Shown piece after piece: positions 1-64,000 of a stretch of DNA of 64,000 nt (position 1 is the first letter of the stretch; every line of letters starts with the position of its first letter). The DNA lies in assembly GCA_017540565.1 (NCBI GenBank), contig JAFYAU010000034.1, positions 40,335 to 104,334 of the forward strand, written 5' to 3'. The stretch is from Oscillospiraceae bacterium. GTDB taxonomy: Bacteria > Bacillota > Clostridia > Oscillospirales > Oscillospiraceae. The position numbers and the translations under genes were made by a program. The notes below the pieces were generated by a model that was not told the DNA's origin, made no database searches, and worked only from the letters and a program-made list of their open reading frames with translations.

Positions 1-963
1 GTGGGCCATCCCGTCTCCGGCGACCTGAGCAAATACGAGACCTTCGATCAGTTCATGGCGGACTTCCTTCCCGAATACAGATATTTCGTCGAGACCGCGG
101 CGGAGAAGCTGAACATCGAGAGCGCCGTGTTCAAGGATCTGCTCCCCGATCCCTTCCGCGCCGCCTTCATGGCCAACGGCATCAAGTCCGGCCTCGACTG
201 CTACGCGCAGGAATACCCCTTCGAAAGCAATCAGCTGCTCAATCCCGTGGGCATGGTGAACCTCGCCCAGTGCCTGTATGCCATCAAGAAACTCTGCTTC
301 GAGGAAAAGGTCTGCACGCTGCCCGAGATGAAGAAGGCCATGGACGCCAACTGGGTCGGCTATGAGGATCTGCACAAGCGCTGCCTCGACCTGCCCCATT
401 ACGGCAACGGCAACGACGAAGCAGACGACATGGTCCGCCAGTGCTACCGCTGGTGGGTGGATATCGCCAACCAGACGCCCTCTTCTCTGGGCGGGCATTT
501 CCGCTGCTCGGCCATTTCCGTCACCAGCCATCAGCCCGGCGGCGCCCTGTGCGGCGCCATGCCGGACGGCCGCTACAAGGGCGACATCCTGGCCGATGCC
601 TGCGCGTCCCCGATGGCCGGCTGCGACCACGAGGGTCCTCTCGCGGTGTTCACCTCCGCCATGAAGATCCCCCAGGATGAGTTCCAGGCCATGCTGCTGA
701 ACATGAAGTTCTCCCCCAGCGCACTGTCCACCGACCGCGACAAGATGAAACTGGCCAGCGTCATCAAGGCGTATTTCGCCAATGGCGGCAAGCACGTGCA
801 GTTCATCGTGGAGGATCAGGAGACTCTGAAGGATGCCAAGGCTCATCCGGAGAAGCACAATGACCTGATGGTGCGCGTGGCCGGATACAGCACGTACTTC
901 GTGCAGCTGACGCCCGGTCTTCAGGACGAGGTCATCGCCCGCACGGAGAATACCCAGATCTGA
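1..963 (+). CDS. glycyl radical enzyme (PFL2/dehydratase-like clade), C-terminal 320 aa; 5' end lies outside the window
   Basis: The ORF is open from base 1. It carries the glycyl-radical fingerprint RVAGYSTYF (Gly codon 883-885) and a SHQPGG..MPDGR..GDILAD block. It is clearly paralogous by eye to the complete GRE at 32567-34966. Confidence 0.9.
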   Translation: MGHPVSGDLSKYETFDQFMADFLPEYRYFVETAAEKLNIESAVFKDLLPDPFRAAFMANGIKSGLDCYAQEYPFESNQLLNPVGMVNLAQCLYAIKKLCFEEKVCTLPEMKKAMDANWVGYEDLHKRCLDLPHYGNGNDEADDMVRQCYRWWVDIANQTPSSLGGHFRCSAISVTSHQPGGALCGAMPDGRYKGDILADACASPMAGCDHEGPLAVFTSAMKIPQDEFQAMLLNMKFSPSALSTDRDKMKLASVIKAYFANGGKHVQFIVEDQETLKDAKAHPEKHNDLMVRVAGYSTYFVQLTPGLQDEVIARTENTQI

Positions 964-988
964 TCCCTCCCCAAGGAGCTGATTCATT

Positions 989-1927
989 TTGACCGACAGA
1001 TATATGGAGCTTACAGCCCCGGTTTTCAACGTTCAGACATATTCCATCCATGACGGTCCCGGCATCCGCGTGACGGTCTTTGTGAAAGGCTGCCCGCTGC
1101 GCTGCCGCTGGTGCGCAAACCCGGAATCCAATCTCGCAAGGCCGCAGCTGATGACCTACGCCGCCAAATGCACTGCGTGCGGACGCTGCGTCGCCGCATG
1201 TCCGCAGAAGGCCGTTTCCATCGGAACGCTGCACGACAAGCCCTGCGCGATCACCGACCGGGAGCTCTGCGTGGAGTGCGGGGTCTGCGTGGACGTCTGT
1301 CCCTGCGAAGCCCGCGAGATCGTCGGTCGGGAAAAGACCGTGCGCGAGGTCCTGGAGCAGGTCCTCAAAGACAAACTGTTCATCGACGCGTCCGGAGGCG
1401 GAATGACCGTCAGTGGCGGAGAATGCCTTGCGCATCCGGATTTCACCGAGGCTCTGCTTTACGCCGCGAAGGAGCAGGGGCTGCACACGGCCATCGAATC
1501 CTCCTCCTTTGCCTCCGAAGCCGTTTTTGACCAGGTGCTGCGCTACGTCGATCTGGCTCTGCTGGATATCAAGCACATGGACTCCGACATCCACCGCGAG
1601 CTGACCGGCGTGCCCAATGAGCAGATCCTCAGCAACATCCGCCACGCGGTGCACGATCTGAAGAAGAACGTCACCGTCCGGGTGCCCACGATCCCCGGAT
1701 ACAACGATTCCGAGGAGAACATCCGGGCTACGGCCCGGTTCGTGAAAGAGGAACTCGGCCCGGACGTCGGCATCCATCTCCTCCCCTACCACCGGCTCGG
1801 AGAATCGAAAAACGAAAGTCTCGGCAAGGTCATGGATCTTTCCGTTTCCGTTCCCTCCGACGAGCACATGCAGGACCTGAAGCGGATCGTGGAATCCTAC
1901 GGTCTCTACTGCCAGATCGGCGGCTGA
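989..1927 (+). CDS. glycyl radical enzyme activating enzyme (radical SAM)
   Basis: CPLRCRWC matches the CxxxCxxC radical-SAM motif near the N-terminus. Two ferredoxin-like clusters follow (CTACGRCVAACP, CVECGVCVDVCP). AAGGAG lies 11 nt upstream of TTG 989. The gene sits directly downstream of a GRE. Confidence 0.9.
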   Translation: MTDRYMELTAPVFNVQTYSIHDGPGIRVTVFVKGCPLRCRWCANPESNLARPQLMTYAAKCTACGRCVAACPQKAVSIGTLHDKPCAITDRELCVECGVCVDVCPCEAREIVGREKTVREVLEQVLKDKLFIDASGGGMTVSGGECLAHPDFTEALLYAAKEQGLHTAIESSSFASEAVFDQVLRYVDLALLDIKHMDSDIHRELTGVPNEQILSNIRHAVHDLKKNVTVRVPTIPGYNDSEENIRATARFVKEELGPDVGIHLLPYHRLGESKNESLGKVMDLSVSVPSDEHMQDLKRIVESYGLYCQIGG

Positions 1928-1975
1928 CATCCCTCAAATACCGTACTGTATTCATACTTCATACATTTTCCTCAG

Positions 1976-2030
1976 AACGGCGGAGCCGGCGTGTGATCTT
2001 CCCCATCACGCGCCGGCCCCGCCGTTTTCC
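1976..2030 (+). terminator. intrinsic terminator after the activase gene
   Basis: A 22-position GC-rich stem (1976-1997 pairs with 2005-2026, one mismatch) has a 7-nt loop and is followed by TTTT. Confidence 0.7.
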
Positions 2031-2054
2031 CATCATTCACTTGATCAGGCCGTC

Positions 2055-3287
2055 TCAGAATATCCGGTCGAAATTGTCCGGTCCGAGCTGCTCGTAGACG
2101 GAATGGATCTGTGCCAGGCCTCCGTGGGCGGTCTCGCGGTACTTCTCATTCATGTCGATCCCCGTCTCGTACATCGTCGCGATGACCTCGTCGAGCGAGA
2201 TCCGGCGGGTATCGGAGAGGAAGCGGGAAATGTTGACCGCGTTGACGACACGCATGGCGCCGATGGCATTGCGTTCGATGCACGGGATCTGGACAAGTCC
2301 CCTGACCGGGTCGCAGGTCAGTCCCAGCTGGTGTTCCATCGCGATCTCCGCCGAGTACTCGATCTCGCCCATCGACAGATGAAACAGCTGCGCGAGTCCC
2401 GCGGCGGCCATGGAGCATGCGCTCCCGATCTCCGCCTGGCAGCCGCATTCCGCCCCGGACACGCTGGCGTTCGTGCGTATAATGTTTCCGATCAGTCCGG
2501 CGACCGCCAGGGCGTCGACGATCTCATCATCCGAAAATCCCCTGTCGTGTTTCATGTAGTAGAAGACCGCGGGGATGATCCCGCAGCTGCCGCACGTCGG
2601 CGCCGTGACCACGACCTGCTCGTCCGCGTTCTCTTCGCTCACGGCAAAAGCATAGGCGGCCAGTTTGCGGTCGAACGTGACGTCAGACGATTCGTTGTGG
2701 CAGCGCATGCTGTACAGATGCCTGGCCTTTCTCGTAAGATTCAGCCCTCCGGGAAGGACGCCCTCCGCATCCAGTCCCCTCCGGACCGCCTCCTGCATCG
2801 CGTTCCACACGGTGAGCAGATACTCCCGGATATCCGGACTCTCCTTTGAGTAAATATACTCCAGCAGCGTCATGCCCGTCTGCTGGCAGGTCTCCCTGAA
2901 CTGATGGAAGCTCCTCTCGGCGTAGACCTCGGTGTCGTCTGGAGACGTCTCCCCCTCGATGCGGATGGACCCTCCGCCGACGCTCATGATCCGCAGCGCG
3001 CCGATCTCCTCTCCGCCCCTGAACGCGCGGAAGAGCATGGTGTTCGGGTGGGGCAGATCCTTCTCCGTTTTGTCCGGAACGATCTTCGCGCCGGGTATCA
3101 CAGTCCGTATCGCCTTCCCCGTTCCGTGACCCTCCCCGGTATACGCGAGAGAACCATACAGGATCACTTCGTACCCGTCGGCGGCGGGATAGCGCGACAG
3201 AAACAGGCGTGCCGCGTTGTACGGACCTACGGTATGCGAACTGGACGGTCCGTTTCCTATCTTGTAAACGCTTCTGATGCTTCTCAC
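2055..3287 (-). CDS. sdaA: L-serine dehydratase, iron-sulfur dependent, single-chain form
   Basis: N-terminal KIGNGPSSSHTVGP signature and C-terminal Cys-containing alpha-domain blocks (TCGSCG, ECGCQAEIGSA). GTG start with GGAGG 8 nt upstream. Confidence 0.85.
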   Translation of the reverse strand: MRSIRSVYKIGNGPSSSHTVGPYNAARLFLSRYPAADGYEVILYGSLAYTGEGHGTGKAIRTVIPGAKIVPDKTEKDLPHPNTMLFRAFRGGEEIGALRIMSVGGGSIRIEGETSPDDTEVYAERSFHQFRETCQQTGMTLLEYIYSKESPDIREYLLTVWNAMQEAVRRGLDAEGVLPGGLNLTRKARHLYSMRCHNESSDVTFDRKLAAYAFAVSEENADEQVVVTAPTCGSCGIIPAVFYYMKHDRGFSDDEIVDALAVAGLIGNIIRTNASVSGAECGCQAEIGSACSMAAAGLAQLFHLSMGEIEYSAEIAMEHQLGLTCDPVRGLVQIPCIERNAIGAMRVVNAVNISRFLSDTRRISLDEVIATMYETGIDMNEKYRETAHGGLAQIHSVYEQLGPDNFDRIF

Positions 3288-3339
3288 AGATGGACACCTC
3301 CACAGTTTCCGGCCGGCAGTGACGCCCGGCGGCAGCTGA

Positions 3340-3390
3340 AAAAGAAATAGAAAAAGGGCTGCGCACTGCGGATCGGAGATCCATAGTGCG
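3340..3390 (-). terminator. hairpin plus T-runs downstream of tRNA-Arg
   Basis: On the minus strand the interrupted stem GCACT..GGATC / GATCC..AGTGC (3363-3389) is followed by TTTTTCTATTTCTTTTT. Confidence 0.55.
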
Positions 3391-3401
3391 ACAGCCCCTT
3401 C

Positions 3402-3478
3402 TGGTACGCCCGATGCGATTCGAACGCACGACCTTCAGAGTCGGAGTCTGACACTCTATCCAGCTGAGCTACGGGCGC
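3402..3478 (-). tRNA. tRNA-Arg (anticodon CCG) with encoded CCA
   Basis: The reverse complement folds by hand as a cloverleaf: acceptor GCGCCCG/CGGGCGT, D-arm GCTC..GAGT, anticodon stem TCAGA/TCTGA with loop CTCCGAC, T-arm GTGCG-TTCGAAT-CGCAT, 3' ACCA. Confidence 0.9.
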
Positions 3479-3557
3479 ATACCTTTTTGCCGCCCGGTCA
3501 TTATAACAAACAAGCTCCGCCGTGTAAAGAGGAATTTCCCCGTCTTTCCGCGACTTT

Positions 3558-4178
3558 TCAGGTGGGGATCGCGGCCTCCAGCGCCTTTCTTCCCAGTTCC
3601 TCTGCCTTCTCTTCGGGGATGAAGAAGACGATGGCGGCAAGGATGATGGAGACACGCTCCTCAGGGGCCGTCTTGATCATCACGTCCTCCTCAGTGACGG
3701 AGAACATCTCCGTCTGCACCTTCTCCGCGGAGGCCTTGATGTGACCGATGACGCCGCCCATCTCATTGACGGCAGCGGCAAACTGCTTCAGTCCCTTGCC
3801 CAGCCCGAGGCGGATGGCATCGTAGTCCCCGGTCAGTTCCAGACTGCCGGACACCACCTTCGCGTCGTCATGCAGCTTCACCTGGGTATAGACCACCCCG
3901 GGGATCTTCTGCTCGTATGTATGCTCATGCTCGTGTTCATGGTCGTGACCGCAGCCGCAGTCTTCGTCGTGATCATGATGATGCTCGTGTCCGTGATGGT
4001 GTTCGTGGCATCCGCATTCTTCATCATGTTCATGATGATGGTGATGATGCTCATGGCAGCCGCAATGGTCTTCGCCCTCATGATCATGGTCATGGTGATG
4101 GTGTCCGTGATCGTGATGGTCGCGGCCGCAGCCGCAGGATTCTTCCAGCTGCTCCCCGCGGATCTCTTCCTCGCTCAT
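3558..4178 (-). CDS. Cys/His-rich metal-binding protein: four CGC-(His/Asp/Glu) modules plus a ~120-aa C-terminal domain. Probably the detached C-terminal half of a COG0523 protein.
   Basis: ATG 4178-4176 overlaps the TGA (4177-4175) of the upstream GTPase gene as ATGA. The protein starts MSEEEIRGEQ and contains CGCGRDHHDHGHHHHDHDHE, CGCHEHHHHHHEHDEE, CGCHEHHHGHEHHHDHDED and CGCGHDHEHEHEH. The first 108 codons of the 314-aa track ORF overlap the GTPase gene in another frame and were discarded. Confidence 0.7.
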   Translation of the reverse strand: MSEEEIRGEQLEESCGCGRDHHDHGHHHHDHDHEGEDHCGCHEHHHHHHEHDEECGCHEHHHGHEHHHDHDEDCGCGHDHEHEHEHTYEQKIPGVVYTQVKLHDDAKVVSGSLELTGDYDAIRLGLGKGLKQFAAAVNEMGGVIGHIKASAEKVQTEMFSVTEEDVMIKTAPEERVSIILAAIVFFIPEEKAEELGRKALEAAIPT

Positions 4179-4774
4179 TCTCCCAGCACTCCCTTCCACA
4201 CGGCTCCATCCACCGGCTTCAGGCCGGAGATGTGATAGATGTTGGCCTTCGGCTCGAAGAACAGGATGTCCTTGTCCACGGCCTGAACGGTGGCTTCCTC
4301 CACCAGATCGATCTTGTTCACGAGCACGGCGTCGGAACCCTGGATCTGTCCCATGAGCAGGTTCTCCATGGGGATGCGAAGCCGCCGCCAGCGGGAGGCG
4401 TCGACCAGCACGCCGATGCGGGACTCGATATCCAGGGCGATCTTGAGATTCTCCTGGATACGGATCGGATAGGCCAGGCCCGTGGTCTCCACGATCAGCC
4501 ATTCCGGATCGTACTCGCTGCGGATCCGGCCGGCCGCGGTGACCATCTCCCCGGACACGCTGCAGCAGGCGCAGCCGGCGAACAGGTTGTCCACCTGGAA
4601 GCCGCCTCCCCGCAGGAACGCGTCGTCGATGCCCACCTCACCGATCTCGTTCTCAAGAATCATCACCTTGATCTCCTTGTCCGACTTGCTGTTCTCCACG
4701 ACGTATCTGGCCAGCTGCATCAGGCAGGTCGTCTTTCCGGAGCCGAGGAATCCGCCGAAGATCAGTACTTTCAT
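4175..4774 (-). CDS. COG0523 (CobW/HypB/UreG-type G3E) GTPase, nucleotide-binding domain only
   Basis: P-loop GGFLGSGKTT, the CxCC metal motif GCACCS, ETTG (switch) and NKID (specificity) motifs. At 199 aa it stops at the usual domain boundary. Confidence 0.85.
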   Translation of the reverse strand: MKVLIFGGFLGSGKTTCLMQLARYVVENSKSDKEIKVMILENEIGEVGIDDAFLRGGGFQVDNLFAGCACCSVSGEMVTAAGRIRSEYDPEWLIVETTGLAYPIRIQENLKIALDIESRIGVLVDASRWRRLRIPMENLLMGQIQGSDAVLVNKIDLVEEATVQAVDKDILFFEPKANIYHISGLKPVDGAVWKGVLGE

Positions 4775-4800
4775 CGTCTGTTCGCTTCCTTTCCGAAAGG

Positions 4801-4840
4801 GATTCTCAAAACGCGCAGGCCCGGGTCCCGGACCTGCGCG
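4801..4840 (-). terminator. GC-rich hairpin plus TTTT between the methyltransferase-like gene and the COG0523 gene (terminator or attenuator)
   Basis: The stem CGCGCAGG (4812-4819) pairs with CCTGCGCG (4833-4840). On the minus strand it is followed by TTTTGAG. Confidence 0.55.
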
Positions 4841-4855
4841 CTCTACACAGAGATA

Positions 4856-5875
4856 TTATTTATAGAAGGTGTGGGAGATCTCCTCGAAGGTCTCGTTCAG
4901 CACCTTGTTCTTGTGGGCGCTGACCGTATCCTTGGGTCCTGTGCCCATGAAGCTGCCCATCCAGCAGAAATCGCCGTTGGGGGCCAGCATGTTGACGGTA
5001 TCGTAGACCGACTGCCGGATCTCATCGTCCGTGCAGTCTGCGCTCAGCAGGCGCCCGTCGGCATGCCATCCGCCGTTGATCGTCAGCCTGCCTGCATAGT
5101 CCTCTTTGATCTTCTTCAGATTGTTCATGGGCTGGGCGGGATCCCAGGCCGTCACGCCGAAGTCCACCATGTCGGGGATGACCGCTTCGCAGTGGCCGCA
5201 GTTGTGGAACGTGATGGGAAGGCCGCGCTCGATGCCGAACTTGGCCTGGCGCTTGTAGCAGGGCACCAGGAATTCCCTGTACATGTCAGGGGAGATGAAC
5301 ATATTGAGGGCAGAAGCCGTATCGTCCATCATGGTGTACACGTCGGGTTTCACGTAGTCGATGATCTTTTCGGCCACAGTGCAGTAGAACGTGCAGATGT
5401 AGTCCAGCAGGGCTTCGACCTCCTCGGGCTCCTCGTAGAACATCATAAGTCCGTCCTCGAAGCCCATGAAGGCCATCAGGTTCTGGAAGAACCCGAAATG
5501 CAGGTTGAAGGCAATGGCCGTCTCCTCGCGGTTGACGCCGCAGTGGTCGAGGCTCTTCTTGGCCATGGCTTCCCAGTCGATGCCCTCCAGGGAAGGCGCT
5601 TTGATGACATCGCGCCATTTGGTGATGTCCGGCAGGATATAGTCCCACGTCTTGGGGATGAGCGCCCCCGCGGTCTCCGGACTGGAGATGTATTCCACGC
5701 CCCAGTGGTCCTTGCCGCCGCCGCGCCAGCGGTGATCGGCCAGGATCTCCGGCTCAAGGATGCAGTTGGGGGGATTCGAGGGATCTCCGGGCAGGATGCC
5801 GAAAGTATACTTGGGGATATACTCCGGGATCTGGTGGTGCAGGGTGCGGAGATAGTTTTCTTTCTGATTCAGCAT
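4856..5875 (-). CDS. uroporphyrinogen-decarboxylase (UroD/MtaA/CmuA) family methyltransferase-like protein
   Basis: UroD-family TIM-barrel pattern with an HNCGH motif. About half of its residues are identical by eye to the ORF at 48057-49088. Start set at ATG 5875 (MLNQKENYL, aligning with the paralog's MINGKENF), with a GGAG-type RBS. The track start at 5938 is a GTG only a few nt from a predicted -10. Confidence 0.85.
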   Translation of the reverse strand: MLNQKENYLRTLHHQIPEYIPKYTFGILPGDPSNPPNCILEPEILADHRWRGGGKDHWGVEYISSPETAGALIPKTWDYILPDITKWRDVIKAPSLEGIDWEAMAKKSLDHCGVNREETAIAFNLHFGFFQNLMAFMGFEDGLMMFYEEPEEVEALLDYICTFYCTVAEKIIDYVKPDVYTMMDDTASALNMFISPDMYREFLVPCYKRQAKFGIERGLPITFHNCGHCEAVIPDMVDFGVTAWDPAQPMNNLKKIKEDYAGRLTINGGWHADGRLLSADCTDDEIRQSVYDTVNMLAPNGDFCWMGSFMGTGPKDTVSAHKNKVLNETFEEISHTFYK

Positions 5876-5949
5876 AGTGTTCACTCCATCCGGCTTGACA
5901 GCCTTTTTGATTCTGATATTTCGAAAGATCTCTTTCACTTAGTCTTTTT

Positions 5950-5978
5950 ATTATACCCCACCGGATACGCCCGCGCAA
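5950..5978 (-). promoter_or_regulatory. candidate sigma-70-type promoter for the methyltransferase-like gene
   Basis: Minus strand reads TTGCGC (5978-5973), 17 nt spacer, TATAAT (5955-5950). Confidence 0.4.
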
Positions 5979-6020
5979 GTGAGGGGCGAAAAGACGTTTC
6001 CGGCGGTCAGGGATGACCGC

Positions 6021-6197
6021 TCATTCCCGGTCCTCCGGTTCCGCGAAGGCCTTCTCCATCAGGCGGCAGGTGCCGGAGAACTCACAGTCCGGATACAGGC
6101 AGTCGGTGCTCCACTCCCCGTCTTCATATTCAAGGCAGAGCACGCGGTTTCCGTCGAGCTTGCGGCAGTATCCGGTGACGATGCGCTCTTCGTTCAT
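6021..6197 (-). CDS. small cysteine-rich hypothetical protein (58 aa)
   Basis: ATG 6197-6195 overlaps the TGA 6196-6194 of the upstream DUF2284 gene (ATGA). Sequence MNEERIVTGYCRKLDGNRVLCLEYEDGEWSTDCLYPDCEFSGTCRL has five Cys. No family recognised. Confidence 0.45.
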   Translation of the reverse strand: MNEERIVTGYCRKLDGNRVLCLEYEDGEWSTDCLYPDCEFSGTCRLMEKAFAEPEDRE

Positions 6198-6733
6198 TCC
6201 AGCAGGAAGCATCCCGTATAGCAGATCGTGTCCTTCCCGTGGTTGTAGGGAACGCCGTTGGCGGTGCAGACCTCGCTCACCACGAGGCCGCAGGCCTCCA
6301 TGGAGCTGACGAGCTCGTCGGGGAACCGGCAGGGGGCATCGGGATAGGTGCAGGTCTTGCAGCGGGTGCAGGTGCCCGTGCCCATGCCCATCATGTCCGG
6401 GTACATCTCGCGCATGATCTTCCACATCTTCGAGTAGTTTTCGCTCTGCTTCTCGGCGGTCTCCTGGATGGTCTCAAAATCGAAGCTGTCCTCCATCTGG
6501 CCGACCGTCTGCACGAGGATGCCGGCGGAATACTTTTTCACCTTGTCCCGCATCTCCTCCAGCGATCCGCAGCCGGGAGGGCAGGCCCAGGACTTGCCGT
6601 ACATGCCGCAGGTGTTGGCCGCGCACATGTCGCGCACCTCGGGCAGGAACCTCATGGTGGATACGTCCAGCTTCCCATAGGAGTTGAAGCCGCATTCCTT
6701 CGCGATCTCAAACAATTTCTCGTAGTCAAGCAT
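6194..6733 (-). CDS. DUF2284-type predicted metal-binding protein
   Basis: The motif C..N.CG.YG..W.CPP is present as CAANTCGMYGKSWACPPGCG, and a second Cys cluster CTRCKTCTYPDAPC follows. GGAGGAGG RBS upstream of ATG 6733. The upstream part of the 488-aa track ORF was discarded. Confidence 0.8.
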   Translation of the reverse strand: MLDYEKLFEIAKECGFNSYGKLDVSTMRFLPEVRDMCAANTCGMYGKSWACPPGCGSLEEMRDKVKKYSAGILVQTVGQMEDSFDFETIQETAEKQSENYSKMWKIMREMYPDMMGMGTGTCTRCKTCTYPDAPCRFPDELVSSMEACGLVVSEVCTANGVPYNHGKDTICYTGCFLLE

Positions 6734-6816
6734 AACAGATCCTCCTCCGGCGTTTCCGCCGCATGTATTATTTCCCCTTTGTTCCTCTTTATCCTCTTTC
6801 CTTTTCAGGCGCCGGT

Positions 6817-8361
6817 TCAGGCCTCCCAGTCCTCCTCCGGGATGAACATCATCTGCTCGATGAACTCGTCGTTGAACGTCCGGCTCGTGGAGAGCTCTAT
6901 GTAGGTGCACCTGGCGCACAGATCCAGTACCCGGCGGCGGTCCTTCTCCGACCACACCGCAAGGGCCGCGCCCTCGCCCGCCGTGTTGCCCATGGTCTTC
7001 GCGACCGGCAGAAATTCCTTCGGAAACAGTCCTATCCGCGCGGCGCTCGTCTTGTCCATATAGCTGCCGAATCCGCCGCACAGGAGAAAGCTCTTCACCT
7101 CGGTGACGTCGGCCTCCTTCATCATGGTCTGTATGCCGGCGGCAATGGCGGATTTGGCCAGCTGCAGCTTGCGCACGTCGTCCGCGGTCACGCACACGCC
7201 GGTGGAGCGGTCGGCGAAGAACACGTTCTTCCCGTCCACGGTCCCCATGTAGTCCGTGACGGGGCCCTCCAGTTCGTCGGCTCCCAGCAGACGGCCGCCC
7301 TCGTCCACGACCCCGTTTTCCAGCATCACGGCAAGCATGTCGAGAAGGCCGGATCCGCAGATGCCCGTGCTGGGCCCATTCCCGATCACGTCGATCTCCA
7401 GCTTCCCGTCCGCCCAGCGGGCGTGGTTGACGGCGCCTGGCACCGCGGCCATGCCGTACGTGATCTCCGCGCCCTCGAAAGCCGGTCCCGCGGCGGTGGC
7501 GCACACGTACCACTCGTCTCCGTCCTTCAGACCCATCTCGCCGTTGGTTCCGATGTCCAGATACACGACAGGGCCGGCCTCCTCGTCCAGGTTGCAGGCC
7601 ATCATCCCGATGGTGATGTCGCCGCCCACGTAGGAGTGCACGCAGGGAGCCATGAAACACATGGTCCCCGGCGCGACGGGCATGTCGTCGCCGGCCGGGA
7701 TCTCCTCGCCGAACAGGCTCACCGGGGTGAACGGGACGACTCCCATCCCCACAGGCGAATAGCCGGCGAACAGATGCTGCATGATGGTGTTCCCCGCGAT
7801 GGACAGGTAGGTGATCTCGTCCTGCTTCACGCCGGACTTCCGCATGTTCTCTCGGATCAGATCGGCCAGCTGTCCGCGGATGGCCGCCGTCAGCTTCTCA
7901 TGGCCGTGGGCGGCGCAGTACTGGATGCGGCTGATCACGTCCGCGCCGAACGGGCGCTGGGCGTTGACGCCGCTGGATGTCGCCACTCTCTTTCCCGTGG
8001 GCAGATCCGTCAGGTGCGCCACGACCGTGGTCGTTCCTATATCCACCGCGATGCCGTAGGGGCCCGTCGTCCCCTCTCCGGAGGCACCGGCCCCGTGGCC
8101 TTCCTCCGCGATCTTCATCTCGTTCATCTCGTCGGGGAGATAGATGTCCGTATCCCCCTCCAGGAGCGTGGTGCAAGCCTTCACCTTCTCCCCGTCCGGG
8201 GCAAGCTGCACCAGGCACTTGCCGCATTTGCCCTGTCCACCGCAGGGGGCGTCCAGAAACTCTCCGGCTGCCGTCACGCAGTGGAGAAGGGTATCCCCCA
8301 CCTTCCCGACGGTCTCCTTCAGCAGCACGCCGTCGCGGTACAACCTGATCTTTGCGTCCAT
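6817..8361 (-). CDS. reductive activator of corrinoid enzymes (N-terminal 2Fe-2S ferredoxin plus ASKHA/DUF4445 ATPase)
   Basis: Plant-type ferredoxin motif CGGQGKCGKC..C at the N-terminus, followed by ASKHA-like blocks (GIAVDIGTTT, YLDIGTNGE). AGGAGG RBS. Confidence 0.85.
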   Translation of the reverse strand: MDAKIRLYRDGVLLKETVGKVGDTLLHCVTAAGEFLDAPCGGQGKCGKCLVQLAPDGEKVKACTTLLEGDTDIYLPDEMNEMKIAEEGHGAGASGEGTTGPYGIAVDIGTTTVVAHLTDLPTGKRVATSSGVNAQRPFGADVISRIQYCAAHGHEKLTAAIRGQLADLIRENMRKSGVKQDEITYLSIAGNTIMQHLFAGYSPVGMGVVPFTPVSLFGEEIPAGDDMPVAPGTMCFMAPCVHSYVGGDITIGMMACNLDEEAGPVVYLDIGTNGEMGLKDGDEWYVCATAAGPAFEGAEITYGMAAVPGAVNHARWADGKLEIDVIGNGPSTGICGSGLLDMLAVMLENGVVDEGGRLLGADELEGPVTDYMGTVDGKNVFFADRSTGVCVTADDVRKLQLAKSAIAAGIQTMMKEADVTEVKSFLLCGGFGSYMDKTSAARIGLFPKEFLPVAKTMGNTAGEGAALAVWSEKDRRRVLDLCARCTYIELSTSRTFNDEFIEQMMFIPEEDWEA

Positions 8362-8374
8362 AGAGTCCTCCTTG

Positions 8375-9796
8375 TTACCGGTCTTCCGGTTGCCCGGTCA
8401 GCGCCCACGTGGTGCTGTCCGTGATCTTTACGTTCAGAAATACGCCGAGCGGCAGTTCCCCCGGGATCCGCACCAGCCGTCCGCCGTCCGTGCGGGCGGT
8501 GGTCTCCGGGAACCCGGATCTGCCCGTTCCCGTCCCGTCCGTCAGCACGCGCAGCGTGCGTCCGATGTATTCCCGGTGCTTTTCCGCGGAGATCCGGTTC
8601 TGCGTCTCCAGCAGCCGGTCGAACCTGGCCTGCTTCTGTTCCCTCGTAAAAGGATCGTCCATCCTGGCGGCGGGAGTCCCCGGCCGCGGGGAATAGATGA
8701 ACGTGAACAGCGCGTCGAAACGCACCCGTTCGAGCAGGCTCAGCGTATCCTCGAATTCCTCTTCCGTCTCGCCCGGGAATCCCACGATGATGTCGCTGGT
8801 CAGCACCAGATCCGGCATCAGGGAACGGGCGAGCTCCACTTTCTTCAGATAATCATCCCGGGTATATCCGCGGTTCATGGCCTTCAGCACCCGGTCGTTT
8901 CCCGCCTGGAACGGCAGGTGGATCACTCTCGCGACCTTTTCGCATTCCGCCATGGTCCGGAACAGCTTCTCCGAGGCGTCCTTGGGATGGCTGGTCATGA
9001 AGCGGACGACGAAATCCCCGGGCAGATCGTTGATCATGCACAGCAGATCGGCGAAATCCACGGGATCATCTAGGTCCTTTCCGTAGGAGTTCACGTTCTG
9101 TCCCAGCAGGGTAATGTCCCTGCGCCCCCCGGCAATGATCTCGCGGGCCTCCTCCAGGACTTCCTCCGGCCGCCGGCTGCGCTCCCTCCCGCGCACGTAG
9201 GGAACGATGCAGTAGGTGCAGAAATTGTTGCAGCCGTGCATGACGGAGAGCCACGCTTTCACGCCGTCCTTCCGGCACACGGGCAGTCCCTCGGCCACGG
9301 AGCCGGGCTCGTCCGGGACCTCGAACACCCTTTTTCTCCCCGCCAGCCGGCGCTCCAGCAGTTCGGGGAAGCGCCACATCGCCTGCGGTCCGAAGACCAG
9401 ATCGACATAGGGGTAGGACCGGCGGATGCGCTCCGCCATCCCCGGCGCCTGGGCCATGCATCCGCAGACCACGATTATCTGGTCGCGGTTGGCCTTCTTC
9501 GTGTGGCTCAGCGCACCGACGTTGCCGAGCACGCGCATCTCCGCGTGCTCCCTCACGGCGCAGGTGTTCACGACGACGATGTCCGCTTCGGCCTCGTCCT
9601 CGGTAAATCCGAATCCCATCTCCGCCAGCATCCCGCGCAGGCGCTCGCTGTCCGCCTCGTTCTGCTGGCATCCGTAGGTGTCCACCATGGCCAGCGGGGC
9701 GTGGGGCATGGCCGCGAACCTCTCCCGCAGACGCAGGCAGATCGTCTGCTGACGGCGGATCTCCTCCGCCGGTATCTCCGTTCGCTGACTGCTCAT
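8375..9796 (-). CDS. miaB: tRNA-2-methylthio-N6-dimethylallyladenosine synthase
   Basis: N-terminal UPF0004 Cys triad (YGCQQN, VNTCAV, GCMAQ), radical-SAM CNNFCTYC, C-terminal TRAM domain. Start at ATG 9796; the rest of the 972-aa track ORF was rejected. Confidence 0.9.
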   Translation of the reverse strand: MSSQRTEIPAEEIRRQQTICLRLRERFAAMPHAPLAMVDTYGCQQNEADSERLRGMLAEMGFGFTEDEAEADIVVVNTCAVREHAEMRVLGNVGALSHTKKANRDQIIVVCGCMAQAPGMAERIRRSYPYVDLVFGPQAMWRFPELLERRLAGRKRVFEVPDEPGSVAEGLPVCRKDGVKAWLSVMHGCNNFCTYCIVPYVRGRERSRRPEEVLEEAREIIAGGRRDITLLGQNVNSYGKDLDDPVDFADLLCMINDLPGDFVVRFMTSHPKDASEKLFRTMAECEKVARVIHLPFQAGNDRVLKAMNRGYTRDDYLKKVELARSLMPDLVLTSDIIVGFPGETEEEFEDTLSLLERVRFDALFTFIYSPRPGTPAARMDDPFTREQKQARFDRLLETQNRISAEKHREYIGRTLRVLTDGTGTGRSGFPETTARTDGGRLVRIPGELPLGVFLNVKITDSTTWALTGQPEDR

Positions 9797-9940
9797 AGGC
9801 TTCCTTTCTGATACGGAAACGATCCGTGCTGTTGTCTTAGCGATTGTAGCATTTTTATGTGGAACTTTCAACCGGATTCGTGTATAATGTTCCGGAACAG
9901 CGAACGACAGGAATGCCTGATCATATGAAAGGATCTCGCT

Positions 9941-11005
9941 ATGAAAAATCTTGTGATCGACCGGCGCGTGATCCGCAACAACATCCGCGCCGTGAAGGAA
10001 AAGGCCGACGGGTCCACCATCTATGCCGACCTTTCCGCCAACGCCTACGGCATGGGCCTGCTGGAAATGGCCCGCCTGCTGAGGGACGAGGGGATCTCCG
10101 ATTTCATCATTTCGGACGTCCGGGATGCCCGCCAGCTGCGCTCCAGCGGCTTCGAGAAAGAGCGTCTGATGATGCTCCGCTCCACCGCCGACCCGGAGGA
10201 ACTGGACGCCCTGCTGGAACTGGGCGTCATCTGCACCGTGGGCTCCTATGATTCCGCCGTGGCGCTCAACGGCATCGCTGACAGCCGCGGGATCATTGCC
10301 GACGTGCAGATCAAGATCGACACCGGCCTCGGCCGCTACGGCTTTGACCCCGCCCAGCTGGACCGGGTCGCCGCCGTCTACAAATACATGCCCAACATCC
10401 GCATCATAGGGACGTTCACCACCTTCTCCTGCTCCTGGCGGAGCAAACGGCAGACCGCCGCCCAGCTGAAGCTGTTCGAGGACGTGCTCGACCGTCTTGA
10501 GGCCATGGGTTTCGACGTGGGCATCGCCCACTGCTGCGACAGCGCCGCGCTCTTCAAGTATGATTTCGGCCGCATGGACGCCGTCCTGATGGATCTGGCC
10601 CTCTCCGGGCGCATCCCCGGCAAGGCCATCCCCGCGCTTGCCAGGGTCGGCTATATCGAGGCGGGGCTGGAGGAAGTGGGTTGGTACAGCAAAGGCCACC
10701 ACATCGGCGCCGAACATGGCATCAACATCCGGAAGCCCACCAAGATCGCCGTCCTCTCCGTCGGCTACTACCACGGGTTCGGCGTGGACCGGCACAAGGC
10801 GGAGCGCAGCTTCATCGACCGCATCCGCAGCCGGGGCATCGGGCGCTATGTCCGCGTCAACAACAAGCGCGCGAAGGTGCTGGGGAACATCGGCATGCAG
10901 CACACCCTGATCGACGTGACGGACATCGACTGCACGGTCGGGGACGTCGCCTACATGGACGTGGATCCCGTGAACGTGAAAGGGCTCCCCAGAAGCTATC
11001 AATAG
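9941..11005 (+). CDS. alanine racemase-fold protein lacking the canonical PLP lysine
   Basis: Alr-like blocks are present: SANAYGMG (canonical KANAYGHG), KIDTGLGRYG, CDSAAL, VGYYHGFG, GNIGMQH. The codon at 10034-10036 is Ser where Lys is expected. Confidence 0.8.
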   Translation: MKNLVIDRRVIRNNIRAVKEKADGSTIYADLSANAYGMGLLEMARLLRDEGISDFIISDVRDARQLRSSGFEKERLMMLRSTADPEELDALLELGVICTVGSYDSAVALNGIADSRGIIADVQIKIDTGLGRYGFDPAQLDRVAAVYKYMPNIRIIGTFTTFSCSWRSKRQTAAQLKLFEDVLDRLEAMGFDVGIAHCCDSAALFKYDFGRMDAVLMDLALSGRIPGKAIPALARVGYIEAGLEEVGWYSKGHHIGAEHGINIRKPTKIAVLSVGYYHGFGVDRHKAERSFIDRIRSRGIGRYVRVNNKRAKVLGNIGMQHTLIDVTDIDCTVGDVAYMDVDPVNVKGLPRSYQ

Positions 11006-11065
11006 CATGAATACGCGGGTCCTCCCCCGCCGGAGGGCCCGCCGAACTGTTACCGGAGGCTTTCT

Positions 11066-12970
11066 ATGCCAAACATCATTCAGCTTGACCGCCACACTTC
11101 CGACCTGATCGCTGCCGGCGAGGTGGTGGAACGCCCCGCCAGCGTCGTCAAGGAACTGGTGGAAAACGCCATGGACGCCGGCGCCTCCCAGATCACGGTA
11201 GAGATCCGCTCCGGAGGCATGGCCTACATCCGCGTCACCGACAACGGCTCCGGCATCCTGCCCGATGAGGTGGAGACCGCCTTCCTGCGGCACGCCACCA
11301 GCAAGCTCAGGGACGCCAAAGGCCTTGAAGCCATCGCCACGCTGGGCTTCCGCGGAGAGGCGCTGGCCGCGATCTCCGCCGTGTCCCGGATGGAAGTCCT
11401 CACCTGCTGCAGCGACGACGGCGAAGGCCGCCGCGTCCTGAACGAAGGCGGGCGGATCGTGTCAAACGAGCCCTTCGGCTGCCCGAGGGGGACGACCATG
11501 ATCGTGCGCGACCTGTTCTTCAACACCCCTGCCCGGCTCAAATTCATGAAGACCGACCGTGCGGAGGGCTCCGCCGTGACGGGCGCCGTCATAAAGGCTG
11601 CCCTCTCCGACCCCTCCGTGTCTGTCAAATACGTAAAGGACGGCTCCGTGGAGTTTCATACGCCCGGGGACGGCCGTCCGGAGTCCTGCATCTATGCCCT
11701 GTTCGGGCGGGATTTCTTCAACGGACTTCTCCCCGTCAGCCTCGACGACGGCACCGTGTCCGTCACGGGCTACATCTCCCGTCCCTCCCATGTGAAGGGA
11801 AACCGCAGCAGCCAGTTCTTCTTCGTCAACGGGCGCAGCGTGCATTCCCGGACGCTGCAGGCGGTCCTTGAGCAGGCCTACCGGAATAATCTGTTCACCG
11901 GCCGCTTCCCCGCCTGCGTTCTGTTCATCCGTCTGGGCTACGGCTCCGTCGACGTGAACGTGCACCCCACCAAGCGCGAGGTGAAATTCTCGAATGAAAA
12001 GGCAGTGAACGACGCCGTCTACTACGCCGCCCTCGGCGCTCTGGAGCAGGCGCGTCCCATCGCGGACAGTCCGAAGGCTTCCGCTTCTCCTGCCCCGGCT
12101 CCCGTCCCCCTCTCTCCGGTCTCCCCCCTGCCGAGGCCGGCGAAAGCCGCCGGCTCCGCATCCCCGGGGGGCGGCTTCGCCTCCATGAGTGCAGAGGAGT
12201 TCCGCAGGCGCACGGGGGCCTCCGGGGGATTCCGCGCGACGGGAAAGGAACCGCCGTCCGGAACTCCGCTTCCCCGCAAGGCCCCGCCCCCTCCCGTGAC
12301 GGAAACGTTTTCCGCGCCGCGGGAGGATCCCGATCAGGCCAGACTGGATCTTCCCGTACCGCCGGCACCCCTTCCCGAAGCAGCTGCCGGCACCGCCGCG
12401 GAGGACGGTCCCGGCTACCGCGTGATCGGGGAAGCCCTTCAGACATATATCCTCGTGGAACAGGGTGACAGTCTCTGGCTCATCGACAAGCACGCCGCCC
12501 ATGAGCGCATGCAGTTCGACCGCCTGAAGGCGCAGGACCGGGAGACGATGGTGCAGCCGCTGCTGCTCCCCGTCATCTGCTCCTTCTCCCCGGAGGATAC
12601 CGACCTGCTGCTGGAACATGAAGCCGATCTCGGCGAGCTGGGCTTTTCCGTGGAATCCTTCGGGCGCGGGCGCCTGGCCGTTCGCCAGCTGCCGTCCCAC
12701 GTCCGTCAGGACGATGCGGAGACCGTGCTCAACGAACTGTGCGCCGTCTTCCGCAGGGGCGGGCGCCCCGAAGACAGCCGGTCCGACCGCATCCTCGCGA
12801 CGATGGCCTGCAAATCCGCCGTCAAGGCCGGCAGCGTTTCCGACCCGGAAGAGCTCGCCCTGATTGCGGAGAAGGTCATGTCCGGAGAGATCAGATACTG
12901 TCCCCACGGCCGTCCCGTGGCCGTGGAGTTCAGCAGGACAGCGCTGGACAAAAGCTTCAAGCGGACCTGA
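11066..12970 (+). CDS. mutL: DNA mismatch repair protein MutL
   Basis: GHKL ATPase N-terminus IAAGEVVERPASVVKELVENAMDAG, a Pro-rich linker, and a C-terminal dimerisation domain with the DKHAAHER motif. Confidence 0.95.
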   Translation: MPNIIQLDRHTSDLIAAGEVVERPASVVKELVENAMDAGASQITVEIRSGGMAYIRVTDNGSGILPDEVETAFLRHATSKLRDAKGLEAIATLGFRGEALAAISAVSRMEVLTCCSDDGEGRRVLNEGGRIVSNEPFGCPRGTTMIVRDLFFNTPARLKFMKTDRAEGSAVTGAVIKAALSDPSVSVKYVKDGSVEFHTPGDGRPESCIYALFGRDFFNGLLPVSLDDGTVSVTGYISRPSHVKGNRSSQFFFVNGRSVHSRTLQAVLEQAYRNNLFTGRFPACVLFIRLGYGSVDVNVHPTKREVKFSNEKAVNDAVYYAALGALEQARPIADSPKASASPAPAPVPLSPVSPLPRPAKAAGSASPGGGFASMSAEEFRRRTGASGGFRATGKEPPSGTPLPRKAPPPPVTETFSAPREDPDQARLDLPVPPAPLPEAAAGTAAEDGPGYRVIGEALQTYILVEQGDSLWLIDKHAAHERMQFDRLKAQDRETMVQPLLLPVICSFSPEDTDLLLEHEADLGELGFSVESFGRGRLAVRQLPSHVRQDDAETVLNELCAVFRRGGRPEDSRSDRILATMACKSAVKAGSVSDPEELALIAEKVMSGEIRYCPHGRPVAVEFSRTALDKSFKRT

Positions 12971-13016
12971 CCGAGGTCAGGTCTGGCCGCCGGACGGGCG
13001 GCCGGAACGGAGGATC

Positions 13017-13985
13017 ATGCCCCCTCTTGTACTTGTGATCACGGGCCCCACCGCCACGGGGAAGACAGCGGTGGGCGCCGGCCTTGCCCGGGTGCTGGAC
13101 GGAGAGGTCGTCTCCGCCGACTCCATGCAGGTCTACCGCCTGCTGAGCATAGGCACCGCCAAGCCCTCTCCGGAGGAGACTCTGGGCATTCCCCATCATA
13201 TGATCGACTGCGCGTCCCCCTTCGACCCCTATTCCGCCGCCCGCTACGTCGCCGAGGCGTCCGCCTGCTGCGACGACATCCTCCGGCGCGGGAAGCTGCC
13301 CGTGATCGTGGGGGGCACGGGCCTGTACATCGACGCCCTTCTGGCCGGCAGAGAATTCGCCTCCGGGGGCGACCCCGCTCTCCGGGAGCGCCTCGGCCGC
13401 GAATACGACGAGGCCGGCGGACAGGCCATGCTGAAGAAGCTGGCTGCCGCGGATCCGGAAACCGCTGCCCGCCTGCATCCCAATGACAGGAAGCGCATCA
13501 TCCGCGCTCTGGAGGTCCACGCCCTGACCGGCGCCACGCTGACGGAGCACGACCGCGCCAGCCGCGCTGTCCCTCCGCGGTATGATTCCCTGCGCTTTGC
13601 GCTCACCTTTGCCCGCCGGCAGGATCTGTACGACCGCATCGACCGGAGGGTCGACCGGATGATGGAAAACGGCCTGGCCGAAGAGGTTCGGTCCCTGCTA
13701 GCGCAGGGGCTGACGGCGTCGCACACGGCCATGCAGGCCATCGGCTACAAGGAACTGGCCTCCGCCCTCGCGGAAGGATCTTCCGTTGAACAGGCTACCG
13801 AGGACATCAAGCGTGAATCCCGTCGCTACGCCAAACGCCAGCTCAGCTGGCTGCGGCGGGACGCGGACCTGCGCTGGATCGAATGGGACCGCGTGCCGGA
13901 TCCCTCTGCTGCCGTCCGTCAGATCGCCGGCGCATATTACGAATTCACTGGAAAGGAGCCGCCATGCAAAGAAGCAACGCACTGA
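13017..13985 (+). CDS. miaA: tRNA dimethylallyltransferase
   Basis: P-loop GPTATGKT, and blocks DSMQVYR and IVGGTGLY. ATG 13017 is preceded by GGAGG. The upstream 51 codons of the track ORF overlap the mutL end and were rejected. Confidence 0.9.
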   Translation: MPPLVLVITGPTATGKTAVGAGLARVLDGEVVSADSMQVYRLLSIGTAKPSPEETLGIPHHMIDCASPFDPYSAARYVAEASACCDDILRRGKLPVIVGGTGLYIDALLAGREFASGGDPALRERLGREYDEAGGQAMLKKLAAADPETAARLHPNDRKRIIRALEVHALTGATLTEHDRASRAVPPRYDSLRFALTFARRQDLYDRIDRRVDRMMENGLAEEVRSLLAQGLTASHTAMQAIGYKELASALAEGSSVEQATEDIKRESRRYAKRQLSWLRRDADLRWIEWDRVPDPSAAVRQIAGAYYEFTGKEPPCKEATH

Positions 13986-15127
13986 TCCGGGCCGTATTCT
14001 GCCTGTTTCTGGCGGCCATACTGGCATATTTCGGTTTTTACATCTACCGTACCTTCATCCATCCCCTGAAAACGGTGCAGGCGGTATCCGCCACCGTAGC
14101 CGACGCAGCTTCAGCCGAGGGCTATGTGGTGCGCGAAGAGAAGGTCCTGACCGCCCAGGGCGTCATCTCCCCCGTGGCCGACGGCAAGAAGATCGCCGCC
14201 TACGGCGTCGTGGCCGTGTGCTATACGGACGAGTCCGCGCTGGAGCAGGCGGACCGCATCCTCGCCCTTCAGGAACGGATCGCCGCCCTTCAGACTGCGC
14301 TGGGCGAGACGGAGACGGCGAGTCCCTCCGACGTGGTGGCCGACCTCTCCGCCGCGGTCGCCATGCGCCGCTTCGACGAACTGGACACCCTTGCCAGCCA
14401 AACCCGCTACGTGCTGTTCGGAAGCAGCAGTTCCGTGGAGCAGGCGCAGCGGGAACTGGAGGAGGCCCGGCAGGAACTGGAGACCCTCCAGGCCATGCAG
14501 AGCGGATACTCCCTCGTGACGGCGGAGTCCCCCGGCCTGTTTTCCAGCGTGGTGGACGGCTATGAGACCGTCTCTCCGGACGATCTCGACTCCCTCACGC
14601 CCGGCCGGCTGCTTCTCCTGTTCGACGGGACGAGGACCAGAAACGGTTTCGGCAAGCTCATCAGCGGGACCCGCTGGTATTATGCCTGCGTGCTCGACAG
14701 CAGCCGCGCCGAGGAACTGACGGAAGGCCGCACCGTCACCCTGGAATTCACCGACGGCTACACCAACACGGTGCGCATGCAGGTCGTCAGCGTCAGCTCC
14801 GCAGACAGCGACGGAAACTGCGCCGCCGTGTTCGTCTGCGACACCGGTCTGGCCGACGTGAGCGCCGTCCGCAAGGCGTCTGCCAACGTGGTCTTCTCCC
14901 GCAGCACCGGCATTCTGATACCGGATGAAGCCATCTGCGACCGCAGCACGCGTCCCCACGTCTTCGTGCTGGCGGGGCTGCAGGCCCACGAGGTCGAGGT
15001 GGAGATCCTGACCGGGGCCGGGGACGGCTACACTCTCGTCAGCGCCCCGGAGGGGAGCATGCTCAGCGCGGGAGTCACGGTCATCACGACCACGGAGGGC
15101 ATGAGCGACGGCAAGGTCGTCCGCTGA
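13964..15127 (+). CDS. membrane-anchored protein with HlyD/membrane-fusion-like architecture (function unknown)
   Basis: An N-terminal TM helix (AVFCLFLAAILAYFGFYIY) is followed by coiled-coil and beta-rich segments. ATG 13964 has a GGAAAGGAG RBS. It overlaps the miaA end by 22 nt. Confidence 0.6.
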   Translation: MQRSNALIRAVFCLFLAAILAYFGFYIYRTFIHPLKTVQAVSATVADAASAEGYVVREEKVLTAQGVISPVADGKKIAAYGVVAVCYTDESALEQADRILALQERIAALQTALGETETASPSDVVADLSAAVAMRRFDELDTLASQTRYVLFGSSSSVEQAQRELEEARQELETLQAMQSGYSLVTAESPGLFSSVVDGYETVSPDDLDSLTPGRLLLLFDGTRTRNGFGKLISGTRWYYACVLDSSRAEELTEGRTVTLEFTDGYTNTVRMQVVSVSSADSDGNCAAVFVCDTGLADVSAVRKASANVVFSRSTGILIPDEAICDRSTRPHVFVLAGLQAHEVEVEILTGAGDGYTLVSAPEGSMLSAGVTVITTTEGMSDGKVVR

Positions 15128-15165
15128 AGCCAGATCGCTTTTTTCCCGTTTTTCCGCACTTGTTG

Positions 15166-15214
15166 TTGACAGTTGCCGAAAAAAATACGATAATATACGA
15201 TGTATTGATATAAT
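15166..15214 (+). promoter_or_regulatory. candidate promoter(s) upstream of sepF
   Basis: TTGACA (15166-15171), 17 nt spacer, GATAAT (15189-15194). A second extended -10 TGaTATAAT lies at 15206-15214. Confidence 0.4.
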
Positions 15215-15270
15215 GTCCGCCGTGTTTCGGCAGGTCATCCCATAAAAGAAATCTGCAGGAGGCATCTACC

Positions 15271-15738
15271 ATGGGTTTTTTCGATGAAATCAAGAAATTG
15301 GCGCGTCCATACGATGACGATGAAGAGGAATTCGACGATTTTTCCGCCAAGGCGCCCGAACAGATCCCGGTAACTCCCAAGACTCCGCGTCAGGCCAGGA
15401 GCTCCTACGGCGGCTTCGAGGAAAAGCGTGACAGCAACAAGGTCGTCAACATCCACGCCACCGCCGCCCTGAAGGTAGTCCTCGTCAAACCCGAGAAGTT
15501 CGAAAACGCGGCGGATATCGCCGATCACCTGCGCGAGAAGCGCACCGTCGTCCTTAACCTGGAAGAGACCAACAAGGACATCGCCCGCCGTCTGATCGAT
15601 TTCCTCAGCGGCGTCGCCTACGCTCAGGAGGGCAAGATCAAGAAGGTCGCCGTCAACACCTACATCATCACGCCCTACAACGTGGATCTGATGGGCGACC
15701 TGATCGACGAACTTGAAAGCAACGGGCTGTATTTCTAA
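15271..15738 (+). CDS. sepF: cell division protein SepF
   Basis: An acidic N-terminus is followed by the conserved C-terminal SepF core (VVLVKPEKFENAADIADHLREKRTVVLNLE...IITP). It sits in the sepF-divIVA-ileS-lspA-rluD gene order. Confidence 0.9.
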   Translation: MGFFDEIKKLARPYDDDEEEFDDFSAKAPEQIPVTPKTPRQARSSYGGFEEKRDSNKVVNIHATAALKVVLVKPEKFENAADIADHLREKRTVVLNLEETNKDIARRLIDFLSGVAYAQEGKIKKVAVNTYIITPYNVDLMGDLIDELESNGLYF

Positions 15739-15756
15739 CAGAAAGGTTGATGCATT

Positions 15757-16509
15757 ATGCTTACCCCCCAGGAAATTTCCGAGAAAGAATTTGTGAAGGC
15801 GGTTTTCGGCGGCTATGACATGGCCGTCGTTGACGAGTTCCTGGAGCAGCTGAGCGGGGATTACAGCTCTCTGTACAAGGAAAACGCCATCCTGAAGAGC
15901 AAGATCAAGGTCCTTGTGGAGAAGGTCGAGGAGTACCGCTCCACGGAGGATGCCATGCGCATGGCTCTGCTCACCGCCCAGAAGATGGGCGACAACATGG
16001 TGAAGGAAGCCAAGGAGAAGAGCGAGGCCATGATCACGGACGCGACCGCCGAGGCGGCGCAGCGTCTGGCCGAGATCACCCAGCAGGTGAAGGAGGAGGA
16101 AGCCCGCCTGAAGGTCGCGAAGGAGGCCACCACGGCCTATACCAGAGAGGCCGCCGGGCTGACCGAGAAGATCGCAAGCTTCCTGGCCGCCGTTCCCACC
16201 CTGGAGATGGAGAAGCGGGCACGCGCTCCCAAGGAGGAGCCCACGCCCGAGGAGAAGCGCGAAGAGGAGATCATGGATGCCGTCCACGACATCGACGGCG
16301 CCGTTTCCAAGATCACCGAGGAGGAGATCCCCGAGGAACCCGCGGCGGAGGGCGAAGCCCCTGCCGAGGAGCCTGCTCCCGCCGGGGAAGCGGAGCCCGA
16401 GGCTCCCGCGAAGCCGAAATATGACGATGAAGGCGAGTATACGATCCGTCCCAAGTTCGATTTCGACAACCTGCGCTTCGGAACCAATATGAACGGTGAG
16501 AACGACTGA
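15757..16509 (+). CDS. divIVA: DivIVA domain protein
   Basis: N-terminal LTPQEISEKEF..GGYDMAVVDEFLE motif and a coiled-coil remainder. Confidence 0.9.
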   Translation: MLTPQEISEKEFVKAVFGGYDMAVVDEFLEQLSGDYSSLYKENAILKSKIKVLVEKVEEYRSTEDAMRMALLTAQKMGDNMVKEAKEKSEAMITDATAEAAQRLAEITQQVKEEEARLKVAKEATTAYTREAAGLTEKIASFLAAVPTLEMEKRARAPKEEPTPEEKREEEIMDAVHDIDGAVSKITEEEIPEEPAAEGEAPAEEPAPAGEAEPEAPAKPKYDDEGEYTIRPKFDFDNLRFGTNMNGEND

Positions 16510-16534
16510 TCCAAAACGACACTGACACGTACGG

Positions 16535-16561
16535 AAAGCGCCGCTCCTGCGGCGCTTTTTC
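16535..16561 (+). terminator. intrinsic terminator after divIVA
   Basis: AAAGCGCCGC-TCCT-GCGGCGCTTT followed by TT. Confidence 0.8.
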
Positions 16562-16605
16562 GGACACCGAACCCAATCATAAGAAACTTCAGAGGAGAGA
16601 GCCAA

Positions 16606-19413
16606 ATGGCCAAGGACTACAACGCTACGCTGAATCTTCCCAAGACCGACTTTCCTATGCGGGCCGGTCTCCCCAAGCGGGAACCGGACATGCTGCAGAG
16701 CTGGTACGACATGGATCTGTACCATGAGATACTGAAGAAAAATGAGGGACGGCCGGCCTTCGTGCTGCACGACGGTCCTCCCTTTTCCAACGGATACATC
16801 CACATGGGCACGGCGCTGAACAAGTGCCTGAAGGACTTCATCGTCCGCTACAAGAACATGAGCGGCTTCCGCGCTCCCTATACTCCCGGCTGGGACAACC
16901 ACGGGATGCCCATCGAGAGCGCCATCATCAAGCAGCACAAGCTGGACCGCCACAAGATGACCGTCTCCGAATTCCGGAACGACTGCCATGACTTCGCGCA
17001 GGACTTCGTGGAGAAGCAGATGGCCCAGTTCAAGCGCATCGGCGTCCTCGGCGACTGGGATTCCCCTTATCTCACGATGGATCCGGCGCTGGAGGCGGAG
17101 GAAGTCCGCGTCTTCGGAAAGATGTACGAGAAGGGCTACATCTACAAAGGCATGAAACCCGTGTACTGGTGCCCCTCCGACGAGACCGCGCTGGCCGAAG
17201 CCGAGATTGAGTACTCCGACGACCCCTGCACCACCGTGTACGTCAAGTTCGCGGTAGCCGACGACAAGGGCCGCCTGGCTCCCTATACCGACCTGTCCCG
17301 CACCTATTTCGTCATCTGGACCACCACCACCTGGACGCTCCCCGGCAATCTCGCCATCTGCCTGAATCCCCGGCTGGAGTACGTCCTGATGAAGGTCCCC
17401 TCCGGCGAGACGTACATCGTCGCCAAGGAACTGGCGGACAAGGTCGCCGAAGCGGCGGAGATCCCGTCCTACGAGACCCTGGCCGTCCTCCCCGGCAGCG
17501 AGTTCGAGATGATGACCGCGCATCACCCCTTCCTCGACAGGGAGTCGGTCATTCTCAACGGCGAGCACGTCACGCTGGACGCGGGCACCGGATGCGTGCA
17601 CACCGCTCCCGGCTTCGGCGCCGACGACTATGCGATCTGCCAGAAATACGACAGGGAGCGCGGGACCAACATCGGCATCACCGTTCCCGTGGACGACCGC
17701 GGCATCATGACCGACGAGGCCTTCGGCGGCACGCACATCAACAAGGCCAACGAGGTCATGCTTCCCGTAATGGAGGTGAGCGGCGCGCTGCTGGCCCGCT
17801 CGGAGATCACCCACTCCTATCCCCACTGCTGGCGCTGCAAGAAGCCCATCATCTTCCGCGCCACGGAACAGTGGTTCTGCTCCGTGGACGCGTTCAAGGA
17901 GGATGCCGTCCGCGCCTGCGGCGACGTTACCTGGATCCCGTCCTGGGGTCATGACCGCATGGTCTCCATGATCCGTGAAAGAGCCGACTGGTGCATCTCG
18001 CGCCAGCGTCACTGGGGGCTTCCCATCCCCGTCTTCTACTGCCCCGACTGCGGAAAGCCGCTGTGCACGCCCGAGACCATCGAGCAGGTGGCGGCGATCT
18101 TCGCAAAAGAGGGCTCCAACGCCTGGTTCGACCGCGAGGCCGCGGATCTTCTGCCGGACGGCTTCACCTGTCCGCACTGCGGATGCGCGCACGGCTTCAC
18201 GAAGGAGACGGACACGCTGGACGGCTGGTTCGATTCCGGCTCCACCCACATCTCCTCCATGGAGCGCAACGCTCCCGGCTGCTGGCCTGCCGATCTGTAT
18301 CTGGAGGGCGGCGACCAGTACCGCGGCTGGTTCCAGTCCAGCCTTCTCACCGCCGTCGCCATCCGGGGCAGCGCCCCGTACCGCGCCGTGCTCACGCACG
18401 GATGGACGGTGGACGGCGAAGGCAAGGCCATGCACAAGTCGCTGGGCAACAGCGTGGCTCCTGACGAGTTGATCCCCAAATACGGAGCCGACCTGCTCCG
18501 CCTGTGGGCAGCTTCCGCAGACTACCATCTGGACATGCGCTGCTCCGACGCCATCTTCAAGCAGCTGAGCGACAAATACCTGAAGATCCGCAACACCGCC
18601 CGCTACATTCTGGGCAACCTGGCCGGTTTCGATCCGTCCCGGGCGGTCCCCTTCTCCGATATGGATCCGCTGGACAGATGGGCCCTTACCCGTCTCAACG
18701 CCCTGACGGAGAAATGCCTGGCAGCCTACGACTCCTACGAGTTCTTTGCCGTGACCTACGCCATCCACAATTTCTGCGTGGTCGAGATGAGCAACCTGTA
18801 TCTGGATATCATCAAGGACCGGCTGTACTGCGAGAAGGCCGACAGCCTGAAACGGCGCAGTGCCCAGACGGCCATCTGGCATATCCTTGACACCATGGTC
18901 CGTCTGCTGGCTCCGATCCTCGCCTTCACCTCCAATGAGATCTGGCTCGCCATGCCTCACGCCGCCGGGGACGATCCCCGTCACGTGATGCTCAACGACA
19001 TCCGCCGTCCCGATCCTCAGTGGGTCCTGGACGATGAGACGCTGGACTCCTTCGACCGCATGTTCCGCGTCCGCGCGGACGTGAACAAGGCGCTGGAACT
19101 CGCCCGGGCCGAAAAGCAGGTCGGAAAGCCGCTGGATGCCGAAGTGACGATCTTTGCGGACGCTTCCGTCCTCGCCGACCTTGAGAAGATGACGTCCGAA
19201 AAGCTGGCCGAGTACTGCATCGTGTCCAAGGTGATCATCGAGCCGGGCGCAGGCGCCGGATACGAAGGCACCGAATATCCGGGCATCACCGTTGCCGTCG
19301 TTCCCAGCGAAGCCCCCAAATGCGTGCGCTGCTGGTGCCACGACGAACACGTCGGAGAGAACGCGGCCCATCCGGAGCTGTGCCCCCGCTGCGCGGCCGC
19401 CGTCACTGAATAA
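16606..19413 (+). CDS. ileS: isoleucine--tRNA ligase
   Basis: Class I motifs HMGTA (HIGH-type) and KMHKS (KMSKS-type), a CP1 editing domain, and a C-terminal zinc-finger pair CVRCW..CPRC. Confidence 0.97.
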   Translation: MAKDYNATLNLPKTDFPMRAGLPKREPDMLQSWYDMDLYHEILKKNEGRPAFVLHDGPPFSNGYIHMGTALNKCLKDFIVRYKNMSGFRAPYTPGWDNHGMPIESAIIKQHKLDRHKMTVSEFRNDCHDFAQDFVEKQMAQFKRIGVLGDWDSPYLTMDPALEAEEVRVFGKMYEKGYIYKGMKPVYWCPSDETALAEAEIEYSDDPCTTVYVKFAVADDKGRLAPYTDLSRTYFVIWTTTTWTLPGNLAICLNPRLEYVLMKVPSGETYIVAKELADKVAEAAEIPSYETLAVLPGSEFEMMTAHHPFLDRESVILNGEHVTLDAGTGCVHTAPGFGADDYAICQKYDRERGTNIGITVPVDDRGIMTDEAFGGTHINKANEVMLPVMEVSGALLARSEITHSYPHCWRCKKPIIFRATEQWFCSVDAFKEDAVRACGDVTWIPSWGHDRMVSMIRERADWCISRQRHWGLPIPVFYCPDCGKPLCTPETIEQVAAIFAKEGSNAWFDREAADLLPDGFTCPHCGCAHGFTKETDTLDGWFDSGSTHISSMERNAPGCWPADLYLEGGDQYRGWFQSSLLTAVAIRGSAPYRAVLTHGWTVDGEGKAMHKSLGNSVAPDELIPKYGADLLRLWAASADYHLDMRCSDAIFKQLSDKYLKIRNTARYILGNLAGFDPSRAVPFSDMDPLDRWALTRLNALTEKCLAAYDSYEFFAVTYAIHNFCVVEMSNLYLDIIKDRLYCEKADSLKRRSAQTAIWHILDTMVRLLAPILAFTSNEIWLAMPHAAGDDPRHVMLNDIRRPDPQWVLDDETLDSFDRMFRVRADVNKALELARAEKQVGKPLDAEVTIFADASVLADLEKMTSEKLAEYCIVSKVIIEPGAGAGYEGTEYPGITVAVVPSEAPKCVRCWCHDEHVGENAAHPELCPRCAAAVTE

Positions 19414-19425
19414 GGAGGTTTCGAC

Positions 19426-20157
19426 ATGATCTATTTCATCATCGCGTTCCTGATCATCCTGTGCGACCAGGCTGCCAAGTACTTCGTCACCCTGAAGTTC
19501 GGCCTGGGCGGGAGCCTGGATCTGATCCCGGGCATCCTGCGCATCACCTATCACACCAACTCCGGCGGAGCCTTCTCGATGCTGGACAACTACACGCTGA
19601 TCCTGACCATCGTGTCCGCCGTCGTCGCCGTCGCCATCATCGTACTGCTCATCGCTTCAAAGTGGTCCGGCTTCGGCAAGCTCAGCCTGGCCTTCATCCT
19701 GGGCGGCGCCATAGGCAACCTGATCGACCGCGTGGTCCTGAAGTACGTGGTGGACATGTTCTACCCCCTGTTCGTGAACTTCGCCATCTTCAACGTGGCC
19801 GACATATTCATCACGATCGGCGCGATCCTGTTCATCCTGTTCATCCTGTTCGGCAACAAGCACGCCGGTGACCAGAAGCTGTCCCCGAAGGAGCGCAAGA
19901 AGGAGCGGATGACCAGAAAGTACGGCCCCGATGTGGATGAGAGCACGATCACCATCCCCGCTGAGGAGATCCGGGCCGCCGAAGAGCGCGCGCTGGAGTC
20001 CGCCGACGAGATCGAACCCGAGGGCGACGACGTGACCGTCGTCTACAAGAACCCGATGGTCACCGATGCGGATATCGCGGCCGCCAAGAAGGACGCGGAA
20101 GAGAAAAAGGAATACTCTCTGGAAGACATCATGAGGGAATATGGACACGATTTTTGA
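19426..20157 (+). CDS. lspA: lipoprotein signal peptidase II with a ~90-aa charged C-terminal extension
   Basis: LspA blocks NSGGAFSML, GGAIGNLIDR and FNVADIFITIG. AAGGAGG RBS. Confidence 0.85.
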   Translation: MIYFIIAFLIILCDQAAKYFVTLKFGLGGSLDLIPGILRITYHTNSGGAFSMLDNYTLILTIVSAVVAVAIIVLLIASKWSGFGKLSLAFILGGAIGNLIDRVVLKYVVDMFYPLFVNFAIFNVADIFITIGAILFILFILFGNKHAGDQKLSPKERKKERMTRKYGPDVDESTITIPAEEIRAAEERALESADEIEPEGDDVTVVYKNPMVTDADIAAAKKDAEEKKEYSLEDIMREYGHDF

Positions 20158-21058
20158 GGTCCCCGCCGACTGTGACGGCGAGCGCCTGGATCTTGTCCTC
20201 GGGCAGCAGCTGTCCGGTCTTTCCCGCAGTGCCGCCCAGAAACTGATGGATAACGGCCTTGTCACCTGCGGTGGCAGGGCCGTTAAGAAGAATATGCGGG
20301 TCAGAGCGGGCGATCTGATCTCCGTTTCCCTGCCCGAGCCGGAGCCCGCGGAGACCCGTCCGGAGGATATTCCCCTGGATATCGTCTGGGAGGACAGTGA
20401 CATCATCGTCGTCAACAAGCCCCGGGGCATGGTTGTCCACCCGGCTCCCGGCCACACCGGCGGCACTCTGGTCAACGCGTTGCTGTACCACTGCGGAGCG
20501 GAACTCTCCGGCATCGGAGGCGTGATACGTCCCGGAATCGTGCACCGTATCGACAAGGACACCTCCGGGCTCCTGGTCGCCGCGAAGAATGACGCGGCAC
20601 ACGCGTCGCTCTCCGCCCAGCTGGCGGACCGGAGTCTGTCGCGGATCTATCAGGCGGTCGTGTGCGGCCGTCTGCGCGACGATGAGGGAACGGTCGACGC
20701 CCCCATCGGACGCCATCCCACGGACCGCAAGCGCATGACCGTGACGGACAGAAACGGCCGGCCGGCCGTCACCCACTACCGGGTTCTGGCAAGATACAGC
20801 GGCTACACGCACGTTGAGTGCCGTCTGGAGACCGGGCGCACCCATCAGATCCGCGTGCATATGGCGTATATCGGCCATCCCCTCCTGGGCGACACTGTAT
20901 ACGGGAGAAAAAAACCGGAGAAGGGACTGGACGGCCAGTGCCTGCACGCCGCGCAGCTGAAACTGATCCACCCCTCCACGGGGGAGCCGATGTCTTTCAG
21001 CGCCCCTCTCCCCGACTGGTTCACCGATGCGCTGTCCCGGCTGGGGCCGACGGAATGA
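20141..21058 (+). CDS. rluD: RluA-family 23S rRNA pseudouridine synthase (RluD-like)
   Basis: N-terminal S4 domain, catalytic motif HRIDKDTSGLLV, and a GRTHQIRVH block. Confidence 0.9.
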   Translation: MDTIFEVPADCDGERLDLVLGQQLSGLSRSAAQKLMDNGLVTCGGRAVKKNMRVRAGDLISVSLPEPEPAETRPEDIPLDIVWEDSDIIVVNKPRGMVVHPAPGHTGGTLVNALLYHCGAELSGIGGVIRPGIVHRIDKDTSGLLVAAKNDAAHASLSAQLADRSLSRIYQAVVCGRLRDDEGTVDAPIGRHPTDRKRMTVTDRNGRPAVTHYRVLARYSGYTHVECRLETGRTHQIRVHMAYIGHPLLGDTVYGRKKPEKGLDGQCLHAAQLKLIHPSTGEPMSFSAPLPDWFTDALSRLGPTE

Positions 21059-21166
21059 TGAAGTACGCGGAAAATGCCATTTTCCGCCCGCTGTGATAGA
21101 CTTTCCCTGTACCGCCGCATTCCGGCGGCACACAGGATCAGAATTACGAATACAGGAGGTTTGCTT

Positions 21167-22018
21167 ATGGCTTATTGCGTACAATGCGGCCAGCAGCTCG
21201 AGGACGGCATGAACTTCTGCCCCGTCTGCGGCACGGCCGTGACAGCCGCCGGCACGCAGCAGGAGCAGCCGATCCCCATCGCCGAGACCGCCCCCGCCTA
21301 TGATCCGGCCACCGCGACGGATTACCGGGTGATCCTGTTCAGCCGGGGAAGCTGCAGCGCGGCGAACGCGCGGGCCCTGCTGAGAGACATCCTCGGCTAT
21401 TCCTCCTCCGAGGCCAGGAACATCCTGACCATGGCTCCGGTGGAGATCGCGTGCAACCTGAACATGGCTCAGGCGCTGTATCTGGCCCAGGCACTGACGG
21501 AATACGGGATCGAGGTCACGGTATGCAACTCCCAGGGCTACGTCAACGTGCCTCAGGCCGCCGCCACCTCCGTCTACGACCGGACCGGCAATTTCGTCCC
21601 CGCCGTTGCCAGTGCGCTGGCGGCGCTCTCCGTTGCCAACCGGGTCCGCGAGATCCGCCGCTGGAACGTCGGGCCCCGGCCGAACCTGTACAGGCTGAGT
21701 TTCCGGCCGAGTCCTCCTCCGAGAAGCGCCCGCCGCTACAGCAGTTTCGGCATCTTCCATCCGGCTCCGCGTCCGGCGCCCCGGCCGGTGTCCCCCCGTC
21801 CGGTCGTCCCTCCCGTTCCGAAAGGCATCTTCGGCGGCAGGCCCTCCGGCACGCCGGTGCGTCCGTCCGGCGGAAGGCCTGCGGGCGGCGCAGGAAACCG
21901 GCCGCCCCAGAACGGCGCTCCCAGGCCGGGCGGACCCGGCAGTTTCGGCGGCAAACCCGGCGGCGGTTCCCGTCCCTCCGGCGGAAAACCGGGCGGGCGC
22001 GGCGGACAGCGCTTCTGA
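21167..22018 (+). CDS. zinc-ribbon protein with a Pro/Gly/Arg-rich low-complexity tail
   Basis: MAYCVQCGQQLEDGMNFCPVCG gives a CxxC..CxxC pattern. AGGAGG upstream of ATG 21167. The tail is PSGG/PGG rich. Confidence 0.6.
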   Translation: MAYCVQCGQQLEDGMNFCPVCGTAVTAAGTQQEQPIPIAETAPAYDPATATDYRVILFSRGSCSAANARALLRDILGYSSSEARNILTMAPVEIACNLNMAQALYLAQALTEYGIEVTVCNSQGYVNVPQAAATSVYDRTGNFVPAVASALAALSVANRVREIRRWNVGPRPNLYRLSFRPSPPPRSARRYSSFGIFHPAPRPAPRPVSPRPVVPPVPKGIFGGRPSGTPVRPSGGRPAGGAGNRPPQNGAPRPGGPGSFGGKPGGGSRPSGGKPGGRGGQRF

Positions 22019-22078
22019 CGGCGTCTGTCCGATATACCAGAACAGGAAGTGATCCCCACGAAAGTAGAAAAGAGAAAA

Positions 22079-22936
22079 ATGGGTGACCGCAAGGACGGCC
22101 GCCTGATCCGCGAACTGGATCCCATGCATTTCATCACCCCGCTGCTCTACCCCAACCGGTGCGACAACGAAGCCTACATCTCCGTCAAGGTGGATCTGGA
22201 GGCCATCAACCGGTACGTGGCGGAACTCAACGAGTCCGATCCGGATTTCAGATACACCATGTTCCACATCATCGTGGCGGCGATCATCAAGGTCATCACC
22301 CTGCGCCCGAAACTGAACCGGTTCATCGCGAACAAGAATTTCTACCAGCGCAACGAGGTCTCCGCCTCCTTCGTGGTCAAGAAACAGTTCAATGACCAGG
22401 CGGAGGAGGGGCTGGCCTTCATCCACGCCCGGCCGGACAGCACGCTGTTCACCATCCGGGACGATCTGAAAAAGCAGATCACCACGGTGAAGAAGGAGGG
22501 CGCCGTCGACGCCTCCTCCGACGCCATGGACATGTTCAACAAGATGCCGCGGTTCCTGTCCAAGTTCATCGTCTGGGTCATCACCCGCCTGGACAAACAC
22601 GGCTGGGTGCCTCAGTCCCTGATCGACACGGATCCCTACTACAGTTCCGTTGTCCTGTCCAATCTTGGTTCCATCAGGCTCAAAAGCGGCTATCATCATC
22701 TGACGAACTGGGGCACATGCTCCCTGTTCTGCATCGTCGGCGAAAAGAAGACTGCCCCGGTATACGCCCCCGACGGGACCTATGCCATGAGGGAGTCCCT
22801 GGACCTCGGCCTCACCGTGGACGAACGGCTGGCCGACGGCTATTACTATGCAAAGTCCATCCGCCTGCTCAGTTATCTGCTTCAGCACCCGGAGGAACTT
22901 GAAAGACCAATGAGTGAGGAAGTAGCATATGAGTGA
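22079..22936 (+). CDS. 2-oxoacid dehydrogenase E2 / CAT-fold acyltransferase-like protein (catalytic domain only)
   Basis: E2 catalytic-domain pattern ending in LTVDERLADGYYYAKS, where the canonical motif is DHRxxDG. ATG 22079 is preferred; GTG 22049 is an alternative start. Confidence 0.7.
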   Translation: MGDRKDGRLIRELDPMHFITPLLYPNRCDNEAYISVKVDLEAINRYVAELNESDPDFRYTMFHIIVAAIIKVITLRPKLNRFIANKNFYQRNEVSASFVVKKQFNDQAEEGLAFIHARPDSTLFTIRDDLKKQITTVKKEGAVDASSDAMDMFNKMPRFLSKFIVWVITRLDKHGWVPQSLIDTDPYYSSVVLSNLGSIRLKSGYHHLTNWGTCSLFCIVGEKKTAPVYAPDGTYAMRESLDLGLTVDERLADGYYYAKSIRLLSYLLQHPEELERPMSEEVAYE

Positions 22937-24722
22937 GACAATTCCCGTAAAGGCGCCGTGGCTCGCGTTCCGCGGCGAAGTACCCGCAACGCTGGAATAC
23001 CCCGACTGCAGCATGGCGCAGGCGGTGGAGCAGGCGGCAGAGCTGTATCCCGACAAGACGGCCTACGTCTTCATGGGAAAGAAGACCACGTACCGGGCCA
23101 TGGTGGAATCTATCCACACCTGCGCCCGCGCCCTGAAGGCGATCGGCGTGCGTTCCGGCGACCGGATCACCATCGCGATGCCCAACTGCCCGCAGGCGGT
23201 CAGCCTCTTCTACGCCACCAACCTGGTGGGCGCCGTGGCCAACATGATCCATCCTCTGTCCAGCGAGAAGGAGATCGAGTTCTTCATCAAGGAGTCCGGC
23301 TCCCTTTACGCCGTCACCCTGGATCAGTTCTACGGCAAGTTCGAGGCTATCCGGAAGAACGTGAACCTCGAGAACATCATCATCGCCTCCATCAAGGACG
23401 CCCTGTCCCGCCCTGTCAAGGCGGGGTACATGCTGACCGAGGGACGGAAACAGGAGAAGATTCCCAAGGACGCCCCCGTGATCCGCTGGCATGAATTCAT
23501 CCACCGCGGCATCAGCAACTACTGGAAATACCGGGACGACAAGAAGGGCGACGACGTCGCCGTCATCCTGTACTCCGGCGGCACCACCGGTACCACCAAG
23601 GGCATCCTGCTGACCAACCGCAATTTCAACGCCCTGGCTAGGCAGATCGTTGCCACCAACCCCATGTTCCGTCCCGGGGACAAAATGCTCGCCGTCATGC
23701 CCATGTTCCACGGCTTCGGCCTGGGGGTCACGATCCATTCCATGCTCGCCAGCGGCGGATGCTGCATCCTGGTCCCCAGATTCACTCCCGCGAGTTACGC
23801 CAAAATGATGGTGAAATACCGGTGCAACCTTATTGCAGGCGTTCCCACGCTGTATGAAGCCCTGCTGCGTCTCCCGAAGATGGAGAACGCTGACCTCAGC
23901 TGCCTCAAGGGCGTGTATTCCGGCGGCGACAGCCTGTCCATCGAACTGAAGAAACGGTTCGACCAGTTCCTGTTCGATCATCACGCCAGCATCCAGGTGC
24001 GCGAGGGCTACGGCCTGACCGAGTGCGTCACCGCCTCCTGCCTCACACCGTACCACCAGTCCCGCGAGGGCAGCATCGGCATTCCCTTCCCGGATACGTA
24101 CTACAAGATCGTGAAGCCCGGCACCCAGGAGGAGGTCCCCTACGGCGAGGAGGGCGAGATCTGCCTGGCCGGCCCCACCGTCATGAAGGGCTATCTGGAC
24201 CGTCCGGAGGAGACCGCGGACACGCTGCAGAAGCACGCCGACGGCCTGACCTGGGTCCACACCGGCGACCTCGGCGTCATGGACAAGGACGGCTTCGTCT
24301 ATTTCCGCCAGCGCATCAAGCGCATGATCATCACGAGCGGCTACAACGTGTATCCCGGCCAGCTGGAGAACATCTTCGATGCCCACGAGCTGGTGCAGAT
24401 GAGCTGCGTGATTGGAGTGCCGGACCCGCTGAAGATGCAGAAAGTGAAAGCCTTTGTCATGCTGAAGCCCGGTGTGCCGGCCACTCAGGAGACGAAGGAC
24501 ACGCTGATGGCCTATGCCCGGAAGAACATCGCCAGATACGCCATGCCCTACGACATAGAGTTCCGTGAGGAGCTCCCCAAGACGCTCGTTGGCAAGGTCG
24601 CCTACCGGCTGCTCGAGGAGGAGGAACTGGCCAAGCTGGCGAAGGATGCTCCCGCCGAAGAAGAGGCCGCCCCCGAGGCCATCGAGAATCCTGAAAGCTC
24701 CGAAGGCACGGAACAGGCCTGA
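22929..24722 (+). CDS. AMP-dependent acyl-CoA synthetase/ligase (long-chain fatty-acid-CoA ligase-like)
   Basis: AMP-binding motif YSGGTTGTTKG, plus GYGLTE, TGDLG and a C-terminal GKV block. Confidence 0.9.
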   Translation: MSETIPVKAPWLAFRGEVPATLEYPDCSMAQAVEQAAELYPDKTAYVFMGKKTTYRAMVESIHTCARALKAIGVRSGDRITIAMPNCPQAVSLFYATNLVGAVANMIHPLSSEKEIEFFIKESGSLYAVTLDQFYGKFEAIRKNVNLENIIIASIKDALSRPVKAGYMLTEGRKQEKIPKDAPVIRWHEFIHRGISNYWKYRDDKKGDDVAVILYSGGTTGTTKGILLTNRNFNALARQIVATNPMFRPGDKMLAVMPMFHGFGLGVTIHSMLASGGCCILVPRFTPASYAKMMVKYRCNLIAGVPTLYEALLRLPKMENADLSCLKGVYSGGDSLSIELKKRFDQFLFDHHASIQVREGYGLTECVTASCLTPYHQSREGSIGIPFPDTYYKIVKPGTQEEVPYGEEGEICLAGPTVMKGYLDRPEETADTLQKHADGLTWVHTGDLGVMDKDGFVYFRQRIKRMIITSGYNVYPGQLENIFDAHELVQMSCVIGVPDPLKMQKVKAFVMLKPGVPATQETKDTLMAYARKNIARYAMPYDIEFREELPKTLVGKVAYRLLEEEELAKLAKDAPAEEEAAPEAIENPESSEGTEQA

Positions 24723-24745
24723 CGGGCACCATATTCCCAAGAACA

Positions 24746-24782
24746 GCGGACCGCCGAGATAACCCGGCGGTCCGTTTTCTTT
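24746..24782 (+). terminator. intrinsic terminator after the acyl-CoA ligase gene
   Basis: CGGACCGCCG (24748-24757) pairs with CGGCGGTCCG (24766-24775), followed by TTTTC. Confidence 0.8.
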
Positions 24783-24807
24783 CCTCCTCCCCCGATACGG
24801 TCCCCTC

Positions 24808-24836
24808 TTGCTATTTTCATCATGGGAAGCTATAAT
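24808..24836 (+). promoter_or_regulatory. sigma-70-type promoter of the HMA-ZIP pair
   Basis: TTGCTA (24808-24813), 17 nt spacer, TATAAT (24831-24836). Confidence 0.55.
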
Positions 24837-24917
24837 GTGAGCAATAAATTAGCCTTTGCTAACTCATGGCGGCGAGTCCGCTTCATGCACAGGCAGGCGG
24901 AAAGCGAGGATGGAAAC

Positions 24918-25172
24918 ATGAACAGGATTACGGTTAAGATCGAGGGCATGAGCTGCGGGATGTGCGAGGCGCACGTCTGCGACACGATCCGGAACACGGT
25001 TCCCTCGGCGAAAAAGGTCTCCGCTTCGAGGATCCGGGGCGAGGCCTCCTTCCTGACGGAGGCGCCCGTCGACGAGACGGCTCTGAAAAAAGCCATCGAT
25101 ATGACGGGATATACCTGTCTGGGGATCGAATCCTCTCCCTATGAAAAGAAAGGTCTGTTCGCCCGGAAATGA
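24918..25172 (+). CDS. heavy-metal-associated (HMA) domain metallochaperone-like protein
   Basis: GMSCGMCEAHV matches GMxCxxC. An 84-aa ferredoxin-like fold is expected. ATG 24918 is preceded by GAGGATGGA. Confidence 0.8.
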   Translation: MNRITVKIEGMSCGMCEAHVCDTIRNTVPSAKKVSASRIRGEASFLTEAPVDETALKKAIDMTGYTCLGIESSPYEKKGLFARK

Positions 25173-25957
25173 GCACTGTTTTCACGGGACTCCTGATACC
25201 CTTTCTGGGAACGGCGGCCGGATCCGCCTGCGTGTTTTTTCTGAGGAAGGATCTCCGGCCCGGCCTACAGCGCGCTCTGACCGGTTTCGCGGCGGGCGTG
25301 ATGGTGGCGGCCTCGATCTGGAGCCTGATCGTCCCGGCCATCGAGCAGTCCTCGGGAAAAGGGCGCTGGGCGTTTCTTCCGGCTTTCACCGGCTTCTGGC
25401 TCGGCATTCTGTTCCTTCTCCTTCTGGATCACGCGATTCCGCACCTGCACAGGAGCGTCGACCGCTCCGACCGGCCGGAAGGCCCGAAGAGCAGGCTGGA
25501 CCGGACAGTGATGATGGTGTTCGCCGTGACCCTCCACAACATTCCCGAGGGCATGGCGGTGGGCGTCATCTACGCAGGCCTGATCTCCGGCTCGGCGAAC
25601 ATCACGGCGGGCGGAGCGCTCGCTCTGGCGCTCGGCATCGCGATACAGAACTTCCCGGAAGGCGCGATCATCTCCATGCCGCTGTTCGCCGAAGGAAAGA
25701 GCAGACGTCAGTCTTTCTGGCTCGGCGCGGCTTCCGGAGCGGTGGAGCCGCTCTTCGGCGGACTGACGGTCCTGGTCGCGACCCTCGTCGTCCCGGCAAT
25801 GCCGTACCTTCTCTCCTTTGCCGCCGGCGCCATGCTGTACGTGGTCGTGGAGGAACTGATCCCGGAGATGTCCGCGGGAGAGCATTCCAACGTCGGCGTC
25901 GTTTTCTTTGCCGTCGGTTTCAGCGTGATGATGGCTCTCGACGTGGCGCTGGGATAG
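25169..25957 (+). CDS. zupT: ZIP-family divalent metal transporter (ZupT/GufA-like)
   Basis: HNIPEGMAVG and QNFPEGAI signature helices with multiple TM segments. Its ATG overlaps the HMA gene stop (ATGA at 25169-25172). Confidence 0.9.
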   Translation: MSTVFTGLLIPFLGTAAGSACVFFLRKDLRPGLQRALTGFAAGVMVAASIWSLIVPAIEQSSGKGRWAFLPAFTGFWLGILFLLLLDHAIPHLHRSVDRSDRPEGPKSRLDRTVMMVFAVTLHNIPEGMAVGVIYAGLISGSANITAGGALALALGIAIQNFPEGAIISMPLFAEGKSRRQSFWLGAASGAVEPLFGGLTVLVATLVVPAMPYLLSFAAGAMLYVVVEELIPEMSAGEHSNVGVVFFAVGFSVMMALDVALG

Positions 25958-26029
25958 ACTCTTCCCCGTTGCTTTCCGCCTCCCTGCGTGCTATTCTTGA
26001 CATGACATCACACGGGGAGGATGATCCGC

Positions 26030-27025
26030 ATGTCCAGCGATAAATTTGATCTGTTCTCAATTGTCCAGTCTGCCGGCAAGGCTGCCTCGGATCTTTTCGG
26101 CAAAACGAAAGAAGCCGCCCGGACGTTCATCGATGAGCACGGTCTGAACGATATCGAAGGCGAGGATGTCGCCGAAGCTGCGGACAAGGCGATGAAGAAG
26201 GTCTCCTCCGTTTACGAAGGCATGAAAACCGGCGGCGCGCAGCTGGGCGAAAAGATCGCCAAAGCAAAGCGGGAGGCGGATCTGAAAAAACTGCAGCCCA
26301 TTTTCGCAGAGGATCTGGGCACACCGGATTTTACCATGTCCAGACTCATCCGCCTTACCCGCATGGACCGCAGACGGGCCTCCAGCGAGGTCTGCCGGGG
26401 AGCCGTCGGGCATGATTCTGCCCCCAGAGATGTCCGTGTCGTAAACCTCTACACGGATCACCTGAGCCGTTTCGGTCTCACGTTCTATCCGGACGCCGGC
26501 AGCGAGATCTATTATGTGGATCCCTCCGACCGGACGAAATATATCGCCCTGGACGTTTATTTCGAATACATGAAAGCCGTGCGGATTGCCGAACTCCGGA
26601 GGATCGCGGAGGATCTTGGAGCCAGGCATTTCCGGATCACGTACAGGGAGGAGAAGCGCGCGCTTACCCGAAAACCGGGAATCTCCGCGGCCGCGACGGA
26701 TCTTGAACGTCTGGACGCCTCCGGTGCGTCATCCGAGGTCGCCGCGGAGGCGGATCTTCTCGGCCATCCGCCCGTCCGGCCGGCACTGGCATATCTTCGG
26801 AAGGATCCCGCCGTCCAGGCACTGATCGATCTCCGGTTCTCTCCCGGTTCCGTTCCGAGCCAGCGGGTCCTCATCCGCCTCGGCGACTCCTCCGGGATGC
26901 GGGAAAAGGAGGCTGCCCGGATCGACGCTGCACTTGATGCCATGAAGTGTGCGGGAAATGCCACCGTAACGAGCGAGGCGCAGAGCGAGTCCCGGAGATA
27001 TCTGGAATATGAGATTGATTTCTGA
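26030..27025 (+). CDS. hypothetical protein (no family recognised)
   Basis: A 331-aa ORF with GGGGAGG 11 nt upstream of ATG 26030. Codon composition looks like neighbouring genes. It is flanked by a strong terminator. Confidence 0.6.
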   Translation: MSSDKFDLFSIVQSAGKAASDLFGKTKEAARTFIDEHGLNDIEGEDVAEAADKAMKKVSSVYEGMKTGGAQLGEKIAKAKREADLKKLQPIFAEDLGTPDFTMSRLIRLTRMDRRRASSEVCRGAVGHDSAPRDVRVVNLYTDHLSRFGLTFYPDAGSEIYYVDPSDRTKYIALDVYFEYMKAVRIAELRRIAEDLGARHFRITYREEKRALTRKPGISAAATDLERLDASGASSEVAAEADLLGHPPVRPALAYLRKDPAVQALIDLRFSPGSVPSQRVLIRLGDSSGMREKEAARIDAALDAMKCAGNATVTSEAQSESRRYLEYEIDF

Positions 27026-27036
27026 CCAATGACACA

Positions 27037-27078
27037 GAAAGGACGCCGTTCCGGCCGGAACGGCGTCCTCTTTCTTTC
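27037..27078. terminator. bidirectional intrinsic terminator
   Basis: A 13-bp stem AGGACGCCGTTCC/GGAACGGCGTCCT with loop GGCC, flanked by an A-run and a T-rich run. It lies between convergent genes. Confidence 0.8.
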
Positions 27079-27091
27079 TCACGGTCTTCTG

Positions 27092-27937
27092 TCATGCCTC
27101 CAGCGCCCGTCTGACGGCGCGGATATACTCCGGCGTGGTGCCGCAGCACCCTCCGACGATCCTGACGCCCAGTTCCCGGTAGGGCAGCAGCTGTTCCGCG
27201 TATTCCTCCGGACCGACGCTGTATTGTCCCTGTCCGTCCGGCAGGCCGGCGTTGAGCTTTACGATGAGAGGTTTTTTCAGGATCCTTGCCAGGCGCGTGA
27301 CGGCCGGCAGCATCTCCTTCGGCTCCCGGGAGCAGTTCACTCCGGCCGCCGTCAGGGGCAGTCCGTTGGCCAGTTCTCCGAATTCCTCGATGGAATATCC
27401 GGTATAGGTCAGTCCCGTTTCCGAGAACGTCATCGTGGCCAGCACATCCAGTTCCGTATTCTCCGCTGCAGCAATGACCGCCGCCTTCAGTTCGTCGGGT
27501 GCGCTCATCGTCTCCGCGCAGATCAGGTCCGCGCCGGCTTTCGCCCCGCTGACGGCCAGCCGGGCGAACCGCCCGTAGGCGATCTCATAGGTGAGCGCGC
27601 CGTAGGGCTCCATGAACTCGCCGGTAGGTCCCACATCCAGCGCGGCCAGGGCCTTTCCCCCGGCGGCTCTTTTCGCGATGGCCACGGCATCCGCGACCGC
27701 CGCGTCCAGTTCCCCGTCCGTCATATCCTTCAGGCGGCTGCTGAGGGAGAACGTATTTGTATACAGAACGTCGCTGCCGGCTTCCGCATAGGCGCGTTGG
27801 ATGCTCTCCACCGCCTCCGGATGTGCCTGATTCATCTCGTCCGTACGCATGCCGGGCGTCATGCCTCTTTTCATCAGAAGGCTGCCCATGCCCCCGTCGC
27901 AGTATATGATCTTTCTTTCTTTGGGCCACGCTTTCAT
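27092..27937 (-). CDS. homocysteine S-methyltransferase domain protein
   Basis: Blocks DGGMGS, YTNTF and the C-terminal zinc motif GGCCGTTPE. ATG 27937 has a GGAGGG RBS, and an extended -10 TGgTAAAAT lies just upstream. Confidence 0.85.
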   Translation of the reverse strand: MKAWPKERKIIYCDGGMGSLLMKRGMTPGMRTDEMNQAHPEAVESIQRAYAEAGSDVLYTNTFSLSSRLKDMTDGELDAAVADAVAIAKRAAGGKALAALDVGPTGEFMEPYGALTYEIAYGRFARLAVSGAKAGADLICAETMSAPDELKAAVIAAAENTELDVLATMTFSETGLTYTGYSIEEFGELANGLPLTAAGVNCSREPKEMLPAVTRLARILKKPLIVKLNAGLPDGQGQYSVGPEEYAEQLLPYRELGVRIVGGCCGTTPEYIRAVRRALEA

Positions 27938-28106
27938 CCGGTCGCCCTCCCCCCGTTTTCCACATTTTACCATATCCTGTACGTCGCTGTACACGCATTT
28001 TTCACGTTCTGCCTTCCGCAAAAACCTGTTTTCTTTCTCCCGTATTTATGCTATAATGACGATACCGCAGAGGTCCTGCAATCCAAATCCTACGGGAGGT
28101 ATCGCT

Positions 28107-28730
28107 ATGGGCAATCTTATCATTACCATCAGCCGTGAGTTCGGCAGCGGAGGCCGGAAGATCGGCGAACTGCTGGCGACCCAGCTCTGCATCCCCTTTT
28201 ATGATAAAGAGATCATCCAGATGACGGCGGAAAAGAGCGGCCTGTCCGCTGAATTCGTCGCCGAGCAGGAGGAACACAGCCGCAGGAGTTTTCTCTTCTC
28301 CATCGCGTCCGGCCCCTATTCCTCCGTGAGCATGCCCTTCCCCTATGACACCAACGTGACAGACCAGGCCTACTTCTCTCAGACGGATATCATCCGCGAA
28401 CTGGCGGCTGCCGGCAGCTGCGTCATTGTCGGACGATGCGCCGACTATATCCTCAGAGAAGAGGAGAAGCTTCTCAGGGTCTTCGTGACGGCCGATCCGG
28501 AGAAGCGCCGCCAGAGGATCGTGAACGAGTACGGCATCGACGAGAAATCCTCTGCCGAGAAGATCAAGAAGGCGGACAAGGCTAGGGCCAGTTACGTACG
28601 CCGCTATACCGGCGAGGAGTGGGGCGACGTGAACAATTACGATCTCGTGATCAACTCCGATTTCACCGGCATCACCGGCGCCGTCGAAGTGATCAAGGCC
28701 GCTCTCCGCGCCAGAGAGTACATCCGATGA
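28107..28730 (+). CDS. cytidylate kinase-like family protein
   Basis: ITISREFGSGGRKIGELLA matches the Cytidylate_kin2-type N-terminus. GGGAGG RBS. An extended -10 TGcTATAAT lies at 28049-28057. Confidence 0.85.
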   Translation: MGNLIITISREFGSGGRKIGELLATQLCIPFYDKEIIQMTAEKSGLSAEFVAEQEEHSRRSFLFSIASGPYSSVSMPFPYDTNVTDQAYFSQTDIIRELAAAGSCVIVGRCADYILREEEKLLRVFVTADPEKRRQRIVNEYGIDEKSSAEKIKKADKARASYVRRYTGEEWGDVNNYDLVINSDFTGITGAVEVIKAALRAREYIR

Positions 28731-28738
28731 ATCCAGCG

Positions 28739-28768
28739 CCGCGCCGGGGTTTCCCGGCGCGGTTTTTC
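28739..28768 (+). terminator. intrinsic terminator
   Basis: CCGCGCCGGG-GTTT-CCCGGCGCGG followed by TTTTTC. Confidence 0.85.
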
Positions 28769-28835
28769 ACGGCGGCCGATCTGTCTGGCGGCCGCCTTTT
28801 TCCTTTGCCGAACGCATAAAAACACAGAAAAGCGG

Positions 28836-28864
28836 TTGCAAAACGGGCATCCGGGTGATAGAAT
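28836..28864 (+). promoter_or_regulatory. candidate promoter of the aldehyde dehydrogenase-ptb-buk genes
   Basis: TTGCAA (28836-28841), 17 nt spacer, TAGAAT (28859-28864), with a TGn extension at 28856-28858. Confidence 0.5.
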
Positions 28865-28929
28865 ATTTTGACAGGGTGACTATTGCCTTTGATTAACTTC
28901 AAAATTAATTGAGAAAGAGGTTGAAGAAC

Positions 28930-30276
28930 ATGTTTGACAATTACATGGGCATCTTCGAGAAGATCGAGGATGCATGCGTTGCGTCTGCCGCAGCGCAGAA
29001 GGAGCTGATGGCCAAGTGCTCCACGAAGGACCGTCAGAAGATGATCGAGAACATCAAGAAGCGGGCTCTCGAGCGTCTGGAAGAGATCTGCATGATGAAG
29101 TACACCGAGACCGGGTACGGCCGTTATGAAGACAAGGTCCTGAAGAACGGCGGTTCCTTCTCCGATACGCCTGATACCCGGGACGTTCCCGTTCAGGTCT
29201 ATTCCGGTTCCAAGGGTCTGACCATCGACTACTTTGCTCCGTTCGGTGTCGTCGGCGCCATCACGCCTGTGACGAACCCCGCTTCCACCATCATTGCCAA
29301 CACCATCTGCAACCTTGCCGTCGGCAACTCCTTGGTGTTCAATCCCCATCCCGCCGGCGTGAAGAGCGCCAGCTGGACCATCGACCTGGTCAACCGCGCC
29401 ATCGTGGAAGCCGGCGGCCCTGAGAACATGTGCACCGCCGCTGCCAAACCCACCATGGAGACTCTGGATTACATTCTGAAGCATCCGGACATTCACCTGA
29501 TCCTCGGTACCGGCGGTCCCGCCATGGTCCGCACGCTGTTCATGTCCGGCAAGAAGTGCATCTGCGCCGGTCCGGGCAACCCGCCGAGCATCATCGACTC
29601 CACTGCGGACATCAAGAGAGCCGCTTATGAAGTCACCCAGTCCTCCACCTTCGACAACAACATCCTGTGCGTTGCCGAGAAGGAGATCTTCGTCGTGGCT
29701 GACGTGTACGACGAGTTCATCAAGGAGTTCGAGGCGGTCGGCAACGTTCATCTGACCGCTGAGCAGGCCGACGTTCTGCGTGACATGTGCCTGATCAAGA
29801 ACCCCGAAGGCTCTCCCGAGCCCTACTCCGCCAACAAGAAGTACGTCGGCAAAAACGCCAACGTCATCCTGGAGGCCGCCGGCATCCACGTCGAGGGCGA
29901 TCCTCGTCTGGCCTTCTTTGAGGCGGACAACATGGATCCGTTCGTACAGACCGAGCAGATGATGCCCATCATGCCCGTTGTCAAGTGCGACACCTTCGAG
30001 CAGGCCATGGAGCGCGCTCACTACGCCGAGCACGGCAACCGTCACTCCGCCTCCATCTGGACGAAGGATCTGTATCACACCACCGCGTTCGGCAAGATCA
30101 TCGAGACCACCGTGTTCGTCATGAACGGCCGTACGTTCGCCGCGTTCGGACTCGGCGGCGAGGGTTCCAACACCCCGACCATCGCCACTCCCACCGGAGA
30201 AGGCCCGACCGGTCCTCAGTCCTTTGCCCGCCGCAGAAGATTCGCCATGGCCGACGGCCAGGGCTTCGTGATCTGA
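28930..30276 (+). CDS. CoA-acylating aldehyde dehydrogenase (EutE/PduP-like)
   Basis: Blocks PFGVVGAITPVTNP, AGPGNPP, and catalytic-Cys block FDNNILCVAEKE. AAGAGG RBS 9-10 nt before ATG 28930. Confidence 0.85.
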   Translation: MFDNYMGIFEKIEDACVASAAAQKELMAKCSTKDRQKMIENIKKRALERLEEICMMKYTETGYGRYEDKVLKNGGSFSDTPDTRDVPVQVYSGSKGLTIDYFAPFGVVGAITPVTNPASTIIANTICNLAVGNSLVFNPHPAGVKSASWTIDLVNRAIVEAGGPENMCTAAAKPTMETLDYILKHPDIHLILGTGGPAMVRTLFMSGKKCICAGPGNPPSIIDSTADIKRAAYEVTQSSTFDNNILCVAEKEIFVVADVYDEFIKEFEAVGNVHLTAEQADVLRDMCLIKNPEGSPEPYSANKKYVGKNANVILEAAGIHVEGDPRLAFFEADNMDPFVQTEQMMPIMPVVKCDTFEQAMERAHYAEHGNRHSASIWTKDLYHTTAFGKIIETTVFVMNGRTFAAFGLGGEGSNTPTIATPTGEGPTGPQSFARRRRFAMADGQGFVI

Positions 30277-30405
30277 TCGCGGACGCCGCATAAAGCCATA
30301 GTGTAATGAACTCGCCGCCGGATTCCCGCGCAGCCCGGGTACAAGTATCCGGCACCGGATTCGGCGGCTTTTTCCCCCCATAACCTTACAAAGGAGTGAT
30401 TTCCC

Positions 30406-31317
30406 ATGATCAGGAGTTTCAAGGAACTGGCAGACGCCGCGAAGGCCATGGAGAAGAAGACCGTAGTTGCCGTCGTCGAGGCGCAGGACGCCCACACGCT
30501 GGAAGCGGTCGTCACCGCCAAGAAGGACGGCATTATCGAGGGCATGCTCATCGGCAATGAGGAGAAGATCCGCGAGATCCTGGCCCAGGTGGGCGGAGAT
30601 CCGGCCGATTTCACCATCGTGCCTACAGGTTCTCTGGAGGAATCCCTGCAGACGGCCGTCGAGAACATCAACGCCGGCAAAGCCAGCGCCATCATGAAGG
30701 GCAAGCTGGAGACCGGTCAGTTCATGAAGGCCATCGTCAAGAAGGAAAACGGCATGATGGCGGGCGGCCGCATCTCTCTGGTGGGCCTGTACGAGCATCC
30801 GAAATTCTATCACAAACTGCTTGCCGTTACCGACATGGGCATGAATACCTATCCCGATCTGGAGGGCAAGAAGGACCTGATCAACAACGCCGTCCGTCTG
30901 CTGCACGCTCTGGGCAACGATTGCCCCAAGGTGGCCTGCCTGTGCGCCGTGGAAAAAATGAACCCCAAGATGCCCGAAACGGTGGACGCCGACGCGCTGA
31001 AGAAGATGAACATCGCGGGCGAGATCCCCGGCTGCGTCGTGGAAGGCCCCATCTCCTTTGATCTGGCCATCAAGCAGGGTGCCGCCGCCATCAAGGGCTT
31101 CGAGAGCCCCGTGGCCGGAGACGCCGATCTGCTTCTGGTTCCGGACATCACCTGCGGCAACGTTCTGGTCAAGTGCATGACCGACTACGCCGGCGCGACG
31201 ACGGCCGGCACGATCCTCGGCGCCAAGTGCCCCGTGATCGTGACCTCCCGTTCCGCGGAAGCCAGCGATAAGTACTATTCCATCGCTCTTGCCGCCTACT
31301 CGGCAGCCAGCTACTGA
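30406..31317 (+). CDS. ptb: phosphate butyryltransferase
   Basis: PTA_PTB family pattern (AIMKGKLETGQFMKAIV, VPDITCGNVLVK). AAAGGAG RBS. Confidence 0.9.
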   Translation: MIRSFKELADAAKAMEKKTVVAVVEAQDAHTLEAVVTAKKDGIIEGMLIGNEEKIREILAQVGGDPADFTIVPTGSLEESLQTAVENINAGKASAIMKGKLETGQFMKAIVKKENGMMAGGRISLVGLYEHPKFYHKLLAVTDMGMNTYPDLEGKKDLINNAVRLLHALGNDCPKVACLCAVEKMNPKMPETVDADALKKMNIAGEIPGCVVEGPISFDLAIKQGAAAIKGFESPVAGDADLLLVPDITCGNVLVKCMTDYAGATTAGTILGAKCPVIVTSRSAEASDKYYSIALAAYSAASY

Positions 31318-31332
31318 TCGGAGGTAATGCTC

Positions 31333-32436
31333 ATGTCCTATCGTATTCTCGCCGTAAACCCGGGCTCCACTTCCACCAAGATCGCTCTGTTTGACGACGA
31401 TAAGGAGATCTTCAGCAAGGGACTGGTCCACACCAAGGAGGAGCTGAGCCAGTTCAAGGAGATCCAGGATCAGAAAGATTACCGCCGTGCCTGCGTGGAA
31501 GCCGCCATGGCGGAGAACGGCTACGCTCTGGAAGACGTCGACGTGTTCGTAGGGCGCGGCGGCGGCCTGCTGGCCCTGATCGGCGGCACCTATAAGGTCA
31601 CCGATCTGCTGGCCGACCACGCCAGCCGCGGCATGACGGGGCAGCACCCCGCGCAGCTGGCCAGCCAGATCTGCAAGGACTTTGCGGACAAGTACGGCAA
31701 GGTCGCGTTCGTAGTCAATCCCCCCGACGTGGACGAGCTGGAAGAGATCTCCCGCGTGACGGGTCTGAAGGGCATTTACAGAGAGAGCCACATCCACTCC
31801 CTGAACCAGAAGGAGATCGCCCTGCGGTACTGCGCCGGAGCCGGGAAAAAGTATGAGGAATCCAACCTGGTCGTTTGCCATCTGGGCGGAGGCATCTCCG
31901 TGACCGCACATTCCCACGGCCGCATGATCGACTCCAACGACATCATCAAGGGCTCCGGCCCCATGACGCCGACCCGTGCCGGCGACCTTCCCTACGTCAA
32001 GGTCATCGAGCTGGCCTACAGCGGAAAGTATACCCAGAAGGAACTGACGAACCGTCTGAACAAGAACGGCGGCCTGCTGGATCACTTCGGCACGGACGAC
32101 GCCCGGGAGATCGAGAAGAAGATCGCCGACGGCGACAGCTACGCGAAGATCATCTACGACGGCATGCTGTATCAGATCGCCAAATACGCCGGCGCCATGG
32201 CCACGGCCATGAAGGGCAAGGTGGACGCCATCATCCTCACCGGCGGCATGAGTCACAGCAAGTATCTGGTGAACTTCCTGACCGAGTACCTGAGCTGGAT
32301 CGCGGAGATCGTGGTCATGCCCGGCGAATTCGAGATGGAAGCCCTGGCTGCCGGCGCCCTGCGTGTGATGAAGGGCGAGGAGGAAGCAAAGGAATACACC
32401 GGCAGACCCGTATGGTCCGGCTTTGAGGGAGAATGA
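31333..32436 (+). CDS. buk: butyrate kinase
   Basis: ASKHA N-terminus ILAVNPGSTSTKIALF and the HLGGGISV block. GGAGG lies 7 nt before ATG 31333. Confidence 0.9.
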   Translation: MSYRILAVNPGSTSTKIALFDDDKEIFSKGLVHTKEELSQFKEIQDQKDYRRACVEAAMAENGYALEDVDVFVGRGGGLLALIGGTYKVTDLLADHASRGMTGQHPAQLASQICKDFADKYGKVAFVVNPPDVDELEEISRVTGLKGIYRESHIHSLNQKEIALRYCAGAGKKYEESNLVVCHLGGGISVTAHSHGRMIDSNDIIKGSGPMTPTRAGDLPYVKVIELAYSGKYTQKELTNRLNKNGGLLDHFGTDDAREIEKKIADGDSYAKIIYDGMLYQIAKYAGAMATAMKGKVDAIILTGGMSHSKYLVNFLTEYLSWIAEIVVMPGEFEMEALAAGALRVMKGEEEAKEYTGRPVWSGFEGE

Positions 32437-32476
32437 GCCCCTCGATCCGGGCTCGGAAGCTGAATAACGCCTGTTC

Positions 32477-32513
32477 GAACACGGTACGGTCCATTCACGG
32501 CCGTACCGTGTTC
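32477..32513 (+). other. perfect 13-bp hairpin between buk and the GRE gene, with no U-tract
   Basis: GAACACGGTACGG (32477-32489) pairs with CCGTACCGTGTTC (32501-32513) around an 11-nt loop. It is followed by CCGTTCC rather than Ts. Confidence 0.6.
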
Positions 32514-32566
32514 CCGTTCCGGGTCTGAAAAAGCCCGGAGAAAGGAGCAAATCGGGAGGGATCCTC

Positions 32567-34966
32567 ATGACGGACCGTGTGAAAAGGATGCTCGAGAGCC
32601 TGAAGGTGAACCGGTATCCGTTGTGCATCGAATATTTCAAGCTGGCCAACGAGTCGCTGGATCAGACAGCCGGGGAACCCATGCTGCTTCGGCGCGCCAG
32701 GCTCCACGCTCATGTGCTGGACAACATTCCCATCTTCATTGAGCCGGAGGATCTGCTGTGCGGCTCTGGCGCCAGCAAGCCGTTCGGACTGGAAATGCAG
32801 TATGAATACGGCGTATGGACAAGGGATGAGGTGGAGTCTCTCAAAAGCGAGATCTACACCATCGCGCCGGAGGATGAGGAGGAGCTGTACCGCCTGAACC
32901 GCCGCTTTGCCGCCAATGCTCTCAACAGCAATCTGGTGGACGCCCTCAGCCGTTCCCTCGGCATGGACGACCGCCTGTGGCCGTTCATGAAGTCCGGCGT
33001 CATCCTCCCCCCCTGGAAGGATCGAAAGGGCGGCTCCGGCGGTGGTTTTGCCATGTCCGGATACGGTCTCGGCCCCGGGTTCTTCCTCGTATGCGTAGAC
33101 TATGAGAAGATCCTTCGGGACGGCGCCCAGTCCATCGTCGACGAGGCGCGGCAATGCCTGAAGGACCTGCGCTACACCTCCGGCGACGCCATTGAAAAGA
33201 AAAACTACTGGGAAGCCGTCGTCATCGTCTATGAAGCGTGGATCCGCTTTGCCGGCCGATACGCCGACCTCTGCGCCAAGCTGGCCGACGCGGAGACGAA
33301 TGCTGCGCGCGCGTCTGAGCTGCGCGAGATGAGCCGGATCTGCCGTCGTGTGCCCCAAGGCCCGGCGGAAAGCTTCCGGGAGGCGCTGCAAAGCTTCTGG
33401 TTCACCTTCCTGATGGCGCTCCCTTCCCCGACCACGTCCGCCGGCCGTTTTGACCAGTACATGTACCCGTATTACCGGAGGGATCGGGACGCCGGTCTCA
33501 TCACCGACGGCGAGGTGCTGGAGCTGCTGGAGATCATGCGTTGCAAGGTGATGAAGATCAACCGCGTTTCCGGAAAGGCGAACCGCGCCAAGAACGCCGG
33601 CATGGCCAAGTGGTACAACTGGACCATCGGCGGCGTCGACGCCGATGGGAACGACGCCACCAATGAGCTGACGTATCTGCTGCTGGAGAGCGCTCAGCAG
33701 ACGCATCTTCCCCATTTCACGCTGACGCTGCGGGTCCATCCCGGCACCCCGGACGCGCTGATGAAAAAGGCGCTGGAGGTCGTCCGCACCGGGATCGGAA
33801 TGCCGGCCTTCGTAGGCGACGGCAGCTACGTCCGCTTCTTCACGGGCAGCGGCATGACGCTGGAAGACGCCCGCGACTACTGCATGACGGGCTGCGTGGA
33901 CGGCAACGTGCCCGCCCGGTCGCGGACGCAGGTCGTCACCTTCTTCATCATCCCCCAGGCCTTTGATATCTTCATGCACAACGGCTTCTGCCGCTTTACG
34001 AAGGAGCGGGTGGGCATCCCCACCGGAGACGTGACGAAGATGGAGACCTTTGAGGAATTCTACGCTGCCTTCTGCCGGCAGTTCCGCCATCTCATGGGCA
34101 TGGCGGCGGAACGCAACAACGTGGAACTGATCGCCCAGCGGGAGCTGTTCCCCGACCCCTTCCGCTCGGCGCTGATGGAAAATGGCGTGAAGGAAGGCAA
34201 GGACATCCTCAACCGCAGATTCGCCATTGAAAACTGCAGCTGCCTCGGCGCCGTAGGCGGCGTGAATACGGGAGATTCTCTGGCGGCCGTAAAGGATCTG
34301 GTCTTCGACCGCAGAAAATACACCATGAAAGAACTGCTGACGGCACTGGACGCCGACTGGGAAGGGTATGAGGAGATGCGGCGCGATTTCATCCGCGCCC
34401 CGAAATACGGCAACGATCTGGAGATGCCGGACCGTTTCGTGGCGGAGATCTACCGTCTGTTCGCGGACGTATGCGCGGAAAACGCGACGGCATACGGAGG
34501 TCACGTGACCCCCAACGCCATCTCCATCTCCGCCCACCAGCCGGGCGGCGCCTGCACTGGTGCGACGCCGGACGGGCGCAGAGGCGGCGACATTCTGGCC
34601 GACGCCTCCCTCTCCCCCGACCACGGGATGGACGTCAGCGGGCCCACCGCCGTGTTCCGAAGTGCGATGAAGGTCGACCAGGATCCGTACCAGGGTACGC
34701 TGATGAACATGAAGCTTTCTCCGGACGTTCTCCGGACCGACGCGGATCTTATGAAGCTCGGCGCAATGATCCGGGCGTATCTGACCCACGGGGGCAAGCA
34801 CGTCCAGTTCAACGTGGTGGACCGGGCCGAGATGGAAGACGCCATGGCGCATCCGGAGGATCATCCGGAGCTCATCGTCCGTGTGGCGGGTTACAGCGCC
34901 TATTTCGTGCGTCTTCCCGCCTCCATCCAGCGGGAGGTCATCGACCGCTCGGAACAGCAGCTGTGA
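32567..34966 (+). CDS. glycyl radical enzyme, PFL2/dehydratase-like clade, substrate unknown (799 aa)
   Basis: Glycyl-radical motif RVAGYSAYF (Gly775, 34889-34891). Cys-loop MTGCVDGN (Cys443 at 33893-33895, Asp445 at 33899-33901). PFL2-type N-terminus. GGGAGGG RBS. Confidence 0.92.
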   Translation: MTDRVKRMLESLKVNRYPLCIEYFKLANESLDQTAGEPMLLRRARLHAHVLDNIPIFIEPEDLLCGSGASKPFGLEMQYEYGVWTRDEVESLKSEIYTIAPEDEEELYRLNRRFAANALNSNLVDALSRSLGMDDRLWPFMKSGVILPPWKDRKGGSGGGFAMSGYGLGPGFFLVCVDYEKILRDGAQSIVDEARQCLKDLRYTSGDAIEKKNYWEAVVIVYEAWIRFAGRYADLCAKLADAETNAARASELREMSRICRRVPQGPAESFREALQSFWFTFLMALPSPTTSAGRFDQYMYPYYRRDRDAGLITDGEVLELLEIMRCKVMKINRVSGKANRAKNAGMAKWYNWTIGGVDADGNDATNELTYLLLESAQQTHLPHFTLTLRVHPGTPDALMKKALEVVRTGIGMPAFVGDGSYVRFFTGSGMTLEDARDYCMTGCVDGNVPARSRTQVVTFFIIPQAFDIFMHNGFCRFTKERVGIPTGDVTKMETFEEFYAAFCRQFRHLMGMAAERNNVELIAQRELFPDPFRSALMENGVKEGKDILNRRFAIENCSCLGAVGGVNTGDSLAAVKDLVFDRRKYTMKELLTALDADWEGYEEMRRDFIRAPKYGNDLEMPDRFVAEIYRLFADVCAENATAYGGHVTPNAISISAHQPGGACTGATPDGRRGGDILADASLSPDHGMDVSGPTAVFRSAMKVDQDPYQGTLMNMKLSPDVLRTDADLMKLGAMIRAYLTHGGKHVQFNVVDRAEMEDAMAHPEDHPELIVRVAGYSAYFVRLPASIQREVIDRSEQQL

Positions 34967-34981
34967 AGGTGAAACGTGAAA

Positions 34982-35019
34982 AAGGGCGTGGACAGGACGC
35001 TGTCTTCGCCCTTTTTCTT
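34982..35019 (+). terminator. intrinsic terminator after the GRE gene
   Basis: Composite stem AAGGGCG..GACAG-GACG-CTGTC..CGCCCTT followed by TTTTCTTC. Confidence 0.8.
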
Positions 35020-35024
35020 CTTGC

Positions 35025-35066
35025 GCCTCCGCCGCATTCTCCTACACGCCTCCGCCGCATTCTCCT
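35025..35066 (+). repeat. two exact 19-bp direct repeats (GCCTCCGCCGCATTCTCCT) spaced 23 bp apart, upstream of the enoate reductase genes
   Basis: Copies at 35025-35043 and 35048-35066 are separated by ACAC. An extended -10-like TGaTAAAAT lies at 35097-35105. Confidence 0.7.
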
Positions 35067-35138
35067 GCGTTGTCGGTAGCATTCCCGCCGCTCCTGTGAT
35101 AAAATGGAAAAAATACGTCTGAAAACGGAGGTCCGCCC

Positions 35139-37091
35139 ATGAACCGCTTTTTTCCCCATCTGGGCAGCAGTCTGAAGGTCGGCAATGTGCTTCTGAAAAA
35201 CCGCATCGTCAACGCCCCCATGGCGCCCCCGGAAATGGGTCCCATCGGAGACATGACGCCGGAAAACATCGGTTTTTACGGTCTGCGCGCCAGAGGCGGC
35301 GCAGCTGTGATCACTGTGAGTGAGGGCATCGTCCATACGAAAACGGGCCGCAGCCACACCAAGCATCTTTCCCTGGATAATCCCATGATGCTCCCCTCCC
35401 TGGCGGAGACGGCGCGGGAGATCCACTATCATAACGCGCTTGCCAGCATCGAGCTTTCCCATGGGGGAAAATACGCCGGCAACCGCGTACAGGGGCAGGA
35501 TCCGAACGCCGTGACCCGCTACGGCCCCATCGATGAGGTCCTTTCCGACGGGCGGGTGGTGCACGCCATGCCGGAGGAGCTGATCCTGGAGATCGCCGAC
35601 TGTTTCGGCAGTGCCGCCGCCATGTGCAAGAGGGCGGGGTTCGACATGGTGCTGGTCCACGCCGCGCACGGGTGGCTCCTGAGCCAGTTCATGAGCCCTG
35701 GGACCAACAAAAGGACGGATAAGTGGGGCGGAAGCCGCGAAAACCGCATGAGATTCCCCCTCCTGGTGGTGGAAAAGATCCGGGAAGCGGTGGGCCCGGG
35801 CTTTCCCATCGAATTCCGGCTGAGCGGTTCGGAGTATGTGGAGGGCGGTTACGATATCAATGAATGCATAGAGATGTGCCGAATGCTGGACGGCAAGGTC
35901 GACATACTTTACATCTCCGCCGGCGTGCATGAAAACCGCGACAGCTTCGTGATCACCCATCCCTCCATGTTCCTCCCCCACGGCAGCAACGTCCATCTGG
36001 CCGCCGCGGTGAAAAAGCACATGAAGCACACGCCCGTAGGCTGTGTGGGCGGCATCAATGACCCCGCGCAGGCGGAGGAGATCCTGGCGTCCGGTCAGGC
36101 GGATCTGATCTGCATGGCCAGGCAGCTGCTGGTGGATCCGGATTTTCCGAAAAAAGCCCTGTCCGGCCGGGCGGAGGATATCACGAAATGCTGCCGCTGC
36201 TTTACCTGTTTTGCCTCCACTCTGAACACCCGGGTCACGTCCTGTGCCCTGAACCCCGCCATCGGGCGGGAACTGGACCAGCGGTACGGCCGTCCCGCCA
36301 CCACGCCGAAGCGCCTGGTCATCGTGGGTGGAGGCCCCGGCGGGATGCAGGCGGCCCTGACGGCGCGCGAGCAGGGGCATGAGGTGATCCTTCTGGAAAA
36401 GGCCGACCGGCTGGGCGGCCAGCTGAACAGTGAGGAGTTCGTGCCTTTCAAGGCGGACCTGTACGCCTACGCCCGTCAGCAGGCGCGGCGGGTACTGGCG
36501 TCCGGTGCCGACGTCCGGCTGAATACGGAGGCCACGCCGGAGCTGATCGAATCCCTGAAACCGGACGCGCTGCTGCTTGCGGTCGGCGCCCGGCCGACCG
36601 TTCCGCCCATCCCCGGCGTCGATTCCGAAAAAGTAAAGGGACTGGAGGCTCTGCACCGGGCCAATCCGGATCTGGGTCAGAGAGTGGCGATCCTCGGCGG
36701 CGGTCTGGTGGGCAGCGAATCGGCGGTCTGGCTCAGCATGCTGGGCCGTGAGGTGACGGTCGTGGAGATGAAGGGCGATTACGCCTCCGAAGCCAACGAG
36801 ATGCATAAGATCGCTTTGGAACATGAGTTTGCCCGTTACGGCATCCGTATCTGTGTGAACACGGCGGCTCTGGCCGTCACGGAAGAGGGGCTTGTCTGCC
36901 GCGGGCCGGAGGGAGAGTTCACCGTCCCGTGTGACAGCGTGCTGCTGGCCGCCGGCATGCGCGCCGACTGGGACACGGTGGAACGCTTGCGGTACGCCGC
37001 TCCGTGGTACTGGGCCGTGGGAGACTGCGTCCGGGCCGGTCAGGTGGTCAACGCCACCGAACAGGGACACAACGCGGTATTGGATCTGTAA
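35139..37091 (+). CDS. NADH:flavin oxidoreductase of the 2-enoate reductase / 2,4-dienoyl-CoA reductase family (OYE barrel, 4Fe-4S, FAD/NAD(P) domain)
   Basis: HAAHGWLLSQFMSP..RTDKWGG OYE block, Cys cluster CCRCFTCF..C, and Rossmann motif VIVGGGPGGMQAA. Confidence 0.9.
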   Translation: MNRFFPHLGSSLKVGNVLLKNRIVNAPMAPPEMGPIGDMTPENIGFYGLRARGGAAVITVSEGIVHTKTGRSHTKHLSLDNPMMLPSLAETAREIHYHNALASIELSHGGKYAGNRVQGQDPNAVTRYGPIDEVLSDGRVVHAMPEELILEIADCFGSAAAMCKRAGFDMVLVHAAHGWLLSQFMSPGTNKRTDKWGGSRENRMRFPLLVVEKIREAVGPGFPIEFRLSGSEYVEGGYDINECIEMCRMLDGKVDILYISAGVHENRDSFVITHPSMFLPHGSNVHLAAAVKKHMKHTPVGCVGGINDPAQAEEILASGQADLICMARQLLVDPDFPKKALSGRAEDITKCCRCFTCFASTLNTRVTSCALNPAIGRELDQRYGRPATTPKRLVIVGGGPGGMQAALTAREQGHEVILLEKADRLGGQLNSEEFVPFKADLYAYARQQARRVLASGADVRLNTEATPELIESLKPDALLLAVGARPTVPPIPGVDSEKVKGLEALHRANPDLGQRVAILGGGLVGSESAVWLSMLGREVTVVEMKGDYASEANEMHKIALEHEFARYGIRICVNTAALAVTEEGLVCRGPEGEFTVPCDSVLLAAGMRADWDTVERLRYAAPWYWAVGDCVRAGQVVNATEQGHNAVLDL

Positions 37092-37112
37092 AGGCAAGGA
37101 GGAGCGTTCATC

Positions 37113-39080
37113 ATGTATACGTGCAGATATCCCCACCTGTTTGAACCCATCCGTCTGGGGCGCCAGCTGTTCCGGAACAGGCTTTTTGCCTCCCCCACCG
37201 GATTTCAGGATACGAATGAAAGCGGCTGGCTTCCCCCGGAGGCCGCGGCCTACTATGAGCGCAAAGCCATCGGCGGCGCCGCCAGCGTAGCCTCCTGCGA
37301 ATGCATCGTGGATTCGGAATACGGACTGGGAACGCCGCGCCATTTCCGGCTGGATGACCCCATGTCCCATTTCTCTCTTGCCCGGATCGCGCACGCCGTG
37401 TCCCGCCATGGAGCCGTCGCCAGCTGTGAGCTGCAGCACGCCGGCATGTTCGCCAACCGACAGCTGGCCATGTTCGGCGGCGGCAGCAATGGAAACGCCT
37501 ACGGTCCGGTGGAAACGGAACTCAACGGCCGTCTCGTTCTGCCCATGGATGAAGCGCTGATCGAGCGCACCATCGGCAAATACGCGGACGCTGCCGCAGC
37601 GGCAAAGGCGCTCGGCTTCGGCATGGTCACCGTGCACGCCGGCCACGGCTGGATGCTGCATCAGTTCCTCTCCCCTCTGACGAACACCCGCACGGACCGC
37701 TGGGGCGGCGCCTCCATCGAAAACAGAGCCCGCCTGCTGCTGTGCGTGCTGGAGGCCATACGCCGCAGAGTGGGCCCCGGTTTTCCCATTGAGGTCCGCA
37801 TCAGCGGCAGCGAGGCTTACGAGGGCGGCTACGGCATTGAAGAGGGGGTGGCGATCGCCCGTCAGCTGGACGGAAAGTGCGACCTGATCCACGTATCCGC
37901 CGGCAATCATGAGGTGGACGAGGTGTTCACCGTGACCCATCCTTCCATGTTCATGGAGGATGGCTGCAACGTGAAATACGCGGCGGAGATCCGAAAGCAC
38001 GTGCGCACGCCCGTGGCCGCGGTCGGCGCGCTGAGCGATCCGGCCCAGATGGAAGAGATCATCGCCTCGGGTCAGGCGGACGTGGTGGAAATGGCCCGTC
38101 AGCTGCTGGCTGATCCGGACACGCCCAACAAGCTGCGCACCGGCAGGGAAAACGAGGTCCGCCGCTGCATGCGCTGTCTGAGCTGCTTCTCCGCTGAACT
38201 GACGCACGGAGCGCCCTATTGTGCCATCAATCCGGAAACAGGACGCGAGCTGGAGATCAAATACGATTCCACGCCGGTCAGGACCCGGAAGCGCGTTCTG
38301 ATCGCCGGCGGCGGCATCGGCGGGATGCAGGCCGCTCTGACCTGCGCGGAGCGCGGACACGAAGTGATCCTCTGCGAAAGAGCCGGCCGTCTGGGAGGCG
38401 CCCTTCGCTGCGAAGAGAAGGTCCCCTTCAAGAAAAACCTCGATCGGTATCTCAACGCCCAGGAGCAGGCGGTGAAGGCCGCTCCCATCGATCTGCGGCT
38501 GAACACCGCCGTCACTCCGGAACTGGCGCGGGAGCTGGCGCCGGACGTGATCATCGCCGCCACCGGCGCACGCCCCGTAAAGCCTCCTATCCCGGGCGTC
38601 GATGGGGACAACGTCCTCAGCGCGGAATACGCTTACGTCCATCCGGAAGCGGTCGGAGAGCAGGTCGTGATCCTTGGGGCCGGGCTCGTAGGAGTCGAAC
38701 TGGGCATCTTCCTGGCCATGCAGGGGCGAAAGATCACGATCGTGGAGATGGCGCCGGAAATGAACGACGGTGGCAACTTCCTGCACGCCTCCGGCCTGCG
38801 GGTACAGATCCGGAAGTACGGCATCGGCATTCACTGCAATACCCGGGCCGAGCGGATCGCTCAGGACGGCGTCACCTGTTCCGCAGAGGGAAAAAGCGTT
38901 TTCTTCCCGGCGGATACGGTCGTATACGCCGTGGGTCAGCGCTCCATCGATGAGGATGCCCTGGCATTGAATCTCTGTGCGCCGGAGTTCTTCATGCTGG
39001 GCGACTGCGTGACCCCGAGGAACATCGTCAGCGCCACCGGCGCCGCTTATACCGTCGCGCGGGACATCGGCACAAGATGA
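37113..39080 (+). CDS. second NADH:flavin oxidoreductase of the same family (tandem paralog)
   Basis: HAGHGWMLHQFLSP..RTDRWGG, CMRCLSCF..C, and LIAGGGIGGMQAA. AAGGAGG RBS. Confidence 0.9.
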   Translation: MYTCRYPHLFEPIRLGRQLFRNRLFASPTGFQDTNESGWLPPEAAAYYERKAIGGAASVASCECIVDSEYGLGTPRHFRLDDPMSHFSLARIAHAVSRHGAVASCELQHAGMFANRQLAMFGGGSNGNAYGPVETELNGRLVLPMDEALIERTIGKYADAAAAAKALGFGMVTVHAGHGWMLHQFLSPLTNTRTDRWGGASIENRARLLLCVLEAIRRRVGPGFPIEVRISGSEAYEGGYGIEEGVAIARQLDGKCDLIHVSAGNHEVDEVFTVTHPSMFMEDGCNVKYAAEIRKHVRTPVAAVGALSDPAQMEEIIASGQADVVEMARQLLADPDTPNKLRTGRENEVRRCMRCLSCFSAELTHGAPYCAINPETGRELEIKYDSTPVRTRKRVLIAGGGIGGMQAALTCAERGHEVILCERAGRLGGALRCEEKVPFKKNLDRYLNAQEQAVKAAPIDLRLNTAVTPELARELAPDVIIAATGARPVKPPIPGVDGDNVLSAEYAYVHPEAVGEQVVILGAGLVGVELGIFLAMQGRKITIVEMAPEMNDGGNFLHASGLRVQIRKYGIGIHCNTRAERIAQDGVTCSAEGKSVFFPADTVVYAVGQRSIDEDALALNLCAPEFFMLGDCVTPRNIVSATGAAYTVARDIGTR

Positions 39081-39130
39081 GCAGTGCAGGCGGCGATCAG
39101 CATCAACCAAACGAATTTTGAGGTGATATC

Positions 39131-39511
39131 ATGGAAAAGAAAGTACTCAGCACATCCAGCGCCCCGGCTGCCATCGGCCCGTATTCCCAGGCCATTCAGG
39201 CCAACGGCTTCGTCTTCGTCTCCGGGCAGATCCCCATCGACCCGGCCACCGGTGCCTTTGCCGGGGACGACATCGTCAGCCAGACCCATCAGTGCCTGAA
39301 GAACGTCCGGGAGATCCTGCGTCAGGCGGGTGCGGACATGACGAACGTCGTCCGGGCAGACGTCTACCTGAAGCACATTTCGGACTTTGCCGCGATGAAC
39401 GAGGTGTACGCCCAGTATTTTGAGGGCGCCTGTCCCGCACGCGCCGCCGTACAGGTGGCCGCCATCCCCAGAGACGCTCTGGTGGAGATCGAGGTCATCG
39501 CGGCGCTGTAA
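39131..39511 (+). CDS. ridA: RidA/YjgF-family reactive enamine/imine deaminase
   Basis: APAAIGPYSQAI..GFVFVSGQIP..PARAAVQVAALP-type pattern in a 126-aa protein. Confidence 0.9.
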   Translation: MEKKVLSTSSAPAAIGPYSQAIQANGFVFVSGQIPIDPATGAFAGDDIVSQTHQCLKNVREILRQAGADMTNVVRADVYLKHISDFAAMNEVYAQYFEGACPARAAVQVAAIPRDALVEIEVIAAL

Positions 39512-39531
39512 ACCAGCCGGAATACAGATCA

Positions 39532-39566
39532 GCCGCCGCGGATCGTTATCCCGCGGCGGCTTTTTT
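39532..39566 (+). terminator. intrinsic terminator after ridA
   Basis: GCCGCCGCGGAT-CGTT-ATCCCGCGGCGGC (one bulged C) followed by TTTTTT. Confidence 0.85.
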
Positions 39567-39579
39567 CATGATCGCAACG

Positions 39580-40485
39580 TCAGAGGCTGATGTTGTGCTT
39601 TTTGCAGATGTATTTTATAAACTTCCGTATTAACTCCGTTTCATTTTCTTCCTTCCACGCCATGCATAGCTCATGGGTGGGCTTCCCGCCGTTTACGGGA
39701 AATACCCGCAGATTATGGAATCCGGAAGGGCGGATCTTTCCAACATAGGCGTACCCGTCGTTATGTTCCACACTGTACATCAGGGTTTCAAAATTTGGGA
39801 CGCTCTTTCTGTTATTGTTCTGGGCTCCGACGGATTTCAGATATGCCTCCACATTGGAATAATCCATGTTGGCAGACAGGGAATAAAACGTCTGCTTATC
39901 CAGCGCCGCCATATCGAGGGCGTCGTTCTTCACAGCCGGGTTATCCTTCCTTACGGCAATACATGAGCTCAGTTTCAAAATGGGAACAGATCTGATCTTA
40001 TTGGCGTTCCTCAGGATGAAGCTCTGCAGAAACACCACATCCACATTTCCAAGACTAATCATCCGATAAAGATTGCCCGCTTCATACAGATGCACGTCCA
40101 TGTAGATCTCAGGATGGATCTGATTGTATTCCGCAATTATATCCGTCAGATTGGAATATTCCTCGTTAACATTGATCGTTGAAGGCAGTCCGATCTTCAG
40201 AATGCTCCGGCTCCCTTCTTTTAGCTCCTTGATTTCTTCGACGGCGTCACAGATGCTGGCAAAGGGGACCTGGATCCGGTCGTAGAACAAGCGGCCCTCC
40301 GGAGTAAGCGAGATCCCTCTCGCCCTCCGGTTGAACAGCTTCACGTCCAATCCCTCCTCCAGGCGCTGGATCATTTTGCTCAGTGCCGCCTGAGAGACAT
40401 AGCTGTTCTCTGCCGCGGCCGTGATGTTGAGCGTTTCCGCGACTTCTATGAAAGCCGCTACCTGCTGGAAAGTGATGCTGTACAT
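39580..40485 (-). CDS. LysR-family transcriptional regulator
   Basis: N-terminal wHTH FQQVAAFIEVAETLNITAAAENSYVSQAALSKMIQRLEEGLDVKLFNR plus a LysR substrate-binding domain. The gene is markedly AT-rich: the 60 nt from 39601 contain 21 G+C. Confidence 0.9.
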   Translation of the reverse strand: MYSITFQQVAAFIEVAETLNITAAAENSYVSQAALSKMIQRLEEGLDVKLFNRRARGISLTPEGRLFYDRIQVPFASICDAVEEIKELKEGSRSILKIGLPSTINVNEEYSNLTDIIAEYNQIHPEIYMDVHLYEAGNLYRMISLGNVDVVFLQSFILRNANKIRSVPILKLSSCIAVRKDNPAVKNDALDMAALDKQTFYSLSANMDYSNVEAYLKSVGAQNNNRKSVPNFETLMYSVEHNDGYAYVGKIRPSGFHNLRVFPVNGGKPTHELCMAWKEENETELIRKFIKYICKKHNISL

Positions 40486-40508
40486 ATCTTACCTCCAGAG
40501 ATGATGAA

Positions 40509-40557
40509 GCAGGGCAGAATGCGGTCATCCTGCGGACGACGCTGCATTCTGCCCTGC
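40509..40557 (-). terminator. 14-bp hairpin between the distal DUF126 gene and lysR (terminator or attenuator)
   Basis: GCAGGGCAGAATGC (40509-40522) pairs with GCATTCTGCCCTGC (40544-40557). The minus-strand tail TTCATCAT is only weakly U-rich. Confidence 0.5.
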
Positions 40558-40580
40558 CTTCTGCCTGTTCGGCTTTCGGA

Positions 40581-40985
40581 TCAGTCTTTCTTCTCGATCT
40601 CGATATAACCGTCGTCTGCGTTTACGAAGATTATATCACCGGTCTCGATGTATTGTAAGGGGTCTTCTTCAAAATCCGTCATGGCGGGAACATGCCCCTG
40701 CGTCATGCACCCCACGGTAAGCGGGCTGCTTTTCGTATGCACGAACGCCGCCGGCTTTTTTCCGAACCCGTAGGCCAGAAAGCCGCCGGATCCCCGCGCG
40801 GAGTAGAAGCACAGCACCTTATCCGTATACGGGACTCGGTACAGAGGATGGTTTCGCTCTGTCGTATAGCCATTTTCGGCGGAAACGTTCGTGAATCCCT
40901 GCAGATACTTCGGCGCAACCAGCGCCTCCGCTTTCACCTTTCCGGGATACTCACAGCGGCCGTAGATTCTTTTTATGCTCATCAT
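40581..40985 (-). CDS. aconitase X swivel-domain protein (DUF126), distal copy
   Basis: RIYGRCEYPGKV..EALV...GGFL.YGFGKKPA.FVH...SPLTVGCMTQGHVPAMTDFEEDP. Most residues are identical by eye to the copy at 41079-41486. Confidence 0.85.
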   Translation of the reverse strand: MMSIKRIYGRCEYPGKVKAEALVAPKYLQGFTNVSAENGYTTERNHPLYRVPYTDKVLCFYSARGSGGFLAYGFGKKPAAFVHTKSSPLTVGCMTQGHVPAMTDFEEDPLQYIETGDIIFVNADDGYIEIEKKD

Positions 40986-41078
40986 TATCCCCCATTCTCA
41001 CGTTGCGGGAGCAACACGTCTGCGTCCGCCGGCAGACGATCCGGTGATCGCCTGCCGGCCGTAGGGCCGCAGATAACG

Positions 41079-41486
41079 TCACTTTTCCTTTTTCGTGATC
41101 TCGATGTACCCTTCGTCCGCGTTGATGAACACGGTATCTCCGGTCTCGATGTACTTCATCGGATCCTCTTCGAAATCCGTCATGGCGGGAACGTGGCCCT
41201 GCGTCATGCACCCCACAGTGAGCGGGCTGCTTTTCGTGTGCACGAAGCCCGCGGGCTTCTTGCCGAATCCGTACTGCAGAAAGCCGCCGGACCCGCGGGG
41301 AGAATAGAAGCAGAGGATCTTTCCGGTATAGGGAACTCTGTACAGCGGATGATTCCTCTCCGTGGTGTAGCCCTTGGCAGGGGCAACGTTCGTGAACCCC
41401 TGCAGATATTTCGGCGCTACCAGCGCTTCGCCTTCCACTTTGCCGGGGTACTCGCACCGGCCGTAGATCCTTTTCTTTTCTGCCAT
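41079..41486 (-). CDS. aconitase X swivel-domain protein (DUF126), proximal copy
   Basis: Same family as the distal copy. ATG 41486 has GGAGG 8 nt upstream and lies 5 nt after the DUF521 stop. The GTG 41501 track start was rejected. Confidence 0.85.
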   Translation of the reverse strand: MAEKKRIYGRCEYPGKVEGEALVAPKYLQGFTNVAPAKGYTTERNHPLYRVPYTGKILCFYSPRGSGGFLQYGFGKKPAGFVHTKSSPLTVGCMTQGHVPAMTDFEEDPMKYIETGDTVFINADEGYIEITKKEK

Positions 41487-41491
41487 TGCGC

Positions 41492-42820
41492 TTACCTCCA
41501 CTCGCCGTGCCAGGTGCCCGTCAGAGCGGCGTCGATGCAGTCATCCTGCGTGCCGTAGCAGACCTGCAGGAAGTCGCCCTCATCGGCGTAGCAGCCCGTG
41601 ATGTACTGGGCCTGCTTTGCCGTGTCGACGGCGATGCAGTCCACTCCCTCGGGCACAGCGCCCATGGCGGCCAGGCAGGCGCCGGACATCAGGGTAGCAC
41701 CAGCGGCCTTGAAGATGTCGACGTAGCCCAGATCTCTGGCGTGATTGTACAGCCAGGGAGCGGTCATGATCCAGAGGGGGATCTTGCACTTCTTGCCTTC
41801 CAGCTTCCGAGTCAGCAGCATCAGATCCACGATATTCAGATGCGGGCAGCCCAGATATACCATGTCGACCTTGTCGGTCTTGTGGTAGTTCAGACCCTCG
41901 TAGGTCTTCCGCAGGATGCTGTCGTCGATCATGACCTCACGGACGAAGGGCTTTCCGCCGGTGGCGAACTCGATGGTCGGGGCCTCCGGAGTAAAGCCGG
42001 GCATGTGGTACATGCTGACGGCGCCGCCGGTCTGGCAGGCGGAGTTGAACTTCTGGTACTGGGTGGTGGTCGGCCGGGTCGTTCCGGTCACGACGGGGAC
42101 TTCCACGTCGCAGGCCTCGCCGACGGCAAAGCCGTAAACGTCAAATTCCATGTCGGTGTGGATCAGGCGGTCGGTCTTGACCAGGATCGTGCCGTAACGA
42201 TTCTCGGTCACGCGCATGCCGTAGTGGGGCGCCTTGCCGAGGATGGCCGTGGCAAGGGAGCCGTCGATGTTCGTCCGGGCGCCGAGGGTGGCGTTGCAGT
42301 ACGGCATCTGGCTGCTTTCGAACCAGGCGCACTGGGCGCCCACGCTGGGCAGATAGGACATCGTCAGGTAGTTGGCACAGGAGTGGGTGGTGATCATGCC
42401 CATCTTCTTCAGAAGATCCATCTCTTCCTTATGCAGCGCTTTTTCATGGAACGCGGGATCGTCGTGACGCAGCGCCGGGTTCCGGTAGGAGCAGATGTTG
42501 CACTGTTCCCAGCCGTGGATGGGGGCTTCTTCATAGAAGGGGCTCTTGTTGGCGAAGGTGGGCACCTTGAAACGGCCGCCCTGGGCGACGAATTCCGCCA
42601 ATTCGTCATACGTGAAGCCGATGTACTGGTTCAGGTTGAATCCAGGCGTATGCATGTCGCACGTTCCGTCCAGGTCCACCAGCTTGTCCGCGCCGGAGAT
42701 GCGGCACAGCTCCACCAGATACTGCATGCATTTCTGCTTGACCGTTCCCTCTTCTCCCTGAAGGATCCGCTTCTCTTCATCAGTCAGAGCAGGCATCGGC
42801 CATTTTGTCGCTTGTTCCAT
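41492..42820 (-). CDS. aconitase X catalytic-domain protein (DUF521), large subunit
   Basis: A 442-aa Cys-rich protein with a DUF521-like pattern (ILQGEEGTVKQKCMQYLV..., THSCANY, CAWFESSQ). It is immediately followed by DUF126 genes, as in two-subunit AcnX. Confidence 0.85.
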   Translation of the reverse strand: MEQATKWPMPALTDEEKRILQGEEGTVKQKCMQYLVELCRISGADKLVDLDGTCDMHTPGFNLNQYIGFTYDELAEFVAQGGRFKVPTFANKSPFYEEAPIHGWEQCNICSYRNPALRHDDPAFHEKALHKEEMDLLKKMGMITTHSCANYLTMSYLPSVGAQCAWFESSQMPYCNATLGARTNIDGSLATAILGKAPHYGMRVTENRYGTILVKTDRLIHTDMEFDVYGFAVGEACDVEVPVVTGTTRPTTTQYQKFNSACQTGGAVSMYHMPGFTPEAPTIEFATGGKPFVREVMIDDSILRKTYEGLNYHKTDKVDMVYLGCPHLNIVDLMLLTRKLEGKKCKIPLWIMTAPWLYNHARDLGYVDIFKAAGATLMSGACLAAMGAVPEGVDCIAVDTAKQAQYITGCYADEGDFLQVCYGTQDDCIDAALTGTWHGEWR

Positions 42821-42917
42821 TGATTATAACCTCCTAATTATTGATCCGCGTCCGTCGGCCCGATGCCCGCGGAAAAGCGGAACGGTCCGTTTTTCCCGCG
42901 GGCGGGCCCTGCAATTG

Positions 42918-43946
42918 TCATTTTGCCATGGCGGCGGCAATATTGGCCGCTTCTCTCTTCTTCACTCCGAAGTAGTCGATGATCAGAGATACGATGAGCA
43001 GTACGCCCTGCAGGATGATGACGTAGTATTCGGACACGTGCAGGATGTTGAGCATGTTCTCGAAGATGTTGATCAGAAATACCGCGATCAGTGGGCCGAT
43101 CAGTTCGCCCGTCCCGCCGAAGAAGGACACGCCGCCCAGCACCGCAGCGGACGTTGCCGTCATGTTGGGTGCGGAGGAGATGATGGACGTCGGACTGGCC
43201 ATCTTGGTCTGGCAGCTCCAGAATACGCCGCCGAACACGGCAAGGGTCGAGTTGACGCAGAACAGGATCGTTCTCATCTTCATGGGGTTCAGGCCGCACA
43301 GACGCGCCGCGGCGGGGTTGCTGCCGGACATGTACAGGCTCCGGCCGAATTTCGTCTTGAACAGAATGTATTCGACGATAATGAGGATAACGATGGCGAT
43401 GATGAACATCAGCGGGACCGGGCCAAATGTCTTCTGTCCAAAGGCAACTATGGCCTCGTCGCTGATCTGAACGTTGTCTCCCTTGGAAACAACATTGCAG
43501 AGTCCTGTATATACGGACGAGATGCCGATGGTCGCGATAAACGCCGGCAGCTTCACCTCATTGACGAGGAAGGTGTTGATCAGGCCGAACACCAGGGCTA
43601 CGGCAAGGGTGATCAGAATGGTGCTCCACCAGCTGGACCACGTCTGCTTCAGAACAATCGCAAAGATCAGGGATCCGAGCGTGGCCTGGGAGGAGATGGA
43701 CATGTCGAAGTTGCCGCTGATCAGGATGCAGGACAGGCCGACCATCATCATGATCTGGATGACCAGGTTATAGAAGTTTGTGACCCAGTTTGTCCGTGAC
43801 ATGAATCCCTTGGTGAACATGGCACTGACAGGTGCGCCTTTCAGAACGCCGCTGGAATACACCATGGTGAAGATCATCATCACAATGAGGATGATCAGCA
43901 GCGGGAATGCCTTCTGCCTGACCATCTGCTTAAGAAATCTACGCAT
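42918..43946 (-). CDS. sugar-type ABC transporter permease (RbsC/BPD_transp_2 family)
   Basis: Multi-TM protein with the family-typical GG.DLS/GNFDMS block and a C-terminal basic tail. Confidence 0.9.
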   Translation of the reverse strand: MRRFLKQMVRQKAFPLLIILIVMMIFTMVYSSGVLKGAPVSAMFTKGFMSRTNWVTNFYNLVIQIMMMVGLSCILISGNFDMSISSQATLGSLIFAIVLKQTWSSWWSTILITLAVALVFGLINTFLVNEVKLPAFIATIGISSVYTGLCNVVSKGDNVQISDEAIVAFGQKTFGPVPLMFIIAIVILIIVEYILFKTKFGRSLYMSGSNPAAARLCGLNPMKMRTILFCVNSTLAVFGGVFWSCQTKMASPTSIISSAPNMTATSAAVLGGVSFFGGTGELIGPLIAVFLINIFENMLNILHVSEYYVIILQGVLLIVSLIIDYFGVKKREAANIAAAMAK

Positions 43947-44958
43947 TCTTTCCGGCCTCCTTTACTTCTTTTCTCCTCTTCCTCGCCAGCTTGGTGGATG
44001 CGAACCTCAGCTTGAGGAAATCGATGGAAAGCGCGCCGAGCAGCAGGATGCCGGAGAAGGTCGTGACCCAGTAGGGGTTGACGCCGACGACGCTCATTCC
44101 GATCTGGAAGGTGTTCAGGATAAGAAGACCGATCAGCGCGCCGCCCATTCCTCCGATGCCGCCGCCGAAGCTGATGCCGCCGATCATGGCGGCCGTCAGG
44201 CCGGTGAACTGGTTGGTGGAAAGTGCCGTCAGACCGGCCATTCCCAGACGCGCTCCCTGGAACAGGCCGCTGATACCGGCCAGGATGGAACCGTTTACAA
44301 ACAGTGTGATGACGACCTTGGTGGCGTTGATGCCCGCTAGCCGGGCCGCCTGCGGGTTGCCGCCCACCAGCAGCATCTTCATGCCGAAGCGGGTCTTGGA
44401 GATCATGATGCCGTAAATGACAAAGAACAGGATCAGGATGTAGGCTCCGATGGGGATGCCAAACAGGTTGGTCTTTCCGAACCACTGGATAAAGGCGTCC
44501 TTGAAGTTGACGTTGGTCGCAACGCCGTTGTTCCACCACTGGCTGTACACATAGGTCAGCCCCTTGACGATGAAGCTCACGCCCATGGTCGCGATGAACG
44601 ACGGGAATTTCATGACGGAGACCAGCCAGCCGTCCAGAAGGCCGAACAGACCGCAGATGACGATCATCATGAGAAGTGCGATCGGCCCGGGAATGGCCTT
44701 CGCGCAGGCGTTGCCGATAACCGTAAGGCCCAGGCAGCCTATCGTCGACATGGCGATATCCATGTTGCCCGAGATCAGCAGACAGCCGGCGCCGATGGTC
44801 AGAAATCCGGTTACGATGATCGCCTGCAGAACGTTCTTAATGGTCGAAGTGGCAAAAAAGTTCTTGCCAAGCTGAGAGGACCAGAAAGAAAAGACTGCGA
44901 TCAGAACGATCAGTATCAGGATCAGTGTAAAGTTCTTGCTTTTCAGTATCTTTTTCAT
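43939..44958 (-). CDS. sugar-type ABC transporter permease (second subunit)
   Basis: Paralogous multi-TM protein that overlaps the next permease gene by 8 nt. Confidence 0.9.
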   Translation of the reverse strand: MKKILKSKNFTLILILIVLIAVFSFWSSQLGKNFFATSTIKNVLQAIIVTGFLTIGAGCLLISGNMDIAMSTIGCLGLTVIGNACAKAIPGPIALLMMIVICGLFGLLDGWLVSVMKFPSFIATMGVSFIVKGLTYVYSQWWNNGVATNVNFKDAFIQWFGKTNLFGIPIGAYILILFFVIYGIMISKTRFGMKMLLVGGNPQAARLAGINATKVVITLFVNGSILAGISGLFQGARLGMAGLTALSTNQFTGLTAAMIGGISFGGGIGGMGGALIGLLILNTFQIGMSVVGVNPYWVTTFSGILLLGALSIDFLKLRFASTKLARKRRKEVKEAGKNA

Positions 44959-44970
44959 CTTACTATCCTC

Positions 44971-46464
44971 TTAATCCAGCATGGCGGCGGCGAGGACGTT
45001 TTCTTCCGTCGCGTCTTCGCGCGCAAACTCACCGGTGATGTGCCCGTTATGCATGACGAGAACACGGTCGGCCAGGTTGATCACTTCCGTCAGTTCGCTG
45101 GAGATCAGGATGATCGAGATCCCCCGGCAGGCCAGCTCGCAGATAAGCTTGTATATCTCCGCCTTGGTGCCTACGTCGATGCCCTTCGTAGGCTCATCGA
45201 GGATCAGGATCTTGGTGTCTACGACCTTGTTGATCCACCTTCCAAGAATTACCTTCTGCTGGTTGCCGCCGGACAGCTCGCCGACCACCTTCTCCACCGT
45301 CGGAGTCTTGATGTCAAAATCTTCGACCGCTTCCTCTGCCAGATTGCGGACCTGTTTCTTATCCAGGAAGATCCAGTGGCTCAGCTTGTGGATCGACGGC
45401 ATCGCCACGTTCTCCCGGATCGTCCGGCGCATGATCAGGCCCTGCTCTTTTCTGTCCTCCGGACAGAGCATGATGCCGTGGTCAATGGCGTCCCTTGTGG
45501 ATTTGAACGAGACTTTTTTCCCTTCCAGGTAGATCTCGCCTTCCAGAATGGCGTCCGCGCCGAAGATCGCACGGACCGTCTCCGTCCGACCGGCTCCGAC
45601 CAGACCGGACAGTCCCAGGATCTCGCCTTTTCTCAGCGTGAAGCTGACGTCGTGGACGGCAAGGGTCTTCAGATTCTTCACTTCCAGCAGAACGTCCCCG
45701 ATGTTGGTGTTCCTCACCAGGTTGCTGTAGGTGTCGCCAATATCCCTTCCGACCATGGCCTTGATGAGCATGGCCTCGTTGCACTCGGAGGTCTTCATCT
45801 GCGTAACGAAGCCGCCGTCCTTCAAAACGACGATGTCGTCGGCGACCTGGAAGATCTCGTTCATGCGGTGGGATACGTAAAGGACGACCTTTCCCTCTTC
45901 CTTCAGCAGTTTGATCAGACCGAACAGGATCTTGATCTCCACTTCGGTCAGAGGGGCCGTCGGCTCGTCAAAGGCAATGATATCCGTATTCCGGCGATAC
46001 GCCTTCATGATCTCGACCATCTGCTGATGGGCGACGTTCAGATGACCGACTTTCTCATAGGGATCGATGTCCAGGCCGAACTTGTCCAGCAGTTCCTTCG
46101 TATCCTTGATGATCTGACGGCTGTCGTAACCCCCGAGCTTGTTCGAGGGAAGATCGCCGCAGAAGATATTTTCCGCGACGGACAGAGAAGCAAACAACTG
46201 CCTCTCCTGGTAGATGACGCTGACCCCGCCACGGATCGCGTCTACGGGGCTCTGAAAATGAACTTCTTCCCCGTTGATCAGGATCTGCCCGATATCCGGC
46301 TGGATATCGGCACTCAGGATCTTCAGAAGCGTGGACTTGCCGGCGCCGTTTTCTCCCATCAGGGCCATGACGCGGCCGCCTTCCGCCTTGAAGTTGATCC
46401 CGTACAGCGCTCTGACTCCAGGGTAGTTCTTTTCAATATCCCGGAACTCCAGCGATTTTTGCAT
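44971..46464 (-). CDS. sugar ABC transporter ATP-binding protein (duplicated ATPase, RbsA/MglA-like)
   Basis: Walker A GENGAGKST, signature LSGGNQQK, and two NBD halves in 497 aa. Confidence 0.95.
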   Translation of the reverse strand: MQKSLEFRDIEKNYPGVRALYGINFKAEGGRVMALMGENGAGKSTLLKILSADIQPDIGQILINGEEVHFQSPVDAIRGGVSVIYQERQLFASLSVAENIFCGDLPSNKLGGYDSRQIIKDTKELLDKFGLDIDPYEKVGHLNVAHQQMVEIMKAYRRNTDIIAFDEPTAPLTEVEIKILFGLIKLLKEEGKVVLYVSHRMNEIFQVADDIVVLKDGGFVTQMKTSECNEAMLIKAMVGRDIGDTYSNLVRNTNIGDVLLEVKNLKTLAVHDVSFTLRKGEILGLSGLVGAGRTETVRAIFGADAILEGEIYLEGKKVSFKSTRDAIDHGIMLCPEDRKEQGLIMRRTIRENVAMPSIHKLSHWIFLDKKQVRNLAEEAVEDFDIKTPTVEKVVGELSGGNQQKVILGRWINKVVDTKILILDEPTKGIDVGTKAEIYKLICELACRGISIILISSELTEVINLADRVLVMHNGHITGEFAREDATEENVLAAAMLD

Positions 46465-46520
46465 GTTTTTCTTTCACCAACCCATCATTCAGCGTTTTCA
46501 GACATCTATCGCCATACGTT

Positions 46521-46560
46521 TAAAAATGTCAGATAGGCGTCACCGACACCTATCTGACAT
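46521..46560 (-). terminator. intercistronic hairpin plus T-run between the binding-protein and ATPase genes (attenuator or partial terminator)
   Basis: A 12-bp stem ATGTCAGATAGG (46526-46537) / CCTATCTGACAT (46549-46560), followed on the minus strand by TTTTTA. Confidence 0.6.
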
Positions 46561-46638
46561 TTTGGGCTTAATAGATGTTTAGTTGACCGTTCTTATTTCT
46601 GAATTTTGAAAAACACAGATTATGAAGACCGGAAAAGC

Positions 46639-48006
46639 TTAGGAATCAAGCCACCCGTCGGGAACGTCGGGATACGGATCATACATGTCGAGGGTAACTT
46701 CCGCGTCGTAGTTGTAGTAGTTGCCACCGCTGTACAGATCGACCCACTCCAGGAACTGGAAGTAGTCGTTCTGACCGATCCAGATGGCGGGGATATACAG
46801 CGTGGACAGGGTCCGTCCCTCTCCGCCGTGATCGTTCTTCTTCACCCAGCTAGGCCAGATCTCATCCTCAGTGCAGAAGCCTCTCTTGAAGGCGTACATG
46901 GCGCCCATCATCGGCTCTACGCTCATGAAGTAAGAGGTGAAGTAGGCAAAGCGGAAGGAGTCGTACTGACCCGCGTCACACTGGGTCTGCAGACCGGCGC
47001 CGCCGATGGCGATGCAGCAGGAGGTATCGGTCAGGCCGGCAGTGCTGATGACACTGGCAGCGCCCTGAGCGGGATCGTCGACCAGGCCGAATACCAGCCA
47101 GTACTTGATGTTGTCGTTGGTGGAGATGACGGGGCTCGCGCCGTCGATGCCGGCCTGAACGCCGAGGCCATAGGATACCAGGTCAACGGGGAAGACGTTC
47201 TCTTCGCCCATGAGCTCGAGGACCTTGTCATAGCAGCCCTGATACCGCTCGACCAGCTGGGGAGAGGTGGAGTAGTTCATCAGAATGATGCCGACTTCGG
47301 ATCTGGCGGCATCGGGATAGGTCTCGTTGAGCCAGTCGTACAGCTTCTGGCCGCACAGAACGCCGGCGCCGTAGTAATCCTTACCGGCAAAGTTCTTGAG
47401 CAGCTGACCGCCGTTGGGAACGCCGTCACCGGTGGTGCCGTCACGGGGAATGCCCATGTTGCCCATCCACTGCACTTCAGGATAGTCAGCCAGCAGACCT
47501 GCAACCGCGGGGTAGATGGTGGTGTCAGGGTCAAGGAGCAGAATGTCTACGCCCTGGTCAAGAAGCACCTGGACCTGAGTCATGAACATGTCGTTGTCAT
47601 TTTCAGCGCTGGAGAAGCCGAGCCACTGCATGTTGAAGCGCGGAGCCCAGGTCTCGACGGCCGCGGCCGTCTGCTGATACAGAACGGTGGCGGACTGCGC
47701 GACGTAGGCGATCTTGTAGGAAGGACCGGAAGCATAGTCAAAGTCCAGATCGTAGTAACCGATCATGTCCAGATTCCGGGAACCATCCTCGTTCATGTGG
47801 GGCGTGGCGACCGTCTCAGCGCCCTCGTCAGCCGGGGTCTCGTCAGCGGGCGTCTCCGCATCGTCCTGCTTGCCTTCATCCGGCGTTGCCGGCGTGGTGT
47901 CCTGCTTGCCGCTGTCATCTTTGGGGGTCTCGGAAGAGCCTCCGCCGCAGGCGACCAGACAGGATACCATGCACAGAGCCAGAATAAGTGCCAGTACCTT
48001 CTTCAT
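46639..48006 (-). CDS. ABC transporter substrate-binding lipoprotein (type I periplasmic-binding fold) with an acidic Thr/Pro/Asp linker
   Basis: Signal peptide plus lipobox LVACGG. A ~60-aa low-complexity linker is followed by a sugar-binding-protein-like body. Confidence 0.85.
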   Translation of the reverse strand: MKKVLALILALCMVSCLVACGGGSSETPKDDSGKQDTTPATPDEGKQDDAETPADETPADEGAETVATPHMNEDGSRNLDMIGYYDLDFDYASGPSYKIAYVAQSATVLYQQTAAAVETWAPRFNMQWLGFSSAENDNDMFMTQVQVLLDQGVDILLLDPDTTIYPAVAGLLADYPEVQWMGNMGIPRDGTTGDGVPNGGQLLKNFAGKDYYGAGVLCGQKLYDWLNETYPDAARSEVGIILMNYSTSPQLVERYQGCYDKVLELMGEENVFPVDLVSYGLGVQAGIDGASPVISTNDNIKYWLVFGLVDDPAQGAASVISTAGLTDTSCCIAIGGAGLQTQCDAGQYDSFRFAYFTSYFMSVEPMMGAMYAFKRGFCTEDEIWPSWVKKNDHGGEGRTLSTLYIPAIWIGQNDYFQFLEWVDLYSGGNYYNYDAEVTLDMYDPYPDVPDGWLDS

Positions 48007-48056
48007 TGTTTAATTCCTCCTAATTTTATTATTTACGAATAACCGCTGGATCACGA

Positions 48057-49088
48057 TTATTGATAAACCTTAAACTTGTAATCCTCATACGCCCGCATGA
48101 CGACCGCGTTCTTGCGTCTGGCGATCTCTCTGCCTCGGTCACTGTTCTCCGGCATGAAGCCTCCGCAGAACGCGTAACCGCCGCCGGGGGCAAGCGTAAG
48201 GATCGAATTTTTCACCGATTCGTAGATCAGCTCGTCCGGGGCGTCGTCTGCCAGAAGTTCACCCTTGGCGTCCCAGCCTCCGGCAATGACCAGATCGTTT
48301 CCGTATTTCTTCTTTACCGCGACCAGATCGTTGATCGTCTGGGCCGGATCCCAGAGTCGGATCCCGACGTGCTCCATCAGCTCGTCGATCAGCTTTTCCG
48401 CCTTGCCGCAGTTGTGGAAGGAGACGGGGATTCCTCTGTCCTGCGCGAATTTCGCGTGTCTCTGGTACAGGGGGACGAACAGCTCCGTGAATACGGAGGG
48501 CGAAATGAACGGCGCGTTCAGCGACGCCGTGTCATCCTTCAGGGATATCACGTCCGGCTGATAGTAGTCGATGACCTTTTCGGTGATCTCGCAGTACCAG
48601 TCGCAGAGGTAGGAGCACAGGGCGAACACCTCTTCGGGTTCCTCATAGATCGCGCAAAGGCCTTCCTCGAACCCCATGAAGGACATCAGGTGCTGGAAAT
48701 ACCCGAAGTGCATGTCCAGCGACAGCAGCGTTTCATCGCGGTTGTAGTTGCTGTGTTCGATGCTGTCCTTGACGATGCGTTCCCAGTCGTAGCCGGAGAT
48801 GTCCGGCGCCTTGATCACGTCCCGCCATTTTGTGATGTCGTCAAGGATGAAATAGGTCGTATCCGGCATCGTGGCGCCGTTTACTTCCTTGGAATAGGTG
48901 TATCGGACGCCCCAGGGATCGATCCCTCCCACGCCGACGGCTCTGTGCTTCTGCAGAAACTCCGGAGAAAGCAGCTGGATCGGCGGAGGCGGAGCCCCCT
49001 TCTGCGGCGGCATGATGGTGTACTGCGGGACCCATTCCGGGCACTCCCCGTTCAGCAGCCGCCTGAAATTTTCTTTTCCGTTGATCAT
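48057..49088 (-). CDS. UroD/MtaA/CmuA-family methyltransferase-like protein (paralog of 4856-5875)
   Basis: Shares long blocks with the first copy: DITKWRDVIKAP, HFGYFQHLMSFMGFEEGL, YEEPEEV, DDTAS, FHNCG, WDPAQ. Confidence 0.85.
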   Translation of the reverse strand: MINGKENFRRLLNGECPEWVPQYTIMPPQKGAPPPPIQLLSPEFLQKHRAVGVGGIDPWGVRYTYSKEVNGATMPDTTYFILDDITKWRDVIKAPDISGYDWERIVKDSIEHSNYNRDETLLSLDMHFGYFQHLMSFMGFEEGLCAIYEEPEEVFALCSYLCDWYCEITEKVIDYYQPDVISLKDDTASLNAPFISPSVFTELFVPLYQRHAKFAQDRGIPVSFHNCGKAEKLIDELMEHVGIRLWDPAQTINDLVAVKKKYGNDLVIAGGWDAKGELLADDAPDELIYESVKNSILTLAPGGGYAFCGGFMPENSDRGREIARRKNAVVMRAYEDYKFKVYQ

Positions 49089-49142
49089 GGAATACCTCGC
49101 CTTACGTCATTTACAGATATTGCCGCACCCGGTCGGCAGGAT

Positions 49143-50366
49143 TCAGATGTGGAGCTTTACGTTTGCTTTTTCCAGAACGCTCTGAAGTTCCTTTACATCC
49201 AGTTTGCTGAAATCGTCCGTCATCACGGCGGCCGTGCCGGCCGCCTGTCCGGTGACTGCGCACGGTGGGATCACACGGGTAACATCCCACAGGGAATCCG
49301 TTACGGAAATGTTTCTGCCGGCACAGATCAGATTGGGCACCTTGGAGGAATACAGCGTCCGGAAGGGCAGTTCAAAACACGGTCCCGGCTTCCTCCAGTC
49401 TCCCGTAAGGCCGATGCTGTCCTCAAATCCCTTGCGGTTTTCCGATTCGTCCATCGTATATTCGCCCGCGATTCGCCGGCTCATCCGCACCAGCGGGATC
49501 GTGGATACGGTAACAGGCGCGTAATCCGCCTGCTTTTCCCTGTTTGCAAGAATGTCATCGAACATCTTCGCGTGCGCTTCCTGCACGGCTCTGGAGAGCT
49601 CCGCGCCGTCCACTCCGGAAAACCGGGTCTGGGTCAGTGAAGTGACGGTGACATTCCCGTAGGGGTTGTCTCCGCGTTTTTCCGCCGCCGGCGTTTGGGA
49701 CGGCGGGACATCAGCCAGTCCGAACATCTTCAGCTTTACTTTGCCTTCCGTATAATAGTAGTACCAGCTTGCGATGCCGTTGCCCCCTTCGTGCAGGGCG
49801 GTCTCCGCCCCGGCCTGAAAAGCGACATCGGCGTCACCCGTGCAGTCCACTACGGTCTTGCAGGTGATAACGCTGCGGCCGGATTTGTTTTCGATGACGA
49901 CTCCCGCGATGGAATTGCCGTCTTTCACAACGGAGGTGATCAGGGTGCCGTACAGGACCGTGACTCCAAGCTCCTTCAGCGTCTTCTCCATGTCCAGCGC
50001 GAAAATATGCGGGTTGAACTGCGTGATAAAACGCATCTTTTTCCGTTCTTCTGCGGACCCATTCTCAAGCCAGGCCTTGGGGTAAGGTCCTTCGCAGCCG
50101 TGCCGGATGGACAGTCTGAACAGTTCTTCTCCGATCCCATGGATGACCTGATTGCCCAGTCCGTCGTCCAGCGGCAGATAAATGGCGATCAGCCCCAGCG
50201 TAGCCAGTCCGCCCAACAGAAACTCTCTCTCGATGAGCGTGACCTTCGCTCCGTTCCGTGCGGCTGCCATGGCTGCCGCTACTCCTGCGATCCCTCCTCC
50301 GGCTACCAGAACCTCAGTCTCTTCCGTCACTGTCAGTTCTCTTGCCGGTTCTACAAACTTGTTCAT
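49143..50366 (-). CDS. FAD-dependent oxidoreductase (FAD_oxidored-type)
   Basis: Dinucleotide-binding motif VLVAGGGIAGVAAAMAAARNGAKVTLIE. ATG 50366 is preceded by AGGAAG. The longer track start would include the predicted promoter. Confidence 0.85.
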   Translation of the reverse strand: MNKFVEPARELTVTEETEVLVAGGGIAGVAAAMAAARNGAKVTLIEREFLLGGLATLGLIAIYLPLDDGLGNQVIHGIGEELFRLSIRHGCEGPYPKAWLENGSAEERKKMRFITQFNPHIFALDMEKTLKELGVTVLYGTLITSVVKDGNSIAGVVIENKSGRSVITCKTVVDCTGDADVAFQAGAETALHEGGNGIASWYYYYTEGKVKLKMFGLADVPPSQTPAAEKRGDNPYGNVTVTSLTQTRFSGVDGAELSRAVQEAHAKMFDDILANREKQADYAPVTVSTIPLVRMSRRIAGEYTMDESENRKGFEDSIGLTGDWRKPGPCFELPFRTLYSSKVPNLICAGRNISVTDSLWDVTRVIPPCAVTGQAAGTAAVMTDDFSKLDVKELQSVLEKANVKLHI

Positions 50367-50462
50367 TTTACTCTTCCTTACGTCACATGGATTTTCGGCT
50401 GACGTTCCCCACCGAAGGAAGGAACCCCCCGATTCCAATGATCTTCTGCCATTGTTGTTAAT

Positions 50463-50492
50463 AATATACAATTTCACACCCTGTTTCTGCAA
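50463..50492 (-). promoter_or_regulatory. candidate promoter of the FAD-oxidoreductase-to-DUF126 operon
   Basis: Minus strand reads TTGCAG (50492-50487), 18 nt spacer, TATATT (50468-50463). Confidence 0.4.
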
Positions 50493-50603
50493 TCCCGCTT
50501 GTACACCATTTTAGTACCAGCCATAACCAACAGGTTATCGTTTTTCGTCGTTTGCTCCTGCGGTACTGGTCATTATCACCAAGGCCGGGGCTTTCCGGCC
50601 GGA

Positions 50604-50642
50604 CAGAAAAAGACCGGGAACGGCAAATGCCGTTCCCGGTCT
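50604..50642 (-). terminator. intrinsic terminator after jag
   Basis: A 14-bp stem AGACCGGGAACGGC/GCCGTTCCCGGTCT with a 4-nt loop. The minus strand continues with TTTTTC. Confidence 0.85.
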
Positions 50643-50657
50643 TCTGAACGATGGAAC

Positions 50658-51323
50658 TTATTTCCACTCGCGGTAGGTGGGTTTCGGCGCAGGCGCCGAG
50701 GTGCGGTCATAGGCCACAACCACACGGCGGTTGGGCTCCGTTCCCGTAGAGAACGTCGTTACTCCGTCATACTCCTGCAGGGCGGTGTGGATCACGTGGC
50801 GCTCATAGCTGTTCATGGCCTCCAACGTGATGTTTCGGCGGTACTTCAGCACCTTCTCCGCAGTCTTGCGGGCCAGTTTCTCCAGTGCCTCGTTCCGGCG
50901 CTCCCGGTAATTCTCGGCGTCGATGCTGATGCGGACCCGGCCTCCTCCGCGGTTCACGGAATAGTTGGCCAGATGCTGGATTGCATCCAGCGTCTCTCCC
51001 CGGCGGCCGATCAGGGCCCCAGGATTCTCCCCGACAATCGTCACGCTGATCGTATTCGCGTCCTCGGTAATCTCCGTGTCGGCTTCCACGCCCATATGCT
51101 CGAACAGGCCCTTCAGGAACCGTTCGGTCATCTCGGCCTTGCTCTCTTCGAACTCGTACGTGAGGCGGACCTTCGCTTCCACGGCGCCGATGCCCAGGAA
51201 TCCGCTCTTGGCGCGTTCCAGGATCTCGACGGTGACATCGTCCCGCTCCAGGCCAAGTTCCTCCAGACCCTTGCGGATGGCCTCATCCTCGGTCTTGGCG
51301 GCCACTTCTATATACTTAGTCAT
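50658..51323 (-). CDS. jag: Jag/KhpB RNA-binding protein (Jag_N, KH, R3H)
   Basis: N-terminal Jag domain (AKTEDEAIRKGLEELG), a KH block (IGRRGETLDAIQHL) and an R3H-type C-terminus (ERHVIHTAL). Located after yidC. Confidence 0.9.
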   Translation of the reverse strand: MTKYIEVAAKTEDEAIRKGLEELGLERDDVTVEILERAKSGFLGIGAVEAKVRLTYEFEESKAEMTERFLKGLFEHMGVEADTEITEDANTISVTIVGENPGALIGRRGETLDAIQHLANYSVNRGGGRVRISIDAENYRERRNEALEKLARKTAEKVLKYRRNITLEAMNSYERHVIHTALQEYDGVTTFSTGTEPNRRVVVAYDRTSAPAPKPTYREWK

Positions 51324-52689
51324 CAGACTCGGTCTCCTCTTCCTCCGGCTCTTCTTCCGGCTCTTCTTCCGGCTCTTCCTCCGGCTCTTCCTCCTCGGCA
51401 GGCTCTTCGTCGAACGCCGTCTCTTCCTTCTCCGGCTCCGGCAGCACGGCAGCCGTCTCCCCGGGGATCTCAGGTTCGGGAAGCACTTCCTCCTCCGGTT
51501 CTGCGCCGTCCTCTTCCTCCGCCTTTACGGCATAGCGGTCGGGATCATAGGCGCGCCCGCGGGCGTACTTCCTGTCGTCCACGCGTCCGGCAGATTCATC
51601 GTCTGCCTTCAGGCCTTTCTTGCGCTCCCACTCGGCAGTCTTCTCTCTCCTGTCCTCGCGGTCGCTGATGCGCTGTTTTTTCTTGGATGTGTTGGCGTTG
51701 CGCTCCGTAGCGTTCTCCGCCTTCAGGCGCTCGGTCTCCTGGCGCTTGGCCTCCAGTTCCTTTTCCTTCTGTGCTCTGAGGGCCATACGTTCGGCATCCT
51801 CGATGGCGATCTTCTTGCCGTAATACTTGTTCAGTATGATCTCCTGGATCATGGCAAACACGCTGCTGGCGATCCAGTACAGGCCGAGGGCGGCCGGCAT
51901 GAGGAAAGCGAACCACAGGGTCATGATGGGCATGAAGATATTCATCATGCTCATGGTCTTCTTCGTGGGATCCTCCTCAGCGTCGGGGTTCTTGGGCATC
52001 GTCTTCTGACTGAGCCAGGTCTGCAGCCAGGTCAGGATTGCTGCCACCACGGGGATGATGACCAGCAGAGCGATAGCCTTGGTGGCGCTGTCGCTCCAGT
52101 TGGTATCGCCGCTGAAGAACATCTTGATGTTGGGCGTCTTGCCCAGGTCAAGGCCAAGGAAACTGTAATCGATCTGTCGCAGCTTGTCCGAAAGGCCGGA
52201 GAAAGCGCTCCAGTTCTTCGTGATGAACTGACTTTGTTCGATCTGTACGTAGGCCGCGTTCGCCGTAGACTCAAATCCGAGTTCGGCGAGCTTCGTGGCG
52301 ATGGCTCCGCCCTCGTCCAGCAGTTCCTTGCCCACCCCCATCATAATGGTAAGAGGGTAGCGGATGGCCTGATACAGAGCAATCAGGATGGGGAACGGGA
52401 TCAGGGACCAGATGCAGCCGGACATAGGGTTCACGCCCTCTTCCCGGTACAGCTTCTGGACCTCTTCGTTGTATTTCTGTTTGTTGGCGCCGTGCCGTTT
52501 CTCGATCTCCTTGATCCTCCCCTGCAGGCGGGTCTGCTGGATCATGCCTTTCTTGGACTTCATCTGGAAGGGCAGCAGGATCAGTTTGACGATCAGAGCG
52601 AAAAGGATGACGGCAACGCCGTAGTTTCCGACAAACTCATACAGCCAGAGCATGAGCATGCCGAACGGTTTCGCAATTGCAGACAGCAT
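51316..52689 (-). CDS. yidC: membrane protein insertase YidC/SpoIIIJ with a long charged C-terminal tail
   Basis: 60-kDa-IMP core (LPFQMKSKKGM...GCIWSLIPFPILIALY). The tail is Lys/Glu rich and ends in (EEPE)n. AAGGAG RBS. Confidence 0.9.
   Translation of the reverse strand: MLSAIAKPFGMLMLWLYEFVGNYGVAVILFALIVKLILLPFQMKSKKGMIQQTRLQGRIKEIEKRHGANKQKYNEEVQKLYREEGVNPMSGCIWSLIPFPILIALYQAIRYPLTIMMGVGKELLDEGGAIATKLAELGFESTANAAYVQIEQSQFITKNWSAFSGLSDKLRQIDYSFLGLDLGKTPNIKMFFSGDTNWSDSATKAIALLVIIPVVAAILTWLQTWLSQKTMPKNPDAEEDPTKKTMSMMNIFMPIMTLWFAFLMPAALGLYWIASSVFAMIQEIILNKYYGKKIAIEDAERMALRAQKEKELEAKRQETERLKAENATERNANTSKKKQRISDREDRREKTAEWERKKGLKADDESAGRVDDRKYARGRAYDPDRYAVKAEEEDGAEPEEEVLPEPEIPGETAAVLPEPEKEETAFDEEPAEEEEPEEEPEEEPEEEPEEEETESDD
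51347..51394 (-). repeat. four tandem copies of a 12-bp unit (GGCTCTTCYTCC on the plus strand) inside the yidC 3' end
   Basis: Units at 51347, 51359, 51371 and 51383 encode the EEPEEEPEEEPE stretch. Partial copies flank them. Confidence 0.85.
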
Positions 52690-52707
52690 GTATCTTTCTC
52701 CTTACGT

Positions 52708-52917
52708 TTACGGAACGGGGTCATATCCCCCTTTGTGGAACGGATGACACTTGCACAGCCTTTTCAGTGCCAGCCAGCTTCCTTTGGCGGCGCCGTACTT
52801 TTCCAGCGCCTCCAGAGCGTAGGCAGAGCATGTGGGAGTGAAACGGCAGCAGGGCTGCCGGGCAGGTGAGACGTACTTACGATACGCCTTGACCAGGAAG
52901 ATCAGTATCTTTTTCAT
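52708..52917 (-). CDS. yidD: membrane protein insertion efficiency factor YidD
   Basis: YRKYVSP....[13 protein letters not shown]....G...G..L...R..KCHP signature in 69 aa. Start at ATG 52917. Confidence 0.85.
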
Positions 52918-53257
52918 CTTTGACAAGTAGGTCCAGCCTGTCCGCGAGTTTGAGAAAATCCCGCTCCAGGCTGGCATATCCGACAGTTCTGCTTCGTACT
53001 CTCGCGACGATGATCACGTCGTATCCCGGACGCAGCCGGTATCTGTTCAGCCGGTAGATCTCCCTCAGGCGGCGGCGGACGGTGTTGCGCACCACGGCTT
53101 TGCCCACCTTTGTTCCGACGGTGATGCCCAGGCGGCCGGGCAGGCCAGGCCTTCCCTTTCTGGCATACAGCACCAGCAGCGGGGTGGCGGCGTTCGCGCC
53201 TTTGCTGTAGATGCGGCGGAATTCGCTGTTTTTCTTTATGGTAACAGTTTCCTTCAC
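52877..53257 (-). CDS. rnpA: ribonuclease P protein component
   Basis: Basic protein with the RNR-type block [17 protein letters not shown] 53257 has a GGAGG RBS. Located after rpmH. Confidence 0.9.
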
Positions 53258-53347
53258 GCCCTCGCCTCCACGGTTCGAACTCCCGGATAAACACAGGTAG
53301 GGCGGGTCCTCCCCGCCCTGTTCAACGTTATGACTGACGTGCCCGCC

Positions 53348-53482
53348 TCACGCGGACAGCTTGTCTCTGCCCTTGGCGCGGCGGCGCGCGAGCACCTTGC
53401 GGCCGTTGGCGGTGGACATTCTTTTACGGAAACCGTGCTCCATGGCGCGATGACGCTTCTTCGGCTGATAAGTCCTTTTCAT
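53348..53482 (-). CDS. rpmH: 50S ribosomal protein L34
   Basis: Hand translation gives [54 protein letters not shown]. Absent from the ORF track because it has fewer than 60 codons. Confidence 0.9.
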
Positions 53483-53578
53483 TGTGGCACCTCCTCGGAA
53501 TTGTGGTGTTATTACTCAGCATCAGCGGCGAGGCTGTGCGCCGCTGAAGTAGTAGGCTCCCATACACATAGGGTTTGT

Positions 53579-53608
53579 ATTATACAATGAAAAAACGCGG
53601 CGTGTCAA
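53579..53608 (-). promoter_or_regulatory. candidate rpmH promoter
   Basis: Minus strand reads TTGACA (53608-53603), 18 nt spacer, TATAAT (53584-53579). Confidence 0.55.
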
Positions 53609-53686
53609 TCGTTTTTTCTCCCCGCCGCCGGTGGCTCCCGTCCTGCCCTCCCTCCCGCCGCCGGCCAAAAGCAACATGCCGTCTTC

Positions 53687-53715
53687 TTGACCGGAACGCC
53701 CGTTTATACTAAAAT
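53687..53715 (+). promoter_or_regulatory. candidate promoter of the aldo/keto reductase-ADH genes
   Basis: TTGACC (53687-53692), 17 nt spacer, TAAAAT (53710-53715). Confidence 0.45.
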
Positions 53716-53753
53716 AGCAGGCAGAGGAAAAACATATTTCAGGAGGTTGCGTT

Positions 53754-54914
53754 ATGATCTACAAACCGTACAAGGATACCGGCAAACAGCTTTCGCAGCT
53801 CGGATTCGGCTGCATGCGTCTTCCCACCACCACCGGCAACCCCGGCGACCCCATCGATTACGAAAAGGCCGGTGCGCTGATCGACTACGCCTACGAGCAC
53901 GGCGTCAACTACTTCGACTCCGCCTATGTGTATCACAACGGAGATTCCGAACACTTCATCGGCCAGGCTCTGGCCAAATACCCCAGAGACACCTGGAACC
54001 TCGTCACCAAGATGCCCATCCAGGAAGTTAAGACGAAGGAAGACCTGCCCCGCATCTTCAACGAGCAGCTGGAGCGGGCCGGCGTGGACTATTTCGACTT
54101 CTATCTCTGCCACGGCGTCATGGATCTGAACTACGACGCCTTCGCATCCGAGGAGCTGGGCTGCATCGCCTTCCTGGACAGCATGAAGAAGGAGGGCAAG
54201 ATCCGCAAGCTGGGCTTTTCCTCCCACTGCTCGCCGGCAAAGCTGGCGGCCTTCTGCGATCTGTACGACTGGGACATCGCCCAGATCCAGCTGAACTACT
54301 TCGACTGGGACTATCAGGACGCCAAACGCCAGTATGAGATCCTCACCGAGCACGGCATCCCCGTGGTCGTGATGGAGCCCTGCCGCGGCGGCCGTCTGGT
54401 CACCCTTTGCGACGAGAGCCTGTCCTTCCTGAAGGCCGCAGCCCCCGACCGCAGTCCCGCCAGCTGGTGTTTCCGCTGGCTGCAGGGCCTGCCCAACGTG
54501 CAGGTGGTCCTTTCCGGCATGACGGAGATGGACCAGGTGGTGGACAACGTCGCCACCTTCGAGACTCCCCAGCCTCTGTCAGACGAGGAATCCGCCGCGC
54601 TTACCAAGGCGATCGACGCTTTCCGCAGCAAGTTCACCGTGCCCTGCACCGGATGCCGGTACTGCAGCGGCTGTCCCAAGGGTCTGGAGATCCCGGATAT
54701 CCTCAGCGCCTACAACGACATCTGCCTGACGGACAACCCGTTCATGCGGGGTTCCACCGTCAAACGGCTGCGGGCGCGCGGCAGCGAGTGCGATCCCGCC
54801 GAATGCGTGGGCTGCGGCGCGTGCTACAGCGCCTGTCCGCAGGGCATCGACACCCCCTCCATCATGGAGAATTTCCTGAAGATCATCGACGAGATCCCCG
54901 CGATCTTCAAATAA
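53754..54914 (+). CDS. aldo/keto reductase fused to a C-terminal 4Fe-4S ferredoxin-type domain
   Basis: AKR N-terminus (LGFGCMRLP, NYFDSAYVYHNGDSE) and C-terminal Cys clusters CTGCRYCSGCP and CVGCGACYSACP. Confidence 0.85.
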   Translation: MIYKPYKDTGKQLSQLGFGCMRLPTTTGNPGDPIDYEKAGALIDYAYEHGVNYFDSAYVYHNGDSEHFIGQALAKYPRDTWNLVTKMPIQEVKTKEDLPRIFNEQLERAGVDYFDFYLCHGVMDLNYDAFASEELGCIAFLDSMKKEGKIRKLGFSSHCSPAKLAAFCDLYDWDIAQIQLNYFDWDYQDAKRQYEILTEHGIPVVVMEPCRGGRLVTLCDESLSFLKAAAPDRSPASWCFRWLQGLPNVQVVLSGMTEMDQVVDNVATFETPQPLSDEESAALTKAIDAFRSKFTVPCTGCRYCSGCPKGLEIPDILSAYNDICLTDNPFMRGSTVKRLRARGSECDPAECVGCGACYSACPQGIDTPSIMENFLKIIDEIPAIFK

Positions 54915-54966
54915 GCCCAAACAAATGAAACGCCCGCGAGAAGCGGGTTCAGGAGGTAACGTTATC

Positions 54967-56076
54967 ATGAAAATGAAAGCCGCAGTCGTCTGGGAAAAGG
55001 ACGGAGATTTCAAGCTGCAGGACGTGGAACTGGCCGAGCCTAAGGCCACTGAAGTGCTGGTCCGTGTTGTCGGCGCCGGCGTGTGCCATACGGACGCCAC
55101 CGTGCGCAACCAGATCGTGCCCATCCCCCTGCCCGCTATTCTCGGCCATGAAGGCGCAGGTATCGTGGAAAAGGTAGGCGAGTCGGTCAGGGACGTAAAG
55201 GTCGGCGACCGGGTGGTCCTCACCTTCTATACGTGCGGACACTGCTCCACCTGCCGTTCCGGCCGTCCCACCGGCTGTGAAAAGTACGGCCCCGTAAACT
55301 TCAGCGGTCTGCACAGCGATTTCACGCCCCGCCACAGCATCGACGGCAGACCCGTCTCCTCTTTCTTCGCACAGAGTTCCTTTGCGGAGTATGCCGTGGT
55401 GGATGAAAACGCCTGCGTCGTCATCAACGATGAGGATGTGGACATCGGCCTGCTCGGCCCTCTCGGCTGCGGTCTCATGACCGGCGCAGGCGCGGTGGCC
55501 AACTGTCTGAAACCCGAAGTGGGCAGTTCCATCGTGGTGTTCGGCTGCGGCGGCGTCGGCCTTGCCGCCGTGATGATGGCAAAGGTCGTCGGCTGCAGCA
55601 CCATCATCGGAGTCGATGCGGTGGAAAGCCGTCTGGAGATGGCGAAGGAGCTCGGGTGCACCCATGTGATCAACGGCAAAGAGGTCGAGGATATCGCCGG
55701 ACAGATCATGGAGATCACCGGCGGCGGAGCTGACTACAGTCTGGACACCTCCGCGGCTATCCCGCTGATGACCGCCGCCATCAACTGCCTGCGCGTCTAC
55801 GGCACCGCAGCCGTCGTCGGCACCAGCGGCGACAAGGTCGTGCCGGTCGTGATGCAGGATATGATCATGGGCCGCGGCCGCACGCTGAAGGGCTGCATCG
55901 AGGGCGATGCTGACCCGAAAACCTTTATCCCCACGCTGGTCAGCCTGTACAAACAGGGCCGCTTCCCCTTCGACAGGCTCATCGTCGAGTATCCCTTCGA
56001 TCAGATCGGCCAGGCGTTCGAGGATTCGAAGAACGGAAAGACGATCAAGCCCGTTCTCCGCATGTCCAAGGCTTAA
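54967..56076 (+). CDS. zinc-dependent alcohol dehydrogenase (aryl-alcohol dehydrogenase-like)
   Basis: GVCHTD, GHEGAGIVEKVG, structural zinc CGHCSTCRSGRPTGC, and Rossmann motif VFGCGGVGL. AGGAGG RBS before ATG 54967. Confidence 0.9.
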   Translation: MKMKAAVVWEKDGDFKLQDVELAEPKATEVLVRVVGAGVCHTDATVRNQIVPIPLPAILGHEGAGIVEKVGESVRDVKVGDRVVLTFYTCGHCSTCRSGRPTGCEKYGPVNFSGLHSDFTPRHSIDGRPVSSFFAQSSFAEYAVVDENACVVINDEDVDIGLLGPLGCGLMTGAGAVANCLKPEVGSSIVVFGCGGVGLAAVMMAKVVGCSTIIGVDAVESRLEMAKELGCTHVINGKEVEDIAGQIMEITGGGADYSLDTSAAIPLMTAAINCLRVYGTAAVVGTSGDKVVPVVMQDMIMGRGRTLKGCIEGDADPKTFIPTLVSLYKQGRFPFDRLIVEYPFDQIGQAFEDSKNGKTIKPVLRMSKA

Positions 56077-56149
56077 TTTAGAAAATTAGGCTTGACCAAC
56101 TGCTTTTTCCCGTGTTTTAATGAGCGAAACTCATTGCACTGCACGGAAA

Positions 56150-56262
56150 CTACAGTACAAGCTGAGCAGGCGGCGGAGCTTCGTCTCCGCGTGGCCGGGC
56201 CTTTTGGCAGCAGGTTCCTACACCTGCGGGACAGGGTTCTGTTCCGCAGGTGTATTATTATC
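56150..56262 (+). promoter_or_regulatory. structured 5' leader with an intrinsic terminator upstream of the CDF gene; candidate metal-sensing (czcD/NiCo-class) riboswitch
   Basis: Hairpin GCGGAG-CUUCGU-CUCCGC at 56173-56190. A 15-bp terminator stem (56221-56235 / 56239-56253, one G-U) is followed by AUUAUUAUCUUC. CCUGC of the terminator's 5' arm (56223-56227) can instead pair with GCAGG at 56166-56170. The class assignment comes from gene context and remembered consensus only. Confidence 0.45.
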
Positions 56263-56280
56263 TTCAGGAGGTCCTGCCCC

Positions 56281-57195
56281 ATGAACAAGACGGATACCGC
56301 CGTTGCCGTCAGAGTCTCCCGCAACACGCTGTTTGGGAACCTCGGCCTGTCCGCCGGCAAGCTGATCGTAGGTCTGCTTGCCCATTCCGGAGCGCTAGTC
56401 TCCGATGCCGTACACTCTCTGTCCGACGTGCTTGCCGCCGTGATCGTCATCTTCAGCGTCCGTCTGGCGGGCAAGAAGGCAGACCGCGAACACCCCTACG
56501 GCCACGAACGCCTGGAGTGCGTATGCGGCGTCATTCTCTCTGTCATCCTGCTGATCACCGGCCTTCTGATCGGCTACCGGGCCATCGAGACCATCCGGGC
56601 CGGCGGCACCGTCGAGATCCCGGGTCTGGCGGCTCTCATCGCCGCGATCGTCTCCATCGTCGTCAAGGAGCTGATGTATCACTATACCGCCGGCGCGGCC
56701 AAACGCATCCGGTCCACCGCTCTGAAAGCGGAGGCCTGGCATCACCGGAGCGACGCCCTGTCCTCCGTCGGCAGTTTTGCCGGCATTCTGGGCGCCAGGC
56801 TCGGCCTTCCCTGGGCCGATGCCGCCGCCAGCCTCATCATCTGTCTGTTTATCGTAAAGGTCGCCGTGGACATCTTCCGCGAATCCGTCACAGGCGTGCT
56901 CGACACCGCCTGTGACGAGCCCACGCAGACCAGAATGCGCGAGGTGATCCTCTCCCAGCCGGGCGTTATGGCCGTAGACCTGCTGAACACCCGCCTGTTC
57001 GGAAACCGCATGTTCGTGGACGTCGAGATCAGCGCTGACGGCTCCCAGTCCCTGGAGAGCGCCCATCACATCGCGGAGAACGTGCATGACGCCATCGAGC
57101 AGAATTTCGGCACCGTGAAGCACTGCATGGTCCACGTAAACCCATTCTCCCCGGAGCAGGACGGTGAAAAGACGGAGGATCCCCCTTCCGACTGA
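56281..57195 (+). CDS. cation diffusion facilitator (CDF) family metal efflux transporter
   Basis: Blocks SDAVHSLSDVLA, HPYGHERLE and WHHRSDALSS, six TM segments, and a C-terminal cytoplasmic domain. AGGAGG RBS. Confidence 0.9.
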   Translation: MNKTDTAVAVRVSRNTLFGNLGLSAGKLIVGLLAHSGALVSDAVHSLSDVLAAVIVIFSVRLAGKKADREHPYGHERLECVCGVILSVILLITGLLIGYRAIETIRAGGTVEIPGLAALIAAIVSIVVKELMYHYTAGAAKRIRSTALKAEAWHHRSDALSSVGSFAGILGARLGLPWADAAASLIICLFIVKVAVDIFRESVTGVLDTACDEPTQTRMREVILSQPGVMAVDLLNTRLFGNRMFVDVEISADGSQSLESAHHIAENVHDAIEQNFGTVKHCMVHVNPFSPEQDGEKTEDPPSD

Positions 57196-57235
57196 CGGCC
57201 GTGCTTCCCGCAGTACCCCTTCCCTGACACCGAAA

Positions 57236-57270
57236 AGGAGGCCCTTCCCGAAACATGGGAAGGGCCTCCT
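57236..57270. terminator. bidirectional intrinsic terminator between convergent genes
   Basis: A 14-bp stem AGGAGGCCCTTCCC/GGGAAGGGCCTCCT with a 7-nt loop, flanked by AAAA and TCTT. Confidence 0.8.
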
Positions 57271-57294
57271 TCTTGTCAATGAATCGCTTCTGTC

Positions 57295-58362
57295 TTATCC
57301 AATCCTATCAAATGCCGTAGGGAAGGAAAGGGGGTCTGTCAGCGGCATCGTACCGCCTGTCCACGTCATCACGTCGTTCTCCAGCGTATACTCCACGGTG
57401 CCGTTGTAGGAAAGGCTGCCGCCTGCACTTCCATCAAGGAACAATACGCCATCCTCGATTTTCCAGGTTCCGGTCTCCTGCACAGCCGCGTTTGCGACGC
57501 TGCTGCCCATCACGGTCCCGTAGTAGGTGCCGAGTTCTTCTCTGGACATACTGAAGACCGCCTGGAAAAAGTCGTCCTCGTTCGTCAGTCCGCTCATATC
57601 CTCCCAGCTCTTCGGGAGTTCCTCGAGCAGTCCATCCTTAACGAACTCCTCCCCCAGCACCGCGACCGCCAGATCACTCAGGTATTCCGAGATGGCCTGT
57701 CCCATCTTCTCGTTTTCCTCCTGCATCACGTCGGCATCGGCTTCAAGTACGTAGATACCGTCGTCATTCACGGTAAATCTCAATCCGATGATATAACTGT
57801 CAAGATAGTCGGAGAAGGAAAGGCCGTATCCGGCAAATTCCTGCTGAGACAGGGCCGACTGGACGACCTGAGCCATCATAGGGCCCGCTTCGACCCTGTG
57901 CAGCCAGACACCCACGAGTTCCTGCCGGGCAGCCTCGAGCCGCGCTTCCTCCAGCGCCTGCTCCAGCTTCGCGCGGGCTTCCTCCAGCACGCCGGCATTG
58001 GAAACGGTGCTGCGCTGCTCTTCCGTCAAGGCATCATATGCCGCTTCCGCTTCTGCGATCGCGGACTCGCTTTCCGCCGTCACCTCGCCTATGGCGCCGA
58101 TCAGCTTTTCCGCCAGCGCCACGTCCAGCGCATCCCGGGCGTCCGTCAGTTTCTGCGCGTTTTCCACCTGCGCACGTTCCTTCTCCTCCAGTGCCAGAAG
58201 CGCTTCCTCTGCGGCCTTCACGGCGGTCTCGCTCTCCGCAGACACCTCTCCGATGGCGTCGATCAGCGCCTCCGTCGCTTTGGTGGCCCTGCTCTTGCAG
58301 CCGGCCAGCGCAACAAGCAGGACCAGGCACAGGGCGATTGCAAGCACTCTTCTCATTTTCAT
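57295..58362 (-). CDS. lipoprotein with repeated helical LIxAIGEV(S/T)AESE modules (function unknown)
   Basis: Signal peptide plus lipobox LAGCKS. Two internal repeats (ALIDAIGEVSAESETAV.., KLIGAIGEVTAESESAI..). AGGAGG before ATG 58362. Confidence 0.75.
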   Translation of the reverse strand: MKMRRVLAIALCLVLLVALAGCKSRATKATEALIDAIGEVSAESETAVKAAEEALLALEEKERAQVENAQKLTDARDALDVALAEKLIGAIGEVTAESESAIAEAEAAYDALTEEQRSTVSNAGVLEEARAKLEQALEEARLEAARQELVGVWLHRVEAGPMMAQVVQSALSQQEFAGYGLSFSDYLDSYIIGLRFTVNDDGIYVLEADADVMQEENEKMGQAISEYLSDLAVAVLGEEFVKDGLLEELPKSWEDMSGLTNEDDFFQAVFSMSREELGTYYGTVMGSSVANAAVQETGTWKIEDGVLFLDGSAGGSLSYNGTVEYTLENDVMTWTGGTMPLTDPLSFPTAFDRIG

Positions 58363-58506
58363 GGCGATCCTCCTTCGTATCACGGCATTTCTTTTCATAT
58401 ATTCATTGTATGGACCCCTTACAGCATTGTCAAGGATGCCCCGGGACGCAGACAGGCTCCCGGCGCATAGAAAACGCAGGGAGCCCAAAAAACTATATGC
58501 TATGTT

Positions 58507-59565
58507 TCAGCCCATTCTCTCGAAAGCAAGCGGGTAGCTGAGGAGATCCGTCGGAAGGACGAATGTTCCCTCGGACCATGTCATGACATCGCCGCCGATG
58601 GTATACGTCACGGCGCTGTCCTCGCTGAGGGCATCTCCTCCCTTGTTCAGCAGGATCTTCCCATCCTCTACCTGGTACTTGCCCGCAGCGCTGATCGCCG
58701 ACGTGGCCGTATTGATCTGGAGCATCTCGATGAACGTGTTTGCGTAATCCTCCTTGCTCATGCTGTAGGCGAGCTGGAAGAAATCATCCTCGCCCATGCC
58801 CAGGATCTCGCCGAGTTCGTCCCAGTTGGCCGGAGCTTTCTCAGCAAGTCCCTGGTTGACGCATTCCTGTGCGGCGGATCTCATCACCAGTTCCCGCAGG
58901 AAGCCCAGAGAGGCATCGTACAGTCTCTGGTTCTCCTCCTCCAGTTCGTCCATCGATCCGAGGATTGAGTAGCTGCCGTCGTCCTTCATCGTAAGATCCA
59001 CCGCCACGAAGTAGTCGGTCAGATAGTCGTACATGGAGAGGTTATACTCGGAGGCCTCGTTCGTGAGCAGTTCGCAGAGCAGGGGGCCGAGGTTCAGTTT
59101 GTATCTCCAGGTTCCGACAACGGCCTGCTTCAGTGCCTCGATCCTGGCTTCCTCCAGCGCCTCATCCAGTTTAGCGCGGGCTTCCGTCAGGACGCCGGCG
59201 TTGGATACGGCACTGCGCTGTGCATCCGTCAGGGCGGCCAGGGCGCTCTCCGCCGCCGTCACTGCCGCTTCGCTCTCCGCGGTGACCTCGCCGATCGCGT
59301 CGATCAGCTTTTCCGTCTTCCTGATCTCCAGGGTGTTCCGGGCCTCTTCCAGAGCAGCAGAGTTCTCCACCGCAGCGCGGTCCTTCTCCCCCAGTGCCTT
59401 GAAGGCTTCTTCCGCCGCCGTCACGGCCGCTTCGCTTTCAGCAGTGACCTCGCCGATCGCGTCGATCAGTGCCTCGGTGGCCTTTGCGGCGCTGCTTTTG
59501 CAGGCGGTCAGCCCCAGCGCCATGACGAGGCAAAGAACGATGGCCAGGATCTTTCTCATTTTCAT
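58507..59565 (-). CDS. paralogous lipoprotein (tandem copy)
   Basis: Lipobox LTACKS, the same repeat modules, and a colinear C-terminal domain ending F(E/D)R(M/I)G. GGAGG before ATG 59565. Confidence 0.75.
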   Translation of the reverse strand: MKMRKILAIVLCLVMALGLTACKSSAAKATEALIDAIGEVTAESEAAVTAAEEAFKALGEKDRAAVENSAALEEARNTLEIRKTEKLIDAIGEVTAESEAAVTAAESALAALTDAQRSAVSNAGVLTEARAKLDEALEEARIEALKQAVVGTWRYKLNLGPLLCELLTNEASEYNLSMYDYLTDYFVAVDLTMKDDGSYSILGSMDELEEENQRLYDASLGFLRELVMRSAAQECVNQGLAEKAPANWDELGEILGMGEDDFFQLAYSMSKEDYANTFIEMLQINTATSAISAAGKYQVEDGKILLNKGGDALSEDSAVTYTIGGDVMTWSEGTFVLPTDLLSYPLAFERMG

Positions 59566-59666
59566 AGCAGTTTCCTCCATATGCGCATGAATTGGTTGTA
59601 TGGCTGCATTCATTCTATGTGCCGCCAGGCGAATTGTCAACCTCGGCAGGCGCTTCGCCGGCGGAA

Positions 59667-60815
59667 CTATTCCGCCAGGCATACTGCAGTATCCCCGTAC
59701 TGCCGCAGGATCGCAAACATGGCAAATACGAACACGGCCGTCAGAGCGATGTTGACCGTCATCTCGCCGCGCAGCAGGATCATCAGCAGGATAAAGGCCG
59801 CTCCGGCAGTGCCGGCTTTCACACAGAGCCGGCCGTATCTGCGGCATCTCGTCATCGCGTGACTCCTTCCGACGGCAAACAGGATGCAGAAATAGAGCAC
59901 GAACGACCCGATCAGAAACAGTACCTTCGGCAGCAGGTCGACCTCATCCTCCCGCATGAACTGCAGCCCGTTGGTGATGTTGTTCATGGCAAAAACGAGA
60001 AAGATGTGCAGAAGCATGTAAGCGAGCCCGCTGGTTTTATTCTCCCGGTCGATGATGCGGTCATAAAAGACGCCGTAGCTCAGGAACAGGCCGACCACGA
60101 TCAGAAAGGCCATCAGCGCGAAATAGGTGCTCCGAAGCGAGAATTCGCCCTCGAAATACGAAACGACGGCGATGATCATCTCCCCGAAGGTGAAAACCAC
60201 GTAGAGCATCGCCCGCTCGGAAAGATGGGGAAAATCCACCAGGCTCCCGCTTCCTCGCTGCCCGACAAGAAGAACGGCCCCCATGCCGAACAGGACCGCC
60301 GCGAGGGACACCCACGTCGTATGCGTCAGGCGGAACACCGGAATCGCGGCCAGGATGACAGCCGCCTCGACAAACAGGATCGTCATCATCCTCACAGTCT
60401 GCTTTCTCGGCGCTCCTGCCCTGCGCTGGACTCTCCATTCGATCAGGTACTGGACTCCTATATTCACGAGGATCAGCGCCCACGCGATATGGTACTGCGC
60501 GTGATATCCCTGCCAGTCCGACCGCGTCCCCTCCCCGACAAAATACAGAAGGAACATATTGACGAACAGGAACACGTGCTCCCGCACGCTGCGTTTCCCG
60601 TATATGTTGATGTAATAGGTGGAGTAGTTCCATATCTGGATGACGGCCAGCGTCGTCATGACATACGCCAGAAATGCCTCCCCCGCCACGAAGCCGCCGG
60701 AAAACACACGCAGCAGCGCGTTGTTGCGTCCGATGACGTATACGAAGATCAGGTCGTAGATCAGTTCGATGTACTCGACCTTCTTTTCTCTGTTTTCAGA
60801 AAGCTCCCTTTTCAT
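59667..60815 (-). CDS. LtrA (low temperature requirement A)-family membrane protein
   Basis: N-terminal VEYIELIYDLIFVYVI motif and about 10 TM segments. Confidence 0.8.
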   Translation of the reverse strand: MKRELSENREKKVEYIELIYDLIFVYVIGRNNALLRVFSGGFVAGEAFLAYVMTTLAVIQIWNYSTYYINIYGKRSVREHVFLFVNMFLLYFVGEGTRSDWQGYHAQYHIAWALILVNIGVQYLIEWRVQRRAGAPRKQTVRMMTILFVEAAVILAAIPVFRLTHTTWVSLAAVLFGMGAVLLVGQRGSGSLVDFPHLSERAMLYVVFTFGEMIIAVVSYFEGEFSLRSTYFALMAFLIVVGLFLSYGVFYDRIIDRENKTSGLAYMLLHIFLVFAMNNITNGLQFMREDEVDLLPKVLFLIGSFVLYFCILFAVGRSHAMTRCRRYGRLCVKAGTAGAAFILLMILLRGEMTVNIALTAVFVFAMFAILRQYGDTAVCLAE

Positions 60816-60864
60816 AGGCTTCTCCTCAGGCGGGCTCTTCGCCGTCTCCGCGTCTTCCCCGCGG

Positions 60865-61635
60865 TCATCCGTCCCCCAGTTCGATGGAAAAATACTGTTT
60901 CAGGATGTCCCGCAGCATGGCTTCGTCCGTGATCTTCCGCTCTTCCATCTGCCCTCTGCTGCGGATCCTGAATATGTCCGCATCGATGGAGTATGCGCCG
61001 TCGGCCGTCGTGAGGTTCACCACCGGATCCGGGCGGTCGGCCGCGGCCGGTCCCACGGCGCAGTAGTAGTTGAGCGGGATGAAATCCACGGGGTCGAAGT
61101 AGCTGTCGACATAGGAGATCACCGCGACGTCCTCGCCGTCCTTTACCCTGCGCACCTCCCGCTCGTGACCCCGCACGGATATATACGCTCCGTCTCCGGA
61201 TCTGGAGCCGTATGGTACGGCGCACAGGCCTGCCATACCGCTGGCACCGACATCGGCGAAGTACTTCTCCCCGCCGATCGTCACGATCGAGGCGCGGTGC
61301 CCCACGGGCAGCTGCCCGAGCCCCAGCCACATCCGGTAGGCCACCGGATAGACGTCGTAGCCCAGCTCCTGAAGAAGCGCGTAGAACAGGCCGTTGAGTT
61401 CAAAGCAGTAACCGCCCCGGCCGTGCGTGACGATCTTGTCGAACAGTGCCGGAACCGTCAGATCCGGACATTTCTTTTCAATGCAGTATGAGAGATTCTC
61501 GTAGGGAACGTGCGTGAGATGTGCATAAATCAGCCGGTCCAGATTCTCCCTCGTCGGGGCGGGCGTCTCCCCGATGCCCAGCCTCCGCAGATAGGCCTGC
61601 AGATCCGGCAGTCTGTCGTGTACTCCTTCAAACAT
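60865..61635 (-). CDS. arylamine N-acetyltransferase
   Basis: HVPYENL block and catalytic-Cys block GRGGYCFELNGLF. GGAGG before ATG 61635. Confidence 0.85.
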   Translation of the reverse strand: MFEGVHDRLPDLQAYLRRLGIGETPAPTRENLDRLIYAHLTHVPYENLSYCIEKKCPDLTVPALFDKIVTHGRGGYCFELNGLFYALLQELGYDVYPVAYRMWLGLGQLPVGHRASIVTIGGEKYFADVGASGMAGLCAVPYGSRSGDGAYISVRGHEREVRRVKDGEDVAVISYVDSYFDPVDFIPLNYYCAVGPAAADRPDPVVNLTTADGAYSIDADIFRIRSRGQMEERKITDEAMLRDILKQYFSIELGDG

Positions 61636-61656
61636 TGATGTCCTCCCCACGCCGCT

Positions 61657-62484
61657 TCATTCCTCCGGCTCCGTCCGTGTCAAGTGCTTTTCCGCTGCCT
61701 TTATGAGTTTCTTCTTCGCTTCCCTCGCGTTCCGCGTCCAGAACAGCGCATCGAAAGCGTGGGTCTTTCCGTGGAACACGTCCGCATGCGCTTCTACCCC
61801 CGCCTCGTTCAGCTTCCGCACATACGCCAGCGTTTCGTCATAAAAGGGCTCCCCGTCCTCCACGTAAGTGTAGCAGGGCGGCAGGCGGCTGAGATCCTCC
61901 GCGCGGGCCGGGCTCGCGTAGGGCGGCACGCCGGCCGTGCCGTACAGCCCGCCGAGATACTTGCTCCATCCCCAGTGATTCCGCTTCGTGTTCCAGACAT
62001 GCCCGTGATTGTCCCGGGAGGAATCCGTATCCTCGCAGTCGAGCATCGGATACAGCGGGATCTGGAAGGCTATGGGGATCTCTCCCCTGTCCCTGGCGTA
62101 GAGGCACAGGGCTGCCGCCAGTCCCCCGCCGGCGCTTTCGCCGCCGACGACGATCCTTTTCCGGTCGATGCCGAGTTCGCCGGCGCTTTCGTACATGTAC
62201 TTCAAGGCCGCCCAACAATCCTCCAGAGCTGCGGGATACGGAGCCTGTCCGGCCAGCCGGTATTCCGGAGAAACTACCGTGCCGCAGAATCTTCTGGCCA
62301 GTATCCTTCCCATGGAGGCGTATACCATTCCCGCTGTCCCCAGTGCGTACCCGCCGCCGTGGATCCAGAGGATTCCGGGCCCCCGGCCATACCGGAGAAC
62401 GATGAGTTTCAGCTTTCCGCCGGGTCCGTCGATGCCCGTTTTCACTTTCCTGATCCCCCGTTCTCTCCGTTTGAGGGGCCTCAT
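61657..62484 (-). CDS. alpha/beta hydrolase (HSL/esterase-like)
   Basis: Oxyanion motif HGGGY and nucleophile elbow GESAGG. Its ATG overlaps the upstream gene's stop (ATGA at 62481-62484). Confidence 0.85.
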   Translation of the reverse strand: MRPLKRRERGIRKVKTGIDGPGGKLKLIVLRYGRGPGILWIHGGGYALGTAGMVYASMGRILARRFCGTVVSPEYRLAGQAPYPAALEDCWAALKYMYESAGELGIDRKRIVVGGESAGGGLAAALCLYARDRGEIPIAFQIPLYPMLDCEDTDSSRDNHGHVWNTKRNHWGWSKYLGGLYGTAGVPPYASPARAEDLSRLPPCYTYVEDGEPFYDETLAYVRKLNEAGVEAHADVFHGKTHAFDALFWTRNAREAKKKLIKAAEKHLTRTEPEE

Positions 62485-63344
62485 TCCTCCGGCCGTATCG
62501 TCAGGAAGAACTTCACGACCTTCGGATCACTGTGGTCGACGATCTCGCTGTGTCCGAGATCGAGCGCATCGATCTCTTTCATCTCCTCCCCGGTCAGGGA
62601 GAAATCCCAGATGTCGATGTTCTGCTCCATCCTCTCTCTGTGGGTGGATTTCGGGATGATGGACACGCCGCGCTGCACGTTCCATCTCAGCGCAGTCTGG
62701 GCGGCCGTCTTCCCGTATCTTTTTCCGATGGCGGTGAGAACGGGATGGGTGAAAATGCCGTGCCTTCCCTCTGCCAGCGGTCCCCAGGCCTGCGGTACAG
62801 TGCCGTACTGTTTCATGTTCTCAATGGAATCATACCGCGCATAGAACGGGTGCAGTTCGATCTGGTTGACATGGGGCTTGACACGCACAGTCTCCGCAAA
62901 CTCGGTAAATCTTCCGGGCTGGAAGTTCGAGACCGCCAGCGCTCTGATCCGCCCCTCCTCATACAGTTCCTCCATGGCTTTCCAGGCTCCGTAGACGTCG
63001 CCGTAGGGCATGTGGATCATAAACATGTCCAGATAATCCACACCCAGCTTTCTCACGGAGCGTTCAAAAGCTTTCTTCGCTCCGTCATAGGACGCGTCGC
63101 ACGTCCACAGCTTCGTCGTGAGGAACAGATCTCCTCGGGTCACCGTCCCGGCGTCCAGCGCTTCCCGGACGGCCGTGCCTACCGCCTCTTCATTGTTGTA
63201 CAGGGCGGCCGTGTCGATCAGCCTGTAGCCGGCACCGATCGCATCAGTGACCGCCTGCCTGCAGACTTCCGCGTCGGGGATCTGAAAGACGCCGAAGCCC
63301 TCCTGCGGCATTTCCACTCCGTTGCTCAGTCTGATCATATCCAT
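62481..63344 (-). CDS. aldo/keto reductase (2,5-diketo-D-gluconate reductase-like)
   Basis: Blocks GFGVFQ, GYRLIDTAALYNNEE, NQIELHP and IPKS. Confidence 0.9.
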   Translation of the reverse strand: MDMIRLSNGVEMPQEGFGVFQIPDAEVCRQAVTDAIGAGYRLIDTAALYNNEEAVGTAVREALDAGTVTRGDLFLTTKLWTCDASYDGAKKAFERSVRKLGVDYLDMFMIHMPYGDVYGAWKAMEELYEEGRIRALAVSNFQPGRFTEFAETVRVKPHVNQIELHPFYARYDSIENMKQYGTVPQAWGPLAEGRHGIFTHPVLTAIGKRYGKTAAQTALRWNVQRGVSIIPKSTHRERMEQNIDIWDFSLTGEEMKEIDALDLGHSEIVDHSDPKVVKFFLTIRPEE

Positions 63345-63369
63345 CTCCGTATACCTCCTGCAGTATATA

Positions 63370-63789
63370 TCATTCCGTATTTCCGGCTGCTGTCCCGCAG
63401 CCGCTGCACACGCCGGTGTGGACGTTGACGGGGCTTCCGCACGTCCTGCACGACCAGTTCCGGCGCTCCTGTTCCAGGAACGCGTCCATTCCCCTTTCGC
63501 GGATCATCTTCAGATTCTCCAGAGGGGATTCCCGCAGCGGATACCGGGACGTGTAACGGTTCTCCTTCTCCATCACGTCATCGCAGGGATAGTCCGGGCA
63601 CTCGTCGCAGTATATATATCCGTTGTCCTTTCTCTTCTCACAGCGCATGATCCCGCACCAGCTGGAGCAGAATTCCGGCTTTTTCTCCGCAGGCCCGTTG
63701 CATCCCGGGCATGGATCATCTTTCTTCTGCGCCATAGAGCACAGGCTGCAGTCAAGGCCGCAGGGGGCTATCATGTCAGCGGTAAACAT
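63370..63789 (-). CDS. DUF3795-type cysteine-rich protein
   Basis: APCGLDCSLC...CPGC...C..C..YCDECPDYPC pattern. AGGAGG RBS. Confidence 0.75.
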   Translation of the reverse strand: MFTADMIAPCGLDCSLCSMAQKKDDPCPGCNGPAEKKPEFCSSWCGIMRCEKRKDNGYIYCDECPDYPCDDVMEKENRYTSRYPLRESPLENLKMIRERGMDAFLEQERRNWSCRTCGSPVNVHTGVCSGCGTAAGNTE

Positions 63790-63871
63790 TCCCGTATCCT
63801 CCTATGTTTTCATGCGGGGACGCTCCTCTCCGCGCCTGAGCGCGTTTTTCGTAGAAAGGCCTCTTCCCTGT

Positions 63872-64000
63872 TCACCCGACGATCTTTCTCGCAAACTCAG
63901 CTGCCGCTTTCAGATCGGATGCGTCCGGCCTGCCTTTGTGGAGGCCCTTGAACTCGCCCCTGCAGTGGAATTCGCGTTCATCCATCGGCACGCCGGCTCT
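63872..64000 (-). CDS. 3' end of an unidentified gene (42 codons), possibly flavodoxin-like
   Basis: Hand translation of the minus strand gives ..MDEREFHCRGEFKGLHKGRPDASDLKAAAEFARKIVG, with the stop at 63874-63872. The fragment is too short for a firm call. Confidence 0.3.
   Translation of the reverse strand, partial: RAGVPMDEREFHCRGEFKGLHKGRPDASDLKAAAEFARKIVG

Follow-up and report, generated by a model that had tools for sequence, protein, structure and literature searches.

A glycyl radical enzyme with a Cys-x-Asp loop, from a likely distinct clade that may act on imported carboxylic acids

The stretch of DNA analysed here (the window, 64,000 nucleotides) contains a complete gene for a glycyl radical enzyme (GRE) on the + strand at 32567..34966. 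The source organism is a sheep-gut bacterium. The uninterrupted reading frame encodes 799 aa, and its ATG is preceded at a distance of 8 nt by a good Shine-Dalgarno sequence (GGGAGG). Pfam assigns residues 1-659 to PFL-like (PF02901, E 5.5e-148) and residues 681-781 to Gly_radical (PF01228, E 2.4e-30), which is the domain order of the PFL-like superfamily (IPR004184), with the PFL-like barrel first and the glycine radical domain at the C-terminus. The glycine loop, RVAGYSAYF, fits the RVxG[FYW] pattern of that superfamily and contains the predicted glycyl radical site, Gly775 (codon 34889..34891, +), which occupies an invariant column in alignment A1; Cys443, at the position of the catalytic cysteine of the superfamily, is invariant in the same alignment. 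A structural model, which an earlier reading made from the sequence alone (the sequence-only reading) had proposed building, was generated with AlphaFold2 and is confident (pLDDT 91.9, pTM 0.92). Compared by Foldseek with about 50 solved GRE chains, it has the ten-stranded barrel and gives TM scores of 0.86-0.92 at identities of at most 33%. The protein has the length of its orthologues and all invariant GRE residues, and it recurs identically in other assemblies (cluster P0001; 29 member sequences, 6 contigs). Judged by its sequence, the enzyme is apparently complete and working, and the sequence-only reading had correctly described a complete GRE with the RVAGYSAYF motif at this position.

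Upstream of the GRE gene, on the same strand, lie genes assigned by Pfam and NCBIfam to a CoA-acylating, PduP-like aldehyde dehydrogenase (AldDH, 28909-30276), a phosphate butyryltransferase (Ptb, 30406-31317) and a butyrate kinase (Buk, 31327-32436), with a promoter-like site (28836-28864) ahead of the block (28909..32436). A 15-bp hairpin without a U-tail separates the butyrate kinase and GRE genes (32477..32513, +; RNA fold -31.2 kcal/mol, z -4.3). Directly 3′ of the GRE stop is an intrinsic-terminator-like hairpin with an A-run and a U-run (34978..35024, +; -35.5 kcal/mol, z -5.1), which suggests that the GRE gene is not co-transcribed with the reductase genes that follow. These encode two enoate-reductase-type flavoenzymes: ER1 (35139..37091, +; Pfam), an Fe-S enzyme with OYE FMN and FAD/NAD domains that resembles BaiCD, FadH and BilR and falls below every NCBIfam equivalog cut-off, and ER2 (37113..39080, +; Pfam, NCBIfam), which is 45% identical to ER1. 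A RidA-family enamine/imine deaminase gene (39131..39511, +; Pfam, and NCBIfam TIGR00004 above cut-off) and a further hairpin (39531-39561) complete the region. With Rfam, no riboswitch was found close to the GRE, either in the window or at seven orthologous loci.

Few of these neighbours accompany the GRE elsewhere. Among 80 GTDB species loci of GRE orthologues, the ER1 family occurs beside the GRE in seven and a RidA homologue in only three, including L008, which belongs to the same genome as the window. AldDH, Ptb and Buk adjoin the GRE in L008 only and are absent from the other 79 loci; these three, RidA and the LysR of the window are not conserved beside orthologues. Because of this lack of conservation, and because strong hairpins bracket the GRE gene, we rejected the operon in the window as a weak guide to GRE function.

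The start of the window encodes the C-terminal 320 aa of a second GRE of the same Cys-x-Asp (CXD) clade (1..963, +; loop GCIDGN), 45% identical to the main GRE; its full length of 805 aa was recovered upstream in loci L095/L096. Adjacent to it is a GRE-activating radical SAM enzyme (989..1927, +; CxxxCxxC motif search, Pfam). It is the sole GRE activase within the window, is up to 66% identical to activases adjoining GCVDGN orthologues and likely activates the main GRE.

The feature that sets the enzyme apart is its thiyl-radical loop, MTGCVDGN, which contains a single cysteine. The codons for Cys443-Val444-Asp445 occupy 33893..33901 (+; TGCGTGGAC), exactly where the sequence-only reading had located a GCVD loop. 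In phmmer alignments to solved GREs, Cys443 falls on the catalytic cysteine (Cys433 of glycerol dehydratase, GD, and its equivalents in CutC and propanediol dehydratase, PD), so the catalytic residue does not lie elsewhere, and Asp445 falls on the Glu of GCVE in GD (1R8W), PD (5I2A and 9RCO) and CutC. Where the GRE 1,2-eliminases and isomerases (GD, PD, CutC, HypD, IslA, HpsG, HplG, PflD/YbiW) have the Glu of their C-x-E motif, this enzyme thus has Asp445. This replacement is stable: GCVD was found in 119 of the 120 closest database clusters (72-100% identity), the remaining cluster giving no loop match, and GCVD[GA]N in all full-length orthologues of the 80 species loci, with no alternation between Asp and Glu. 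Because Asp445 is fixed in orthologues and defines a clade, its presence at Cys+2 is, as read from these alignments, more than chance or noise.

The Cys loops listed in a June 2026 review of GREs are CXE, C-x-Gln (PAD), C-x-Leu (AAD) and Cys-Cys, and no others; the review describes an acidic residue two positions after the cysteine as the hallmark of eliminases and isomerases, all of which keep Glu (PMC13450708). The earlier statement that a Glu base is common to eliminases and decarboxylases therefore stands for the eliminases and isomerases and only partly for the decarboxylases, since PAD has Gln and AAD has Leu. No assigned function for the GCVD subfamily emerged from NCBIfam, the PDB, the 2026 review or the literature. 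Among the GRE papers listed for 2022 to 2026, none showed an enzyme of GCVD type, and literature searches joining glycyl radical with itaconate, trans-aconitate, dicarboxylate/decarboxylase or E-to-D mutants returned nothing relevant. The SSN paper (PMC6453916) and the methacrylate review yielded no passage relevant to the subfamily.

To place the loop in a phylogeny, as the sequence-only reading had advised, Cys loops were compared among the 150 best 50%-identity representatives, and an unrooted neighbour-joining (NJ) tree was built from representatives at or above about 33% identity. Enzymes with the motif G-C-[VIL]-D-x-N, comprising at least 17 clusters at 50% identity, form the CXD clade with a bootstrap of 73 in this sampled tree, and the Asp maps to the base of the clade. 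Together with four sister clusters the bootstrap is 100, and this super-clade joins an AAD-containing group, its nearest outgroup in the sampled tree, with a bootstrap of 97. In this tree the clade groups with the AAD lineage and not with CVEP-loop clusters or classical eliminases. The best PDB match of the Cys-loop segment is AAD, and P0168 and AAD (7E7L) share 65% identity across the Cys-loop fragment. The CXD branch is represented in the genomes of at least 168 GTDB species, which come from the rumen, from digesters and sediments, and from the gut of humans, mice and chickens. Often two or three paralogues stand in tandem, and each of them then has a separate regulator and carboxylate carrier. 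Cultured carriers include Murimonas intestini DSM 26524, Youngiibacter fragilis 232.1, Fusibacter ferrireducens Q10-2 and several Clostridium isolates. We consider it very probable that the CXD clade is a branch of its own within the PFL-like GREs, one not yet characterised. The earlier suggestion that the Asp may mark a subfamily with a different substrate or chemistry gains support from its position at the base of a clade with no assigned function.

The differences from GD extend well beyond the loop. The alignment gives the exchanges His164→Leu174, Tyr339→Trp349, Asp447→Val456 and Tyr640→Ile652, and His281/Ser282→Pro288/Thr289 with an additional two-residue deletion; the second polar catalytic or binding residues of dehydratase-type eliminases (GD His164, His281/Ser282 and Asp447) are thus absent. 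Some of the roles ascribed to these GD residues are those that we take to apply in 1R9D. The others are from the 2026 review (PMC13450708). Arg340 and His657 are kept in almost the whole CXD clade, and Arg453 and Arg550 in most of it; the three arginines are clade-specific, being absent from AAD-like sequences. Since the polar glycerol-contacting residues are replaced, the enzyme does not appear to be a conservative tweak of an eliminase: by the alignment, Asp445 is just one of several active-site changes relative to GD, and its earlier description as a conservative but geometrically distinct change is refined accordingly. Two specific candidates were rejected: a polyol/quinate-type dehydratase, because all hydroxyl-binding residues are gone, and a CutC-like carnitine/choline-type C-N lyase, for which Leu174 occupies the GD His164 position (presumably that of CutC Asp216) and no betaine-type transporter is linked.

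Gene context was counted across the 80 species loci. An activase is found in 52 (within 3 kb of the GRE in 47), a PucR-type regulator in 45 and a CitMHS/MatC_N carrier in 32, followed by PGA_cap/MslH-like proteins (16/80), URO-D-like proteins (13/80), CocE/BD-FAE hydrolases (12/80), family-I CoA-transferases (11/80), PrpD/MmgE (10/80), enoate reductases (7/80) and TctA (7/80). Three kinds of partner are conserved clade-wide: an activase, a regulator of PucR or LysR type, and a carboxylate carrier, either CitMHS/MatC or TctABC. A carrier and an activase also adjoin the basal CXD subfamily P0130, and carriers flank P0132, P0125 and the paralogue at the window start. Recurrent additions include enoate reductases, acryloyl-CoA-reductase-like modules, and peptide transporters or peptidases; the regulators are of PucR/AdeR type. 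The acyl-CoA dehydrogenase of these loci resembles AcrC (440 bits), the Fer4-EtfA protein resembles AcrA (442 bits), and the family-III CoA-transferase resembles dicarboxylate CoA-transferases. The PrpD-like neighbour is nearest to IDS epimerase and cis-aconitate decarboxylase, and no solved homologue was found for the URO-D-like one. Neither shell protein nor alcohol dehydrogenase genes were found among the annotated neighbour families and clusters of the orthologous loci, and most loci have no aldehyde dehydrogenase, so an aldehyde product is not indicated. The accessory genes vary between loci, and several substrates may lie behind them.

Taken as a whole, our preferred reading, to which we assign a probability of roughly 0.4, is that the substrate of the GRE is a carboxylic acid imported by the cell, that Asp445 serves as a proton relay, and that decarboxylation or C-C cleavage is likelier than diol-type elimination. 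Its parts differ in strength. A small carboxylate substrate is rather likely, and it probably has two or three carboxyl groups, or else an alkenyl or aryl substituent; chemistry of the decarboxylation or C-C-lyase type is put forward tentatively. According to this scheme, the activase encoded at 989-1927 would install the radical on Gly775, which would generate the Cys443 thiyl radical, and this would attack the substrate by abstraction of a hydrogen atom or of one electron. Asp445, the sole acidic group in an otherwise hydrophobic pocket, would relay a proton in a role similar to that of Glu505 of HPAD or Glu502 of IAD. The net reaction would be radical decarboxylation or C-C(OO-) cleavage rather than 1,2-elimination of a diol or amino alcohol, and would yield a short 2-enoate or a saturated acid. 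Here the product could be reduced by the adjoining enoate reductases; elsewhere, a Pct-like CoA-transferase and acryloyl-CoA-reductase/Etf-like modules could serve this purpose. Extended to the whole clade, the proposal becomes a reaction class new to GREs, in which di- or tricarboxylic acids of aliphatic or alkenyl type, or amino-dicarboxylic acids, enter through CitMHS, MatC or Tct carriers and undergo radical decarboxylation or C-C fragmentation, a generalisation that we regard as somewhat doubtful. Known GRE decarboxylases are confined to arylacetates, which counts against decarboxylation.

Several observations count against the preferred reading and are those expected if the GRE were instead a 1,2-eliminase or isomerase like GD, PD, CutC and IslA, an alternative that we judge unlikely. 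GD and PD are the top overall matches in sequence and fold, an acid at Cys+2 is the hallmark of eliminases and isomerases, and the gene stands just downstream of those for a PduP-like AldDH, Ptb and Buk, with RidA on its other side. The AldDH-Ptb-Buk trio processes aldehyde products of eliminases. In such an enzyme, the Cys443 thiyl would take a hydrogen from the carbinol carbon, Asp445 would deprotonate the hydroxyl and the vicinal group would leave; the aldehyde or oxo-acid would be oxidised by the CoA-acylating AldDH, and Ptb and Buk would yield an acid and ATP. However, GD His164, the second catalytic residue of dehydratases, is a Leu here, and neither the His-Ser pair nor Asp447 is retained. 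The trio neighbours the GRE in this genome alone (0/79 other species loci), hairpins bracket the gene, the annotated neighbour families lack microcompartment and alcohol dehydrogenase genes, and the sampled NJ tree draws the clade towards the AAD lineage and away from CVEP-loop clusters.

It is improbable, though consistent with much of the clade-wide context, that the enzyme catalyses a reaction type new to GREs on dicarboxylic or amino-dicarboxylic acids. One example would be conversion of a C4 radical of glutamate or 2-hydroxyglutarate to acrylate and a glycyl or glycolyl radical, a fragmentation resembling a step inside B12-dependent glutamate mutase; another would be formate-lyase-type cleavage of a saturated polycarboxylate. 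An acrylate-type product would then be reduced by enoate reductases or acryloyl-CoA-reductase-like modules. Dicarboxylate-type carriers across the clade agree with this, as do the recurrence of AcrC/AcrA homologues with a Pct-like CoA-transferase, of two epimerase-like families (IDS-epimerase-like PrpD and MslH-like PGA_cap) and of peptide transporters or peptidases, and the PucR/AdeR-type regulators. Against it, the idea is drawn from gene context, the accessory genes differ from locus to locus and may belong to other pathways, and we know of no precedent among GREs.

The Asp could also be neutral, leaving the substrate and chemistry those of a known GRE such as propanediol or glycerol dehydratase; Asp is chemically close to Glu and GD and PD are the top matches, but no characterised GRE is more than 33% identical, the scores fall far short of all NCBIfam equivalog cut-offs, the remaining substrate-binding residues are replaced, conservation of the Asp is strict throughout a deep clade and the genomic context is unlike pdu- or GRM-type loci, all of which makes this very improbable. 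Equally remote is a decaying or inactive paralogue stranded without activase, regulator and transporter: no activase, PucR regulator or CitMHS gene directly adjoins the GRE here, unlike in 52/80 orthologous loci, but the full-length, orthologue-sized frame retains all invariant GRE residues, follows a strong ribosome-binding site, recurs unchanged in other assemblies, and has a compatible activase and CitMHS carrier 31-40 kb upstream in the same genome region.

Earlier discoveries of new GRE activities explained key anaerobic gut reactions: trimethylamine (TMA) from choline, H2S from isethionate, p-cresol, skatole and the use of hydroxyproline. The CXD enzymes form a deep and clearly delimited branch that is large, widespread and unstudied, and their C-x-D loop and hydrophobic pocket fit no characterised GRE class. 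Should the substrate prove to be an organic acid of plant or host origin, an orphan anaerobic conversion would be explained, and the Glu-to-Asp swap would illustrate how proton transfer in thiyl-radical catalysis can be retuned. A new reaction class, if that proposal is true, would give the superfamily a further functional class and account for orphan steps in the turnover of organic acids in the rumen and gut. It would also mean that acids such as itaconate, glutaconate, aconitate, tricarballylate or glutamate can be converted without B12 or biotin to short enoates, which are then reduced. Because cultured carriers and a likely cognate activase have been identified, the hypothesis is directly testable.

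Among known systems, the best sequence matches are GD of C. butyricum (1R8W, 451 bits) and the PDs 5I2A/5I2G (432 bits) and 9RCO (423 bits). They are also the best fold matches (TM 0.90-0.92), although all GREs score nearly alike (0.86-0.92), so the fold search cannot separate GRE classes. The GRE shares with GD and PD the domain order, the RVAGYSA Gly loop, a G-C-V-acid Cys loop and, as predicted, dependence on a PFLE/PFLC-type activase. It differs in having only 31-33% identity, Asp445 in place of GD Glu435, no microcompartment context, and a carboxylate carrier as the conserved partner of its clade. CutC, HypD, IslA/IseG, HpsG/HpfG, HplG and PflD/YbiW have the same fold (TM 0.87-0.92) with Glu as the acid at Cys+2, but their substrate-specific residues are not present in the GRE. 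No NCBIfam equivalog cut-off is reached (HpsG 492 versus 1000 bits, CutC 429 versus 1050, HypD 413 versus 1100), the subfamily model TIGR01774 scores 508 versus 678, and the PDB contains no structure more than 33% identical.

PFL/TdcE are more remote, with adjacent Cys-Cys where the GRE has one Cys (TIGR01255, 99 versus 994 bits). The X-succinate synthases carry a fumarate-binding Arg at Cys+15, presumably the position of BSS Arg508, where the GRE has Thr458; BSS and MASS are among its lower-ranked fold matches (TM 0.86-0.87), and no small accessory subunit genes of X-succinate synthase type were noticed for it. HPAD requires a small subunit and is distant from the GRE (224 bits); HPAD and IAD use Glu where the GRE has Asp, and their NCBIfam models do not claim it (IAD 412 versus 1100, HPAD 336 versus 1150). 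In both, the acid at Cys+2 is the proposed proton donor in carboxylic-acid decarboxylation, and arylacetates are the only substrates of the known GRE decarboxylases (PMC13450708). AAD of Olsenella scatoligenes (7E7L) and its unnamed relatives, at about 30-35% identity, have a non-acidic Leu at Cys+2 and Trp at position 174 and lack Arg340, Arg453 and Arg550, but they share His657 with the CXD clade, both are without the dehydratase His, and AAD acts on a carboxylic acid, as we infer for the CXD enzymes.

The gene at 32567-34966 (+) is an unbroken reading frame for a protein of 799 aa, with a ribosome-binding site (GGGAGG) 8 nt 5' of its ATG. Pfam assigns residues 1-659 to the PFL-like barrel (E 5.5e-148) and residues 681-781 to the glycine radical domain (E 2.4e-30). 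The Cys loop reads MTGCVDGN, the codons of Cys443-Val444-Asp445 lying at nt 33893-33901 (TGCGTGGAC), and Gly775 is within the motif RVAGYSAYF. In phmmer alignments Cys443, which the sequence-only reading had taken as catalytic, indeed pairs with the catalytic Cys of solved glycyl radical enzymes (GREs), and Asp445 aligns to the Glu of G-C-V-E in 1R8W, 5I2A, 9RCO and CutC. A confident AlphaFold2 model based on a 41-sequence alignment (pLDDT 91.9, pTM 0.92) superposes on every solved GRE with TM scores of 0.86-0.92 at identities of at most 33%. Reading frame, domains, alignments and predicted fold thus confirm a GRE with a GCVD loop and the RVAGYSAYF motif.

The orthologues keep the Asp two residues after the catalytic Cys (Cys+2). 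Among the 120 protein clusters nearest to the query (72-100% identity), GCVD and RVAGYSAYF each occur in 119, with one sequence lacking a match to the loop and one lacking a match to the Gly motif. When one genome per GTDB species was scanned, 168 relatives turned up, and GCVD[GA]N is present in each of the best 80 species loci (65-100% identity). Among the hosts of the relatives are Oscillospiraceae, Lachnospiraceae, Clostridium, Youngiibacter, Fusibacter, Acidaminobacter, Eggerthellaceae, Coriobacteriaceae, Spirochaetia and Selenomonadales; their habitats are rumen, gut, digesters and sediments, and the window (locus L008) is part of the MAG Oscillospiraceae RGIG6004 from sheep omasum. Representatives at 50% identity, searched exhaustively with HMMER, have G-C-[VIL]-D in common where they are closest to the query, to about 35% identity (P0121-P0125, P0127, P0128, P0130-P0132, P0134, P0135, P0137-P0139, P0150 and P0270), and more distant clusters have GCVE or other loops. 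By neighbor joining (NJ), sequences with the Asp group into a single Cys-x-Asp (CXD) clade (bootstrap 73), in which cluster P0129 (C-I-P) is the sole nested exception. The clade joins four sister clusters, P0126 (C-I-E), P0133 (C-V-Y), P0136 (C-L-G) and P0141 (no Cys), with bootstrap 100, and this super-clade joins a group containing P0168 with bootstrap 97; P0168 is 65% identical to arylacetate decarboxylase (AAD, 7E7L) over a Cys-loop fragment. These comparisons point to a single origin of the Asp, deep in the tree, and to its retention since. Judging by their motifs, two of the sisters may be non-canonical or inactive radical enzymes: P0141 has G-A-L-S-I-A at the Cys loop and VRLGGGSCYF at the Gly loop, and P0136 pairs C-L-G with VRIGGCSAYF.

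The protein reaches no NCBIfam equivalog cut-off (HpsG, 492 against 1000; CutC, 429 against 1050; HypD, 413 against 1100; IAD, 412 against 1100; HPAD, 336 against 1150) and scores 508 against 678 for the subfamily model TIGR01774. A PDB search returned no structure above 33% identity; AAD 7E7L, when aligned, has Leu at Cys+2. According to a June 2026 GRE review (PMC13450708), all eliminases and isomerases retain C-x-E, the Cys-Cys loop is limited to PFL and TdcE, PAD carries Gln484, and the catalytic Cys of AAD is at position 447; the review makes no mention of a C-x-D class. Wider literature searches likewise returned no described function for a Cys-x-Asp subfamily, which on all these grounds appears to be without an already assigned function.

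To describe gene context, all ORFs of the best 80 loci were clustered and recurrent neighbour families annotated. A GRE activase occurs in 52 of the 80 loci (within 3 kb in 47), a PucR/HTH_30 regulator in 45 and a 433-aa CitMHS + MatC_N carrier in 32, and the resulting minimal module is regulator-GRE-activase-carrier, without aldehyde-handling genes. Other neighbours are a PGA_cap protein nearest to the epimerase MslH (16 loci), a URO-D-like protein (13), a 1087-aa CocE/NonD + BD-FAE hydrolase (12), a Pct/FadX-like family-I CoA-transferase (11), a PrpD/MmgE protein nearest to IDS epimerase and cis-aconitate decarboxylase (10), an OYE/FAD enoate reductase that adjoins the GRE at every occurrence (7), and TctA with TctB and TctC (7). 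The family-I CoA-transferase is frequently accompanied by an acyl-CoA dehydrogenase closest to the acryloyl-CoA reductase AcrC (440 bits), and also by an EtfA fused to ferredoxin, with AcrA as its nearest match (442 bits). Two HGD-D proteins with a family-III CoA-transferase occur per locus in 5-6 of the 80. In 10 loci there are paralogues in tandem whose loops read GCLDLN or GCLDAN, often with a regulator and carrier for each. The carrier association reaches across the CXD clade, with the gene orders LysR-GRE-CitMHS/MatC-activase in the basal subfamily P0130, CitMHS-GRE-GRE in P0132 and regulator-GRE-TctB-TctA in P0125. Mainly because of this clade-wide context, including the carboxylate carriers, the substrate is probably a carboxylic acid, most plausibly a di- or tricarboxylate.

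Several further arrangements were seen. A trio of DUF4037, DUF4125 and TPR proteins (clusters c34, c35 and c24), present in about 7 of the 80 loci, mostly adjoins the Pct-like CoA-transferase (e.g., L052, L058, L060, L063, L070 and L083). In two loci of one Oscillospiraceae lineage (L004:8985-9812 and L005:7413-8240), a 275-aa radical SAM + SPASM protein directly upstream of the GCVDGN GRE replaces the canonical PFLE/PFLC-type activase at that spot. Immediately 3' of a basal CXD GRE-CitMHS-activase operon, a purine riboswitch (L093:14859-14954) stands at the head of a cluster of amidohydrolase, xanthine permease and xanthine-dehydrogenase genes, and genes of selenium metabolism lie upstream; this may be adjacency alone, but the PucR-family regulators found at most CXD loci are of the purine-catabolism type.

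The arrangement in the window is atypical, with no activase, PucR regulator or CitMHS gene adjoining the GRE. Upstream are a PduP/EutE-like CoA-acylating aldehyde dehydrogenase, Ptb and Buk, and downstream two enoate-reductase-type flavoenzymes, RidA and a convergent LysR gene; among these, only the enoate reductases recur beside orthologues. The gene is flanked by a 15-bp hairpin on its 5' side (32477-32513, -31 kcal/mol) and a canonical terminator-like hairpin with a U-tail on its 3' side (34978-35024, -35.5 kcal/mol), and so appears to be transcribed as a separate unit. The sole activase in the window (989-1927) follows a GRE cut off by the window edge (1-963). Identical contigs supply the upstream DNA, in the order CitMHS(-), LysR, GRE_A, GRE_B, GRE_C and this activase. 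GRE_A and GRE_B (809 and 807 aa) have GCVEP loops, and GRE_C (805 aa, GCIDGN) is another CXD enzyme that shares 45% identity with the GCVDGN protein. The activase shares up to 66% identity with those beside GCVDGN orthologues elsewhere and is the likely activator of the GCVDGN enzyme. The GRE_A/GRE_B tandem (L095:2614-7498, just upstream of window position 1) is of the classical C-x-E type, with 69% mutual identity and an unusual Cys-rich extension of the loop, GCVEP[SA]GCGDEWPACGG. These three GREs and one activase stand in a single row after the LysR gene and divergent CitMHS gene, and the genome holds four GREs within about 45 kb.

Elsewhere in the window, a cluster at 4175-8361 (-) looks like a corrinoid methyltransferase (demethylase) system, with a CobW-like GTPase (4175-4774), a URO-D/MtaA-like protein (4856-5938) and a RACo-type reductive activator of corrinoid enzymes (6817-8361); its URO-D-like protein is a distant homologue (~28% identity) of those encoded with CXD GREs in 13 other loci. 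A separate catabolic cluster at 40581-50492 (-) comprises an aconitase-X large subunit (41492-42820) and swivel-domain small subunits (40581-40985 and 41079-41501), then an ABC transporter (42918-48006), a URO-D-like gene (48057-49088) and an FAD oxidoreductase (49143-50492). The 5' end of a mechanically called CDF cation-efflux ORF (56092-57195) contains a NiCo riboswitch (56152-56236 (+), 69 bits), and the true CDF start codon must therefore lie 3' of the riboswitch. A 369-aa ORF without a Pfam match (27029-28138 (+)) is antisense to a homocysteine S-methyltransferase gene (27092-28021 (-)), has its end overlapped by a Cytidylate_kin2 family gene (27849-28730 (+)), and is probably spurious.

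Aligned to glycerol dehydratase (GD, 1R8W), the active site of the GCVDGN enzyme carries the replacements His164 to Leu174, His281/Ser282 to Pro288/Thr289 with a two-residue deletion, Tyr339 to Trp349, Glu435 to Asp445, Asp447 to about Val456, and Tyr640 to Ile652. By this alignment, the mapped pocket positions other than Asp445 are hydrophobic or aromatic. Apart from His164 and Glu435, the GD residues are given the roles that they have in structure 1R9D. In GD, His164 protonates the leaving hydroxyl and Glu435 is the base (PMC13450708). The proposal that the Asp marks a distinct subfamily is supported and sharpened: the Asp flags an uncharacterised and widespread GRE clade of deep origin, with a remodelled active site and a gene context oriented to carboxylates, whose function is directly testable in cultured carriers.

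In established GRE logic, an activase makes a glycyl radical that reversibly forms a Cys thiyl radical, with which catalysis starts. Here, the activase would form a radical on Gly775, reversibly yielding a Cys443 thiyl radical that initiates catalysis; the imported acid would be decarboxylated or cleaved at C-C(OO-) by a radical route, Asp445 serving as proton relay, and reduction of an unsaturated product would fall to the enoate reductases or acryloyl-CoA-reductase-like modules that recur in the loci. We tentatively favour this reaction, at a probability of about 0.35, because of the carboxylate carriers, the hydrophobic pocket with its lone acid, the tree position by AAD and the minimal module. 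The Cys+2 Glu of HPAD and IAD is a proposed proton donor in decarboxylation (PMC13450708). A diol-type or amino-alcohol-type elimination seems somewhat less likely: in eliminases the Cys+2 acid deprotonates the substrate hydroxyl and a second polar residue helps the leaving group (PMC13450708), whereas in the GCVDGN enzyme neither this second polar residue nor any hydroxyl ligand is left. Less likely still is a fragmentation or isomerisation without precedent.

The CXD clade keeps a further set of residues, of which the arginines may face the pocket. Arg340 and His657 are retained in nearly the whole clade, and Trp349, Asn447, Arg453, Arg550 and Glu-Asn 555-556 in most of it, whereas GD differs at positions 340, 349, 447, 453, 550 and 657. 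His657 is common to the CXD clade and the AAD-like group, in contrast to the Asn found at this position in GD and in the sampled Cys-x-Glu clusters with His174 (P0149, P0152 and P0159).

Follow-up and report, generated by a model that had tools for sequence, protein, structure and literature searches.

A recurrent, mosaic aconitase X gene cluster of Oscillospiraceae, tentatively read as a catabolic route for methoxylated plant acids

Ten genes on the minus strand of the analysed window (the whole 64-kb stretch of DNA) combine a two-subunit aconitase X (AcnX) with an ABC importer, a UroD-like protein, a flavoenzyme and a LysR-type regulator (Table 1), and this cluster is real and recurrent. In an independent 32-kb scaffold from another metagenome (L077), all ten genes recur in identical order and the AcnX large subunit is 95% identical; contig L074 repeats the stretch from the flavoenzyme to the ATPase. 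Hence, the arrangement is no assembly artefact. Gene content and order agree with the original prediction, and the family assignments hold in Pfam and NCBIfam profile searches. Its view of the cluster as an undescribed system also stands, since no published description of such a pathway was found in the literature searched. The 5' boundary of the locus is marked by the terminator of the upstream gene jag, the other by a hairpin downstream of the regulator gene (39561-39531). We tentatively suggest, with somewhat less than even confidence, that the locus encodes a two-module catabolic route for a methoxylated plant carboxylic acid, in which a swappable front end feeds a conserved AcnX/flavoenzyme back end.

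We infer the following substrate class, sequence of steps and enzyme roles for this route. The variable front end, composed of solute-binding protein (SBP) and CUT2-type importer, OdmB/MtaA-like methyltransferase and LysR effector domain, would take up one particular methoxylated plant acid, probably derived from lignin or phenylpropanoids. The methyltransferase would strip a methyl group from the imported acid, with a corrinoid protein from another part of the genome as putative acceptor. The conserved back end, i.e. the two-subunit [4Fe-4S] AcnX and the PF12831 flavoenzyme, would work on the common demethylated product, a β-hydroxy or α,β-unsaturated carboxylate. Here, the small-subunit serine may abstract the α-proton, AcnX may hydrate or dehydrate the α,β bond of a carboxylate that is free and not bound to CoA, and the flavoenzyme may catalyse an adjacent redox step, either reduction or oxidation of a C=C bond or oxidation of the β-hydroxyl group.

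Table 1 Features of the locus, listed in the direction of transcription.
Feature	Position	Strand	Remarks
Intrinsic terminator of upstream jag	50604..50640	-	Stem accgggaacggca / tgccgttcccggt, then ctttttct; read from sequence
Palindrome ATAACCTGTTGGTTAT, candidate LysR-type operator (inferred)	50523..50538	-	Read from sequence
Promoter-like element TTGCAG-18 nt-TATATT	50463..50492	-	Read from sequence; predicted
FAD-dependent oxidoreductase (flavoenzyme), PF12831, 407 aa	49143..50366	-	Pfam 207 bits
MtaA/UroD-fold protein, O-demethylase methyltransferase-I type, 343 aa	48057..49088	-	PF01208
Lipoprotein SBP, 455 aa	46639..48006	-	Lipobox LVAC
19-bp perfect hairpin ending in UUUUU, terminator- or attenuator-like	46523..46563	-	Downstream of SBP gene
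Fused double ABC ATPase, CUT2 type	44971..46464	-	Two ABC_tran stretches
Permease 1, BPD_transp_2	43939..44958	-	Pfam/NCBIfam profiles
Permease 2, BPD_transp_2	42918..43946	-	Pfam/NCBIfam profiles
Gap with GC-rich hairpin (42857-42908)	42821..42917	-	z = -2.18; upstream of AcnX large-subunit gene
AcnX large subunit, 442 aa, type II	41492..42820	-	PF04412 290.5 bits
AcnX small subunit, copy 1	41079..41486	-	PF01989 (AcnX_swivel) 27.1 bits
AcnX small subunit, copy 2	40581..40985	-	PF01989 29.0 bits; tandem duplicate
Strong hairpin in the gap from small subunit 2 to LysR	40507..40559	-	-47.4 kcal/mol, z = -6.02
LysR-type regulator	39580..40485	-	HTH_1 + LysR_substrate

The AcnX large subunit shares 34% identity over 357 positions with the mevalonate-5-phosphate dehydratase of Thermococcus kodakarensis (AcnX type IIb, TK1248/TK1249, PDB 7CNR; TkAcnX), which likewise consists of separate subunits. 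All three cluster cysteines (Cys148/325/382), the residues holding the carboxylate and the C3 (β) hydroxyl group (Glu168-Ser169-Ser170, Lys402 and Tyr406) and the catalytic serine of the small subunit are retained, those of the large subunit being invariant across the clade; in small-subunit copy 1, the serine of PRGSGG aligns with Ser62 of TkAcnX. However, the phosphate-binding GVS..N of TkAcnX reads GFN..Q in the window, its small-subunit Thr63-Val64 is replaced by Gly-Gly, the window organism is bacterial and no mevalonate-pathway genes adjoin the locus. TkAcnX scores 152.7 bits; of the 150 listed representatives of 50%-identity clusters, about 95 reach or exceed this value. [quoted passage not shown] The window AcnX falls outside both characterised clades, as had been predicted. 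It resembles, as a group, the types IIc-IIf defined by Watanabe et al. 2021 (PMC8184944), bacterial two-subunit enzymes that lack the landmark residues of either activity and whose function is given there as unknown; the available part of that paper does not mention a conserved link of these types to a PF12831 flavoenzyme and a methyltransferase-I-like protein. The two small-subunit copies are 84% identical to each other, and their duplication is also present in L077, L078 and the sister strain L009. Copy 1 likely starts at ATG 41486 (homologues: 134-135 aa), while its longest open reading frame opens at GTG 41501.

A neighbourhood survey yielded 64 related loci in species-representative genomes, in which the gene order is shuffled and the gene set persists. 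Carriers are nearly all Oscillospiraceae and come from rumen, termite gut and digesters; the host of the window is itself an uncultured rumen Oscillospiraceae bacterium. Among 22 non-redundant complete related loci, the flavoenzyme is encoded in 20 (91%); for the UroD-like protein, the share is 77%. A transporter is present in only about one-third to one-half of the related loci. In some, a TRAP transporter replaces the ABC importer, and use of this family points to a carboxylate substrate. Accessory genes (Zn-ADH, SDR, enoate-reductase-like flavoenzyme, aldehyde:ferredoxin oxidoreductase and RDH/QueG-like B12 proteins) fit aromatic or enoate chemistry.

The importer of the window has the fused double ATPase, the two BPD_transp_2 permeases and the lipoprotein with type-I periplasmic-binding fold in common with the CUT2 systems AraFGH and RbsABC, but every component scores below the equivalog cut-offs (ATPase: AraG 591 bits, RbsA 517 bits). 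In the 455-aa SBP, about 70 aa form a low-complexity linker; the protein matches Peripla_BP_4 below threshold (25.8 bits, cut-off 35.1) and weakly matches the L-arabinose-binding protein 4KZK (E = 0.0025). That this family is best known for monosaccharides counts against a methoxylated acid as substrate. We consider it unlikely, however, that the locus serves catabolism of a sugar acid or cyclitol, O-methylated or not, e.g. 4-O-methyl-glucuronate from xylan. Following CUT2 uptake, the UroD-like enzyme would remove the methyl ether, AcnX would act as Fe-S sugar-acid dehydratase that takes the α-proton of the carboxylate and expels the β-hydroxyl group, and the flavoenzyme would oxidise or reduce the product. 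ATPase and permeases are indeed closest to AraG/AraH and RbsA/RbsC and sugar-binding proteins are the only structural relatives of the SBP by sequence, although all these transporter matches stay below the cut-offs. Carrier habitats are xylan-rich, TRAP alternatives are compatible with acid sugars too, and partners such as Zn-ADH, SDR and MBL-fold hydrolase are reminiscent of oxidative sugar routes, but none of the recurring neighbour clusters of the related loci is a sugar kinase, aldolase, isomerase or glycosidase. Furthermore, we know of no corrinoid-dependent demethylase acting on an aliphatic sugar methyl ether. Sporobacter termitidis, the only cultured carrier, has at least three loci, and its growth is reportedly restricted to a limited set of methoxylated aromatics (PMC4585845), for which O-demethylation and ring cleavage have been described (PMC4585845, PMC8359953); its physiology is circumstantial support for an aromatic substrate. 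In view of the neighbour clusters, the TRAP transporters and this isolate, the original emphasis on sugars and sugar acids appears doubtful.

The 'UroD/MtaA fold' predicted for the UroD-like protein was correct with regard to fold and family. The protein does not represent an unknown of decarboxylase type but is placed in the MtaA / O-demethylase methyltransferase-I branch. URO-D (PF01208) matches the C-terminal half only (42.9 bits); in NCBIfam, MtaA scores highest but remains far under its cut-off, and none of the HemE models is matched. MtaA (4AY7) was the sole match of a profile search, with FHNCG opposite LHICG, and the invariant H225-x-C227 motif aligns with MtaA zinc ligands; the third ligand (APGCG) is a glycine, which counts against a methyltransferase. 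With the AF2 model (pLDDT 93.8), Foldseek ranked MtaA first, followed by UROD (TM 0.61-0.66). Homologues carry the depositor name 'veratrol--corrinoid protein methyltransferase', and a paralogue in the same window (46% identical) adjoins RACo, DUF2284 and CobW. O-demethylase systems (OdmABD/VdmB of Acetobacterium dehalogenans, MtvABC, MtoABCD) share with the locus the methyltransferase-I-like protein of the UroD superfamily, many divergent paralogues per genome, the RACo activase (in the window) and a lignocellulose habitat. Classical systems cluster methyltransferase I, corrinoid protein and methyltransferase II (PMC13222342, PMC8359953), whereas the window methyltransferase stands without the latter two and adjoins AcnX, flavoenzyme and importer. 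A motif scan detected neither a corrinoid-binding protein nor a methyltransferase II within 10 kb of any locus, and RACo lies near one locus group only, which counts against O-demethylation.

A dehydration-decarboxylation sequence as in the archaeal mevalonate pathway is quite improbable: AcnX would dehydrate a β-hydroxy acid, the UroD-fold protein, as cofactor-free decarboxylase, would take the carboxylate off the unsaturated product, and the flavoenzyme would adjust the redox state. In archaea, a decarboxylase follows AcnX (PMC8184944), the UROD fold is matched (TM 0.64-0.66), and the missing third zinc ligand as well as the corrinoid partner genes absent from the motif scan agree with this sequence. 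Against it stand the half-length URO-D match without HemE, the zinc-ligand motif and the paralogue next to the corrinoid activase. UroD-like partners are moreover only 20-71% identical between loci, compared to 59-99% for the AcnX large subunits; such extreme divergence fits an entry enzyme adapted to a particular substrate better than a later step shared by all loci.

The flavoenzyme model (AF2, pLDDT 79.9) retrieved only generic two-domain flavoproteins in Foldseek (TM ≤ 0.48) and no informative relative, which counts against the methoxylated-acid route. Its gene had been predicted to begin at TTG 50492, which belongs to the -35-like hexamer of the promoter-like element; we corrected the start to ATG 50366 (ribosome-binding site AAGGAAGAG) because homologues are 400-414 aa long.

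Comparison with the near-identical strain L009 reveals a modular mosaic. Flanks and AcnX large subunit are 98-100% identical (AcnX: 98.6%); importer, methyltransferase, flavoenzyme and LysR effector domain differ, as does the whole upstream cassette. The SBPs are only 26% identical, DNA identity drops to 60-76% across the effector half of LysR (39600-40200), and homology stops at 42844, a colinearity breakpoint in the gap upstream of the AcnX large-subunit gene. Between the strains, a different transporter is accompanied by a different methyltransferase and a different LysR effector domain.

The ten genes had also been described as one co-transcribed operon with tiny gaps or overlaps throughout. 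Four gaps, however, span 93-174 nt (174 nt downstream of the SBP gene, 97 nt upstream of the AcnX large-subunit gene, 93 nt between the small-subunit genes and 95 nt upstream of LysR), each with a stable hairpin (folding z = -2.2 to -6.2; -48.4 kcal/mol and z = -6.15 for the 149-nt region after the SBP gene). LysR probably has its own promoter, as a promoter-like site with 10/12 matches and a TG extension lies upstream of it, inside the second small-subunit gene (40659-40630). Because of the hairpins and this likely promoter, a single ten-gene transcript is unproven and the operon not supported as stated. It is nevertheless very unlikely that recombination placed an ABC cassette between AcnX on one side and flavoenzyme/methyltransferase on the other and that these parts serve unrelated functions: the breakpoint exactly upstream of the AcnX large subunit, the gap hairpins, one of them terminator-like, and the often missing transporter would allow for it, but flavoenzyme (91%) and UroD-like protein (77%) stay by AcnX despite shuffling in dozens of genomes, transporter, methyltransferase and effector domain co-vary between strains, and the identical ten-gene order was assembled independently (L077). 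The promoter-like element upstream of the flavoenzyme gene scores below the threshold of a consensus promoter scan, which is usual for activator-dependent promoters, and the palindrome forming the candidate LysR-type operator is located about 35-45 nt upstream of its -35-like hexamer.

Between positions 50366 and 39580, reading of the open reading frames and assignment with Pfam and NCBIfam revealed ten minus-strand genes arranged head to tail, which encode a flavoenzyme (FADox), a UroD-like protein, a binding lipoprotein (SBP), an ABC ATPase, two permeases, the large subunit (AcnX-L) and two small subunits of aconitase X, and a LysR regulator. The HMM searches thus assigned FAD_oxidored, URO-D, both AcnX subunit types, the permeases and LysR to the families named before. 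The superfamilies are familiar, but they are combined here into a widespread, modular catabolic arrangement for which we know of no description: our literature search on AcnX, DUF521/DUF126 and PF12831, also in combination with O-demethylation, yielded no account of this cluster, and the locus remains a candidate for an undescribed system. Upstream, on the same strand, lie rnpA, yidC and jag, the last of which ends in a clear intrinsic terminator (50640-50604). The end of the locus had been placed at 50492, which is merely the first base of a promoter-like element (TTGCAG-18-TATATT); FADox itself starts at the ATG at 50366, preceded by the ribosome-binding site AAGGAAGAG, a start that fits the homologue lengths of 400-414 aa. 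A palindrome (ATAACCTGTTGGTTAT) is located about 35-45 nt upstream of the promoter-like element.

Features of the locus and of neighbouring regions (window positions)
Feature	Position	Strand	Assignment
FADox	49143-50366	-	FAD_oxidored, PF12831
UroD-like protein	48057-49088	-	URO-D, PF01208; 42.9 bits, C-terminal half only
SBP	46639-48006	-	Lipoprotein; Peripla_BP_4 match below threshold (25.8 vs 35.1 bits)
ATPase	44971-46464	-	Fused double ABC ATPase, AraG/RbsA-like
Permease	43939-44958	-	BPD_transp_2
Permease	42918-43946	-	BPD_transp_2
AcnX-L	41492-42820	-	PF04412; 290.5 bits (gathering score 31.5)
AcnX small subunit	41079-41486	-	PF01989 swivel; 27.1 bits (cut-off 27)
AcnX small subunit	40581-40985	-	PF01989 swivel; 29.0 bits (cut-off 27)
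Regulator	39580-40485	-	LysR
Right-flank block	32567-39511	+	GRE (PFL2-3 subfamily, below equivalog cut-offs), two BaiCD/enoate-reductase-like Fe-S flavoenzymes, RidA
Paralogue cluster	4175-8361	-
CobW-type GTPase	4175-4774	-
UroD/MtaA-like paralogue	4856-5938	-
DUF2284 protein	6194-6793	-	Metal-binding protein
RACo	6817-8361	-	Corrinoid activase
Second GRE, partial	1-1927		Cut by the window end
Radical-SAM activase	989-1927		With the second GRE
Redox and transport genes	53754-57195	+	Aldo/keto reductase with C-terminal 4Fe-4S dicluster, class-III-like Zn alcohol dehydrogenase, cation-efflux (CDF) transporter

Scanning one genome per GTDB species for the AcnX clade of the window returned 64 loci (59-99% identity), almost all of them in Oscillospiraceae/Clostridiales MAGs from rumen, other ruminant gut, termite gut, digesters, chicken and mouse gut. 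Among the carriers, only Sporobacter termitidis DSM 10068 has been cultured; it has three or more of these loci, and several MAGs also hold two or three. All ORFs of the loci were clustered, and neighbour frequencies were then determined for 22 complete, non-redundant loci (7 kb or more on both sides). The AcnX small subunit is present in 100% of them, the PF12831 flavoenzyme in 91% and the UroD-like protein in 77%, followed by LysR and a Zn alcohol dehydrogenase (Zn-ADH; 59% each), an SDR (50%), the binding protein (41%), ABC components (32-36%), a 300-aa Fe-S protein and an MBL-fold hydrolase (27% each), and a TRAP transporter (DctP and DctM) and an enoate-reductase-like flavoenzyme (14% each). 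The context thus recurs. Gene order varies from locus to locus, and the persistence of partners despite such shuffling strongly points to functional coupling. The accessory Zn-ADH, SDR, MBL, TRAP and GRE proteins all stay below curated NCBIfam cut-offs and thus receive no specific names.

Judged by its sequence, AcnX-L is a genuine type II AcnX. The closest solved structure is TkAcnX, the type IIb mevalonate-5-phosphate dehydratase of Thermococcus kodakarensis (PDB 7CNR; 152.7 bits, 34% identity over 357 positions), while structures of the Agrobacterium cis-3-hydroxyproline dehydratase are much further away (79-83 bits). Cys148, Cys325 and Cys382 align with Cys110, Cys283 and Cys342 of TkAcnX, for which the ligands of the cluster and of the common part of the substrate were described by Watanabe et al. 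(PMC8184944), and the three-cysteine pattern would be expected to hold a [4Fe-4S] cluster. The TkAcnX residues binding the carboxylate and β-hydroxyl groups (Glu129, Ser130, Ser131, Lys361 and Tyr365) are kept as Glu168, Ser169, Ser170, Lys402 and Tyr406; these ligands and the three cysteines are invariant in 22 clade members. Both small subunits match 7CNR_B and AF0055 and retain the catalytic Ser62 of the TkAcnX small subunit as the serine of PRGSGG and ARGSGG.

The substrate-specific residues appear to differ from those of both characterised enzymes. The phosphate loop GVS..N of TkAcnX reads GFN..Q in the window protein: Gly48-Val49-Ser50, Asn53 and Asn79 correspond to Gly60-Phe61-Asn62, Gln65 and Asn114, with positions 62 and 114 variable in the clade consensus, and Thr63-Val64 of the small subunit is replaced by Gly-Gly. 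In the proline enzyme, ring nitrogen and pyrrolidine are bound by Asp203, Ile206, Trp35 and Thr72 (PMC8184944); here, the amine-binding Asp203 corresponds to Pro59 and Ile206 to Asn62, and Leu27/Trp35 is Phe. The NCBIfam equivalog of the cis-3-hydroxyproline dehydratase, NF051439, was missed by a wide margin (151.4 vs 700 bits), and an archaeal mevalonate context (UbiD-type decarboxylase, UbiX) was found neither in the window nor among the neighbour clusters that recur in the 72 clustered loci. When 1.84 billion cluster representatives (50% identity) were searched with AcnX-L, the nearest full-length relatives outside the clade were 46% and 43% identical and the rest at most 39%, among the matches listed; about 95 of the 150 representatives listed score at or above the level of TkAcnX. 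Conserved ligands, differing substrate residues, the missed equivalog and the search for relatives together argue for a type II AcnX outside both known clades, as the original prediction had it, which would be expected to hydrate or dehydrate a carboxylate that bears an α-hydrogen as well as a β-hydroxyl group. The clade fits the category 'type IIc-IIf, function unknown' of PMC8184944, according to which the bacterial two-subunit subclasses IIc-IIf are explicitly unassigned and only two AcnX activities are known. The small subunits are tandemly duplicated (40581-41486): the two copies share 84% identity, a GC-rich hairpin lies between them, and each has the catalytic serine. This duplication is limited to the lineage of the window (window, L009, L077 and L078), and most loci are single-copy.

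The second gene had been assigned to the UroD family, with a UroD/MtaA fold; we read its product as an enzyme resembling methyltransferase I (MT I) rather than a decarboxylase. The Pfam match is limited to residues 138-305 and HemE models are missing among its NCBIfam matches, which sets the protein apart from HemE; the NCBIfam models for MtaA/MtbA are matched weakly only. A phmmer search of the PDB found no solved relative, and the family profile has the methylcobalamin:CoM methyltransferase MtaA (4AY7) as its only match. Homologues with 50-76% identity carry the depositors' name 'veratrol--corrinoid protein methyltransferase', which we take to be the methyltransferase I of the Acetobacterium O-demethylase, and it is from these names only that a direct sequence relationship to a characterised MT I is drawn. 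The AF2 model (pLDDT 93.8) predicts a UroD/MtaA TIM-barrel fold, for which Foldseek returned MtaA (4AY8 and 4AY7) first, followed by UROD, at TM 0.61-0.66. H225-N-C227 is invariant, and FHNCG aligns with LHICG of MtaA, which contains His/Cys zinc ligands. The cysteine providing the third zinc ligand in APGCG is absent (APGGG); some MT I enzymes lack zinc (PMC13222342), and the UroD superfamily includes O-, S- and halogen-demethylating corrinoid methyltransferases (PMC10418091, PMC13222342). In addition, the window encodes a 46%-identical paralogue in one cluster with RACo. The MT I-like reading is thus built on the profile match, the fold with MtaA in first place, the depositors' names, the superfamily and the paralogue beside RACo. 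A corrinoid-binding protein is not visible in the paralogue cluster; a scan for the motif DxHxxG...SxL...GG, a weak test, found no corrinoid protein within 10 kb of 73 loci, nor was a methyltransferase II found near the related loci.

FADox is highly conserved (60-97% identity among the 120 best homologues), and Foldseek with its model returned generic two-domain flavoproteins only, at TM values of at most 0.48 (geranylgeranyl-reductase-like proteins, halogenases, FixC and fumarate reductases). The importer has a CUT2 architecture with a fused double ATPase and two permeases, and its SBP is barely recognisable as Peripla_BP_4.

Across the loci, the UroD-like partners are 20-71% identical to that of the window and AcnX-L 59-99%. 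The exchange becomes evident in the sister strain L009 (sheep-omasum MAG RGIG6004), in which AcnX-L and the stretch between 31485 and about 39400 match the window at 94-100% identity. Homology breaks off at 42844, immediately upstream of AcnX-L; beyond this point, the L009 cassette differs in gene order and gene content and comprises a second flavoenzyme, ATPase, permeases, a 416-aa SBP, two Fe-S proteins, UroD-like protein and FADox. Identity between the two strains falls to 26% for SBP, 30-43% for the permeases, 62% for the ATPase, 66% for the UroD-like protein and 69% for FADox; within the LysR gene it is 84-93% in the DNA-binding and 60-76% in the effector-binding part. Importer, methyltransferase and regulator sensor thus change together around an unchanged AcnX, as one would predict for a front end that sets the substrate and an AcnX that acts on a common downstream intermediate. 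The swap between strains offers a clean case, in nature, of a pathway evolving by modules. A chimeric assembly as the cause of the breakpoint can be ruled out since L077, a scaffold from a different metagenome, has the same junction. L077 contains the same ten genes in identical order (AcnX-L 95% identical) and a further contig (L074) repeats FADox, UroD-like gene, SBP and ATPase; hence, the arrangement is real. The block rnpA-yidC-jag (50658-53257), normally origin-proximal, directly precedes the locus in the window, and a two-component system does so in L077, indicating that the chromosomal position differs between close relatives.

The proposed operon with tiny gaps was confirmed in part. 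At five junctions the genes lie close together, with overlaps of up to 54 nt, but four longer gaps of 174, 97, 93 and 95 nt each contain a stable hairpin (z = -6.2, -2.2, -3.5 and -6.0, respectively). The one after the SBP gene has a perfect 19-bp stem with a U-run at its end and occupies the usual attenuator position of ABC operons. A consensus scan yielded a good promoter-like site with a TG (CTTACA-18-TATAAT) in the second small-subunit gene, upstream of LysR. Co-transcription of most locus genes is plausible, and LysR is probably a separate transcription unit.

Which route could unite these proteins? A methoxylated carboxylic acid would be imported by the ABC or TRAP system and O-demethylated by the methyltransferase, with a shared corrinoid protein as methyl acceptor, which RACo (one copy in the window) would reactivate; AcnX and the flavoenzyme would then catalyse (de)hydration and redox reactions at the α,β position of the product. 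Such a locus would be akin to O-demethylase systems at the level of entry and to AcnX dehydratases at the level of chemistry, with an activity different from the two characterised ones. We tentatively favour, at somewhat below an even chance, an aromatic or phenylpropanoid acid, based on the methyltransferase family, the lignocellulose habitats and the physiology of S. termitidis, for which growth was reported exclusively on methoxylated aromatics via O-demethylation and ring cleavage (PMC4585845, PMC8359953). The sugar-type transporter family and the absence of corrinoid partners near the loci weaken this reading. An O-methyl sugar acid, which the transporter family would suit, is an unlikely substrate: no component of the importer reaches a sugar-specific equivalog cut-off (AraG 591 vs 689; AraH 123-146 vs 378), and sugar kinases, aldolases, isomerases and glycosidases are missing from the recurrent neighbours among those clustered. 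A dehydration-decarboxylation route would accord with the URO-D match and is less likely still, given a UroD-like protein that resembles MtaA first. Mere adjacency of genes not forming one pathway is very improbable with partners that persist through so much rearrangement. The remaining probability is reserved for readings beyond those named.

Building on the favoured aromatic reading, it is possible, if on the unlikely side, that the clade represents a third AcnX activity, a CoA-independent enzyme that would hydrate or dehydrate free α,β-unsaturated or β-hydroxy acids from lignin methoxy-aromatics. Together with the PF12831 flavoenzyme it would form the shared core of many paralogous loci, whose swappable importer, O-demethylase and LysR-effector front ends would allow Oscillospiraceae of guts and termites to channel various methoxylated plant acids into a single anaerobic pathway. 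If the aromatic reading is true, a large PF12831 flavoenzyme subfamily would receive its first role, and enzymes would come to light by which methoxylated acids derived from lignin are fermented anaerobically in rumen and termite gut, a process in which the steps after O-demethylation are, to our knowledge, poorly known. With this locus, one unassigned AcnX clade has conserved partners, a habitat and a cultured carrier, S. termitidis DSM 10068, which makes its function directly testable.

The right-flank block, which is transcribed convergently with the locus, shows 98-100% conservation in L009 and L077, whereas other loci do not retain it beside AcnX; its two flavoenzymes share 45% identity. 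We considered and rejected a functional link between block and locus, as RidA and a close GRE co-occur only in L009 and enoate-reductase-like proteins in five other loci (3 of the 22 complete ones), and we treat these genes as neighbours. The Zn alcohol dehydrogenase of the window is 34% identical to the Zn-ADH accompanying AcnX in L010. In roughly one locus out of four (L005, L009, L011, L066, L073, L075 and others), the UroD-like or the PF12831 gene is adjoined by the Fe-S proteins of about 300 aa, which have no Pfam assignment; being absent from the window, they were ruled out as part of its locus. Their profile matches the reductive dehalogenase PceA (E = 7e-15) and the epoxyqueuosine reductase QueG (E = 3e-13), which suggests that they are probably small B12/2x[4Fe-4S] enzymes.
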